Source: Paragordius varius (lineage: Eukaryota; Animalia; Nematomorpha). Taken from it: a stretch of 64,000 bases of DNA. Of the stretch, positions 1 through 64,000 are shown piece after piece; within the stretch, counting starts at the first letter, position 1; each line of letters starts with the position of its first letter. A program made the translations under genes and the position numbers. Below the pieces are notes generated by a model. It was not told where the DNA came from. It saw only the letters and a list, made by a program, of their open reading frames with translations, and ran no database searches. The stretch spans positions 3,658,001 to 3,722,000 of the forward strand of contig OZ176054.1 of NCBI GenBank assembly GCA_964247055.1. Reading direction: 5' to 3'.

Positions 1-83
1 GTACTCATAACAATAGAATAATTTGTATTCCATTCAAATCATATCAAATAAATACCTTATTTTATTTAATTTGGGTTTTTTAG

Positions 84-3000
84 CTCCTAATCAAAGGGAA
101 ACATTAATGCACAAAATGCAAACTCTATCCATGAATGACAAAAAAGGTGATAAATTTCAAGGTATTAGCACCCATGTCAATGATACCAACAATAACATTT
201 TAAAATCGAGCAATCGTCAACCTTTGAATTATACACTCAATAAAAATAATTCAATGAATTTGCCAAAAAATGCAAATATGAATGTGAATAATAATACGAC
301 AAAATGGGCTACTAAATTACGACCAGAAGAAATAAAGGGATTTAAACCATCCATCATACCTGGCACCAATAAAACTAGTAGTTCTGGAATACAAAAGGAT
401 ATTTTACAACAACAACCCACAGAAAAATTATTGAAAAATGAGGATACCACTTTATTATTTGAACAAACACGAAATGTGCAAGATAGCAATGATATGGTAA
501 TTAATGATAAGTTAATTTGTAGAATAATTTTAAAGTTGTGTTTTTTTTTAAATTAAACATTAAACGCTTTCTGGAAAAAATTATCTATATATTTATATAT
601 ATAAACGTAAAATTTTTCTGTGGACGGTTAAGTTTTTACTTTTTACAACTATCCGATAAAAAAGTGAAGTAGTTTATAAAATTTATTTGTAAAGGATTAC
701 ACCAATAATTCATTGAATGGTGTGATAATGTCCAAGGATATGGCCACAACCTCGTCGTCTATCATAACAAATCCAAGTGATACCAATTTAGTGCCGCAAA
801 ATGTTTCATCGACTTTATCCCCGGATCTTCAAAAACTTCCACCTTTAACGAACAAAAAATTTTGCATTACCCAGGATAAACGACAAAATTGTCATGTGCA
901 AAGGTATACATTTCTTCCTTGATTTAGCGCAATTTTATAATTTTTCTCTAGGGTTAACTTTGAAGTAAGGTTTGTGAACTTAAAATATTTTACCCTATTT
1001 TAGACAGTAAAAATTGAAATAAAAAACAAAAAAATAAATGCTAACTAACCTCTTATAAATAAAAAAATTTTTATGATGCGAATTTTTTATTATAATAATC
1101 TGTGGTTTTGATCCTCAAATAAAGAACAGAATTAATATTTTTTTATTTTTTAAATAACACTTATAATCTAGACTATATGAAAAAAATTAGCATTAAAAAT
1201 ATCGGTTCTTTGTTTAAATAATCATTTATTATTAATGTTTCCTTTTTAACTAATTTCATTGCATATTTGTTCAGAAATGACTTTCTACTAAACAGAAATC
1301 TAAATAATAGTGGTCAACCAATTAGGTTAGATCTTAATAATCGGCCTAATCGATCACATTCAATTTCCGAGTTTCCTAGTGCATACACCACCGTTTCCTC
1401 TACGAATGGGGGCAACACTAGGGGTTTCAACACTTCTTTAACTTGTGATAATATGCTACTTTGTCGCACAAAATCTATTGGAGAGACTCGACATTGGTTT
1501 AATAATAATAATAATAATTACAAGTATTCAAAAGAAACCCCTAAAAATGATAGTTATGGACATAATGAAAACACTATCGAAGATCGTAATGTAAACGGAA
1601 ACGATATGGAAAACTATGAAAAAGGAATGGGACATCGTCGCTTAAATAATCCAGGTTACAGAAATATATTTATATATAATATATATCTTGCTTCATATTG
1701 TTTTAAATGCATGCCACAAGGCATTTTCGGAATAATTTGTTATAAATATAACTATAATGTTGTTTTAAAGTGATATAATCGCTATTCTTTAAATATGTTT
1801 TATTTAAATGGTATTTTTACTTCAACAACAAGCATAGAAAGCCTATGTTTACCGTTTTAAATAGCTCCATGTTGATCTAGGACGCAAATTATAATACATT
1901 TTAATTGTAAGTAATCATATATGTATGTATGTATGTATCCCTTAGATGTTTTTAAATTACCACCCGAACTAATCTCACACCACTTGGCTAATCTCACGAA
2001 AATGGATCTCATCAAAACGACCACCCTTGCCGCTGTCAAAGAGGACCGCGACAAATTCTATGGGATTGAATGGGATGAAGAATTTTTGAGGGATCTTGAA
2101 CGCCTACGCAAACAGGAATCTCAACACATCAAACGGCATACAACATATCATAATCATCATTTACATCATAACACATCACATCATCAAAATAACAACGCTC
2201 AAATTGTTTTGTCTGATGAAACTACTAATAATCTAACACCGGCACTGAATAATAATGAAAAGAAACAAGATGGTTTATTGCTAGAAACTTCATTGGTAAG
2301 GGGTTTACTTTAGTTTTGTTTAATTCCGGGTATTAATCCTTTAAGTGTGATTATAACCGCTTTAAATATTAACGAGTCAAAAATGTTTGAAACTTGTTTT
2401 TATAAAAAAAATTGATCAAATTTTGTAAAAATTAAAAAAAATAGCAAAATAAAAGTATAACGTTAAAGTGTAAAATTTTAAGATTATAATTTATGGGTTA
2501 TTCTATCAAAGGTTTTTAAACTAAGAAAAGAAAAAAATTGGATTTTAGTTATAATATAAATATGCTTTTGTAATAAATTGACATGACCGTTAACCACTGC
2601 ATTTTTAAGCGTTATAACTGATCCGATTTTCGATTAATTAAAAGCCACCCACCTTACTTATTTTTATGGGAGACGTTATTTATACAATGTTTAATACTTT
2701 ATCTATATGGTTTCTAGAGAATCACAAATCTTCAAAATTTAATTTTTAGCTTTTATCATATTCATGAGGTTATATCCATTTATTTTTTTTTGTAAAAGGA
2801 TGACCCTATCCAACAAAAAAAGAAAGAGGATGATCCAATTAATAATAGTGAAGATAAAAAGTTTTGTGAACAAAACTTTAAAACACATCACTTGTATTTG
2901 GCTTACATGAAACCACCAAGGCATTATTACAATAATTCACTACAGTCGTCGCAAGATGCATTGAAAAACGCATCTAATGTAACAGCTCCTCCTAATAAAA

Positions 3001-3245
3001 AGTTGATGGCTAAAATGACAAAAGGGACATCATTGTGTCCTTTCCTAGCATTTAATCAAAAAACTCGCAGCAATAATAATGATGACATACATAAAAATGA
3101 AAATTTATCTAACGAAAATTTGACCAATTACTCTAACACGACGCCGACATTTTGTCACACCCCTATAAATATGAATCAAACTAATAGCAACAATAATATC
3201 AATATGTTGGATATTCAACACACTTTACCACTCGGTACTGATTGA
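84..3245 (+). CDS. 3' part of an uncharacterised multi-exon gene (Asn-rich, low complexity), 5'-truncated by the window edge
   Basis: join(84..496,695..903,1275..1654,1946..2295,2718..2768,2799..3245). All junctions are GT-AG with compatible phases and the model ends in TGA. It includes a 30-nt intron (2769-2798). Best-structured segment: DVFKLPPELISHHLANLTKMDLIKTT...GIEWDEEFLRDLERLRKQE. No family recognised. Confidence 0.7.
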
Positions 3246-3585
3246 ATGTTTCAAATTCCATAATATGTAATAAATTAATTCATTGTGAAATCTTTACCGA
3301 AAGAATTATAAATGATAGAATCTTTAAACACGTAATATAATATATATGCACTACTCTTAAATATGATGTCTCCAATCAAAATCAATATTCCTAATTTTAT
3401 TTAATACTTTTTTTTATTAATTTTTTATTAATTTACAAATGGAGTATGCATGGTTGTTTTATGTATTTTATATGCGCTAACATCAAAATAATACCTGTAA
3501 TCTCTTTTTTATGTTACATTGAATTGAATATTTTAGGTCTGTCCACACCATCCATTATCATAATAATCATGATTTTATTTTATGA

Positions 3586-3589
<4 letters not shown>

Positions 3590-3621
<32 letters not shown>
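3590..3621. repeat. (TA)n microsatellite
   Basis: Uninterrupted TA dinucleotide run; explains the YIYIYI stretch in spurious ORF 3446..3667. Confidence 0.9.
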
Positions 3622-3625
<4 letters not shown>

Positions 3626-6600
3626 TTAAAAATATTTTTCACATATTATTCCTATTTTCACTTCTGACTCAAAGTTATAATATAACTTATGTATGCTAAA
3701 TAATAAATTCTTAATCTTATTAGGTGGTGGAGGTACAAGTTCAAATCATAATTATCTTCTCTAATACTTTCTTTCCATTATTTACTTAGACACCTTAAAA
3801 GTCAAAAGAAAGAACTCTGAATTACGCCTATATGTTAAAAATGAAACTTTCAATTTTTGGCACGAATGTGTACATGTATATATTGATGACATTGCTATGC
3901 GTTAATCATTTTGATAACTTCTGTGTATAGAAATTATTAACAGCTTTGAAACATCGTTTATAGAGTTATTCAATTACAAAAACGTCAGTCTGGTTTATAA
4001 CAAAAATTTTTATTATAGGTTCATTGCACAGCATATGTAAATAATCATGCATAGGTGTCATAATATCTGATATAGTTGGTTAGAGATTTTTTGACTCTCC
4101 TACATTTACCTAGGCCCATCAAAGCAAATATATGGATCTTAATTGAGACACTAACGGAGGGAAATTAATCCCTTAAATAACTTAAATATTTTTCCTTCGA
4201 AACTATTTGTTTTTTTATATATTTTTAACTTTTTAATTTTATACATTGGCATCGATATTAATTCTTAGCTAATCAATGCTAATAGCCATATTTGGATACT
4301 AAAAAGCAAACAAAATTTTAAGAGTGCGTAGGAATTATATTTGTAGAATAAAGCGTAAATAATGTTGATACATTTATATATATCGGTTTAATGTTTGTTA
4401 CAAAATACATTTAATGTGGCTTAGTATTGCCGAAAGTTAATGATTATATGTTTAAAAAACCTTTGAATATTAATTGGTAATATATGTAGATGACTAACTA
4501 TCTATTATTCCTGGAATATCATTATACTTAAAATTTTAAAATGCATATTTGAGTCGAGCCTGCCCGAAAAAAAGTGAAAACGGAAGCAGGATAATTTGCA
4601 GACTTTTGAAATCTTGTTGGTTTTTTGACATTTAAAAAATGAAAACTAGTGTCGTTTTTATTTGGAACCCGAACTTGTTTTCTCAAAATCAAACCAGATT
4701 AATCCATAAATTTTAATTGGTTTTGGAACCGGTTCTTTCAGGCTCATGGCTAGGATCAAGATGTGGGTTATTTAAGCTAAATGCTCGAGTTATAATGGCT
4801 CATGTAGTCCTGATATTAAACCAAAATTATGATTATTTATACCCATTTTATATAGTAGTTATAATCTATAAATATTTATGTACATAGATATTTTTCGTTT
4901 CCCTATTCCTGGCCAACTTTAACCATAAACTCTCTTTTGATTTTATATACTATTGAATCATACCGTTTTTTTATGTTTATAATAACAAATGAAGAAGAAT
5001 GCAGGACTGAATAATGGGTAAGGCGCGGATTCTTATACTGTGTATGAGAGTTTGAACCCTGAAACTACTCATTTTTTTTCATCATCACTGTCAGCGCCCG
5101 CCCTGGTCAGGCGATTGTTTAAGCTTTCACAGATCCTTACCCTTTAATATAAAATGAAAAAAGAGACTCTAAACCAGGGATGTCCAGCACAAATGGCTCT
5201 GCGGGCCGCTTTGATATAATATATATTTATATGGACAATTAATGTATTAAATGCCAAACATAAGACAACCATCCCTACAATTATATGTATGAACCACTTA
5301 CATTTTCTGTATTAAATATTTTAGTTTAAAAAAAGCTTATTAATATTAAAATAACTTACAAACTATCTATAATTAAAGAATATGTGGGTTAATTGATCAT
5401 TTAATTTAAATTGGTAACATCTAAATTAAACAATTTAATTTAACCTTCATTGCAGACAAAGAGTCTTTATTCCATTATATTTAATTTTAAAACTGTTGTA
5501 TTATTATTTTCTAAATAAAATATCTTATTTGACATTTATAACAGTAATAAATGACTTTTTATTTCAAAACATTTGAAATATGCACTTTTTTAAGTTTTTC
5601 ACATATAATTAAATCGATAAATAATTTTGGAGGCAATCACCTACTTTCCAATTCAAATAAGGATTTTTATGTGTCTGGGTTGGCAAATAGTTCCTATATC
5701 ACGGAAATGTAGCCAGGATTTCTAAGGAGATCTGTTTTACATGACATTAATGGTGCAATTTTTTAAATGAATTACGTGATAATCATAAAATCAAAACTAT
5801 ATTTTACGATACAACTTTTTACAATTGTCGTTTAAAATACTGATTTGGAAAAATAATTCTAATGTTTTTCTAACCTCTAAACAGGCACAAATATTATGAC
5901 CTAATTAAAATTTTATGCTAACTCATATAACATTTTTAGTAGAATTAAGAAAACAGAATTTAGGTATTGTGATGCATTATCAATATAAAATCAAATAAAT
6001 ATTAAACAAACGCATATTGATAAAAATTAACATACTTAAGTATATCACTCACTATAATGCTAGTTAAATTTAAAATCGATCTTTAAACTTTATGTTGTTT
6101 TGTTAGAATAATTTTATAAACAGCAAAATAAGTATGGAGCGCAATCATTATATACGCATTTTTAGGTCTTATTTCACAGAACAACCACGTTCATTACCTT
6201 TGAATTTAAAATGAAAGAACTAAAATCAGTTATCGCTAAATATATATATGAGGTATATATTAGTTTGATTTCGTTATTTGTTTGTTTAATTTTTTTGCAT
6301 TCAATGAGAAGTGCATAGAAAGGTAACAGAGAAGTAAAGATTGTCAAAACGATTCAGACATTATTTTCAAAAAAAAATAAACCATGTATCCTTATCATCA
6401 AGCATGTATTTATATATTAATTTGAGTAAAAAACACTGGTAAATCTTCTTATGCATGCCATTTTTTATATGTTAGTTTCATAATTTTTATTTGCAATGAT
6501 ATGACAAATTTACATAAAATGATTGCAATTATGATTATATTTTGTTACAACAAGCCAGAATCAGAATAATTCTTTTTTTATATTTTTCTTGCAAGTTGCG

Positions 6601-7115
6601 AAATCCGAAAAAAAAATTAATTATAACCAAATATAATTGTGATTATTTTAACTTTGAGAATTTTTGCGGAATGACTTTGAAAACTCTATTATTTGATCCA
6701 AACACTATATGCCTAATTTTAATCATTCTTTTCTCCCAATATCCATTTAAATCGGGTCAAAACCCAGGTTCATTATCTTTACAATTTAAAATCCTTATTT
6801 ATTATTGGGAATTTTTACATATTCAGTTCATGGAATCATAATTAGCAGTTATGGACCATTTTAATTTTTAAACAAATTTTTAATAGTTTGGATAATTATG
6901 AAAAAGCTTTGGAAGTTGTCACTTTGATATCTGTTTTGTGATGACTCTTTTAATCATTTAATTTGTTAATTTTGGCCGAAAACCTAAATATTAGTATACT
7001 CCACAGTAATATTAAGGCGAAGTAGTAACGCTTTGTTTAAACAACAGTTAACATAAAATTCTGCCACTGTATTATGTTATCATCAGAGACCAATATCTTT
7101 TAACGATGACTATTA

Positions 7116-10100
7116 TTGCGAAAATTATCTTTTCTTTCTCATCTCATATTACTAATTTTAGTTTCCATAAATTCGGTTGATGGTGGTTCCGGTAAAGTTT
7201 GTCCGTCCGGTTACTATTGTCCCGATCCAGCCGCCCTAGAATTTCAAATTCCATGTCCCCCGGGTTATTTTTGTCCTGAAGGCAACAGACTGCCAAAATG
7301 GTGTCTGCCAGGCTATTATTGTCCAACCGGTTCTTCCAGTCCTCGGGGATGTGAACAGGGCTTTTATTGTCCCGAAGGCGCGTCTAAGCCATACCCTTGC
7401 CCTTCAGGTAATGGGATTTAACTTAAAAATCTTTTTTAAATTAAAAAAAGTTTATTTTACTTTATTCTAAATTCTGATTTCGGTTTTATCCGCCTAATAA
7501 CCAATTAACAATATCGGCAATGTTATTGTTACTAGGATAAATACAATTGTGTTTTATAATTTATTTACAGAGTATTCATAACAAGATTTATATGAAAACT
7601 ATACCTTTACATATCTTTTTCTCTATTTATACCATTGTCATCACAATTAAAAATCTTTAAATGGACCACTTTTTTGTGTGTCCAGAATGATGTCAAATTA
7701 TTTCAAATGCTCATTAAATTAATTAACCTTTTAATTATTAGGCCATTTTTCCAACAAAACAAATCTCGAAGATTTTTCAGATTGCACGCCTTGCCCTGCC
7801 GGAACCTATTGTCCAAGACCGGCACAAACCCGAGTCGAAAGGATTTGTCCACCAGGTAATACAAAATACCAAATCTATGCATAATTTTTTACATGTTTTT
7901 TGATAAAAAAAATGTTTTTTTTGAAAAAAAAATAATTATTTTATTCAAAATTTGTATATCGGCTTCATATTTTGCCAAGCTCTCAGTTAATATATAAATG
8001 TCGTATTGATTGTCTTTTGCGGGAAACTATTTGTCCCATTTTCCAACGTCTTTTAAATTATTGAAGTGCTGCTCTGCGAGGGTGTGTCATTGATGCGAGG
8101 TTGTATTTATCAGATGAGAATATTTTTGACCTTGTCTCTGCATTTCGGTCGTTTTCTAGGAAAGTAGGTTTAAATTGATCTGTTAGCGGTAATGTTGTGT
8201 AATAACGATTTCATCGGGTTTTAAAAGTTCAGAATACAAAATATCGCTCTGGCCCCACCCAGAGCACGGTCTTCTTGATGAAGCGATTTTGCATTGTTTT
8301 TGACGGACTGGCCTGGCAAGGTGAAAGCCATGATTCCGCTTTGGATTAACAAAATAAAGCCATTTCTCATCACCCGTCTCGAATCGGTGCAAAAAGCATT
8401 TTTTTTGTGACGTTGAAGCAGGATTTCACAGGTCATTTAGTTATTTTTAAATATTCATTCAAATTATGTTAAACTCATTTACCGAATTTATGGGTCTTAT
8501 TCATTGCTCTTAGGCATCTATTCTTGTTTTTTGTGATACATGTAATGTTTGTTGTTAAGTTTGAGTTGGTTGATCATATTACTCTTGTACTTTAGTCTTT
8601 CGCATAAAATCACAACTTTTAATATTTGAAAACTATGGTTTACATCTGTTAATTGATAGAACAAGTTCACCATATGTTTGTTCTAGCAAACGATAATTTC
8701 AACAGCCATTCTCTTCTATGGAAATGCGTACCGCAAAGGTTTTTTTTAGTTATAAAAGTGGATGTGAGAACTGAATGACAACATTAAGACGCTTGTTTTT
8801 GGCGAACTTAACTTGTGTTTTTCGTTTAATGTAAGTTATATCAAATGGGGTCGCTGATAAATTAATCGATCGTCTGGGCTTTTTTCGTTGACGTCTTCTC
8901 TTGTTAAACCGGTAATATATGGCTACACCTAGTATATGAAAAAGTACTTTATTGGTTTATTAACAGTATTTAAAAAGAGCGATAATCGTTTTATTTAAAT
9001 AATTGGACAAACTAGCTAAATTTTAAGTGATGTATTGGTAAAGGGGTATTAGCACATAAAGAGAGATTTAGTTCGTCTGTAAGCAAAATGATTTTTGTAT
9101 TAGTTATAAAATTATTTCACTCACGTGTTGTTTAAACCAGAATCCAAAAATTTCATAAATAAACGGGTTAAAATCTAGAAATAAAAAAGAAGGAAAACAT
9201 AATATGGATAAAGGATACATCACATATTTTGTGCAACATCAAACACTTAATAAAAGGCAATTAACTTCAATTGTGTTTATAACCCTAAATTTTTATTTCT
9301 ATCCAGGTTATTATTGCCCAACTGGGTCTTGGTTTCCTACCCAATGTCCGCCCGGAAGTTATTGCCGAGGCTTTCGAAAATCTTCGCCCACTGATGAATG
9401 TCCTTTAGGGCATTTGTGCCCTCCGGCATCATCTTATCCTGAACAATGCCCTCACGGTATTTAAAATTGAAATTATTTTTATGATATATAAAATGTTAAT
9501 AGTTTTTTGCATAGTATTAACACTTGGATACAACACACTCATTTTAGTCCTTCGATTCAAATTGGGGTAGTTGGATACCCCAGGCCTGTTTAAAATCAAA
9601 TACTTTAAAAATTATGGAAGCAATCAAAACCATGGCAAAATTTTGCACTTATATAACATTAATAAACCAAAATATATAAAAAATTTTATTCAAAAATACT
9701 TGATATTACTTATTTTGAGCTAAAACTGAAAGGTAAAAATTTAGTCAACGTGACATGTGTCAAATTGTAAAATTAAAAAATAATACAAAATAAACCGCCT
9801 TTTCTATTCTAACAATGTTAGATGTAATTTATATAAAAAATAAGCTTTAGTTTTACCCTTAAAATTAAATGAAGACGATATTTTGCAAAATTTTTGTAAA
9901 ATAAAAATGGCGTCGAAGTAGTTTGACATGGAACTTTTTTTTCAAAACAAAATTTTATCAAGATATTTTGGCATATTTATATACTTTTTATCAGGATAGG
10001 GGCATAAATTTAAATTGGGACCGTTTTCTTCAGTAGTTTTTTTAAAAATTTTAATTTAAATTTAGTCTGGGGTATTTAGATACCCCAATTTGAATCGAAG

Positions 10101-11477
10101 TGTTAAGAATGTTAAAATCAAGTATAAATTAAAAAATTGATAAGTATCTTTAAGTTCTTACAATATCACAAACTCGCTTATAAATGCCATAATTTACGTA
10201 CCAATTAATAAATATATCTTGTATACATTCGTTATTTTGAAGAAATAATAAATCAATTTGAATGTTTATTTAAATTTTTGATACTGCATATTTTTTAAAA
10301 AAAATTATATCATTATAAACAAACGAATATAAAATAAAAGGCTAACAAATAAATTATGATTTTTAACGGCATCAATTTTATATTCATATTAAAGTGTTAT
10401 ACTGTTCGTTCGGTTATATAGTTTATATATTCCATAAGGCCAAAGTTTCATTTTAAAGCTAAAATTTCAGATTCGCCTTTGAGTGTTTATTTTTTAATAT
10501 TGTTAGTGGGTTTAAAAAAATATATTTTTTGAGTTCACACCAAACTGATACAATGGCATATAAATATATTTTAAAGTAATATGCAATATTTTCGTTTTTT
10601 AATTTTCGAAAATATGAAATGTGGATATAATTTTCTTAAATAACTCCACAAAACTAAAAACAGCATATTTTGAAGACATTATAAATTATTATTATAATAT
10701 TTTATGATGACCGACTTTGTGCATTTTGTTATCGTCTATTTTTAGTTATATCATAACAGTACAATTAAAGTATTGGTCACCTTATTGAATGCAATAGGTT
10801 TGACGCAAATTAAATATATCGTCGTGTAATGAAAATAAGCGACCGAAGATTTATATAAAATCTAAAATAATCATTTTTAAATAAAAATGGTGTAATGAAT
10901 CCAAATTTATAATTGTGCAAAATCAAAAATACTTTTAAACGATTTAAAGGGATATCGTATATACATCTCCCCTAAGATGCACTATAGATAAAGTGCCTAT
11001 TATCTGCATCAAGACCCTCAATTTTAATATAGGATATGTATAAAAAATTATTCTAACTTGTTAAAAAAATAAATTTTTTTGGCTAAATAATGTTCAAAAT
11101 ATTAGTTTGTGGAATATATGTATTTTAATTGCATCTTAGATAATAAAAACTTATACAACATTAAATTCAGAGTAATCTTAAGCTAATTCGTTTATATGTG
11201 TTTTGATTTAACTATATGCCTTTAATTATCCTGTTAACGGACAATCAAATCCGATCAATTAAAATTAAGTCAATTGAAAATCTCCAAAGAAATTTGTAAA
11301 ATGTCGCCTTATATATTTTTTAAAGGTACATATTCCGATGAAAAGGGCCGTTGGAAATGCAAACCATGTCCAGAAGGATTTTATTGTAATACTGGGAGTA
11401 TCAACCCTTCTAAATGCCCGCCTCAGTATATATGTGCCAGAGGTTCAGCTTTTCCAATACCTAATATCGAAGAGTAA
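7116..11477 (+). CDS. Secreted cysteine-rich protein (~235 aa) made of tandem CPxG(Y/F/T)YCP repeats (GCC2/GCC3 or ephrin-receptor-like Cys-rich repeats)
   Basis: join(7116..7407,7742..7855,9307..9456,11326..11477) = 708 nt. All three introns are phase 1 and split the Gly of CPxG. Hydrophobic leader LSFLSHLILLILVSINSVDG. About ten repeats, e.g. CPSGYYCP, CPPGYFCP, CPAGTYCP, CPEGFYCN. No in-frame ATG (TTG at 7116; ATG at 7106 is out of frame by 1 nt). Confidence 0.75.
7999..8934 (-). mobile_element. Degenerate mariner (Mos1-like) transposon in intron 2 of the Cys-rich gene
   Basis: Minus-strand translation gives HRFETGDEKWLYFVNPKR, YSELLKPDE and LAEQHF..KW..FPAKD, matching mariner transposase motifs with frameshifts. 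A TIR-like end at ~8905-8934 resembles the left end of the copy at 12345. Confidence 0.85.
9521..10102. mobile_element. TTAA-flanked non-autonomous TIR element (piggyBac-like MITE)
   Basis: TTAA on both sides (9517-9520, 10103-10106). Subterminal inverted repeat TTCGATTCAAATTGGGGTA / TACCCCAATTTGAATCGAA. Second copy at 63397-63873. Confidence 0.7.
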
Positions 11478-12041
11478 AATATGTTAATAATACTGTCACA
11501 TCTCAATATACATTCATATTCGGTGTATATAAAATTTTTTTATTACAATTAATATTACCTTGTTGTTTGAAACGATTATATATAAATTTAGCATTTTGTA
11601 CAAAATCATTTTTAAATGTATATTGATTGCTATTTATGAATGAATGCGAATATTTGAGTATATGTAGTAGTAGTACAAAAAACTGAATTGTGTAAGATTT
11701 TTGATATAAAAAATTATGGAGTTAAATGATTATTTTCCAATTATAGAAAATCCCCAAAATAATAGAGAAAAATTATAAAAATAAATCTATTTTTTTAAAA
11801 CATAGTTTTTTAAATTTTGCAACATGTATATATACACAATCTATAAGTATATAAGTATCATTTTACACTTTTTATTTGATTTGTTTGTAATTTGGATATT
11901 GAAAGATTAAATGATTGTTTGTGTTTCTGAGTAATTAATAATAGCCCTGAGGATCAAAAGACCGTTATAATGTGACATGTTCCAATATGATTCTCAAACT
12001 TCTGAGCATTTGGTTATTTGTAGCGTAACATAAAAATGTTA

Positions 12042-15000
12042 TTAAGATTTTTCATGCATTAAAACGGATCCATTGCCTTGTTTTATTAGTGGATCAATAG
12101 TTAATTTTGATAATTTTTCATCTATTTTGTCAGTGGTCGGCGTGGTATTTTCCTGGTTTTCGTGATTCTACAAATATTACAGAAAAGTAAAAGAAAAGGA
12201 TTTTTACGAATTCAATAGTTATATAAACAATTTAGATAGAATGTAAATTTAATGAATGATTTTGTCAAAATGTTTACGTATTTTCCCCATAAAAACTATT
12301 TTTCAAATCATATACATTGCATTCTTAGTAAATTTAAATATGTATACCAGATGTAGTTATAAGTCATTACCGGTTAAACTAATAGAAAACGTCAGGAAAA
12401 GTACGCAGACGATTAATTTGTAAACGTCAAATCAAAAATTGCAAAGTAACTTTGGAAACCCTGATTCCTCGTCACGAAAGAAAATCATTTTTGCGTCCAA
12501 TTATGAGGTGTGATGAGAAGTCGCTTTAATTTGTATATCTAAAGTGAAAAAATCTTGGCTTTTACCTTGACAAGCCGGTTCATTAACACCTCAGCCAAAT
12601 CGCTTTTGCAGACCAGAATGGTATTATGGATAAAATTTTTAAAGCCTGGGGGAACCGTTAATAGACAACGCTATCGTTAACAAATATTTTTAAACCATGC
12701 GTCAATCGTAAAACGATCGGAATGGGGCAGCTAACAGGGCATAATGATTTCGCTACTTGACAATGCTTCGTTTCACACAGTAAAACCAGAGAAATACACC
12801 TTAAAATTGCTTAGAATTTTTTCATCCGTTGTTCTCTCCTGACCTTGCGCCATATGAATATTACCTCTTTGAATCGATGAAACACACGGTCGCAGAGCAG
12901 CACTCAACAAATTTAAAGAGTGGGACGATGGCTTTATTAAAGGGTTTGCCACAAAAGAAAATCATTGTTTGTCATGTATTAATAGATTATCTGAGAGATG
13001 ATTAAAAGTGGAGAAGCCGACGAACCATGTTTTGAACCAAATAAAAATTGATATTACTCTAAAATTAGGTGTGTTTTTTAACCAAAAAACCGGTACAGAC
13101 TCATAACTAGGGGTACCTAAAACACATTGCGTAGTGGTTTATATATTTTTTTGAACCATAAATCCTATCCTAAAGACTAAATAAAATATGTGAATTTAAG
13201 AGGGTTTTCAATTTTAAATATGAAAATTTCTACAACAACCCTAAATTTTAACATTGATATATTTGGATATTAGAATTTGCAATTGTAAATTAAAATTTAT
13301 ACATACTTGAGGACAATCTCTTATGAGGTGCTGATCGGATTTGCATTTGTAGCACAATTTTGTCGGTGATGTGCTATAATTCATTGTAGATTTGTGGCCA
13401 TTCCCCTGTGATGCAAACGGACAATTAGAAGCTATATGATTTGTGTATCGTCCACAATTAAAGCATCTAATAAAATAATAATAAAAAATGAAATAACTGA
13501 TTCCCGTTTTTTTACAAATTATTGATATATATTGTGTGCAAAAAAATTTTTTTTTATGAGATAGCTTATTACCAGCAAATTCATTTGCGGCAAAAATTTT
13601 TATTTGTTGACGACCTAGTTTTTGAAATATTCGGGGAAAATCGAAATTGGGCAAAAAGTTAAAATTAAGGATAATTTAAATAATAATGATAAAACTTGAG
13701 ACATTATGGTTTATTGTCATTTTAGCAGATATTAAAAATTTATAAATAGCATTAAATCATATTAGGGTTTTTTTAATTCAGATCAAAAAATGGCGCCTTT
13801 TTATTAACGTGCTAAAGAGACAAAAAAATATGAAACTATGAAAAATATTTTTTTAAAATTATTTAGTAGCTAAACTCACTATTAAAATCTTAACATCCAT
13901 ATTGTATTTAGAAAAAAAACTAATATACAAAATAAAACTAAAAAAATATTGTTTTTTATTTTTTCATTTTTTTGTCATTTGGTTTATGATAAAAATTTAA
14001 AGTTTTATTTTGGCATCTTACATGAGTGGGAATTTTAAAGTATATAAATTTATACAAAATAGAATTAAAATTAGTGGAATATCAACCAAAATCCATTAAA
14101 TCCCTGTAAGTTTGTTTTAACACATTAATATTTTTCTAGGATTCGTACGGATTTTTGGTTGATATTCTACCACTTTTAAATCCTATTTTGTATTAATTTA
14201 TATACTTTATAATTGCCGCTCAGATTCCAAAATAAAACAGAAATTTTATACACTCATAAATCAGATGACAAAAAAATGAAAATAAAAAACAATATTTTTT
14301 TAGTTCTATTTTGATATATAAGTTTTTTACTGAATAAAATAAGTGAGTTTAGCTAGAAAATAAAAAAAAAATAAATTTGTCTTTTTAGCACGTTAATAAA
14401 AAAGGCGATTTTTTATCTGAATTTACCTAACTATATGATTTTAGGCAATTTATTAATTTTAAATATCTGCTAAAATAATAATACACCATAATATCTCAGG
14501 TTTTATTATTTTTTTAATTATCTTTAATCATCCTTAATTTTCCTTTTTGCCCAATTTTGATTTTCTCTTAATTTCAAAAATTAGGTCGTCAGCAAATTAT
14601 TTTTGCGGTAAAAATATTCGCTGGTCATAAGCTATAAAAAAATTTGTTAAAAAAATTAACCCTCTTTTTGCACACTATATATGTATATATATTGTACATC
14701 TAAATATTTGACGATATATAATAATAATGATAAAGCTTATTGAAGGAGCTTAAATTTAAGGTCGTTAGTTTTTTTAATCATATATAAATTTAGTAACTTT
14801 GATTTTCGCATTTTTGCAGCAGGTCGACGTGTAGTCCCTTTGCAATTTTGTCCACCAGGACCAGTGACCAGCGTGGCTTCCAAGCCTTTTTCGGTAACTT
14901 TACTTAGAAATTCGACTAATTCATTGTCCTCCAAACTGCGAAACCCGTCCATTTTTATCACACTCTAAGAGGAAATATATTTGTACTTTAAATTTTAAGG

Positions 15001-17307
15001 TATTTAATAAAATAAACAACTTGTAAATATTTTTTTTGAATCAAAAAATCGTCCCGCCAAGGCATTTGTGTTAAACACCTTTGGACATTTCTTATTGAAT
15101 TTATATATTTTTTTTATATTAATATTTTCTTTCTCCTACTGTAAACCAGAGAGATAAAATTGACAGTTTTTTAAAAAAATGACGGATAAAAGTTTGAGAT
15201 CGGGGTTTTTCAATTTTGCATCAAAATTATTTTTTGGTATAATGCGCCTAAAAGATATTATGAATATTTAACACTCTATTACATTTTGGATTTTGAATAT
15301 CTTAAAAAGTATTTAAGGTATTAAGCCGAATTTAAAAATATGCTTTCTTTAGCCTTTTAGGCGCATTATAAAAAATTTTAATTCTCAACTCAAACTTTTC
15401 TGGCGCCAATTTTTTTCTATTACTTTTTTTATCGCTAATGCAATAGACAAATATATGTATACTAGCGTAAATCTTGTGCTGCTACGCAGTCCGAGGTAGT
15501 CCTTCGGACTTCTGGGGGGGCTATTTGAAAAAAGGGACAATAAAATGATCTACATATGTGGATTATTTCGAAACATTATTTAATAACTATGATCTCATAG
15601 GAATTTCAAAATGGTGCATTCATACTAATATATTGTTTACTTGGGCGATCAAAAAATTATTTTTGTGGACATAATTTTTTGAAAAAATGACATTTTACGG
15701 GGGGGAGCCAGTAAAAAGAGGGCCTAAATAAAAGCGAGCCGACTATGTTCGGCGCAATCAAAAATAAGTAAACAAAAATATATTTGAAATCGAATGGTTC
15801 TATACGTTTTCGGGAAAATTGTCAAAAGACACGATATTTGTGGACTTCTGTTCCAAAAAAAAACCGTTTTTTACACGGGTTGGGCCCGAACTGTGGGCCT
15901 AATTTAAAAAAAGGGCGAAGCTATTGTCGAGTCATTCATTAATGATTATATTTTTTCAATATTTGGATTTGAATGGGTTTACCGATTTTCCGGAAACAGA
16001 TAACAAAGCCAGCATTTTCCATTTTTATAAATATATAGATTAAGGTTAGAAAATGTGAATGGTTAACTTTAAAACGCTTTTAGGCTAGATACCAAAAAAC
16101 ATGATATATTTGGAATTTAATGTCAGTTGTTCGTTTCGATCATGTTTTGGAGCTGCCCCAATTTTAAACTCTAAAAGTCACAAAACTGTAAAATATAACA
16201 TTCATTATCAGATACATGAAAACAATGTTTAAAAACTAATATAACTTTTATAACTGTTGTTTATTCACAAAATTGAGCTCTGAGATATAAAACTACCCCA
16301 AAAGGCAGGGGCGTACCGAGGGGGGGGGGGGGGCAAGGGGGTGCATCATGCCCCGGGCGCCGTTATTTAGGGGCGCCTAATGATTTTTAAAATTAAATTT
16401 TAAGTATGCTAAAATAATAAGAACTTTCAAATGAGATTTTTCAGCAATTTAGGTAATAATCCCTATAATATATACTCTATTACTCACCTAATTAGTACCA
16501 TTGAATAAATTTAGTATCATATAAATATATATATTTAATAGATTTAAAATTTATATGACTGTACTGTCTTATGGTGTTTAGGTTACAACGTTTGTTTGTT
16601 TTTTACTAAATTGTTTTATTGGCTTGTTAAAAAAGGGGGGAGGGGCGCCCTAAAAGTTTTATGCCCCGGGCGCCGCAAATGCTCGGTACGCCACTACCAA
16701 AATGCAAACTAGCACAAAAAATGAAAGGGTAATGAAGTCTTAATTTGGAATATATTCTTATATATTTAATATCGCCATGGGACAGACAATTCCCCAAAAA
16801 GTAATTAAGTGTATATAAAGGTATATATTGAAATAAAAAATCATATATTTTTTTATTCTGTTCTTGGATCAAAAACGTAAATATTTATTATATTTAGAAA
16901 CGACAAAAAAGAGATTTGAAAATATAATAATTATTACATATTTACAAATATTTTTTTATATTTGGGTTTGGGGGCTATTATTTTCCTTCTAATAAATTAT
17001 GTTTGAAAAATATTTGTTTTAAAATATCATATTTTTGGTTTGGAAAAGTATTAAAAAACATAACGGTTCCATTTTTGTAATTTAAAAACCAACTCGGTTA
17101 ACCATGTCCTAATTTTTTCTGATTCAAAAACCTGCTCAAACAGATTGTACAGACTTTGGTTTGTTTTTGAATAAAAAATGGCCAAATAAGTGTAAAAACA
17201 TACTTGATAAACAAAAACATCTGGTTGACCATCATCAGGGACTATAAATCCATAACCTTTTACAACATTAAACCATTTGACTTTGCCGCTCCGTTTCTGT
17301 GAGTCGT
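12042..17307 (-). CDS. lin-28: LIN-28 (cold-shock domain plus two CCHC knuckles); first coding exon not located
   Basis: complement(join(12042..12167,13307..13466,14798..14964,17204..17307)). CSD: [15 protein letters not shown]...DVFVYQ|[11 protein letters not shown]...[11 protein letters not shown]. Knuckles: [15 protein letters not shown] and [14 protein letters not shown]. Phases are consistent. The Q|S phase-0 and pre-knuckle phase-2 introns match the animal LIN28 structure as I recall it. The last exon (12042-12167) is less certain. Confidence 0.92.
12345..13119 (+). mobile_element. Internally deleted mariner relic in the last lin-28 intron
   Basis: Remnant motifs RKSFL..IMRCDEK, KSWLLP, LKPG.TVN..RY, LLDNA..H and SPDLAP. 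Degenerate TIRs tagttataagtcattaccggt (12354-12374) and accggtacagactcataacta (13089-13109). Confidence 0.8.
13533..14676. mobile_element. Fold-back element with ~530-560-bp inverted arms and a ~54-bp spacer, filling a lin-28 intron
   Basis: 13533-14094 is the imperfect reverse complement of 14149-14676 along its length. Termini gtgtgcaaaaa / tttttgcacac lie in TA-rich flanks. Confidence 0.85.
15460..16041 (+). mobile_element. Helitron/Helentron-like non-autonomous element, copy 1
   Basis: Starts TACTAGCG, has a GC hairpin gtccgaggtagtccttcggac (15489-15509) and ends TATAAATATATAGATT. Its ~340-bp 3' part is repeated at 26011-26346. The superfamily assignment is inference from the termini. 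Confidence 0.55.
16306..16696. mobile_element. GC-rich-ended hAT MITE
   Basis: TIRs caggggcgtaccgag / ctcggtacgccacta; 8-bp TSD ccaaaagg / ccaaaatg (7/8 match); internal repeated atgccccgggcgcc motifs and poly-G runs. Confidence 0.8.
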
Positions 17308-17694
17308 CTATTTATGAATATTCATCATTTTAACTATCTAAAAACAGTTTTATTTTTGCCCGTTCCCATATATTTATAATCAGTTATTTTTACCTCACTA
17401 AAGGTCACACCAGTAAAAAAACTCTTTTTTTCTACTATTGTCCCTAAATTTATGTTAAAGTATGATAATTATGGTTATATTAACAATGATTATTACAAAC
17501 TTCTCTTAACTTTTCTAAAATACTATTTGATCGGGTTTGTTTCCATAGGCATCAAAAGATGGTGGCATTAAATTATATATATAAGCCAAACACACTCTAA
17601 TTTATTTAATAAGCAATTACAGACATTATCGTTTTTTGTATTTGGCAAAACAGCTTTTTTAAGGTGCTGGTTAGTTAGAGTGCTGTATACGTTT

Positions 17695-17890
17695 ATTTGG
17701 TAATAAGATAAATTTTGGTTATGTTGTAAAAAATATTTGTTAAAAACAAATTATTGTCGCCATTCTCCAATGCTTTTTAATAATTATAATAGTTTCCGTT
17801 ACTCCCATAGGGCTGCTCTTGTTTTTTTTCCATTCTTTAACAAATATTTTTACAATTTAGACAATTTTTTTATCTTATTACCAAATATTC
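17695..17890. repeat. Short inverted-repeat (MITE-like) element
   Basis: atttggtaataagataa...ttgtaaaaaatatttgttaaa is mirrored by tttaacaaatatttttacaa...ttatcttattaccaaat. Confidence 0.55.
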
Positions 17891-19391
17891 CAAATTAGTA
17901 GTAGATATCGTTTAAACGTCTTTAACACAATATCGATTAAAAAATTAATTATTTTATTATATACGAAAATAATTTATCAGTTAATTTATTTCCGTATAAC
18001 TAGCACAATCTACCGATTCATAAATGCGAATTTCATATATATTTTGTTCTGTTTATTATGTTATAAATTATTCAAAAAGTTTTGTTATTTAATATTTCGA
18101 TTAATTGCTTTACGGTTATAGAGTAAATTATATATTTGGATTATAAAACTAAGATAAATTAATTATTGGGAATGAATATTAAGGTGATCGGTCCTATTCA
18201 ATATTTAATAAACTCTATGAGTAAAACAATTGATTAGATATTTGAACATTTAAAATATGTCAACTTAAAAGAATGATAAAATAAATATAGATATTATACC
18301 TGACATTCTGAATATTTTAGTGTGATGTAATTTATCGTTTGTTAGTTATCAATCAATTCATTAGGTAATTCATTAAATTTAAGTGTAATAACGATACTGA
18401 GTATTACTAGAAACAAATATAAATCAAAAATAATTAACACACTTTTAAAAAAATAACGAATTACAAGAAGAGTTTTGTTGTTTGTAAAGAGATATCGGAT
18501 AGATATTTATGAAAAGCTATTTTTATCAATAACCTTATGGCTATAACAGAAAAATATAGGTTGTTGCTTTCTTTTATAGAAATTAATGAATATGGCCTAG
18601 GCTTCTCTACTAATCTAAATAATTATTATTTGTAAACAAGGTTAAGGTCAAAAAACTGAATTTAGCATTTTTTGAAATGAAAAACATATAAACAAAGTCC
18701 GGATGTTATAATTAGAGAGAAGGAATTTCTCCTTTTAATAAAGGGTTATTTTTAGTTACTTTCTTTTTTTCAACAAAACATTTAAAATATTTTTTTGACA
18801 CCAAATTTAATAATAATTTGGGTCATTAAAAAGGATTCAAATTATGGGTCCAACAATTATATATACAAAAATTTATTGTTTATTAGCAAAAAAACATAGT
18901 AAACAATACAATGTGTGAGGTATTGTTAAATGTACATTATAAATATTTTTGATGTAAGTTATATCATCTTTAGCAATGGATATTTTTTATTTATAAAATG
19001 CAAACATACGTTGCATTTTTTGCGAAATTCTCTTTCTTTACTAGATTGTACATAATATATAATAAACAGGGGTCAACATTATCACAAATATTTTTGCTTA
19101 CGCAAAAAGTAGTAGAAATAAAAACAAAATATTATGGTAAGTGACACTAAAAAACACGGACGGCAACCTGACAATGACAAATGTGTTTTTTAACAACATT
19201 ATCACTTTACTATAGGTGACTTAAGTTAAAAATGCAAATGAAGAATATCAAAAATTTAAGTAATTTAATTAACCGTCTTAGGTATTATTGGTTTGGCCCA
19301 GTTATTGGGAATGGATTAATTTACGATATATGTCTCTATCATTTGTTGCGTTTCGAGGTATGTTCAGTAATTTAAAGTCTTGTTCTATGAT

Positions 19392-19930
19392 TTAAGTCCA
19401 AGTTGTTTTAGGCCTCCCTTTACGGTTGGGGGCAGGAATCTGTAAATCAAGAATTTCCTTTGCAGGTGAGTCTATACTGGATCTGTCTATGTGTCCAAAA
19501 TACCGAAGTCTATTTGTTCTGATAAAAGCTGTTATTGGTTCTAGTTCAATGGTAGGATTTATCATCATATATTTTAGCATTTTATCTTCTGTTCTTTTTA
19601 ATCTCGATTCTAATGTTTTTGTGATTGCCCAGGTTTCGCTGGCGTAGGTAAGGGTAGGGCGGACACCCACTTTATACATTTTGATTTTATTTTTTACGGT
19701 TATGTCTTTATGTGTCAAAACATATCTGAGTTGGTTAAATTTTGCCCAACCGAGTTTGATTCTATGTGATATGGTTGTTTGAGGGTCTCCATTATATTAC
19801 TGATATTACCTAAATAGGTAAAATCGTTGACGATTTCGAACCTACAGTCTTCGATACTAAACTCCCTTGACCGTCTTAATTCAATTTTATACAAATTATA
19901 ACTCAAAACATTTAGGCAAAATCTCATTCG
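19392..19930 (-). mobile_element. 3' fragment of a non-LTR retrotransposon (RTE-like clade), frameshifted
   Basis: FEIVNDFTYLG, then KIKMYKVGVRPTLTYASETW and RLRYFGHI..R...GRPKTTW, the typical C-terminal signature of RTE-type ORF2. Confidence 0.85.
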
Positions 19931-20304
19931 CTAACATAAGTGTTCAACAATCGTCTGTCACGAAAATAAAGACTTTTCCATTATATTGGTGATAAATATT
20001 TAAATATCCTAGTCATATCGACATCTTCAAGAAAGTAACGAGTGTTTCACTTCCAATACTCAGGTTAAATTTTAAAAAATGTAAAACTTCATTCTCTGAA
20101 GCAATTATTCGCGGGAATAGTGCAGGCCAACTAAATTCAATGGGTATTTTATGTCCCGAAATAAATGGAGTCACTAAAAATAAAACTGTGGATTCAGACC
20201 CATCCCCTGCAAAAAATGGTTTTTAAAAATAATATATCCTAATTTAGTGTTTAAAGCATTCTGGGTTAGGAGAAAACCCATTTGATTTCATATTACCATT
20301 AACT

Positions 20305-20597
20305 TAGAGGTGTTCAACACGCGGCCCTTCGAAACTCTCTCTGCAGTCCGCGAAAAATTTGGAAATCCATAATTTTCAAATCCTTGCTCAAATCTTAGTA
20401 AAATTGATATATCTTATACAATTCTAAATAAGTCTATGTAATTGACAACAAAGTTGAAAAAATGTTATATAGTGTTTGTATTTTCAATCTAATGTTTAAA
20501 ATCTAATAAATTATATATGAAAATCCATATATATTTCAGCGGCCCGCTGTTTTTTCTGAGTCGAGAATTAGGCCAAAGCATTTGTTGGACACCTCTG
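20305..20597. mobile_element. hAT (Buster/Charlie-like) MITE, ~290 bp
   Basis: TIRs tagaggtgttcaac / gttggacacctctg with subterminal gcggccc motifs. Same family at 36077 and 42348, with partial copies at ~5174 and ~48071. Confidence 0.7.
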
Positions 20598-21556
20598 CAT
20601 TACATTAACAATTCCTTTTGAGCAATCATGACCGAGCCATTTTTATAGGGTTATTACCATTACTTTATACACACTCAAATGAAAGCTTTAAAATAATTAA
20701 CGGAATCTAAATTCTCAAATGATTTCATATAGTTAAATACTATTGATAAAAACGGTTTTATCTCGACCATTGTGCATCGACGAATGAAAACTACCTCGAT
20801 GAATGGCTAATGACATTCGGATTTATTTTGGATCATATATATTTGTGATTTTTAGTTAATCATTGCATATATCAAACGTAGTTTTAAAAAGCCTTGGCTT
20901 TTAGATAATCATTTAATATAATAATAAATCGAAATATAATCGATTATTTGAATTCCTTCAAAGAGATTACAAATAAACAGCAGATGAAAAAATTAACTGT
21001 AATCCCTATTTGTTTACGTTTTTACAAGGGCCAAAAAAAGAACGGGTGTTCATAATCTTTGTCGTATCTTAGCAAGTCTCATATATCCATTATTAGCGCA
21101 ATTTATTTGTTAACTGCAGGATTACATGATGCCTGTTAAAATGGTTTAATCATAATCCATTAATTTATTCTTAAGCGTTAAAAAACTCTAAGAAATAAAA
21201 TATATTGGAGAAATTGTTGCATACTAATAACAGCATACGACTCAAAAAATGACCCATTAAAGATGGCCAAAAGGTTTACCAAAATTTGCATGAAAAATGA
21301 TGGAGTTGAATATACCACAAAAGGATTAATGGCGAATAGTTTTGTACATTTTTAATTGAAATCTTAATAAAAAATAGAAGTGTCAAATAATATGTTTATA
21401 TCTTGAAAAGCACTAGAAGTAGCAATGCTAACGCAAATTTTTTGAAAGGACTAAATAACAGAAATCTGCTATGATTTCTATGCCCTACATATGTTAGGAA
21501 AATATTTAACATGTGGTACGAATTGAACGTGTGCAACTAAAGCAGCACGCTAAATC

Positions 21557-24500
21557 ATGCAGTTTGTGGTTTTTAATTTACTTTTGGGCAATCATGAAGG
21601 AGAAGTATATGGTTAATAAAAATTATAGGAGCTTGAAAAGATTTTATATTTTTACCCAAAACATTTGGTTACCACCAAGATCAGGATCGTTGGATTATGT
21701 GATGCGTTTTATAAATTTGCTCGATCGTTTGGGGAAACAGGATCTCCCTATTATATTTATACAGCCCATAAACTTTTGGTATTTTCAATCGACAATAAAA
21801 ATTGTTCCGTTTTGGTATATAATAATTTTATACATAGATATTGGATAAATTTTTAATAATTCATCCCCAAATCTTATCTTCCTTTTTAATTAAAACTAAT
21901 TACATGTTTAAGGTATTTTTGATTCATTTATATAGCTTTTTTATGGAAATTTATTTTCCAAGCTAAATATTGATACCGATGATAAAAATAAAACAGTAGC
22001 CAAAAAACAACTTCAACATTTCTATAATCCAGTATTTTATGATTTTTATGTCAGATTATGCTACAATTAGAAAATTTATTATATAAAGGAACGTCCAATA
22101 ATCATTTTTTGACAAATACATTGTTCGCTGATTTCACCAAAGAACGTGAACCGTTTTCAGACACAAATCAATATATCGAATTACAAAATGAGATTTCAAC
22201 TTTTGAAAACATTTATAGTCCGGGGCTTATCGGATCCATTATATTTACCAGAAACGGAGGCCCGATCCTGTGGTCTACATTGGATGAAGTAAAATTTTAA
22301 TATAAACAAAATTTAAACCAATGAAATATGACGCTTCATTATAATTTTATTTAGGACAAAAAACTTTTTTGTTAAAATTATATGAGGTTACTAATTTACA
22401 TTCACATACCCATAATCCTTATAATGAGACAAAAATAATCCTAATTAATTATTTTTATAATTTTTTCAGCTGTAGGATATTATTAATTATTATATATATA
22501 TTTTTGATGAAATTTGATTTTATTTCATATATTTTTATAAGGAGTTTGATGCGGATATTGACCACTTTGTCATGTCGATTATATATATATATATATATAT
22601 ATCCATTTTTTAGTCAAAAACAACATTTTATTAATCAAACGCAACATTTAGCAAATATTTTTTAAGCAAAAGTAATAATTTTTTATAAATAAAGATAAAT
22701 TATTTTACTTAATGACTATTTATTTTTAATTATTCATTTAATTTTAAGTCAAGGATCAGTAAATTAGCGTTGAATTATGATTTTTATTTTTGTCAATATT
22801 TATTTGATGATAAATTAATTTTCAATCATTTTAATATCGCCCATAACTTAATTCTATTATTTATTATATGAAACATTTTTTTAAACATTTTTTTATCTAT
22901 AAACAATATATTTTCAAATATAGGAGGTTTTTAATATTTTTAGTAGTATTTTATAAAAATAGTAGCGTAACTCAAGGGCAGGTATAAAAAAGCGTTCGGC
23001 AAAATTTTAGCCTTTATATGGGGAACATTTGGAATTATCATGGATTCCATATATTCCTATAAGTTTTTATTGCTTTAAAACTAAAAAGTTGTTCTATGGC
23101 GGCGAATTTTTCAGGGTGTAAAACTTTTCTTAGCGACTCATTGAAATAACCCCCTATACTAAAATGGTAATAAATATTTTAGGCCCTTATTGAACTCAAG
23201 TCATTCTATGGTGGCGCATTTTGCAGGGCAAAGGCCTAATTAAGGGGTAATTTAATACAACCGCTCTACTTAAATTTTTGCCTTTTTACGAGTAATATTT
23301 CAAGCCCTTATTGACTCATATGGCCTGATAAGTTTTTTGAATTACTCCTAAACAACGCAATTTCGATATGGTGGCGCGTTTTAGGCGGGTAGCTCTTTAC
23401 CCAGAGGCTGATACAAAAAAGCGCTTGATTAAAATTTTTGCCTATTTTTACGGAGAATATCTGTAATCATTGATTCCATATGCTTTCATTGGTTTTTGGA
23501 AAAATTGTCTCATAACTAAAAAATTTGGTGGCGCATTTTTCAGGGTGTGAAGGGCCTAATTAATTTTAAAAAACTGCGCGACTTAAATTTTTGCCTTGTT
23601 GCGGGTAATATTACAAGCCCTTTTATATGGCCTGATAGTTTTCTGAAATTTAGCCCCAAAGCCACGCTATTTCAATATGACGCGGTAGCTTTTAGCGGGT
23701 ATCTACTTACCCAGCAGCCAATAGAAAAAACGCTTGACTTAAATTTTTGCCTTTTTACATAGAATACCTGTAATCCTCATTACATTTTTACGGTCTACCC
23801 AGGGCGAAAAATAGATTCAAAAAAATTTTGTGGACTTTTTTTTAAAAAAAATGGCACAGTGGTACTCACGAAAAAAATTTGACGGGCCAAATAAATTATA
23901 TATTTTTTTCGAGGGCCAGAATCTTATAATGGCAAATATTCCATCGCTATTTGACACATATGCACATATTTATACTCTAAATCGGCACAATTGATTTTTT
24001 GCGGATCGCATGTAAATCAGCTAAAACTCGTTTTGCACCATTTAGTTTAAACAATTCAATTGATAACAACATTTATTTTGATATTAACCATTAATTTTTG
24101 ACAAATTTAGTTTCGCCGCATGACAGACCAATTTTAATACGTCGTCCATATCATCATCGGTTAAGGGATTTCTGTAGGTATTCTTGAGATACCTATTTTT
24201 GAATATGCCATCTCACACGTGTAAGTTGAGGGAAAAACAGTTAGGATAACTTGAGCACATTTTTTTATATTTTCATATTTATTTGGCACATCTTGCCAAA
24301 CCCATACATATCTTTCTTCGCTACGATTCTCCTTGAATATAGCCTCGAATTGAAATGATTTTTAAAATCTACGAATTCTTCAATGATATGCGCCTGATCA
24401 AAACCAAAATGCACAAGTTGCTTAATATTGGATATATCCATATGCCATGGATTTTCAACGAATTTTAAGCAATTTTTATTTTTGAAACTAAAAATTAAAT

Positions 24501-27500
24501 AAAAATGATAAATAATTGTCTATTATAATTTCCGCGGTAATATCCATATTTTCTTTATGAATTATTTTAAGTGTTAGTTTTATTTATAAAATCTTTCTTC
24601 AAAAGCAAATATCTGAAAATTGCGTTATTATTTTGCTCCCTTGAAAACTTGCATAAAAATACTAAGTTTATAAGTAATGTCGAAAAGGTAGGCTAATAAA
24701 ACCCACCATTTGTAACTATTAATTTCCTCGTCGAATTTTCTGTTATCTTTTTTAACTTATAAAATTTCATGTCTTATAACAAAAAATTTATTTAATTATT
24801 TTCTAAGGCTTAGCCATCTTACAGCGGTGTACAAAAGCATAATCAAACTTATTGTGGATATCTTTCAGAGGGTTGAATTAACGGCGGTTGAATTTCCTGC
24901 CACGGTTGTAGTTAATTTAATCCACAACCGTTTTAATTGAATTTGGTGCATCTTTTACACGCAAAACCAGATTTCGCTGATGAATAAAGCAGTGAAAGGA
25001 TAAGGAATAAATACTTTGTTTATTCCAATGAACGAAATTAATTTTTTCTTAGATATACCATTATTATCGAAAAAAGTGCTGATTTAAGAAATCCCTTTCT
25101 TTCGTGTTATACACATTGGTAAGAGTAAATCTCCCTCGTTGATTATGTTGTCGATGCAAAATCTCATGAACACTGAATTATCAGTGTTAGAATCAGTAGC
25201 AATACTAAAATAATAGCAGTTTTTCATATCTTCAATGCATTGAGCACATGTTGAATCAGAAAATTGGAGTTTTTTTGCCTCATGATTTGATCTTTATTAT
25301 GGAATTTATCAAATAAAAAAGTGCAACCATTTATTACATATTCAGGTTAATAATTGGGAATCAGTAAACGGTTTTATTTTTCCTAAAATATATTAAATTC
25401 AGAAGCTAATGTTACAGCTTTTTGGTGTGAGAAAGCTATGGACATAAGAGATTTTTATTTCTGGTATAATTCCTTATTTTTTTTTATATTTTTCGTTTCT
25501 TTCCTCATTTTCTGGTAATTTGAGAATGATGGATTGTAAAATGTCTTTCAATATTTATAACAGGTAACAACATTTTTATTTTAAACGATAAAGAATTTTT
25601 CCCATTCTTTTTTAAATGAGCGATATTCATTAGATGTCATACCTTGAATTTGTTTAAATATTATGTAAATTTTTTCATAAAAATAGGAATATAATTTGAA
25701 TTATGCTAAAAAAACAGGTCGAAAGTTAATGATGGTGATCCGCAAATATTTTATGGGAATGAGTTATAAAGCAGGATAGCAAGAGATTATGTATATGCAA
25801 GTTTGGTTGTAAAGCTCAAATAACAAAATAAAGATTACCAAAATTAATTTTAAAGAAAATGTTAATATTAAAAGTAAAAATTAGTTAATGTGTATAAAAA
25901 TCATTGATAAAAAAATAATTCATGTATAAAATAGTCATAGGGCAATTTCCAAGCACTCTTAGGGCCGCATGCGGCCCGCGGGCCGCGGTTTGAGTATCAC
26001 TGAAATGGCATTTCACGGGGTGAGCGGGTAAAAAGAGGCCTAAATTAAAAAAGCCCACTGTGTTCGGCGAAATCGAAAAAAGTAAATCATTTTTGAAATC
26101 GAATGGTCCACACGTTTTCCGGAATATTGTCTCAAAGACACGCTTTTTGTGGACTTCTGTTTTCAAACCCGTTTTTTACACGGGGTGGGCCCGAACTGAG
26201 AGCCTAATTCGAAAAAAGGGCGAAGTTATTGTCGGGGCATTCATTAATGATTATATTTTTTCGACATTTGGATTTGAATGGGTCTACCGGTTTTCAGAAT
26301 ACAGATCACAAAGCCAGCATTTTTCATTTTTATAAATATATAGATTAATATTTTAAACAATTATCCTCGTTATGTTTTGTTCATATACATTATATTTAAA
26401 CCAATATTTGAAATTATAAATAAAGTTGGCCTAAAAAAATAGAATTAATATAATAAATAATTAAGTAATTAAATTTAAAAATTAATTTATCATCAAATAT
26501 TGTCAATAAAATAAAAATCATAATTCAACGCAAAATTTAACTAATCATTAACTATAAATTGAATGATACTTAATAATAACTAGTCACCAAGTAAAAAATT
26601 TGTTTTTGTTGCTTTTGCTTGAAAAAATTTGGGTGAACTTGAAAAAATGTTGCGTTTGATTAAAAAAATGTTGTTTTTGACTGAAAAATGTTGAGTTTGC
26701 TTGAAAAATGTTGCGTTTGGTTGAAAAAATGTTGTTTTTCACTGAAAACTATATATATATATGTTATAATCCTCAAAAATTACTGTGTAATAATTTTAAT
26801 TATGTAATTAAAATATTAAATTTCAATTTTCAAACCAAAAATAGATTTTTCAAATCCAAGTAACATCCAATAATCGTCCAAAAATCAAATTATTATGCCT
26901 CCTTACTGAGTATTTGTCCGATACCACACATAATTTACCCACTATCTCAAGTCCCTTATTAGAAAGTCTAAATTTTCAAAGCGAAAAAATGTCAGATGGA
27001 AAAAATTTACAAAATCTCAATATATGCACGGGAAGGTATATAACAATCCAGTGTTTAACAGGATGACAGCTTAGATTAATTTGTGTAAATTCTATTTGTA
27101 AAAGTAAAAGCTATGGACAACAAATTTTTCGGCCACTCGAGTTTTTTGCATATTCTGATATTTATTATCATTTTAACAGTAAATCTGAAATAAAAATTAT
27201 AACTTGATGGAAGAAATTTGTATAATTTGATTTTTTTGATTAAGCGCCCTCTTTATCAAAATTTTACTAAAAAATGTTTTTCTTTGAAAATATACAAGTA
27301 ATGCCCATTTGTAATATATCATTCGAAAGAGTAATAAAAACTCTATAAAATACATACTAATATGTATTACATCGACAGTTAATATTGGACACAAATAGCG
27401 ACAAACGCGCGAAGCGAGAGCATTTTTTTTAATTATTATATTTTCAAAACTAATGGATGAAAATAGCTCAAACTTTGTTTAGATGGTGATGATTGTCCAA

Positions 27501-30500
27501 AAAAGATAACACAAGAAAGTTTTTTTGATAAAAACATTTTTTGATTGCTTTTATGTCACTCAGAACGGCCATTTTTAAGTTTTTTGTTTTTTAAAAAATA
27601 CCATCTCATCAATATTAATTTATTTTCTTTACGAGGCTAATCGAAATATTAAAGCTAATAACAAAGTTTAAGGTATTTTTGATATTTTATAGCCATTATG
27701 TAATAAATTTACAGTTATAACTATGCATTTTAGTATCCACTAGGTAAAATATTTATGATAATAATAATTTTTATTAAAAAAGCAACAAAAGCTTTTTCAA
27801 ACATTTTTTTTAAATTAAATACTAATATAACCCTAATAATTATATTAAAATAATTTATATGATTTTCAAATTAGTTTGTCTGTGAAATTCTTGACTTATT
27901 TAAGGATTGAAAATTTCGACCATTTAAATCCAAATAACTTTTACATCCGATTGATTTAAATGACTTACTACCATTTAAAAGATGCAGTTTTTTGCGCTTT
28001 TTCGATTGATATAAAATACATGGCTTCATATCTAAAACTTTTAATTTTCGAAATTTCGAGTTTAATGTTAAATTGGGGCCAATTATCGATAAACTCTAAT
28101 ATAAAAAAATTCTTGCATGCTAGACCAATTTTCTTTTCAGATATACTAATTATGTACTTTAATGAAATAAATTTTAAAATTACAAGAATGGCAGTTACGG
28201 ACAAAAAGTAAAATTATAAGGACAGATATTTGATATTTTTTCAAAGACAACCATACTTTTATAATCTTGATTTTTTTTAATAATAACTGATTGTTATAAA
28301 ATATAAATTGCTAACGCCCATCAGTTTTGTATTTTACGATTGCAATTAAATGATATTTAAAGGATAGATTAAGGTTTTTAAAAGTATGGATGTCTCTTGA
28401 AAAAAAATTTTGTCTTTATATTTCGTCTTGTCCGTATAATTTCATATTTTAATTTAATAAATTTTTCCCGCCATTAAGCCATAGACGAGTCATCCGTATA
28501 ATATATTTTTTGAAGTGATCAACTTTATTTTTTTAACAACTATATTCGAAAACAACCTTTGAAAGCTTAAAATTTATAGGGGTTGGATATTTATTATTTT
28601 TAAACCTTACACAACCTAAATTTTTTCATAAATCACAGCTTTTTAAATCTAAATAATTTTTTTCTTTTTATGCACAAATAATTGCATATCATATGTAGAT
28701 TTTTAACTTTTTCCAATCTTCTTAACGCGGAAACACTGGAAGAAAGCGAGAATGATCCTTACAAATTTATTTATCTCCCAATCGATAACTGGACAAATCA
28801 ATATGCTTTGATAGCTTATCAAATATATTCTTATGTCATGGCCATAATATTTGATAAATCTACATTTTTATCCGCATATAATATGGGTAAAATAAAATTA
28901 ACCTTTTTACTTTATTATGTATAATTTGGAAAGATTGACACTTTTTAACAACCTGGACTTAAAACGGTTTCCATTTTTCAAAAATATATTCACCCTTTTT
29001 TTTCAATTTTTAATACATTTTTATTTAAATTTTTCAATATTTTTACCTATATCCATAGAACCAAACTTAATACCGTTTGATTATTTTTGGCATTTTTTTC
29101 AGGACCGTTGCCATAAAGCCCGTTTTTTTATATGTATAAACTTATAAGGCCGACCAGAAAATTGAAACCATTCGGGTTTTTTATTGCCATAATTAAATTA
29201 TAATTTTTACATAATGTTTCCAATGATGCTGTATTTTATTTTATTAGATGCTTTTTGATAGATATTATTATTTTTCTTTGTATACAGACCAAGAAAATCT
29301 TCAGGAAAACTTGTCAAAACCAGATTTCTTGCTTACTATTCGGCAACATATTGAAAATATTTTGGGAAAACAATTTTTACATTATACTGCTCATAGCTCT
29401 ATAAATCATTTGCCATTTTCCACAAGGTTCCAATGTTTTTCTTATTTATTTTTAATTTTATATCTCTAAGAGAAGTTATAATAGAAAGTAAAATATTCTT
29501 GCTTAATATAGGCTTTTAATTGTTAGAATGTACTAAATTAATAATATATTAAAACAGTTTTAAAATAAGTAACCATTACAAACTTAAATCTTTGTCAACA
29601 AATTGCAATCATTTTTCGTGTATCGCTAAATTTAGGCTTTAAAGTTTTTTTTTATTTAATATAATATGAATCGCTTAAAATTGACTAGTGTATTAAAATA
29701 AAATTTGTAAAATTTAAAAAATTATTTATATAACAAAAATATTATCATTTCCACCCCAGGAATTATGTTTTAAATTATAGTTTAGATAAAATAATTCACT
29801 CTCTTCATTACCTCGTGGTTGATAAAACAAATAAAACTTTGCGATCGAATTTGGCTCTCAATCAATGGGCATTGTTTCACGAAATGAGTGATAATCAAAT
29901 AACATGTAAAAAAGACAAGCCCCATGATATTAATTCATATAGATGTATTCAAAATGACTTGATTGCTATGTTTTATCGCCTTTATCAAGATGTTAAAAGG
30001 TTTTTTTTATTTTTAATATATTTAAAATAGATGGATTGCTTATGATACATATATTTATTTGATTAACCGTCAGAGTTTTGTCATATGCATTGGTCTTTTT
30101 TTATAAATTTTTTAAATATACAACGTTTCTAAACTACTCATGATAATCATGCATTTTTAGTCCAAATAGGAGCCACTGAAAAGTGCTTGTACCATCTAAC
30201 CATCAAAATAATCCACTAATTCATCAATTTATATTTCTCCACAATTGCTAAAATTTCTGTAATCTGATTATAATAAATATTTTAATAATTTTTTTTTAAA
30301 AAAGTCTCGGTGTGGATATAATGAGCCACGCGCCAAAATTGCGACCATATTAGGTAGGATGTAGATATAAATGATTAAATATGCAATTTAAGCAAATCAT
30401 CACATATTATTATGTTTTACGTATTATTGTTTTAGATATCCCTTAGATTCAAGCCTGATATTTAAATATGAAAATATTGGCGGTAATATTGGTACACGCA

Positions 30501-30706
30501 GTGGTGGTTTTAATTCTCCCTTTTCTTCAACATCATCACCCTCCTCAACTGTTTCAAAAAATGAAGCAATTTGGTTTGTTTCCAAGACTCACCGAAATAA
30601 AATACATGTTTGTTGTGTCCTTTTAAATGCACACCATGGTTCACGCATACCATCAAACCTTATAATATCTGTGATTAGACGAGAAATCTTGAATCGTTTA
30701 TTGTAA
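21557..30706 (+). CDS. CCZ1: Vacuolar fusion protein CCZ1 (Mon1-Ccz1 Rab7 GEF subunit)
   Basis: join(21557..21604,21629..21814,21838..21912,21936..22031,22055..22288,[unresolved exon(s)],28699..28886,29288..29426,29781..29999,30436..30706). FVVFNLLLGNHEGE|ELEKILYFYP...KIRIVGLCDAFYKFARSF matches the CCZ1 N-terminus (KIRNVGLCEAIVQFTRTF). Also MFK|LFYG, LWSTLDE, RFLT, YALIAYQ and IWFVSKTHR. The first four introns are 24, 23, 23 and 23 nt. Confidence 0.82.
22960..26346 (+). mobile_element. Helitron-like element, copy 2, with internal tandem repeats; split by a hAT insertion
   Basis: Starts TAGTAGCGTAA and ends TATAAATATATAGATT like the 15460 copy. About five 110-160-bp subrepeats with core tatggtggcgcattt lie at 23097-23750. 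Confidence 0.6.
23857..26002 (-). mobile_element. Decayed hAT transposon (SPIN/Buster-like), 2146 bp
   Basis: TIRs cagtggtactca / tgagtatcactg; perfect 8-bp TSD AAATGGCA (23849-23856, 26003-26010). Minus-strand transposase remnants YFSIATDSNTD (~25200) and VFPSTYTCEMAYS...YRNPLTDDDM (~24140-24250). Confidence 0.9.
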
Positions 30707-30856
30707 ATCAAGTGTGTGTGTGTATATATTATTATAAAAAGATGTATGAAAATAAATTATTTATTTATTGTTGAATATTATACATATTTATATGTAAAAC
30801 CGATTGTCTTGTAATATTTTTTCCGAAATTCAGAATATATATTAAATAATGTAATT

Positions 30857-31273
30857 TCATAGTTTGGTTACGCTGACTTCCTCCATTCCATAAAAATAAA
30901 TAACTAACGTCTGCGCATCCGCTCTCTCAGATTTTAGCCATTTTGACAATTTTGATTGAGGATTTTTTCCAAAACTAAGGCTATACCTATTTTTGTAATG
31001 CAATCGTCTAAATTTGATTACGAACCAACCAATTATAAGGATGGATAAGGCATTAATAAATATAAGCATTATGAGTAAAAGAATTTCATCTTGTAAAAAG
31101 GATGGTTGATTTTGAGTAGGTATGGTTTTACCATAACTTGTATTTTGTAATAGAAAAGTGTTTTGGGATATTGAATGTTTTCCACTTCCGTCCTCATGAA
31201 TTGTTAATGCACTTGTGTTATTTATTGATAAAGATTTTAAAATTTTTGTCGGTTTAAAATCAAACGAATCCAT
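30857..31273 (-). CDS. ORF/exon encoding a single transmembrane helix; parent gene uncertain
   Basis: 138-aa ORF with ILLLIMLIFINALSILIIGWFVI followed by KFRR. Could be a small gene or an alternative last exon of the gene ending at 31426; a candidate acceptor aaatag|cc lies ~40 nt upstream of the ATG. Confidence 0.5.
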   Translation of the reverse strand: MDSFDFKPTKILKSLSINNTSALTIHEDGSGKHSISQNTFLLQNTSYGKTIPTQNQPSFLQDEILLLIMLIFINALSILIIGWFVIKFRRLHYKNRYSLSFGKNPQSKLSKWLKSERADAQTLVIYFYGMEEVSVTKL

Positions 31274-31425
31274 AAAAATATTTATGGAATTTGGCTTGAA
31301 TAGAACAATGACGGCTATTTAAACAATTAAACTAACATGGATTTTGATTATTTATACCACTGGTTCAACCATTGTTTTCCAAGTGAACGGATTTGAATTC
31401 TGTAAAAGGAATGAGTATTTTTGCC

Positions 31426-34400
31426 TTAAATATTATCATCAGGTATTTCATCATTGTTTATGGTATTATTATTATTAATATTATTCTCAGTTAGTTGTTG
31501 CTGCTGGTTCCCAATGGTGTAATCCATTAAAGAATTGTTCATGAGATAAATTTTAGATCTTTGAGTGTTGAATAGGGCCATGCCTAAAATAGCTTTTGGC
31601 ATATTAGTCACGAGGAATAAAAATAATTCATCCGATTCACTCATTTCAAACGACGCAGATTCAAGGTCCTCTACTTCTTCGATTATAATTATATCCTCAT
31701 TCACATCGCCCCCGTTAGATTGTGATGACAAAGATTTATTATTTAGTACGGTGTGGTTTGAACATGCTTTCTTGAAAATTTGTTTAAGGAGGTAGATAAC
31801 ATAATTGAAATCAATACTGCATAAAAGGTTTGGTTTCAGATACGTTAACAGAGTCTAAAATTATTGAAGAAAATTTTTTTAAATTATTTTTTACTTAAAA
31901 TTTAATGTTTATTAAACGAATCCGATTGACTTTCGTGACGTCAATCAAAGTACCATTGTTTTTCTAATTGTTCTTTTTTATGTCCAGATATTATTGTGAT
32001 ACAATATCAGTAAGTAGCCAAAAAATAAACATGAATAAAAAAATTCAATCGAGTGTTACTTTTCACTGAAAAATCGTAAAGTATTTTGTTTATAATTAAA
32101 TAAAATAAAAGCTATTTCAAAAATAAAGGTTTTAATCTTGAGAATTTAATACGAAATTATATATTTTGGAAACGTTTGGAACCGTACAGTTATAAAATTG
32201 TGGTTTGGTCCCAGTTCCATATAAATCTTCAAAATTATCCCCAAATGGATTGGTAAATGAATGTAGTTAGCACACATATTAGAGTAAATATGATATATGA
32301 AAACAGGAACCTGTATAAAATATGAATTAAGACTCGGATACGCCATAAAAAATGATTCATAAATGTCAGGTACGTAATTAAAAACGGTCGGATAATTCCT
32401 CATTAGAGAAGGCATCAACTCTTTTGCATTGTTAATTACAATGGTTTCCTCGCTTAGTTTGCCCCAATCATTAATACCAATATCATTATTTAAGCCTTGC
32501 TTATCATTAATATGTTTGTTGTTAATTATTGTCCATTGATGAGTAAATTTTATTGCATAATCATACCATCTCTTAATATCTGATGCACGATGCAGGTAAT
32601 ATACCTTAAAAATGGTTCCACATCTTTGACTAAAAATGTCCAAATTTATGGTATTTTCCATAAAAGTTTCATCTATTTCCAATGATCGAACCCATAGATA
32701 ACATTCATTGCTAGTGTATGCCGATATGTGATTTAGTTTAAGTATTATTTGCTGCAAACATTGTTGTGCTAATAAATAAATAAATAAAAAACAATAGTAA
32801 TTTTACCCTAAAAATAAAATGAACACGCTTATATCATATGTATTATCGCTTAAGCGCTACCAGTAACCCGATCAGAGTTTTAACATATATTTTCTCATTA
32901 CAGACCCATAGAACCTTAATTTTAAATAAATATGAGACTTATTAATTTAGGTACGGTTGAATTATTTATTTTCAGCGTCTTTTCTATAACAATAGATTTA
33001 GAACTCCTAGGACGCTTAATTATTACGGAAACAGTCAAATTTATGTTTGCTAATTATGAATTTAAGGTGTGACTATAAAAAAGGTAAAAAATGTAATTTA
33101 ACCGAGAATTTTTTAATTAGCTAGGTGGAATTGATAAAAAAACCTAATTTCAAACAATAAACTGACAAATATACAGATTTTGATTATGATGAAAGATTAT
33201 AAAAATGGTATACAAATTTTTTAGGGAATATGGACAAAATAGATAATTGAAATACAATTTGGAAAATATATTTTGGCATATATATTAATAAGAGATCCCG
33301 ATCAAGGATCCAATAAATATAAAGATCCAAATAGATGTAATGTATATTAAGAATAAATATTTAATAAATTTCGACCAAAACTACAGAGGAAAAATGGGTA
33401 AATATAATCTTTATAAATTGGAGTAAACTTACCATTTGCATCATTATTTGATTGAGTTATATCCGTAACCAACAACCAAACAATTTGGTATTTAAATGCA
33501 ATATTTGTTAAACGTTTAATCATACAATGCGATACTGTTTCAATGGCAAAGTTGATTGCGTTACTCCCTTTATTGGATTGAGAAATACAAATAGTTTTAA
33601 TCATATCCTCTATCGTTGAAGAATCAAATATAATCCCTGCACTAAAGATATCAATTATGATATCCGCATCATCAAACAGGTATGGTAGGGTAGGCAACAT
33701 GGAAGGAATAGAATTTCTGACATGTTGAGTATATTACAGTAAAAATGAAAATTAACAGATAAAACATAAAAACTGAAATAATTTTTTTTGAGACAACCAT
33801 GCTTTTTTGGACTTGATTTTTTTAAATATTACTCATTGTTTTGGGTTATAAAATAAGGGATATTGCAAATTGTATATACATTCAATTACATAATTTATTA
33901 TGTGGTTGTCTCCTCAAAAAAATTTGTCTTTTGTCTGTATGTTTCCAATTTTTACTGGATATAAAAATATAACAAAGATAAACAAAATACATATTTACCT
34001 ATGCAATGGCTTAAAAGTCATATTTGACTCAACAGGCATTCCTGTTGAAACAGCACGGATTATAAAGGACACTTCCATCAAATAGGATCTATGATACAAT
34101 AATAAGATATATAATTTATTTATTTTTCATGCATAGATTTTAAGTTTGGTTGTTTCTTAAAAGATTTTTCCCCCATTATAATTTAAAAAAAGCATTGATT
34201 TACAGTGAGGTTAAAATACATTTAAGATGTTAAAAAACGGGTTTGTATAATAGTATCCTCTTTTATCTGTTTAGGAATCCGTTTGTCATTAAAAAGAGTC
34301 TTAAAATTACTATCTTAAATTATTTTATAATTACAAATTTTATGTAGTCCGATGCAAAATTTTTTCAAAATAAGCAATTCGTTGTTAGAAAGTCTGCTTA

Positions 34401-37400
34401 ATTAATTTAGTATCTGTTGAGTTTAGCCATTATTATAAACAACTAAAATTATAAAAATTGTCATATATATATATATATAAATATATATATTATAAGGTCC
34501 TCTACAACAAGATTTTCCCATACATCGAAAATTGGGGGAGCAAAATTATTGCTTCGATCTACATAGAGCTACACACATTTCACTATGTTCTAAAGTGAAA
34601 TTGGCTAAATCCAAAATTACTGCCTAACTAACCTGTCAGGTCGCTGTTAATAGTAAAATATAGAATGTATCGGCGGCAATGCTTAAAAAATGGTGTCAAG
34701 AGTTCTGACCGTCACAAAACTGAGTGAATATAAGGTTATTATATCCAATCCCTGTATTAACAATGAATTAAAAACCTTTACCTGATATAAATATTAAACA
34801 TGAACACCTACTTGTTTTAAACCTTCGTTTCATAAATACTAGTGATATTATTTCCTCACCTATAGGTCTCATCAAAAGCCTCAGTTGAACCAATAGCATG
34901 CATAATTATGGCTAAATGGTTATTTTCATTCACTTCTTCAACATTCCTCTTAGTATTGTTATTGTGTTCATTCTGGATATTAATAGCAAACTGTGATATC
35001 GAAAGACTGGATGATTCTTTATTCAAGGTTTGGGTTAGGTTTTCCATTGGTAGCAATATAAATTTTTGTGTGTCCTATGATAAATATCTTGTATATAAAG
35101 ACCAATTTGATATAACAAAATGTACAATTAAACCTTTTTTGTTATGGGATAACAGTAAAAAATTACAAATAAGCATATTTACAAATTATTGGTCGGCATA
35201 AAATTGCAAAAAAACCGTATTTTAAATTTCCAAAAATTATAATAATATAATCTAAAAAGTGTGGTTACATAATGGTAAATAACAAAAATGTATTATTAGC
35301 TCCCAGAAGATCAAAATTAAAATCTCAAATGTTAATCCACAAAAAAAATTAAAGGAGCCAATTAGTTTGTGGGTGTTATTCCACACTTTTATGTCAGTAA
35401 TGGGGAGTAAATGCATTATTAAGACGAAACGTACCTCATAACACAAAAATAAAAGAGTTTCCTAAAAACCCTTCTATTATTTGGATAGAGGTTTGATTAT
35501 GATTGTATACAAATGTACATTTTCTAAATATATATCACCTATTATTGCTCCGAAAAAAAATTAGTTAATATATGTTATCAAAATTTTAATATATTTTGGA
35601 TAATTGTCCAAACCATTAGGAAATTATTATATAAAAAATGGGAATTATTATTTAAATATATGTATTTTTGTTCCTAACTTTTTAACATGTTCAATAAAAA
35701 AAAAGAAAATTATTCATACTTTTCTCAAATTTTGGAGATCAAAAAAATACTTTTATCCAAGGTGGCACCAATATTATATGTTGAATTTTCATCAAGACTT
35801 CTAAACCATCCAATGTGGTTGAATTAAGAACAATGTCTTGATAGGTATTAAAAGATGATGGTGACGAATTAATGTTAAAGTGAAAAACTTTAATTGATTG
35901 CACAGGCAAATTTTTATTGTCCGTATGTTTTACATTGACATCATTTGATAGGAATGGGATAAGTTTTGGCAAAGATTGAGTTGTTGTGATGTATAAATCA
36001 ATTCTATTTATGAAAAAATAATTATTAATTTTTAGAACTAAAATTAAACCAATTTTGCATATCAAAGTCTTTAAACCAGAGGTATCCAACACAATATGAC
36101 TATGTGGGCCGCATTTTTAGCTCAAAAATTACAACGAACCGCATTTAAAATAATTCATAAATAGTTAGTTAGATTTCAAACATAAGACTTCATAAAAAAC
36201 GGAATAAAGCAATTTTATCGCTCTTGCTACGATAGATATATTTAGAAAAAAATGTTAAGGAATAAGCATTTTACCAAGTTTAATAAAAATATTTTTGCGG
36301 GCCGCACCGAAAGTCTTAAAGGGCCATGTGTTGGCCACCCCTGTTTTATACATTATCTGAGTAAGTTCTAAATAATAATTTTATAGATAAAAAAGTCAAA
36401 TGATATTGCATATTTTAAGATTTACAATTTAAGTCGATTAATAAAATTTTTTTGTGATACCACTTTTTGTTTAAGTATCAAGAAAAAAAACCATTATGTA
36501 TATTAATTTATATGTAAAAAGCTATAGTATATTAGAAAAACAAATAAAATTGAACAATTTACCCTGCAAGATTTAAATTATTGAAACAATCAGTGGTGTT
36601 GTTTGTTAGATCACCAATTTTGAGGTGGCCGAATTTAGTGGAAAGAGCCTTTTTCAAACTGTCACCTAAACTGGTTATCAATATGGCAGATGTTTCTAAA
36701 TCCATCGCAGTGCTATAATTATTATTTGGTTCATAAATTAAAATTATAATTTTTTGATTTTCCTCCTGATGTTTCGAGTAATCAAAACTGTTTTGAGGTT
36801 TTTTCTTGGTTATTAGTTTATGATGAGGATCGGCATTTATCTGTTAAAATAAGAAAAAATTAAATTTTACATCAAGGCGAGTTGGGTAGAAAAATATCGA
36901 TAATATAAATTATACGGTAATAAAAAAATTATAGCCTTTTTAATTCTTAAGTTTCATGAACGGATGAGGTTTTTATGCATAAATTTTTTTAACCAACATC
37001 CGACTATTCAAAGCGAATATTATGATTGGGCTTATCAGTAAAACAAAAACATCAAATTAATGAATGATCTAGAAAAAACGGAACAACGTTTTAAGTTAGA
37101 TCAAACCGCATTCTCGTCTAATACCGCTATTTGAAAGTAGTTAATAACTTTAGTTACAAAAAATAAAAAGACAGTTTTTCAATTCTAACGATGTATTCTA
37201 TAAACAAACTTTATCAAAGCTGAATAATACATTTTGTGATCAAACTTAAATTATTTTTTACCATTGTCATCACTGTTCGGATTCTATTATTTGTCTCTTG
37301 ATTCTCAACCATATCATAGAAACAACGATTTGGAGGTATATTCTGATTTATTTCAACTTTAGTTGTAGAGTCTTTTATTGAGTTATTTTTCGTTGATGAG

Positions 37401-40400
37401 TGCTCAAATTGATATGATTGACTGTTCTCACTTTTACACTTTTTTAAGAGACTTATAAATTTAGTGATTTTATTTTTAATAAGATTGCTCAAATTTTTGT
37501 AAAAAATTGATTGGTAATTTTGTTGATTATTGATCTCAATTATCGAAGAATCTAATGTATAGTCATCATGCGTCAGAATATTATTAATTATTTTTTCTTT
37601 TTTTAAATCCTCCTTGTTAATTTCCTGTGTAAGGTTTTGAAAATTTTTGTCAATATTGCTGATAACTTTGGACAAAACTTTAACATGTGATTCAAGGCTA
37701 GAATTTGTCTCAAAAAAGAGAACGGATTGTAAAAATGAATCAAAATGCCAAAACATTTGGAGGTAAGTAATGAATACTAACCCAAACATTGTTTTATTTG
37801 TTTCATCTAAAATGTAAAAAACATAAGAAATTATATTTTATACCATAATAATAAGCAAAAAATGAGCCAAAATTAAATACCAAAATTAATGATTTAAATT
37901 AGTAGAAAACGATCAATAATTAAATTTTGAAAATAGTATACCTGCTTCCTTATTATTTTGATATTTGTAATCTTGTAAGTTTAATCCATACCTATTATTT
38001 CAAAATATATAAATATTAGTGAACTAACTATATATAAAAATTATGAGAATGTTATCAAGAAAGTTATTATTATTATCGGTTTCTTACAAGTCATTTTGAA
38101 GTCTTTGCTTTAAATCACATAGTGTATTGTATTCATAGGAGTTATCATTATGATTATTATTATTTTGGGAGATGTAATAACCAATCAAGGTATTTAATAT
38201 GGTGACTTTCATGTCATAAATGTCATGGATATAAATTAATTGAAGCGCAGATAAAGGAGGCAGATATTTCAATTCCACGCTAATGCCATTTACAATATCA
38301 TACCTATCATGCGGAGTCGCAGTTCCTTCATTCTAACAACGGAAAAATTAAAGAATGTGTGTGACATATAAAATCAAAATTAATATACCATTTACACTTT
38401 AAATTCACCCTTGAACAATTCAAATTCACCCTAAAAAATATATGATAATACCTATATTTTTTTGCTATTTTTAAAAAATTGAAATTTAGATTGTAATTAA
38501 AATAATATACTGAAAAATAATAAACTTAGCTATAAAAATATATTTCACACATTAATAATGAGTTATATTAGCCCGATAACACATAATTTATTTTTAGGGT
38601 GAATTTGAATTGTAAATGGTATAATTAAATTTACACAAAATTTCTAAATTAAAATACCGGTTAGATAGTGTGACTACTTTTGAAAAGTAACCAGTCAAAA
38701 AAGGAACATTATAACAAAAATATGACGTGATAGTAAAAAGTTAATTAAATAATTGGGCCATAACTTCATAAATTATTATAATTCAATTATATGTTATTAA
38801 CGTTATCAAAAGCAATTTAATTGTAATTAAAATCGTTTTTTATCTAATTACAAAATATGTTTGCATTTATGAAATTCGATTATGCCGTGATATACTGCAT
38901 TCATTAGAATACCGGTTTTTAGCATTTGAAACGATGAAAAATCCAAGTCTAAATCACATGTAAAGTAAAATTACTCTCTAATTTAATTTCATATAAAATA
39001 AACTGTCCATAATAGAATACAAACGTATTTGCACATATAATATCACTATAAATTTATTTTTTTAAAAATAATTCATACCTTTGCAAATATTATTGGTTTA
39101 AGGAAACCAAGTTCATTTAATGACGTCTGAGATTGAGTAAGCTCCTCATCCAATAATAGCTTGGCATAAAAGAGTCCCATTGATTGTGGGGCAGTTAAAG
39201 TAATCAAATTTTTGGGTCGACATAAAAGGTTCTGCAAACATTAATAGTTAACATTGTCGTAAATATGTCAAATCGATTATAATCAAAAAATAAATATATT
39301 CCAAATCAGTTGATCTGTCTTTGTGTAATTAAACTTTATTTTTGTCTCTAAAGGTTATGACCCTGTGTCTTAAAAACTATAGATCTTATCAAACAATGCG
39401 TTGGCTTTATGATTAACAAGCGCTTATGAATCAAATTTATTTATAGTTGAGACTGTTTGGTCTTTAAACCGCAATACGATCTGAAAACATTATATCATTA
39501 GATTTTTCCACCAAAAATATATTCCCTTAAATTAAAATCAATTTAACACCAAAGATTTTTAATTATCGGTTAAGTTACTTTTAATAATAAGAAAATAATG
39601 TTAAATTTATATTTTAAATACTAATATACAAAATTAGCGTCATAATGAACGATATACCTCGGCGTAAGATTTAGCGAACAAAAATATTTCACAAAAGTCG
39701 GCATGTCTTTTAGTTATTTCGATTGCCGAAAATGTTATTGTAAATTTGACCGGTTTTTTAATGTTTGATGGGGCCCACATTGATAAAATATTTAGCGGTA
39801 TGTTATAAGATTTTCGATCGATCTTTGATTTTTTTAAATCGTGAATTTTTTTGTACCGTTTAAAAATTGAATGATGATGATAATGTAAATCTTGCTCCAT
39901 TATTTGGGCAACACTTAGATTCTTAGTGTAATTGTAGTGACGAAAAAGGGTTGAAATTACATTTGGTAAATTTTCTAAATAATGTATGGAGAAATAAAAG
40001 TTTTAAATTTATACGTTTGAGTTCTATCCAAGTATTCATTCATCGGTTATATATAAATACGTCACCTCAATCTTTTTTATTTACTAGAATAAGGATTGGC
40101 ACCGGAACCATTGACTCTTTTTATATATTTTGGATCTAAAAGCAATTTCCTAAAAAACGGGTCTAAACTTTTTTATTATCTCTTTTTTCAGTTGATGCAA
40201 TTTAACTTTATTATTCAAATTTAGTTAATATTATATTATGGCATTTTAGTCACATTCTACAAATTAGACGATCCACTTAAAAAATGGAACCAAAATGAGC
40301 AATTTTTCTGGAAATCTTTTCTCAAAAATGTGTTTGTAGCTTAAAAATAAAATTGACTAGAAATTTGAACCGTTTTCAATTTCAATCCCTGCTCCTAGCC

Positions 40401-40707
40401 GGTATATCAAAATATGTTAAAAATCTATTCTAATATTTTCACCAAATTATAACTATTTATATGTAAATTACAAATGACCATAAAATTAATAATAAACCTG
40501 TTTGAATTAAATCTATTTTCGACAATTTCTTCTGACATTGTTTTGTAATTAAAACCACAAACGGTTCTGATATGCTATAAATGTCCCGAAGATTTTCATG
40601 TTTATCTTTATAATTGTAAATTTTGGGATGTACGTCAATTTGTTTTGGTTTTAATTTTTTATGGCATTTAAAAGTGAAAAATAATTTTTTATTCAAGGGA
40701 TGAAATC
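31426..40707 (-). CDS. Large uncharacterised multi-exon gene (about 13 or more exons); 5' end possibly extends to ~41400
   Basis: Open GT-AG-flanked exons at approximately 40500-40707, 39660-39970, 39079-39233, 38089-38333, 37940-37990, 37240-37808, 36564-36840, 35760-36000, 34859-35074, 33995-34082, 33430-33716, 32186-32768 and 31426-31854. Several junctions were checked in phase, others were not. No family recognised. Confidence 0.6.
36077..36343. mobile_element. hAT MITE, 267 bp, intronic
   Basis: TIRs cagaggtatccaacac / gtgttggccacccctg; degenerate 8-bp TSD ctttaaac / ttttatac; gggccgc motifs. Confidence 0.75.
38386..38621. mobile_element. TA-flanked MITE with subterminal AATTCACCC repeats (Tc1/mariner-type)
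   Basis: TIR taccatttaca / tgtaaatggta with TA flanks. Related copies at 58442-58755 and a fragment at ~49078-49160. Confidence 0.7.
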
Positions 40708-41867
40708 TATAATCATATTTATGATTGAGAAAAATAACGGGTTCATCTATATTTTTAACCTAAACATATAAATTAAAATGTTACAGTTTTTCTTTTTTGG
40801 GGAGGGGATGTGTTTAAATCACTATTTTTTAATTCTGGTTTATATATAAAATTTGTATATGGATAATTTAGAGATATTTTTTCTGTTTTTATATCTAAGG
40901 ATTTCCATTTGTGATTCAATAATTTATATTTATTGACATTAAAGAATGGTTCTTCGATTAAATATTTGTCTGGAGTTTTATCCCTTTTTTGATGTACATA
41001 TTTATATATGGATCTTTTTGCATTCTTATATGGTTTTAAATTAAAACATTCCTCAGATTTTTCCGGAAATATATATTTGCATTCATTGACGTGAAAGATA
41101 TTGGGAGCTAAGGGTTAAGGTAAATAATACTTTTTTCAAATTTTTTAGCGGTAATATGAATTTTATCTTCGCATAAGATCCATTTATATTTATTTGCAAG
41201 TCTCTGGTTATGCTATAATATAATTTGTTATATCTAACCAAAATATCGAATTCTAAATCCAAAAAAATTGGCATAACGTCCAAAATTTGAAATTTAAATT
41301 TTGGAGGAACACATGATTTATTACTTGGTAAAATCAAAATGAAATAAAAAAGTTGGTCTAATTGTTGAAAATGCACTAAAAATAACTGAAAGTTGTGAAA
41401 TTGCAAGAGTCAAAATAAACAGTGAAAATGTGTTGTTGTTGTGGTACATTAAAAATTTATAAAAAAGGGTATTGTATTTGTACTTAAATTAACATTTTTA
41501 AAAAAAATGATTAACCAATTAATTTTGGCTACAAAGGATATATTTAAAAACGTTTTTATAGCTTACACTAAACATGTAATGTGCTAAGGAAAAAATTTGT
41601 TTTTTGTAATCAGTTATACTGCAATATTCTAATCATAATTTGCAGGCATGATTGTAAAATAAAATATGAAAAAAAATCTAAAAAATGTTTAAGGTAGTGT
41701 TAACAAGATATTTAAAAAAAGATTTTTATGTGACATATTTAGTAGTTGTTCGTTTGCGTTAGAATAAATTTCTTTTGTAGCCAAAATTAATTATGATTAA
41801 TCATAATGATTCGATAAATAAATATTGGTACATTGTAGTGTTGCAAACACACACCTACACCCACAAA

Positions 41868-44209
41868 CTAATAAATGTAAGGAATCAGTCTGTAAGGGAC
41901 TTTGCGACAATAATCTTCCCAATACTTCCCATACTTTTGACTGCATCTTTCCTCATCTCGATACACACGATTTATCAGGAGCGTAAGCATAAATGCTATG
42001 TAAAAATATGGATATAGCGCTTGAGTTATTGGGCCACATGCTAAACACATACAGGAAGCTAAAATAATATCCCCAGTGTAATTAAAATGTCGAGCTACAC
42101 CCCAAAACCCTGATGTAAGCAAAGCGCTATGGTGAATAGCACCGTCAGATGTGGAATATTTGGTTGGGACATAAGTTGCTGGTTTTGAACTACCTCCTAT
42201 CAAACCCCCAAGGTAACGAATGTAATACGGTTTACCTGGAAAGATTACATATACATAATTATATAAAGACAAGTTATGAATATGTATAAAATTGAAATCC
42301 TTTGAGCTATGTCGCAAGAGGTGTTTTAGACCGTTATCCATTTAGACCAGGAGTTAGCACGCCGTCTTCCGAGACTTTACGTGCGGCCCCTGAAAAATTT
42401 GTAAATTAAAAATTTACAAAATTTTAATTGAATTAATATTAACAATTTTTTTTAATTAATCTATCTAATTGGCAGGAATCAAATAATATGGAGTTGCCAT
42501 TTTAGAGTTTTATATTTAAAATTTAATAAATTATTAAATAGCCATATATATATTTGGATCTATTTTTTAAGTCAAAATGCGGCCGGCGAAGCCATTTGTG
42601 TTGGACACCACTGATTTAGACAGAGGTTTTTATTTCTTCGTTTAAATAAAATACTTGAATTAATCCATTCTATTATTATAACGTTTTTGGTAAAAAAACG
42701 AAAATACCACCAAGATTTCAAAAATGAAAGGTGTAAAAATAGTAATTGATCAAAATTTATAAAACTTTATTAATAATTTATTTTAACGGTATTTTACAAA
42801 AAAATAAGACATGTTTTGCATGCTAGCTAAATTTTACACGAACTTAAATTCATACAAAACATCTATGATAAAGTTTTTAAAAACATCATTTAATTTTTGG
42901 CCTTTGGCGCCCTCTTTCAAATTAAAATTATACTGTTATCTTTTGTGTGTAAGTATATTTTACACATGATGAAACTTATAAATTTTGGTAACGAACATGG
43001 TTCAAGGCCAACGTACTAAAATACTATGCATGAAAAAAACAATACAGCTGGATAAAAACTGCAACATCTTGAAATGCTATCAAATTTAAATTTAAGAATA
43101 TATTGTGAGAAAAATAAAAATACATGTATAAATAGTGTTATTTAAGTATGAAAAATGTTTTAGCCACCACCTGCCGTAAAAGCCAATCTAAATTGATCTT
43201 TTTGGTTATTTGTGAGTCGAAAAATGGTGTAACCCAAAAGTCCAAGGGCTAAGAGTATGTAAAATTTATACGGTCCAAGCACCACTAAGTTACGTGATAA
43301 GTATTGAGCTTGTAGGGTATACATGAATGGGAGCCAAACCAAATCCCCCCATGCCAAATAAAAGCCAAAATGATCATGGGCAATGTCAATCGTTCTCAGG
43401 TACCAATCCTCATTCACGAATAAATCAAGGGCATAAATACCTTGGAGAATATTGACTAAAATCATTGAATCAGACACGGTCCCAAATTTACGGAATTGAT
43501 AGGCGGCGAATGAAGCATTAATAAGGGTCCATGCTATGATCCCAGGACGTCCATTGTGAAACAATTTGAAATCAAACGCCTCAGTTATCCGGGGGTTAAA
43601 CTCGATACCCATGTAAAAATCGTAGAGGGAAGAATCGCTAAATTTTCTATCTTCCGGGTGATTGGGCCACACATATGCTTTGATATAAACAAAAAGGGAT
43701 AATGCATAAGCTAAAATGTTTGACGCTATGAGTAACCCTCCCCAATTATCAGCGATATAAAAGAGGGGATTAAATATATTCGGATAAAAAATGGAGAATA
43801 CGATAAATAGGATATGTGATATGATCCAGGCAAAAAGTCCATTGACTTTATATATTGGCAAATTTCCAGCTGGTGTTATTTGACCCTTTGTTATTTTACC
43901 TGGTAAACTTACATATAAAATTATTTGGAATATATACCATGACAACAAAGCATACATAGCTGATAATTCAAATTTGGGGCCATAATGTTTTAAAAAATAT
44001 TTTATACCTTTGAAATATATAAGGGATATTGGCTTGATAATATTGCAACCGAAATAGGTCAATGAAGACCAATAATACACAACTAAAAAGGGACAACATG
44101 TTAAAATCAAGAAAGTTGTTATAAATGAAATATATTTATCTAGCGCTGACTTAGAATGTGAATAACGTCCCCATGAATTGTTGGCTGATATTTTGGAATC
44201 TGAGACCAT
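41868..44209 (-). CDS. DHCR7: 7-dehydrocholesterol reductase (sterol delta-7 reductase, ERG4/ERG24 family), ~468 aa
   Basis: complement(join(41868..42235,43171..44209)); the donor could alternatively be 3 nt further on. Motifs GIEFNPR, FDFKLFHNGRPGIIAWTLIN, WYLRTIDIAHDHFGFYLAWGD, SGFWGVARHFNYTGD and RDEERCSQKYGKYWEDYCRKVPYRLIP. Confidence 0.92.
42348..42614. mobile_element. hAT MITE in the DHCR7 intron
   Basis: Perfect 8-bp TSD ATTTAGAC on both sides; ends cag... and ...gttggacaccactg; gcggccc motifs. Confidence 0.8.
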
Positions 44210-46627
44210 GCTATTTAAATTTTAAAATAATTAACAACAAAATGTGAAAGGATGATTGTATTGCGCTTGATTTTTTCTAGGCATAAAAAGAGTAATTTTG
44301 GTAAATTCATGCATTTATCTTTTTAATCCATTAATATAATTTTGGTAAGTGATTTATACTTGAATATTCTAAAAAAATTTCCAAAAAATATTCTAATTTT
44401 AAAAATTGATGTTTGCAATTGCATCCCAAAACTATTAATTTTAATAATAATTTTATTACCAAATAATTGATTGAAAATTAATTTGTTTTAAAAGTCCCCA
44501 TTTTTAAAATATCTCCCTATAAGCCAGTATTATAACCATTTAACCAAAACTCTAAAATTGACGGCTAAAACCTTGAAATGAAATTTTTTACAAATTTAGC
44601 TTATGAAAAGAACATTACTTTATATATTAAAATCGATATCCTACTTAAGATATCACGCTCTGAAGTTTTGAATTTTTGAAAAGGTTTAAGTTAAATTATT
44701 TAAAATATATTAATGGTTGGCCGAAAGTGACAATTACGTAGTTATTTAGACAAATGCATTCTCTTCAAGGTGGAAATTATTTTTTTTAGAAATTCATGAG
44801 GGTTAATCTAAATAAATTAAATTTATGACCTTTTACGCCCATCTTTTAAATTTTTTTAATTTGTTTAAAAAATTTCAAACGTTTGGCCAACAAATATTTT
44901 TAGTTAAATATCCATTATTAAATTTGAAACAATTTGGATACAAGAATACACTAGATGTTTTTAACTAAGCTCTAAATCTCAAAAGGGGAATCACAAAAGT
45001 TCAAAAGGCCCTTTATACTCAGCAATTGATGATTTATCTAGTGATTCTATGATGAAACTATAATATTCCATTACCGTTTGGGGTAATTTTATTTCACAGC
45101 GCAATTTATTTGAATATTTATAAGTGTTTAAGCTAATAAGCCTAATTCGAAAATATGCTTTTTTAGTCCTTTAGACGTAACTATAAATTATTTTTAAATC
45201 GTAAAATTGTAAAAAAAACCTCATCTCAAACTTTTTTATCGCCATTTATTAGATTTTTTCAAATCTCTAATGCAGACAAATAAATGTATATTATGGTTAG
45301 AAAACAAATAATTAACAATAGAAAGCTTTCAGGCTCTATTTCACCAGTAAAATTAGATATATTTTCATCTTTATATCAGCTGTTTCCAATCTTGTTTTGG
45401 ATGTCGCAATTTTAGACTGTAAAAGTCACACAACTGTCAAAAATTTAAGCTTTTTTTGTAATTACATGTGAACAATGATAAATAATTAAATTTTAACTAA
45501 TATAACGTTCAAAACTAGAGTGTTTTTACAAAAATGAGCTATGAGATTGTAAACAAAAGGTAAACTAGGACAAAAAAGTAAGGTAGTGGTAATACATATC
45601 ATTTAGGTTGGTATCGATTCAATTATTAAGTACCTCTTCACAAGAAAACAATTTTATTAAATTAAAAATATGTTCAGAGAAGAAAGCTTATGCACACGGT
45701 TTTACGGCTTTACGGCTTTAAACTTCCCTAAATATATCGATTGGCACCTTATAGTTGGGAATTAAGTCTAGTTATATTATTGATGGCTCTGTCTTCCAGA
45801 AACGATAGGCATTCAGACGTTTCAATGTGTCCTTTTCTTACATATAACACAGTCTCTAAAATAAAATAACCGTAATGAAGCATATATATTTTGATAAAAA
45901 AATGTAATAGGACTATCAAAGTGCTTTTTTGACGAATAAGAGTCTAAGAAATTTACTTATACTTTTGTGAAAGTGCTCCATAGAAGAAAATGGCAAACTT
46001 TCCGCACATTATTTGAAATAAAATTTCTGTAATGAAAGGTATATGTTTCATTGCAAAAATCTCACAAAGGAAAAGCCACACAATATTTTTGTAAAATTTT
46101 AATTTTTAGATGTAGAATTCGAAAGTCCCAAATTGTTTCCTTTTAAAAGAGGCTAGTTTTTATAAAAAAACGCAATCATGAAAATGTCTTTTTGATATCA
46201 ACTAAAATTATTATTTAAAATAATGCATAGTTCTTCAAAAGTTATTTGTTTTTAATATGGAGTTTCTAATATTTTTTAAACTGAAGCGTTTTTTTTCACA
46301 AATAAAATAATTTAAAAAAATGTGCCATTTTTTGATCCTTACATAAAAGTTTAAAAAACTTTCTTAAATAATTCGTAAGGGTCACAACCAAGAGCACCAT
46401 GACAATCCTGATACATTTCCTATCAGAATCTATATACATCAGGATGTTTTTTATCCCCGCTTTTTTATACTGTGTATATAGGTGTTAAAATTATTTTGCT
46501 TTATTGAATTTACATTTTTAAAAATTTAATCGAATACCCGCATAAATTTACAAGAAATCTATCGTAAAGAAGCACACACTTGTTATTTATCAGCTGATTT
46601 AAGATCAATATTTTTTTGGACTGCGTC

Positions 46628-49600
46628 ATGGCACTAAACACCTCTGATAAAAACGGTGGTCTTTTGATATATAATGGTGAAAGGTATTAATATATTTTTA
46701 TTAAGAATATTTTTATTTGTCAAAAAAATGGAGTTTGTCCTGATAGATGACCATAAGAAAGAGATGAAAGGCGATGGCCAATTGTTTTTAACATCACATC
46801 GAGTATACCTATATGTATATACAATTATTTTATTAGATTGTTTTTTTGAACCTAAACAAAAAAGACCAGTTTAGATCGTTTAGTATTCCATTTTCTTGTA
46901 TGGATAAAGTTGAATTAAAACAACCAGTTTTGGGAGCTAATTACATAGAAGGACATGTAATGGCTCAACCTAACGGCAATTGGAATGGTACAGGCAAGTT
47001 TAAGTTAACTTTCACCACGGGAGGCGCGACAGATTTTGGCAGAGCGCTTTTAAATGCAGCACAGAGAAGTATTATAAAAAATATTAAAATAGTTGCATTA
47101 AAGATACGCTATTTTATTTAACACTTCATTCATAGATTGAGAAAATGTATTTATTTAAATATTAAACGGTACATTGTGCCCTAAAATGGGCATAAATATT
47201 TCAAAATTTTTATTAATTTTATAAATTCAACAAGGGGTTTAAACCATTATTCCCATATTAGATGAAAAATTAAATTTGAGTTAATATATAATTTCTAAAA
47301 TAATATTAATGCAACCATATCAAATCAATTTTTATTCGTATGTTTTAAGGTGTTATTAATGGCTTGCATTATAAAAAGATTTTTCTAAGGCATTATCCAT
47401 GATAAAGAATTGTTTTATTTCGTTTACGGCAGTGGTTTCCAACCTTTTTTATGCCTCAAAATATTCTTTCGTTATTTAAAAAAACAAACATGAAAATGCA
47501 AAATTTAATTGTATTATGAAACTCATTATCAATAAAATCCTTGTATCTCCAATTTTTGAAATATTTTTCCCATATCGGTAATCATATTAACCTTCAAATT
47601 AATTTTATTTTTTAATTGAATTGTCCAAATTTTTTGCGTCTCCCCCTACATTTTCGACGCCCTATTAAGAACGAAACCTTATCTTTACGGTTATTAAACA
47701 GGGTTCAGGAAATTTTTATTTTAAAATATTTTTAACGGTAATAAACTTTTTAATTAAAGTTCCAATCAATTTTTTTAAACCGATATCCTGGATATTGAAA
47801 TTAAGATTTAGCAATATAATTTATTTCCTTGTTAGACACAAATTTTCGTAATTTTTTTATAAGATGAATTACTACTTAAAAAGAAAAAATGTTTTTTTGG
47901 GACAGATTTGGAAAAAATTTTACTGTTTTAAAAACTTTTTTAAAAAGAATATCCATTTTTGTAAAACCATTAAAAACGAAGGCTGAATAATATTTTTATT
48001 TGTCAACATGTTTTTTTAATCAAAACATACTTATATATTTAGTGCACTAATAAATGTTAGCATTCTAAGTCAGGGATGTCCAGCACGCTTTTTTTCGGAT
48101 ATTCTAAAAAATATTAAAAAAATAAAAAATTAGATTTCAATTAAAAATTTACGATTAAAGATACATCATTCAAAATTGTAATCAAATAAAATAAATGAAT
48201 AAAGACCAAAAATTATCAAAGCAGCCGCGAAGATATTTGTTTAGGACATACATACATTATTGTAAATCAGGTGTATTACTAAATCAAATCAATGGAATCG
48301 GTTCAAGGATTACCAATATAATTTTTTTTTCATTAAATTATCAACATCTTATTACTTTAATATTTCTCAAACCATCATGACATTATTTAATTTATGATTA
48401 TAATTTGACAGTGTTGAACAGGGGCGGACCTCCACCCTATGAACCGCCCCCGCCTCCGTTTAATCCGGCGGCCCCAGGAATGTATGTTGCACCCCCTGAT
48501 GCTAATGTCGGCTTTCCAATGCCCACAAACATGTTTCCCCCAAGTCAAATAAGTAGGAGATTTAATTTTATGATTATATTTTTAGATAAATATAATTGCA
48601 TGTTTTTACGTTTTAATGATATAAATTAATGAATATTGAATATTTTATTTATATTTATTTAAAGTGTGCTTAATTGTTATACTGATCTTTCATGCAGATA
48701 TTTTTGTGTGTTTATAACTAAATTTATGGAAACAAATTAATTAGTTAGGGTTTGCTATTTTGTTTAAATCGTATTATATAATAAGTAAAATGAGCATTAT
48801 CTAAATTTCTTTTAATTTTATTCAGTAATCTCGATTATAAATTTGATTTTTTTCGTCTGTTTGACAGATGAGCCAATATTAGTTTCAAACGCTCCCCCGC
48901 CTTACCCTGGAATATATCCGCCATTACCTGACGCACCACCTTATTCAGGAGCAGGTCTGTAATTTTGCTATTGATTACGCTACGAAATATATTTAAAATT
49001 ATTTTTTTCAAATATATATATATATATCACTATAAATAATTATTAAAAATTGCCGAAACTAATAAATCTACACATCATATTCACCCATAAACACTTATAA
49101 TTCACCTTTGATTTTAAATTTACAATTTGAACATTTATAATTCACCTTTGATTTTAAATTTTATCCTGAAAAATTTTTTTATGTTGGGCTTAATTAAACT
49201 CATAATTGACAAATTATTATTTTTTGGCATAATTCATCGATTTTCATGTTTTATATACGCTATTTGGCCAGACACTGAATTATATATACTAATTGTAATC
49301 ATTTGTTATCTAGAAGAGATCAAAGATCCTAAAATATGATTGTCTAAAATATTAGGCCTTTTTACGTTTTCTCTTTATAATTCAAATTTTGCATAGTATC
49401 CAGTTTAAATTCTGTTTTTTATATTTTTTATTTCATATAGTTGGAGGAGGACCAACAGTTGCACCAGCATATTATGATCCACAAAATCCACAGAATATGT
49501 ATGTTCCGGTAAGTAAATTATTCTAAATCTTTTATATAAACGCTAGGCTATCATCATTTTAAAATGACTAAAGTGGATTGTTTTAATCTAATAAATTACA

Positions 49601-51165
49601 CATATTATTATTTGCAAGAAATAGTTTTACTTATTTTTGTTAAGTGTAAAAATCTTCTAGAAACTGATTGAACATCTGGCTTTATTTATGGTTTTTTGCC
49701 ATAATTAATGCATCACGTAAATAATCCATTTATTTTATAAAATAATTTATATAGGTTTAACTTCACAATACTTTTATTAAATGTTACAGAAAAACTTGCA
49801 ACTCACTATTAAATTTTTTTAAATGTTTAAATTTTGTAACTGTTTGGTATGAAAAATATAAATATTTTTAAAACACATTAAATTTTCTGCATTAAATTAA
49901 TATATGGTCTTTACTAATTTGATCTCTTTTAACCTAAAATCTATGTCTTTAATAATAAAGCACCCTTTGTTTTTGTAGCAATCTTATTTGAGAAACGATG
50001 ACATATTTAAAATATTTTTATTCTTCATAAATGCACCGATCATAGTCGATTGCCCCATCCTCTAAAAACAGGGGTTTTAAAAAAACAAGCATCTAAAAAC
50101 CGTGTATTTGAATCATTAATTATAAAATATGACACCAATTATTGGGTGTTTATTTACTATTAATGAATGCGCCGATCATAGGCCACTTTTTTGATTTACT
50201 ATTGGTTTTAGCCTCCTTGTAAAATTAGGGTTTTTAAAATACGATTCCCCAAAAATCAATTTTCCCGAGAAAACATTTGCAATCATTCGGATTCAATTAT
50301 GGATTTTTATATATTTATAAATGCGCTGATCGTGATCGAACTAGTTTTTTAATTAACCCCTATGTATAACTCCATCTTCTTTAAAATTAACAATACGTTT
50401 TAAAAATATTTATTAAACAATATTTAACGGAAAATGTAAGACAATATAAATTGATGGTCAAGGTATCCCACAAATGATTTTGTTATAGTGTCTTAACTAG
50501 CTTAGGTAGAGTCCTATTTTACATATCTTCGCTTAATTGTCATAACTTTAAAGCGATTTTTGGGAAAACGTATACCTTCATTAAAAGTCGATTACGGTTT
50601 AAAAATTTTTCCATTAGGTATGCCTCAATAATAAGTCTACTATTTTGAAAATCTTGATTTATAAATCATCGTCTTTAATGAGTCACTAGATATATGATCG
50701 TACACTCCAGTTATTTTATTATAATCTATACATATCTTATGATTAAGTAGGTTAAAAAATTAAAAATTTCCATGAATACTTAGTATAAAAAGAATATAAG
50801 AGCATTTGGTTTCATTTATAAAATACAATATTCCTGTAAAAATGTTATAAAGTATTTACTAGATCAATATGAAGTTTGACTTATTTTTTATCTAATTAAT
50901 ATCCATAAGTATCGCAGTTTCTTACCTATCAAGTAAAATTTTACATAGATATTGGTCGCATTGTAAGGGTTTTTTTCATTAAATATTTATAAATATATAT
51001 TTTAACATTAAAAGCCTGAGCTGTAAATAATTTTAAAATATATTATCCTATTTTTATCAATATATTAATTTATAGCCACATGCAGCGGGTGTGGGACCAT
51101 CAAGCCCTAAGGAAAAGCCTGCAAGACCTCCTCCACCATACGAAGAAGAAAAGAAAAACCTTTAA
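46628..51165 (+). CDS. WBP2: WW domain-binding protein 2 (GRAM domain plus PPxY motifs), 256 aa
   Basis: join(46628..46683,46706..46802,46837..47068,48412..48552,48868..48954,49441..49508,51076..51165) = 771 nt. MALN..., LFLTSHR|IVF, FSIPF..M..VELKQPVLGANYIEG, FKLTFTTGGATDFG, PPPYEPP, APPPYPG, AYYDPQNP and PPPYEEEKK. Introns 1 and 2 are 22 and 34 nt. Confidence 0.93.
50020..50345. repeat. Three ~140-bp degenerate tandem repeats in the last WBP2 intron
   Basis: Core aaatgc(a/g)c(c/t)gatc at ~50029, ~50165 and ~50319; resembles the reverse complement of the tatggtggcgcattt core at 23097-23750. Confidence 0.5.
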
Positions 51166-51349
51166 ATTTTTTAAAACAATGACTAATTTTAAATTCTCAT
51201 TACCGCTTATTTTAAACAACTAATTAAAAAATATTTATTTATCACTCATGTGTCAATATTATGCAAAATTTTTCATGTTAGAAAATTTAGTTGTTTTATT
51301 AAACTAATTATTTAATAAATTATATGTTTCATTGTTATTATGACTGAAA

Positions 51350-52693
51350 TCAATCTTTGGCGTCGGCTACTCCTCCAACAGTGATTGCGAAAGTTGCTTC
51401 ACTTTCTGGCATACATGGACTATAATAAAATATAAAATCATAAATTTTGTCCTAAAATATTGGGTCAATAATTTTAAGCAATAATTATTAAAAATAAAAT
51501 ATATGCTACCTGTCATAAATTTTTGCAATACGGTTGTCACCACGACCTTTTCTCAAACTTATTCGAGTGGTGGATGCATGTGCCAAAATATTTCCTCCTA
51601 TCGGCTTTTTTGGATCAACTTGAAATCTAATTTTATTGTAAATCTTTTACGAAAGAGTAGCTCCTGGATCAGCTGTCATTTGGTTCGTTATAAAAACGGC
51701 GACATTGTACTCCTCAGATATTTTTTGAAGTCGCGATAGCATTAAAGCTAATTTTTGTTGTCTTTCAGATAACTCACCCCGGCCACTGAAATCAACCCTA
51801 AAAAGGGCCATAACCGAGTCAATTATCTATATATTTTATAGCAACAATCTTACCAATAACTTATAAACTCCCAATTCCTCGTGAAATTTGGCTGCCACAT
51901 TATCTAAAATTTCATACTGTTGTTCACCTTAAATTAAAATATTTTTTACTCGTAAACGGTCTAATATAGATAATATTTTTTAGCATGGCCTCTTCATCCA
52001 TATTGAATCTATCAGCAATTTGTTTCAAACGATCTGGGCGACTAGATTGGTTAAATTAAATTTTACAAAGTATTTTCAGTGTCTATAAAACAAACTTTGC
52101 CCCCACTATAATTATTTGATCCTGGCAGTTGAGCGGTAACTATATTTTTAAATTTTGATTAAACCACAAAGTGTATGGGATAATTGAGTTTTACCGGTCC
52201 TAAATTCTCCAAAAACTTCAGTAATTGCCATACTTTCTATCCCCCCTCCAAGCAGCTTATCTAATTCTGCGCTACCAGTTGATATTTTAAATACATGTTG
52301 TCTTTTTTCTGATACTTCTAATGCTGTTAAAAAATTTGAGGACTTAAATATTTAAATTTACTTACGCTCATCTTTGTAATACACTCCCTAATTTTTTCAA
52401 CTTTGGCCTCGGATAAACCTTTAATGGCACAAAGTCGTTTTCGAGTCATCATTTGCACACCCTTTTTTCTTTAAATAATAGTTAACTTTGATTGTACATA
52501 TTCCAACAGTTTTTAATTTTTTTAGGTCAGCAGAATTCTATATAAATATATTATAATATACGATTCCGAAATTTGTCAATATATCAATGTCTTGAATATC
52601 ATCATCCTATATTGTTAAAAGTTATATATTTACTCCAAAATCTTCTCCAAGTTTGGATGTAATGTCGGATGGTAAACTAAGTTCTTCAATCAT
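51350..52693 (-). CDS. DMC1: Meiotic recombinase DMC1, 343 aa, 11 exons
   Basis: complement(join(51350..51419,51510..51626,51651..51826,51854..51927,51950..52041,52067..52139,52165..52342,52366..52461,52487..52537,52562..52606,52634..52693)) = 1032 nt. Walker [12 protein letters not shown]1-type segments [56 protein letters not shown] and [14 protein letters not shown]. Introns 5' to 3': 27, 24, 25, 23, 25, 25, 22, 27, 24 and 90 nt. Confidence 0.97.
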
Positions 52694-53046
52694 AATTTTT
52701 TGTGTTTGTTTTGGAAGTTTATAACAATCGTTTGCTTTTGAAACTGAAAAACAATAATAATCGTCTGATATTTTAAACGGTAAGATTTTGGCTCTCATAA
52801 GTATGTAATAGATATTTTTGGAGTTCATAAATTTGGCGACCCTTATAATATTATTAAGCCAAAATAATTGTATTAAAGCATTTTTAAATTTTCCAAAAGA
52901 AACACACTCCAATTATTTCGCATAAATTGTTGCATCACTCTTCATTTGGCTAAATTCTTTATAGGTGATTTTTGTATAAAATGTTTGGCAGATCGCCATA
53001 AATTTTGCTATATCATCGCCGATTAACCAATACTCGATTCATAAAT

Positions 53047-55062
53047 ATGAATTACAAAACGTTTTCCTTAACTTTATATTTTTCACAGCTCTTGTTTTAT
53101 GTTACATTAGTTCGCGGTTCTAGTCTTTCAAATACCTGTGGGATCTCATCAAAAGTTTTTAACAAATGCAACGTTTTGCAAAACATATACGGGGGAGTAA
53201 ACGCATTACCCTCGACTTGGCCTTGGATAGTAAAAATCGATTTACATTATTTAAAATAGGCAAGTATTCAACGAATGAAATCCGGCAAGTTCAATGTACT
53301 TTGCGCTGGCACTATTATAACTGATAGACATATTATAACAGCGGCACATTGCTTCGAATTCTGGTAATTTGTTTTCTTTTTTTTTCATTTAACCCCAAAA
53401 TTTAATTATACCATTTTTTTATTAATAGATCATCATAATTTTTTTGACATAGTGAGAACTTAATTTTTGTGCTTGTTAGTTATTCTATATATTTTTATAG
53501 GACTGATCTTGACATCTATCGATTAGTTATTGGCACAACTAATTTGGATGATTATGGCCCAGATAACGTATATAAAATAACTCGCGTAACATTGAGCCCA
53601 AACTATAGATCCTTGACTTCGGACAGTGATATAGCAATTTTAGAATTCTCTCCACCTCTCAAGAACATTACTCAAAGGACGTTGTGCTTACCATCTACTC
53701 CAGTCGATGGTGTTAATGCTAGTTGCTACGCTGCAGGCTGGGGTTCCACTGAAAGTAATATCCAATTTAGGCCCTCATTAACATTTAAGCATTTGATTTT
53801 TTTTTCCTAGTGCCAAAAATGTATTAATATTATTTTGACTCTATATTGATTTAAGTTAATTTAAACTTGATCTGATTCATTTGTAATTTAAATTTAACCA
53901 TGATTTATGCAAATGATGAGATAAATACAACTATTTCGTACAGATATAAAACCGTTTTATACTTGGTTAATCTTAGCCAAGCTGATGGACATAAATAATT
54001 TATATAAAGATATAATTGGTAAAAGAGGTAAATAAAGTTTTTCGCAAGTTTTATCCTTACCATAAAAAACCACTCGGTATGTAAACCCTTCTGGCACTTG
54101 AAAGCCCAAGGCTGTTGTTTAGTTAAATCCTAAAAATGTTTTGAATGACCTATAATTTAAAAAGAAAGTCTTTACTGTTTCGACGGAACCAGGTTGAATA
54201 AACTCGCTGCATATGACTACACAATGATTAGTGTTTGCGTATTGAAGAAAATATTTTATTTAATTGTCTTTCTTAGCACATATTGATATGATTACTAATA
54301 TATTTATCAATCATGTTAACGTTGAAAAATATTTTTGGACCGAAACGTTTTTTTGTATTCTGGCAATTGGCGCATTAACTTTTGTAATTCAATTATAAGG
54401 ACACAGTGATTGAAGTCAGGTTCCATCAAAAAATTATAAAATTAATTTATCTGCTGATACGGAACCGTATTTATTAATTCTAAAATTTAGCACAAAGATC
54501 TTCCAGGCTTCTCAAAGAGGTCTGCTTGCCAATGGTGCCGCTTGATGAATGTAAAAGAATTTATGGGCGCGAATTAACCTCAAATATGATTTGTTCGGGG
54601 GATGTTAGCCGTGGTGGGATTGATACTTGCGATGTATGGATCTTATTCATTTATCGAACAAAATATTTGTTAAATTTAAAATTTTCATTTTTGAGGGATG
54701 TTTTTTAATTGGTTGCTAAAATTTATATCAAACTTTTAAGTGATTTCTGTTTATCTAAATATCTTTTTTCAGAAAACCATGGGGTCTGTTAGTGGGTCTG
54801 CTAAATTATGATAATTGAAGGCCAGTAATTTTAATAAAGATGTTGGGTAATGGAGTAATGTTAGAATTTTTTTAAGTCATATATCTCTGGTAAAATAGGG
54901 GCCCCACAGAGAAGAGTTGCGGTTTTTTCATCGTTGTTTGAATTTTGAAGGCGCATCATATTATTTTGAGGGCATTTTTTCTACAATTGAAATCGGATCC
55001 TGTTTGTTCACGCAATCTTAAAAAAATTATTCAAATGTTTAGTATGTGTAAAATAATGCAAT

Positions 55063-55099
<37 letters not shown>

Positions 55100-56116
55100 T
55101 TACGAAGGAAGTTTAGCTATTATGTACTTTTTTGAGTGTGATATTTTGTAAAAATTTTTTTTAACCTTGATTCAATAAGGAAAAAAATGTTGATTGGACA
55201 CCAGAATAAAAATAAAATTATAGGTCCATCTTGCAATGGCATAGAGGGAATATTAATTGTTACAACAATATAATAAGTTAATTTACAGAAAAGGTTTTAT
55301 GCAGGCAGAATCTCGACCAATACGTACTCCAACAAATGGCATAAATTAAATTTACGTTTAAAATACTTTTAATCGGTTTTTAATTTAATTTATGATATAT
55401 ATTTATAAACAGTCAATATTGGATAAATCGTATTTTTTTTACGTGGTTTGTCGTCTTAATAAATTTAAGTTAATTTTTTAAAAATTGCATCATCTAAAGT
55501 AAATAAAACGTCGATTATCAAAAGTAGCGGATAACAATACAACCTTGATAATTTTGATATCTTATTTATTTAAGTAGTTTTGCATGTATAAGTTAATTAC
55601 AGTTATATTACATTTTTTAATTCAATTTGCATATTTTAAAAAGCATGTGACGTCTACCTCTAGCACACGTGCCTGGTTAACTTGAGCAAAATTAAATATC
55701 AAAATAATTTACAGTGTTAACTTAAATAAAAGTATTATAAATTATCATTATAAAAAATATCGCCGGTAAGTCTTATTTGTTACCATATATTCCTAACATT
55801 TATATAAAAGTTTATAAAAAGTACACTATTCGTCGTCCTTTTTTATTCAAAAATGTTGTTTGTTTTTTAAAGCCAAAATCAAAATTGTATATATTTTGGT
55901 ATGAATATTAATTAAAATATTTCATGATTTGATGGATTTGTGCAATGTTTTAAGGGTGATTCTGGGGGACCCGTTATGTGTTACTCAGAACCAAAAAAAA
56001 GATGGGAATTACATGGGATAGTTAGTTGGGGATATGGATGTGCTCGTCCAAACAGGCCTGGCATCTCTACTTACGTTTATCGTTTTGTGGATTGGATTGA
56101 ACAAAATATTAAATAA
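53047..56116 (+). CDS. Secreted trypsin-like serine protease (family S1A), 281 aa
   Basis: join(53047..53229,53260..53363,53501..53754,54491..54633,55955..56116) = 846 nt. Signal peptide, IYGG mature N-terminus, WPW, TAAHC, DIAIL, AAGWG, DTCD|[15 protein letters not shown] and RPG. Intact catalytic triad and S1 Asp. Intron 1 is 30 nt. Confidence 0.93.
55067..55095. repeat. (TA)n microsatellite
   Basis: TA dinucleotide run inside the last protease intron. Confidence 0.85.
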
Positions 56117-56838
56117 AACTTTTAAGGGTTTTAAAAGTTGTGCGTGAATTCGCAATTACAAATGTAAACAACATATACGTGTAATAAATTGATTTATTAT
56201 TATTATATTATTAATTAGTGGTATATATATATATATAATAATGTGTGTACATGTTCTTCATGCAATTCAATACTTACTCAAATAAAAGGCTATACGTATA
56301 TTGCAGAAAATGTGATATTCATGTATAATTTGTTAAATTTAAGTTAGGACATTCAATACATATTATGTAGGTTAGCTAATATATCTAAAAATTTATAATC
56401 CAAAAAAATATAACTCATGTAAACATTGCGGTTCTAAAAAAAGTGATGATTTTTAAAGCAAAAGAATAAAACATTACATTATAACATAGATTAAATAATA
56501 AAGATAATATATTGACTATTTTGATAAAAATGAAAATGTAAAATAATGTGCAAAATTTGACTATGCTTACTTTGTGATAATATATATAAAATAACCAATC
56601 AACTTAATAGAGAAACAAACTAGAACATAAATATGGGGTGTCGAAAAAGTTTGGAACCATTAGGTTTTATGTGTACACAGTTAAAATGTAGTATATAAAT
56701 GCGAAATGGTTATTGTTTCAAAATTTTTCGTGCAAAAAAGTGGCGTGCCATATACGATTTTGCAAAAATATAACACTTGTTTCTTTTATAAAGAATACCG
56801 TTTTTTGTAATTTGACAATTCCAAACGACATGGTTAGT

Positions 56839-59800
56839 TTATTCATATTCCTTAAGAATCTTTTCCATTATACTGATAAGATTGTCTAAGCCATATAAAT
56901 AACCCCGATCTGGACCAGGCCCATCTACTTTACCCATAGCGATATTTTGTTGCAGTTTTTCTTTACTAATTACGCAATCAACAAAGTTCTCCGTTTCGTC
57001 AGAGTTATCGTGGCAAGATGAAGGAAATACAATGTTAGATGATGAGTGAGCAAAATCAACCATATTAATTTGTGCTGGCCAACCAGGTTCAAGATTGTGT
57101 TCAAATACATTTTGATTCTGATTGAGTGCGTCGGAATCAGTGTGTTTATTGAGTTGAACAATATAATCTTTGTATCGATTTGTGTCATAGGCTGGATTCC
57201 CTTCATACAAAACTAAAAGAGAGCTTGAATAAAACCGGTACGTAGGTAGCTGAGCTAATATGCTCCTGAGATCTTTGAGTTGATTTATAATCATAGCCAT
57301 CATATCTATGACACCATCTAAGCGGCTATGTTTACAATCCACCACATCATACTCTTCAAAGGGAGGTGTAGTTGGTGCAATGCCCGACAATGATTGATGG
57401 TTGGTACCAGAATCCAGGGCGCGAAACTCTTGATTTCGAAAACTGTCCGCTTGCTTTTGCCGTTTATTTTGGGTTAAGTCTTGTTCTGAAGGACATAATT
57501 TGTAGAAGGTGCATCTTTCATTTTCGGCATTAATATCCCTAATAAAGTTTTGATTGCTGTCTGTTGGTATTATCCCACATGCCTTAGACGCCTTTGAATT
57601 ATTGCAAAACGACAGGGCAGTTTGAAAAAATAGGCGTAAACTTTCTTCAAACCCTTGGATGGTTAGTTTACGGCCAATATATTTGTCGTAACACAGAAAA
57701 GCTCCCTTTTCAGGTTGATAAACCTAGATATTTTGTAAAAAAAAGATTGACCAGAGGTATAAAATTATCAATTTATTACTTATTTATATTAGGTCAAACA
57801 TATTTTTTTAAAAATAACAGTTATGAATTTAGTAAAATTAGATAGAGTAAAATACTATACTTTGCAGTTTAAAACAATGAATTATATTTAAAAAATCCAA
57901 AAAATATTTGCCTTTATATTTATGTTTTGACCGTGAATCTATTTTTAATGTGATTTAGTCCAGTCATAAAAATTAAATAAAAAACTCCCCTACTCCATCA
58001 AAAAAAATCCAAATCGTTTTTAATAATATTTTATATGGACACAAAAATCTTTTCTTTATCGAACCTGCTATACCAATAAAAATAAAAATTAACAACTTTA
58101 TTACACAACACCTCACAAGTTTTCGTTCTATAAATATATAAACGCGTACTTGCATTCCACATATTCTAACTCCGAGGGATCCTGAGGTACTAGCTTCGCA
58201 TTTCGCTATTTGACTTATTCGTTTTTGTTCGCTCGCATCGTCTCCGTACTGACGGATTCCCATTTTCAGGTCAAGGACGCAAGGAAAGTTATAGGCCGAC
58301 GTTAAATCTTGTAATCTGATAAATTCTAAAAAATAAAGTAAAAATCAAATCATATTGTTGATAATTGTTGATAATAACACATTTATTTGACAAAACGGTT
58401 TTTAGTTTAGAGTGTCAGTTGTTGGATTATGAACACGCACTTACCATTTATATACTATTTACCGTTAAATTTCACCCTCGAACAATAATTCAAATTCACC
58501 CTCAAACTATATTCACCCTAAAATAAATTAAGTTTTTTTAAAATAAAAATTACTTATATTTTTTTTATATTTTAAAAAAATAAAATTTGGTTAAAATTAA
58601 AATAATAAATAAATGATAAACTATGCCATTAGGATATATTTCATATAATAATGAGTTATATTAGCCCGAAAACACATAATTTATTTTTAGGGTGAATTTG
58701 AATTTTCAAGGGTGAATTTGAATTGATCGAGGGTAAATTTGAATTGTAAAGGGTATATTTATTTTAGCCTGATTTTAATCATTCATTTTTGACAATAAAA
58801 TTATTTTCAATTAAGGTTTAAATTAATTACCAAAAATTTTCCAATAAAAGTCACATTCATATAAAAGCGAGCTATCTATTTCCTATATTGAAATTAAAGA
58901 TAAATGTAAGGTGTTTACGGGCCAAAAATAATAACAGGTCTGATTGTTCATAAATGCACTGCTGATTCTCGGTGATAAACACTAAATTAGAGCCACACGA
59001 AATTAAAAACTATGAATCAATTGTTTTTGTCAGTGTTAATAACCTTAATCTCTAATTAAAAACAATTGAAAAAAATACCAAAGTTTAACATTCTTTAATA
59101 TTTAATCACAATTTTTCATGACAAAATATAAATAAATGTATTTTATACCACGACCGTGATTTAATTATTTTTTAAAAGGGTCACGTCACAGTCAAGGTCA
59201 TGAAAAAGCATTTATAACCAGTCAAGCTAACCCAATTAAAGGGGACACCTATAAGTTGATGTTATAGGAAGAAATTTTAACACTAAAAATAATTAATCTT
59301 GGTTAATGGAGCTTAGTTACGCACATTGCGAGTTAAGTGCCAATAATGTAAACTAATGGATTAAGTAATTGAATAGATAAGTGCCAAACAAATAATTTGC
59401 TTTTAATACTTTGGATAATACTTATTTAAAACAATGAAATACAGCTTAATATATAACTTTAAAAATACTTATACCACAAAAATATATTATAAATATTTAA
59501 TTTTTCCATTTGCTAATTCATATTTGGTAAAAGTAAAATTTTAGATGCTGCAATCTTATGTTCAAATATCATTTAATTTAAAACATATAGAGATGAGGGA
59601 TATGATAGAGCTTAAATTTAAAAATACTTAATTAATATTCAGATTAGGTCAGTTAAAAGCTACATTATATTTGTCAATGGCCCTTTATAACAAAGTTTTA
59701 GGTTTTTTCTAAAAGTCACGTTCTCCCTTTTGTGCAATATGTATCTCACATATGCATAAAAATTGATGAATTAATTTGTTGAAAAGTCATACTTTGTCTT

Positions 59801-62499
59801 TTTTTTATTTTACTTGAAATTTATCGTCAAGGAAGTTAAAAATATCTAATTCTTGGTCAATACTATTAGAAATTATTAAAACTTTAATATTTACAAATTT
59901 AATCAGTACCGGCCTTTAAATCGATTAATGTTAGTATAAAAAACAAACTTACGACGTTGAACCAACTTAAAATAAAAACTTAAGAATATTTATATATATA
60001 AAAAATCTCAATTATAAAAATATTAACAATCCCCCCATATATAATTATTAATTACTGTATTTTATGTGATTATCACGTTGCATAGCTAGTATTTGTTCTC
60101 GATGTCGTTTTAGGCTCCATGGGTTAAATGAATAAGATTTTCGCTTATTTTGTTGGGGTGTGTTTGTCGAGACCGTAGTAGAAGCAATAACATTGTTTAA
60201 CGAAGTATTTGAAAGTTGGTTACTATTAGAAATTTTAATACTATTCATATTAGTATTAAAATTAGGGTTATTGGAGATATTTGTATTGCTGCAAGGTGGA
60301 AGGAGAATAGAGGTGTCAGCTTTCTCAAATAAATTTAAATTAAGCGGATCCAATACCTCAAGGCTTCCTGTGCACTTCATACGAACTTTTATTGTGGAAT
60401 ATCTAGACAAAAACAAAATTAATATGTTTTAATGATATATAAGGTAAGAAATAAAGATTTCATTAAAATGTTTTAAACGCTATATGGTAGTAATTTCTAA
60501 TAAGAATAATAATTTACAAAATTAAAAAAATTCGCATTAAACTACTATAATAACTATGACAGTTTATCACATCGATATTGTTATCGATTTTGTTTTGTAA
60601 AGTAAAACCTAAAATCGCTAAGAGTGATAATCCAAATCGCTCCTAAATTCTTGCTTGCGTTTAACAAAATATATAGCTAAAAATTCATGATATTGCATCT
60701 AGGGTTGAGCTGATTAAGTCATGACCCGGTCAGTGACTATTTTTTGACCATGGTCATTTCAGCTGTTTTTTGAAAAATTACTGGTAATCTTTTTTGGAAG
60801 AAAAATAGTAAGTTATTTTTAAATATATTAAAAAATATATAAATATTTAAATTGCCTATTTAAAAATTTAAACTGTTAAACTTGCATCCTTAAAACATTA
60901 GCATTTAAGCATATCCAGTTATTTCGAAAAAGAAAACAATCCAACTTTTTATAAAATATTCAATTATTCCATGTATGTGAATTAATAAAATGAAAAAACA
61001 TTTTATAATTGGATATTTCAATGATCGAAAGTGTAAAAAAAAACAGGAAAAATTTTATTAATATCCAGTATTAAAAGCGAGGTATTTGAAAATTCAGAAG
61101 TAATTTCACAATATAATATCGCATGGTATTTACGTAGGTAAAGTGGTCATGACACCGGACTTTTTCGAAAAAGCAGTCAAATCCACAACCCTAATTGCAT
61201 CCAAAGATATTATAGGTTATAATGACTCATAAATTACAATTTGTAAATGATTGCAACAATATTTTATAATCGATTATTATTGAACCAAACCAAACCGAAC
61301 CAAATGGTAAAAATTCGAAAACTAAATCATTTACTATATATACTATTTATTTCAAACAATAAAATATATCAAATCTATAATAATATTAAAATTAGGTAAT
61401 TAACTTAACTAAACTATCGGTTATTAATATTATTGTAATAAATAAAAAGTTACGCAAAGTTTTTTTGTTCAAAACAAAGGTTAAGGTTATAATATGCATA
61501 AAATGCGACAAAAAAATGAGATACAAAACGAAAAAGTAAGCAAGCCTATGCAAAAAATTACCAATACATAATACCTAAAAGAAAGGGCTTTATACATAAA
61601 GTTAAATTGTAGCCGTAATTATCAAAATTAATTTATAGAAAATACCAAAATAAAGGTTAAAAAAAGTGTCAAAAATTTAATAAATATTACATTCATCATG
61701 CGGAATGTCAAAATGCCATTTTTTAAAAATTATAAACTGATTAAGTTTTTAACCAGGGCCCTATTAATAAAGATTATTTTTATATCAAAATAATTAATGA
61801 CAACATATAAAAATACCGATTAAAAATGCAATTCATCGAGAAATATACACATATAAAAAAATTTAAAAAGAAAAATTACTTATCGTTAAAACTAGTGGTG
61901 GTGTTACGATATTTTTGTTGGTGAGAATTTAATGGTAAATCAAGGATTTTATCCGGTAAACCATTAAATGATTTAGATTTATTAAGGGATAAAATTGGAG
62001 ATACTAAATTAAAATATCCCTTTTTATCTTTTTCCAACAAAACCTCAACGGTACCTAAAAATTACAGCAATTATTTACCATAATAAGCTGCAATATATGG
62101 CTTTAATCTAGATGGTATATCATATTTGTAAAATTCTTTTTCTTTGTTCTGCAACGGTTTGCATATGGTATGTTTATCAAATTTGAGCATGCATAAGTGA
62201 CCACCAACTTGGTGTAAAAATGGTTGCAGGTTCACAGTTAATTTATTATTATTAAGTTTTGTGTCCACATTACTTAATACATTATTATTAGGTTTAAATT
62301 TAATAGAATCACAATAATGAGATTCCGATAAATCACTTTGGTGAGCTGGAAAAAATTTTGGTAATGTTCGGTCCTTTGATATCAATAATGCTTCCTGGGA
62401 TGATTCATCCGTAGTTTCATCAATAGAATATGTAGGAGTATCAATATAATCAGCGTTCTTATTTAAGTCATTTTGATTTACGTTAAGGTCCCATTCCAT
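56839..62499 (-). CDS. IP6K: Inositol hexakisphosphate kinase, ~667 aa
   Basis: complement(join(56839..57723,58150..58325,60056..60402,61880..62054,62079..62499)) = 2004 nt. [50 protein letters not shown] (PxxxDxKxG), [10 protein letters not shown]|[22 protein letters not shown] and [13 protein letters not shown]. Intron 1 is 24 nt. Confidence 0.93.
58442..58755. mobile_element. TA-flanked AATTCACCC-repeat MITE, second copy, in an IP6K intron
   Basis: Shares aatgagttatattagcccga.aacacataatttatttttagggtgaatttgaat with 38386-38621; multiple ttcaccc / gggtgaa subterminal repeats. Confidence 0.7.
60700..61193. mobile_element. hAT MITE with TAGGGTTG termini in an IP6K intron
   Basis: TIR tagggttg / caacccta; perfect 8-bp TSD ATTGCATC (60692-60699, 61194-61201). 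Confidence 0.85.
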
Positions 62500-63309
62500 A
62501 AATAAGGGTTTATTCAAGCCAATAATTTAATAACCACTAGGATTGATTATAACAGACCATCAAAAATAAATTTTATAATTTTTTATTTAATTAATAAATT
62601 ATAAAAATATTATAGATGCTTATGATAAAGTTTCTAATTAAAATTAGTTTTATCAGAGTTTTTTTAGGGATTCTTTATAACTACAGCATACAATTCTAAC
62701 AATTAGTTTAAACTTAAGCAAAAGTTATAGATAAGCAGGATATTAAATAATAATACAGGTAAAATATCATATTTATAATTTATCGCTAATGCATATTTAA
62801 TAATTTGCACCTATTAAGTTTTTTGTTTGGGGCTAAATCTTTTAGACTAACTTATTTATTATCAGTACATTAATTTTTAAAACATTATATATTGCTTATA
62901 TGGGCAAAATAAAAAATACGCATTTTTTTGCGCATATTTTAAGAAACTCCTTAATTGTAAAAAATCATCTCGATCTTAAAACTTATTTGCATATTATTTG
63001 ATTCGAAAATATAGAAGGCAAATATTTAAAATATACAAACAAATTAATTTTAGAAATAGAGCATTTTAGCAACAAATTTTGAAATTCATGAATAATGGCC
63101 TGTTTAAAATCGCGTTTTAGGTTTCAATTTCGAATCTAATAGTTGGAAAACTGCAAATATATATTTTTATTTAATGATTTGATTTGAACCAAAACAACTT
63201 TTAAAATAGTAGTTTTAAATAGAGCACGGATTCAAAATATAATTGTTTTGCATGAAATATCTTATTTTTCATTGCAAAACAAAACATTATAAATCAGATG
63301 TATCGCAAG

Positions 63310-64000
63310 TTTATCACTTTGATAAAACACATTTCAGTCCTCCGATTCAAATTGAGATCTATAAGGAACCCAGGCTTGTTAAAAATCAAATATTAACACT
63401 TGGATACAACACATTCATTTTAGTCCTTCGATTCAAATTGAGGTAGTTAAACCCAGGCCTATTTAAAATTAAATTCTTTAAAAATATGGAAGGAATCCAA
63501 ACCATGGCAAAATTTCTACTTATATAACATTGATATACCGAAATATATAAAAGATTTTATTCAAAAATACTTGTTATTACTTATTTTCAGCTAAAACCGA
63601 ATTCAGTCAACGTAGTGATTAGTAAAATTATTACCTTTAATTTTACCTTTAAAATTAAATGAATACAATATTTTTCAAAAATTTTGTAAAATAAAAATGG
63701 GGTCGAAGTAGTTTGACATGGAACTTTTATTCAGATATTTTGGCATATTTATATAATTTTTATTAGGATAGAAGCATAAATTTCAATTGGGACCGTTTCA
63801 CTCAAGAGCTTTTTAAAAATCCTAACTCAAATTTAGTTTGGGGTATTTAGATACCCCAATTTAAACGGAAGTGTTAATATAAATGAAATCCATTGCAAAA
63901 GTTTGCACTTCTGCACCAAAATATAAAAAAATATTGATTTAATAAACCTTGATATTACTGAAATAAAGAAAAACCTGAAGGTAAAAATTTAGTCAATATG
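63310..64000. mobile_element. Cluster of TTAA-flanked MITE copies (one complete at 63397-63873, partial copies on both sides)
   Basis: 63397-63873 is co-linear with 9521-10102 and has TTAA flanks. 63320-63392 repeats the left end, and ~63890-64000 repeats an internal segment (ccat.gcaaaa.tttgcactt...aaggtaaaaatttagtcaa). Confidence 0.7.

What the first reader, a model, noticed from the sequence alone, without database searches (positions are those of the whole stretch)
51350..52693. DMC1 is split by nine 22-27-nt spliceosomal micro-introns
A complete 343-aa DMC1 appears only after removing nine GT-AG segments of 27, 24, 25, 23, 25, 25, 22, 27 and 24 nt plus one of 90 nt. The short ones are nearly all A/T, lack a recognisable branch-point consensus or long pyrimidine tract, and use donors as weak as GTTAAC and GTTTAA. 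This is far below the minimum intron size of typical animals; such sizes are known from a few reduced lineages such as Paramecium and dicyemids. It implies a spliceosome adapted to ultra-short substrates. The gene is absent from the ORF track and would be missed or miscalled as a pseudogene by standard gene finders.
Basis: partly seen in the sequence, partly recalled or inferred. Interest (0 to 1): 0.9.

Follow-up and report, generated by a model that had tools for sequence, protein, structure and literature searches.

The report
DMC1 gene with nine tiny introns
An intact meiosis gene (DMC1) of an AT-rich animal genome, most likely a horsehair worm's, is split by nine introns of only 22-27 bases that sit exactly where other animals have ordinary introns; such tiny introns are published for only two other animal groups, and I could not obtain RNA to show them being cut out.

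Summary
On the minus strand (52693-51350), removing ten GT-AG segments of 27, 24, 25, 23, 25, 25, 22, 27, 24 and 90 nt gives a 343-aa ORF.

- **Identity:** it is DMC1, not RAD51. Exon 9 scores E 1e-30 against human DMC1 and 1e-12 to 1e-14 against RAD51. It is 80% identical, without gaps, over 256 aa to a mammalian DMC1.
- **Decisive evidence:** all ten segments lie at the same alignment column and codon phase as introns of nemertean DMC1 (69-457 nt). Eight also match priapulid introns exactly. Exon lengths are identical base for base. These are ancestral introns shrunk in place.
- **Retention:** keeping any one of them gives a stop within 63 nt.
- **DNA check:** a DNA run reproduces the segments. 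Its two located differences are a 1-nt indel inside intron 3 and a synonymous change.
- **Gap:** no RNA evidence. The RNA-labelled runs held nothing of this locus.
- **Taxon:** the neighbouring DHCR7 is closest to Gordionus, so the genome is a hairworm relative.
- **Literature:** the papers I could search report introns under 30 nt only in dicyemids and myxobolid myxozoans.

The scan had already noted this intron class elsewhere in this genome. DMC1 is an especially clean case.

The parts
52634..52693 (-). DMC1 exon 1 (60 nt, ATG at 52693)
   Evidence: Tubulanus exon 1 is 57 nt.
52607..52633 (-). intron 1, 27 nt, phase 0, GTAAAT...ATAG
   Evidence: Same column and phase as the Tubulanus 189-nt intron. 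In-frame TAA 9 nt in.
52562..52606 (-). exon 2 (45 nt)
   Evidence: Tubulanus exon 2 is also 45 nt.
52538..52561 (-). intron 2, 24 nt, phase 0, GTATAT...ATAG
   Evidence: Tubulanus has 86 nt and Priapulus 322 nt at the same site.
52487..52537 (-). exon 3 (51 nt)
   Evidence: Tubulanus exon 3 is also 51 nt.
52462..52486 (-). intron 3, 25 nt, phase 0, GTTAAC...AAAG
   Evidence: Tubulanus 179 nt; absent in Priapulus. DNA run X1 carries a 1-nt insertion here at 52462.
52366..52461 (-). exon 4 (96 nt), helix-hairpin-helix part
   Evidence: Weak Pfam HHH_5 match, profile 31-54.
52343..52365 (-). intron 4, 23 nt, phase 0, GTAAGT...TAAG
   Evidence: Tubulanus 69 nt, Priapulus 168 nt.
52165..52342 (-). 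exon 5 (178 nt), Walker A GEFRTGKT. Equals two ancestral exons (83+95 nt) fused by intron loss.
52140..52164 (-). intron 5, 25 nt, phase 1, GTTTAA...ATAG
   Evidence: Tubulanus 79 nt, Priapulus 303 nt. Also the boundary of the segment missing from a vertebrate DMC1 isoform.
52067..52139 (-). exon 6 (73 nt)
   Evidence: Rad51 profile 49-71.
52042..52066 (-). intron 6, 25 nt, phase 2, GTAAAA...CTAG
   Evidence: Tubulanus 111 nt, Priapulus 142 nt.
51950..52041 (-). exon 7 (92 nt)
   Evidence: The X1 variant at 52005 is synonymous, TTC to TTT.
51928..51949 (-). intron 7, 22 nt, phase 1, GTAAAA...TAAG
   Evidence: Tubulanus 81 nt, Priapulus 239 nt.
51854..51927 (-). exon 8 (74 nt)
51827..51853 (-). 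intron 8, 27 nt, phase 0, GTAAGA...ATAG
   Evidence: Tubulanus 110 nt, Priapulus 591 nt.
51651..51826 (-). exon 9 (176 nt), Walker B LLIIDS. Equals two ancestral exons (115+61 nt) fused by intron loss.
51627..51650 (-). intron 9, 24 nt, phase 2, GTAAAA...TTAG
   Evidence: Tubulanus 457 nt, Priapulus 252 nt. Spanned without any difference by an X1 DNA contig.
51510..51626 (-). exon 10 (117 nt)
   Evidence: Rad51 profile 186-223.
51420..51509 (-). intron 10, 90 nt, phase 2, GTAGCA...ATAG. The one ordinary-sized intron.
   Evidence: Tubulanus 188 nt, Priapulus 338 nt.
51350..51419 (-). exon 11 (70 nt, TGA at 51352-51350)
51295..51300 (-). AATAAA, candidate poly(A) signal about 50 nt after the stop (inferred)
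   Evidence: Read from the sequence.

Best explanation
This is a functional DMC1 gene, the meiosis-specific RecA/RAD51-family strand-exchange protein, in a genome related to horsehair worms. Its ten introns are orthologous to the ancestral bilaterian DMC1 introns. Nine of them have been shortened in place to 22-27 nt, one remains 90 nt, and two further ancestral introns were lost. The short ones are most likely removed from the pre-mRNA by the ordinary U2-type GT-AG spliceosome. Recognition would rest on a reduced 5' signal (GTA in 7 of 9, GTT in 2), a terminal AG, and the sharp A+T contrast with the exons. A branch adenosine may lie in a TTTAA-like element about 9-10 nt before the 3' end. Shown here: the anatomy, the orthology, the conservation of intron positions, and the need to remove the segments to get an ORF. 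Inferred: removal at the RNA level, the signals used, and the lineage.
For: The model gives a 343-aa ORF with Walker A and Walker B motifs. Exons 5 and 9 match human DMC1 at E 6e-25 and 7e-30, against RAD51 at about 1e-17 and 1e-12 to 1e-14. Identity to beaver DMC1 is 80% over 256 aa with no gaps across six junctions. Exon lengths equal those of Tubulanus and Priapulus DMC1 base for base: 45, 51, 96, 83+95, 73, 92, 74, 115+61, 117, 70. Ten of ten introns share alignment column and phase with Tubulanus, and eight do so exactly with Priapulus. The exon pieces tile the Pfam Rad51 profile consecutively. Retaining any one intron gives a premature stop within 3-63 nt. DNA contigs of run X1 are collinear through introns 2-9; the two located differences are a 1-nt insertion inside intron 3 and a synonymous exon change. 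Neighbouring genes show the same class: WBP2 has 22-nt and 34-nt candidates and the protease a 30-nt one. Introns of this size are documented as spliced in two other animal lineages (PMC13644364).
Against: There is no RNA evidence. The three RNA-labelled runs carrying the same species label held nothing of the 6-kb stretch at 90% likeness or better, not even the neighbouring WBP2 gene. No pyrimidine tract is present, and the branch-site motif is only weak and was chosen after looking. Two donors are GTT. The hairworm assignment rests on a single gene, DHCR7. A generic scan for short segments that join open reading frames did not separate real sequence from reversed sequence (18 against 14 hits), so the class cannot be demonstrated window-wide without homology.
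Confidence: 0.9

Rival explanations
1. The introns are real, but at this size they are spliced inefficiently or conditionally, as reported for the very short introns of microsporidia. Much of the transcript pool would then be retained-intron RNA destined for decay, and splicing could gate DMC1 production to meiosis.
For: Every intron, if retained, introduces a premature stop, which is what a surveillance-coupled system needs. The splice signals are minimal. PMC13644364 cites a median splicing efficiency of about 25% for microsporidian short introns.
Against: Nothing here measures efficiency. The same intron class appears in neighbouring genes that are not meiosis genes (WBP2 and the protease), so it is not specific to meiosis genes.
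Confidence: 0.1
2. DMC1 is a dead or dying gene. The short segments are not removed, and the apparent ORF is a remnant.
For: No RNA evidence. No uninterrupted ORF.
Against: All eleven exons are free of stops and frameshifts. The protein is 74-80% identical to DMC1 of distant animals, with catalytic motifs intact. All ten interruptions sit at ancestral intron sites with GT-AG ends. An unspliced gene would have had no selection to keep any of this.
Confidence: 0.03
3. The segments are removed by something other than the spliceosome, for example DNA-level excision as with ciliate internal eliminated sequences, or they are assembly artefacts.
For: Their size resembles the shortest ciliate eliminated sequences.
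Against: The boundaries are GT...AG, not TA...TA. The positions are those of spliceosomal introns in other animals. Contigs assembled separately from short reads of run X1 contain the segments unchanged, and depth is that of the rest of the locus. X1 may be the very sample from which the window was assembled.
Confidence: 0.02

Closest known systems
Ultra-short introns of dicyemids (Dicyema japonicum; Lu et al. 2019 and Zverkov et al. 2019, as cited in PMC13644364)
   Same: An animal, parasitic lineage with GT-AG introns under 30 nt. The 5' signal is reduced to about GTa and the 3' signal to AG, and there is no pyrimidine tract.
   Different: The dicyemid is described as having short introns across its gene set. 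Here a 90-nt intron sits in the same gene and introns of 0.5-1.3 kb sit in neighbouring genes. The lineage is ecdysozoan rather than dicyemid.
Ultra-short introns of myxobolid myxozoans (Henneguya, Thelohanellus, Myxobolus; median 22-27 bp; PMC13644364)
   Same: The same size range (22-27 nt) and the same argument from conserved intron positions between conserved exons. Weakly conserved A residues lie upstream of the AG, comparable to the TTTAA seen here.
   Different: [quoted passage not shown] This DMC1 is only moderately diverged (74% to nemertean and priapulid), and the window carries repeats and long introns. In myxobolids splicing was confirmed with long RNA reads; here it was not.
Ciliate short introns (various ciliate groups; Stentor 15-16 nt, per PMC13644364; Paramecium about 25 nt, from my own knowledge)
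   Same: AT-rich GT-AG introns with a tight length distribution near a physical minimum. Retention is detectable through premature stops.
   Different: They are protists, and their nuclear genetic codes commonly reassign stop codons (TAA/TAG in Paramecium; from my own knowledge). This gene has TGA as its stop, and all 13 Gln codons I counted by eye are CAA or CAG, with no in-frame TAA or TAG. That fits the standard code.
Canonical bilaterian DMC1 gene structure (Tubulanus polymorphus L006, 12 introns of 69-457 nt; Priapulus caudatus L004, 11 introns of 142-591 nt)
   Same: The same protein, with the same ten intron positions, phases and exon lengths.
   Different: Introns here are 3 to 20 times shorter, and two ancestral introns are missing (alignment columns 117 phase 2 and 267 phase 1).

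Membership tests
DMC1 (meiosis-specific RecA/RAD51-family recombinase) | RecA/Rad51 ATPase core with Walker A and Walker B motifs | tested here: met
   Pfam Rad51 (PF08423) profile tiled from 1 to 244 by exons 5-11. GEFRTGKT at residues 129-136 and LLIIDS at 222-227.
DMC1 (meiosis-specific RecA/RAD51-family recombinase) | Closer to DMC1 than to RAD51 orthologues | tested here: met
   Human DMC1 at E 6e-25 and 7e-30 against RAD51 at about 1e-17 and 1e-12 to 1e-14 for exons 5 and 9. 80% identity to beaver DMC1. 74% identity to Tubulanus and Priapulus DMC1.
DMC1 (meiosis-specific RecA/RAD51-family recombinase) | N-terminal helix-hairpin-helix DNA-binding domain | tested here: inconclusive
   Exon 4 alone gives only a weak HHH_5 match (E 0.008, below the Pfam cut-off). 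The region does align without gaps to the N-terminal domain of other DMC1 proteins.
DMC1 (meiosis-specific RecA/RAD51-family recombinase) | Expression and function in meiotic recombination | not testable with these tools
   No RNA of this locus was found.
U2-type GT-AG spliceosomal introns | GT at the 5' end and AG at the 3' end | tested here: met
   10 of 10.
U2-type GT-AG spliceosomal introns | Orthologous position and phase with introns of the same gene in other species | tested here: met
   10 of 10 with Tubulanus; 8 exact with Priapulus, plus one within one column.
U2-type GT-AG spliceosomal introns | Absent from mature mRNA | tested here: inconclusive
   Read laying on window:46600-52599 with three RNA-labelled runs laid nothing. 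The one run that holds the locus is DNA.
U2-type GT-AG spliceosomal introns | Branch site and polypyrimidine tract | tested here: inconclusive
   No pyrimidine tract. TTTAA occurs in 6 of 9, 11-14 nt from the 3' end (P about 0.015 against shuffles, motif chosen after looking).
Animal ultra-short (<30 nt) intron class (dicyemids, myxobolids) | Intron length under 30 nt as a recurrent class, not a single outlier | tested here: met
   Nine introns in one gene, mean 24.7 nt and SD 1.6. WBP2 has a further 22-nt candidate; the WBP2 34-nt and protease 30-nt candidates are similarly small but not under 30 nt.
Animal ultra-short (<30 nt) intron class (dicyemids, myxobolids) | Reduced splice-site motifs (5' GTa, 3' AG only) | tested here: met
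   Position 3 is A in 7 of 9 and T in 2 of 9. No consensus beyond that, and no conserved 3' motif except AG.
Animal ultra-short (<30 nt) intron class (dicyemids, myxobolids) | Short introns throughout a compact genome | tested here: not met
   A 90-nt intron lies in the same gene. Neighbouring genes have introns of about 0.9 kb (DHCR7), more than 1 kb (WBP2) and 0.1-1.3 kb (protease), and there is a high-copy repeat inside a WBP2 intron.
Ciliate-type internal eliminated sequences (DNA excision) | TA-bounded segments absent from somatic DNA | tested here: not met
   The boundaries are GT...AG, and the segments are present in the DNA contigs of run X1.

The most novel reading that the evidence does not exclude
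Horsehair worms, or one lineage of them, are a third, independent animal group with a discrete class of 22-27-nt spliceosomal introns. The class arose by in-place shrinkage of ancestral introns. Unlike dicyemids and myxobolids, this happened in a repeat-rich genome that still keeps kilobase introns, so intron miniaturisation is uncoupled from genome compaction. A corollary follows: some of the universal genes reported as missing from hairworm genomes (BUSCO completeness about 72% in Gordionus) could be genes that annotation pipelines broke on such introns.
Probability: 0.6. Interest if true: 0.8.

Novelty: new member of a known kind. Interest (0 to 1): 0.68.

Why it matters
Introns under 30 nt were long regarded as impossible in animals. 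A September 2026 survey of 51 animal genomes (PMC13644364) found them only in myxobolid myxozoans and one dicyemid, and predicted that more lineages would turn up.

This gene offers nine such introns in a row. Each can be matched one to one with an ordinary intron of other animals. The lineage is unrelated to the two known ones (an ecdysozoan), and its genome is not compact. That bears on two open questions. One is what sets the lower size limit of U2-type splicing, since several lineages converge on about 22-27 nt. The other is whether shrinkage is driven by genome streamlining, which seems not to be the case here.

There is also a practical consequence. Gene finders and completeness scores that disallow such introns will break or miss genes like this one. 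Claims of large-scale gene loss in hairworms should therefore be rechecked. DMC1 is absent from Caenorhabditis and Drosophila (established knowledge), so an intact copy here also says that the common ancestor of nematodes and hairworms still had it.

Tried and rejected
- **RNA evidence.** Run X1 proved to be DNA. The RNA-labelled runs X10-X12 held nothing of window:46600-52599.
- **Window-wide statistic.** A scan for 20-34-nt AT-rich GT-AG segments joining open frames gave 18 hits against 14 in reversed sequence. It is not discriminating and was dropped.
- **Close relatives.** A search with the exon-9 ORF found only fragments at 91% identity or less. The three contigs fetched (L001-L003) have introns of hundreds of bases and are not close relatives.
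- **Synteny with Gordionus.** The 22-kb locus around Gordionus DHCR7 (L007) shares only DHCR7 with the window and has no DMC1. I therefore could not compare the hairworm orthologue's introns.
- **Amphimedon DMC1.** The stored locus (L005) does not encode the stored protein exactly, so its introns could not be mapped.
- **Literature.** Cunha et al. 2023 (hairworm genomes, Current Biology) is not held, so I cannot exclude that it mentions intron sizes. Two held hairworm genome papers contain the word 'intron' zero times.
- **Rfam.** No match in the window.
- **First guess rejected.** I initially favoured a dicyemid genome. I dropped this after the DHCR7 result.
- **Paramecium-like origin rejected.** The protein is of the animal DMC1 type, and no in-frame TAA or TAG occurs among the Gln codons.
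- **Spliced protein not submitted.** It has no reference form, so I did not send it to the protein, structure or exact-match tools.

Full report
**The observation.** Reading the minus strand of 51200-52850 and rebuilding the model by script reproduces the finding exactly. There are eleven exons of 60, 45, 51, 96, 178, 73, 92, 74, 176, 117 and 70 nt. They are separated by GT-AG segments of 27, 24, 25, 23, 25, 25, 22, 27, 24 and 90 nt. The CDS is 1032 nt and encodes 343 aa, ending in TGA at 51352-51350. The short segments have 8-22% G+C against 37% for the exons. They are A-rich rather than T-rich (A106, T83, G24, C9) and have no pyrimidine tract. In the ORF lists the gene appears only as scraps of 58 aa or less, plus one ORF that reads into exon 1.

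**What the gene is.** Exon 5 (59 aa) and exon 9 (58 aa) match human DMC1 chains at E 6e-25 and 7e-30. RAD51 chains score about 1e-17 for exon 5 and 1e-12 to 1e-14 for exon 9. The spliced protein is 80% identical to a mammalian DMC1 over 256 aa with no gap. That alignment runs straight across six of the junctions. Taken one by one, the exon translations tile the Pfam Rad51 profile in order: 1-47, 49-71, 73-101, then exon 8, then 126-181, 186-223 and 225-244. Only the split codons are missing between pieces. Walker A (GEFRTGKT) and Walker B (LLIIDS) are intact.

**Are the segments introns?** This was the decisive test. I fetched the genomic DMC1 loci of a nemertean (Tubulanus polymorphus, L006) and a priapulid (Priapulus caudatus, L004). 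I then mapped their annotated proteins back onto the DNA with an exact splice mapper.
- Tubulanus exons are 57, 45, 51, 96, 83, 95, 73, 92, 74, 115, 61, 117 and 70 nt.
- Priapulus exons are 66, 48, 147, 83, 95, 73, 92, 74, 115, 61, 117 and 70 nt.
- The exons here are the same, base for base, except that 178 = 83+95 and 176 = 115+61.

In a three-way protein alignment all ten segments share alignment column and codon phase with a Tubulanus intron. Eight coincide exactly with a Priapulus intron. A vertebrate DMC1 isoform lacking 55 residues has its deletion bounded exactly by junctions 5 and 7. So the ten segments are the ancestral bilaterian DMC1 introns. Nine have shrunk from the 69-591 nt seen elsewhere to 22-27 nt, one is 90 nt, and two were lost. 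Chance coincidence of ten positions and phases is negligible.

**Must they be removed?** Yes. Retaining any single one gives a stop codon 3-63 nt further on. The five whose length is a multiple of three all carry an in-frame stop. An unspliced gene could not have kept eleven clean exons at 74-80% identity to distant animals.

**Is the DNA right?** Run X1 turned out to be DNA. Its short-read contigs are collinear with the window through introns 2-9. One contig covers 51470-51706 with no difference. Another covers 51842-52598 with two substitutions and one indel. The indel is a 1-nt insertion at 52462, inside intron 3. The one substitution that was listed, at 52005, changes TTC to TTT and is synonymous. 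This is the pattern expected of a gene under selection with free introns, though the numbers are tiny. X1 may also be the sample that the assembly came from.

**RNA.** This is the gap. The three RNA-labelled runs carrying the same species label held nothing of the 6,000-base stretch 46600-52599 at 90% likeness or better, including the neighbouring WBP2 gene.

**Whose genome.** The single-exon part of the neighbouring 7-dehydrocholesterol reductase gene (43163-44209, minus strand) has as its best hit a protein of Gordionus sp. m RMFG-2023, the Montseny horsehair worm. That hit has 63% identity and E 1e-141. All other named hits among the best 120 are from fungi or slime moulds, at 58% or below. 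The Gordionus locus has 25.7% G+C and its genome 26.9%, against 24-32% in 2-kb bins here. The window is therefore from a hairworm relative that is not Gordionus itself. Earlier notes of this scan had said so. That changed my first guess of a dicyemid, and one search is my own test of it. It rests on one gene.

**Context in the window.** The intron class is not confined to DMC1.
- WBP2 (plus strand, ATG at 46628) reads through only if a 22-nt segment (46684-46705) and a 34-nt segment (46803-46836) are removed. In the second case a 22-nt alternative keeps the frame. The gene then continues across introns of more than 1 kb.
- The trypsin-like protease next door (plus strand from 53005) needs a 30-nt GT-AG segment (53230-53259) removed. 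Its other introns run from about 0.1 to 1.3 kb.
- DHCR7 has one intron of about 0.9 kb, at the place where Gordionus has one of 528 nt.

Tiny and long introns therefore coexist, even within one gene.

**How it probably works.** Everything points to ordinary U2-type GT-AG splicing of minimal substrates: GT-AG ends, ancestral positions, and the documented precedent of such splicing in two animal lineages and in ciliates. The length distribution is tight, with mean 24.7 and SD 1.6. That suggests introns sitting at a physical lower limit. The only internal regularity I found is TTTAA in six of nine introns, starting 11-14 nt from the 3' end. Shuffled interiors reach six in 1.5% of trials, but I chose the motif after looking, so it is only a lead for the branch site. 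[quoted passage not shown]

**Comparison with what is known.** Hadjez et al. 2026 (PMC13644364) surveyed 51 animal genomes. They found introns under 30 bp only in Myxobolidae (median 22-27 bp) and Dicyema japonicum, with splice signals reduced to GTa and AG. They predicted further lineages. I could not see their species list, because no supplement is held. Two hairworm genome papers in the library never use the word 'intron'. A search for hairworm plus introns found nothing relevant. Cunha et al. 2023 is not held. As far as I could check, tiny introns in hairworms are unpublished. They differ from the two known cases in occurring beside long introns in a genome that is not compact. I file this as a new member of a known kind with that one distinctive trait.

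**Standing of this finding within the scan.** The same intron class has been noted repeatedly on other pieces of this genome, mostly without RNA support. One note claims RNA support at another locus, which I could not check. DMC1 adds the cleanest case so far: nine in one gene, every one anchored to an orthologous intron and to identical exon lengths in two other phyla.

Noticed in passing
window 41868-44209 (minus strand): The 7-dehydrocholesterol reductase gene has a Gordionus protein as best hit (63% identity). Every other named hit among the best 120 is from a fungus (mostly chytrids and zygomycete-type fungi, some ascomycetes and a basidiomycete) or a slime mould, with no other animal. 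This suggests either an old transfer into hairworms or an unusual retention. It has one intron of about 0.9 kb where Gordionus has 528 nt.
   Followed up: partly
window 46628-49520 (plus strand): A WBP2-like gene (GRAM domain, PPxY-rich tail) starts with two small candidate introns: 22 nt at 46684-46705 and 34 nt at 46803-46836, the latter with an in-frame 22-nt alternative at 46815-46836. It then has introns of more than 1 kb.
   Followed up: partly
window 47400-48400: Inside the first long WBP2 intron, the DNA run's word depth rises from about 400 to as much as 7,900, with many loose ends and joints. This is a high-copy repeat, probably a small transposable element.
   Followed up: no
window 53005-56116 (plus strand): A trypsin-like serine protease lies divergent from DMC1, with about 310 nt between the two start codons. 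It needs a 30-nt GT-AG segment (53230-53259) removed between 'WPWI' and the His-loop exon. Its other introns are about 0.1-1.3 kb.
   Followed up: partly
window 52462 and 52005: DNA run X1 differs from the window by a 1-nt insertion in the A-run of DMC1 intron 3, making it 26 nt, and by a synonymous TTC to TTT change in exon 7.
   Followed up: yes
window 51627-52633, the nine short introns: TTTAA occurs in 6 of 9 short introns, starting 11-14 nt from the 3' end. It is a possible branch-site remnant (shuffle P about 0.015, motif chosen after looking).
   Followed up: partly
window 13244-14961 (minus strand): A cold-shock domain piece (14740-14961) and a CCHC zinc-knuckle piece (13244-13654) lie on the same strand, as in a Lin28-type gene.
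   Followed up: no
window 56842-62517 (minus strand): An inositol polyphosphate kinase gene: the IPK domain is in the 183-aa ORF at 56842-57390, and likely upstream exons extend to about 62517 across long introns.
   Followed up: no
window 19392-19927 (minus strand): By eye, these ORF fragments look like the tail of a reverse transcriptase from a retroelement. I did not search them against any library.
   Followed up: no
runs X10-X12 against window 46600-52599: RNA-labelled runs filed under the same species label as the DNA holder contain nothing at 90% likeness or better to 6 kb that includes a gene I would expect to be broadly expressed (WBP2). The label may cover more than one species, or the transcriptomes are very shallow.
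   Followed up: no
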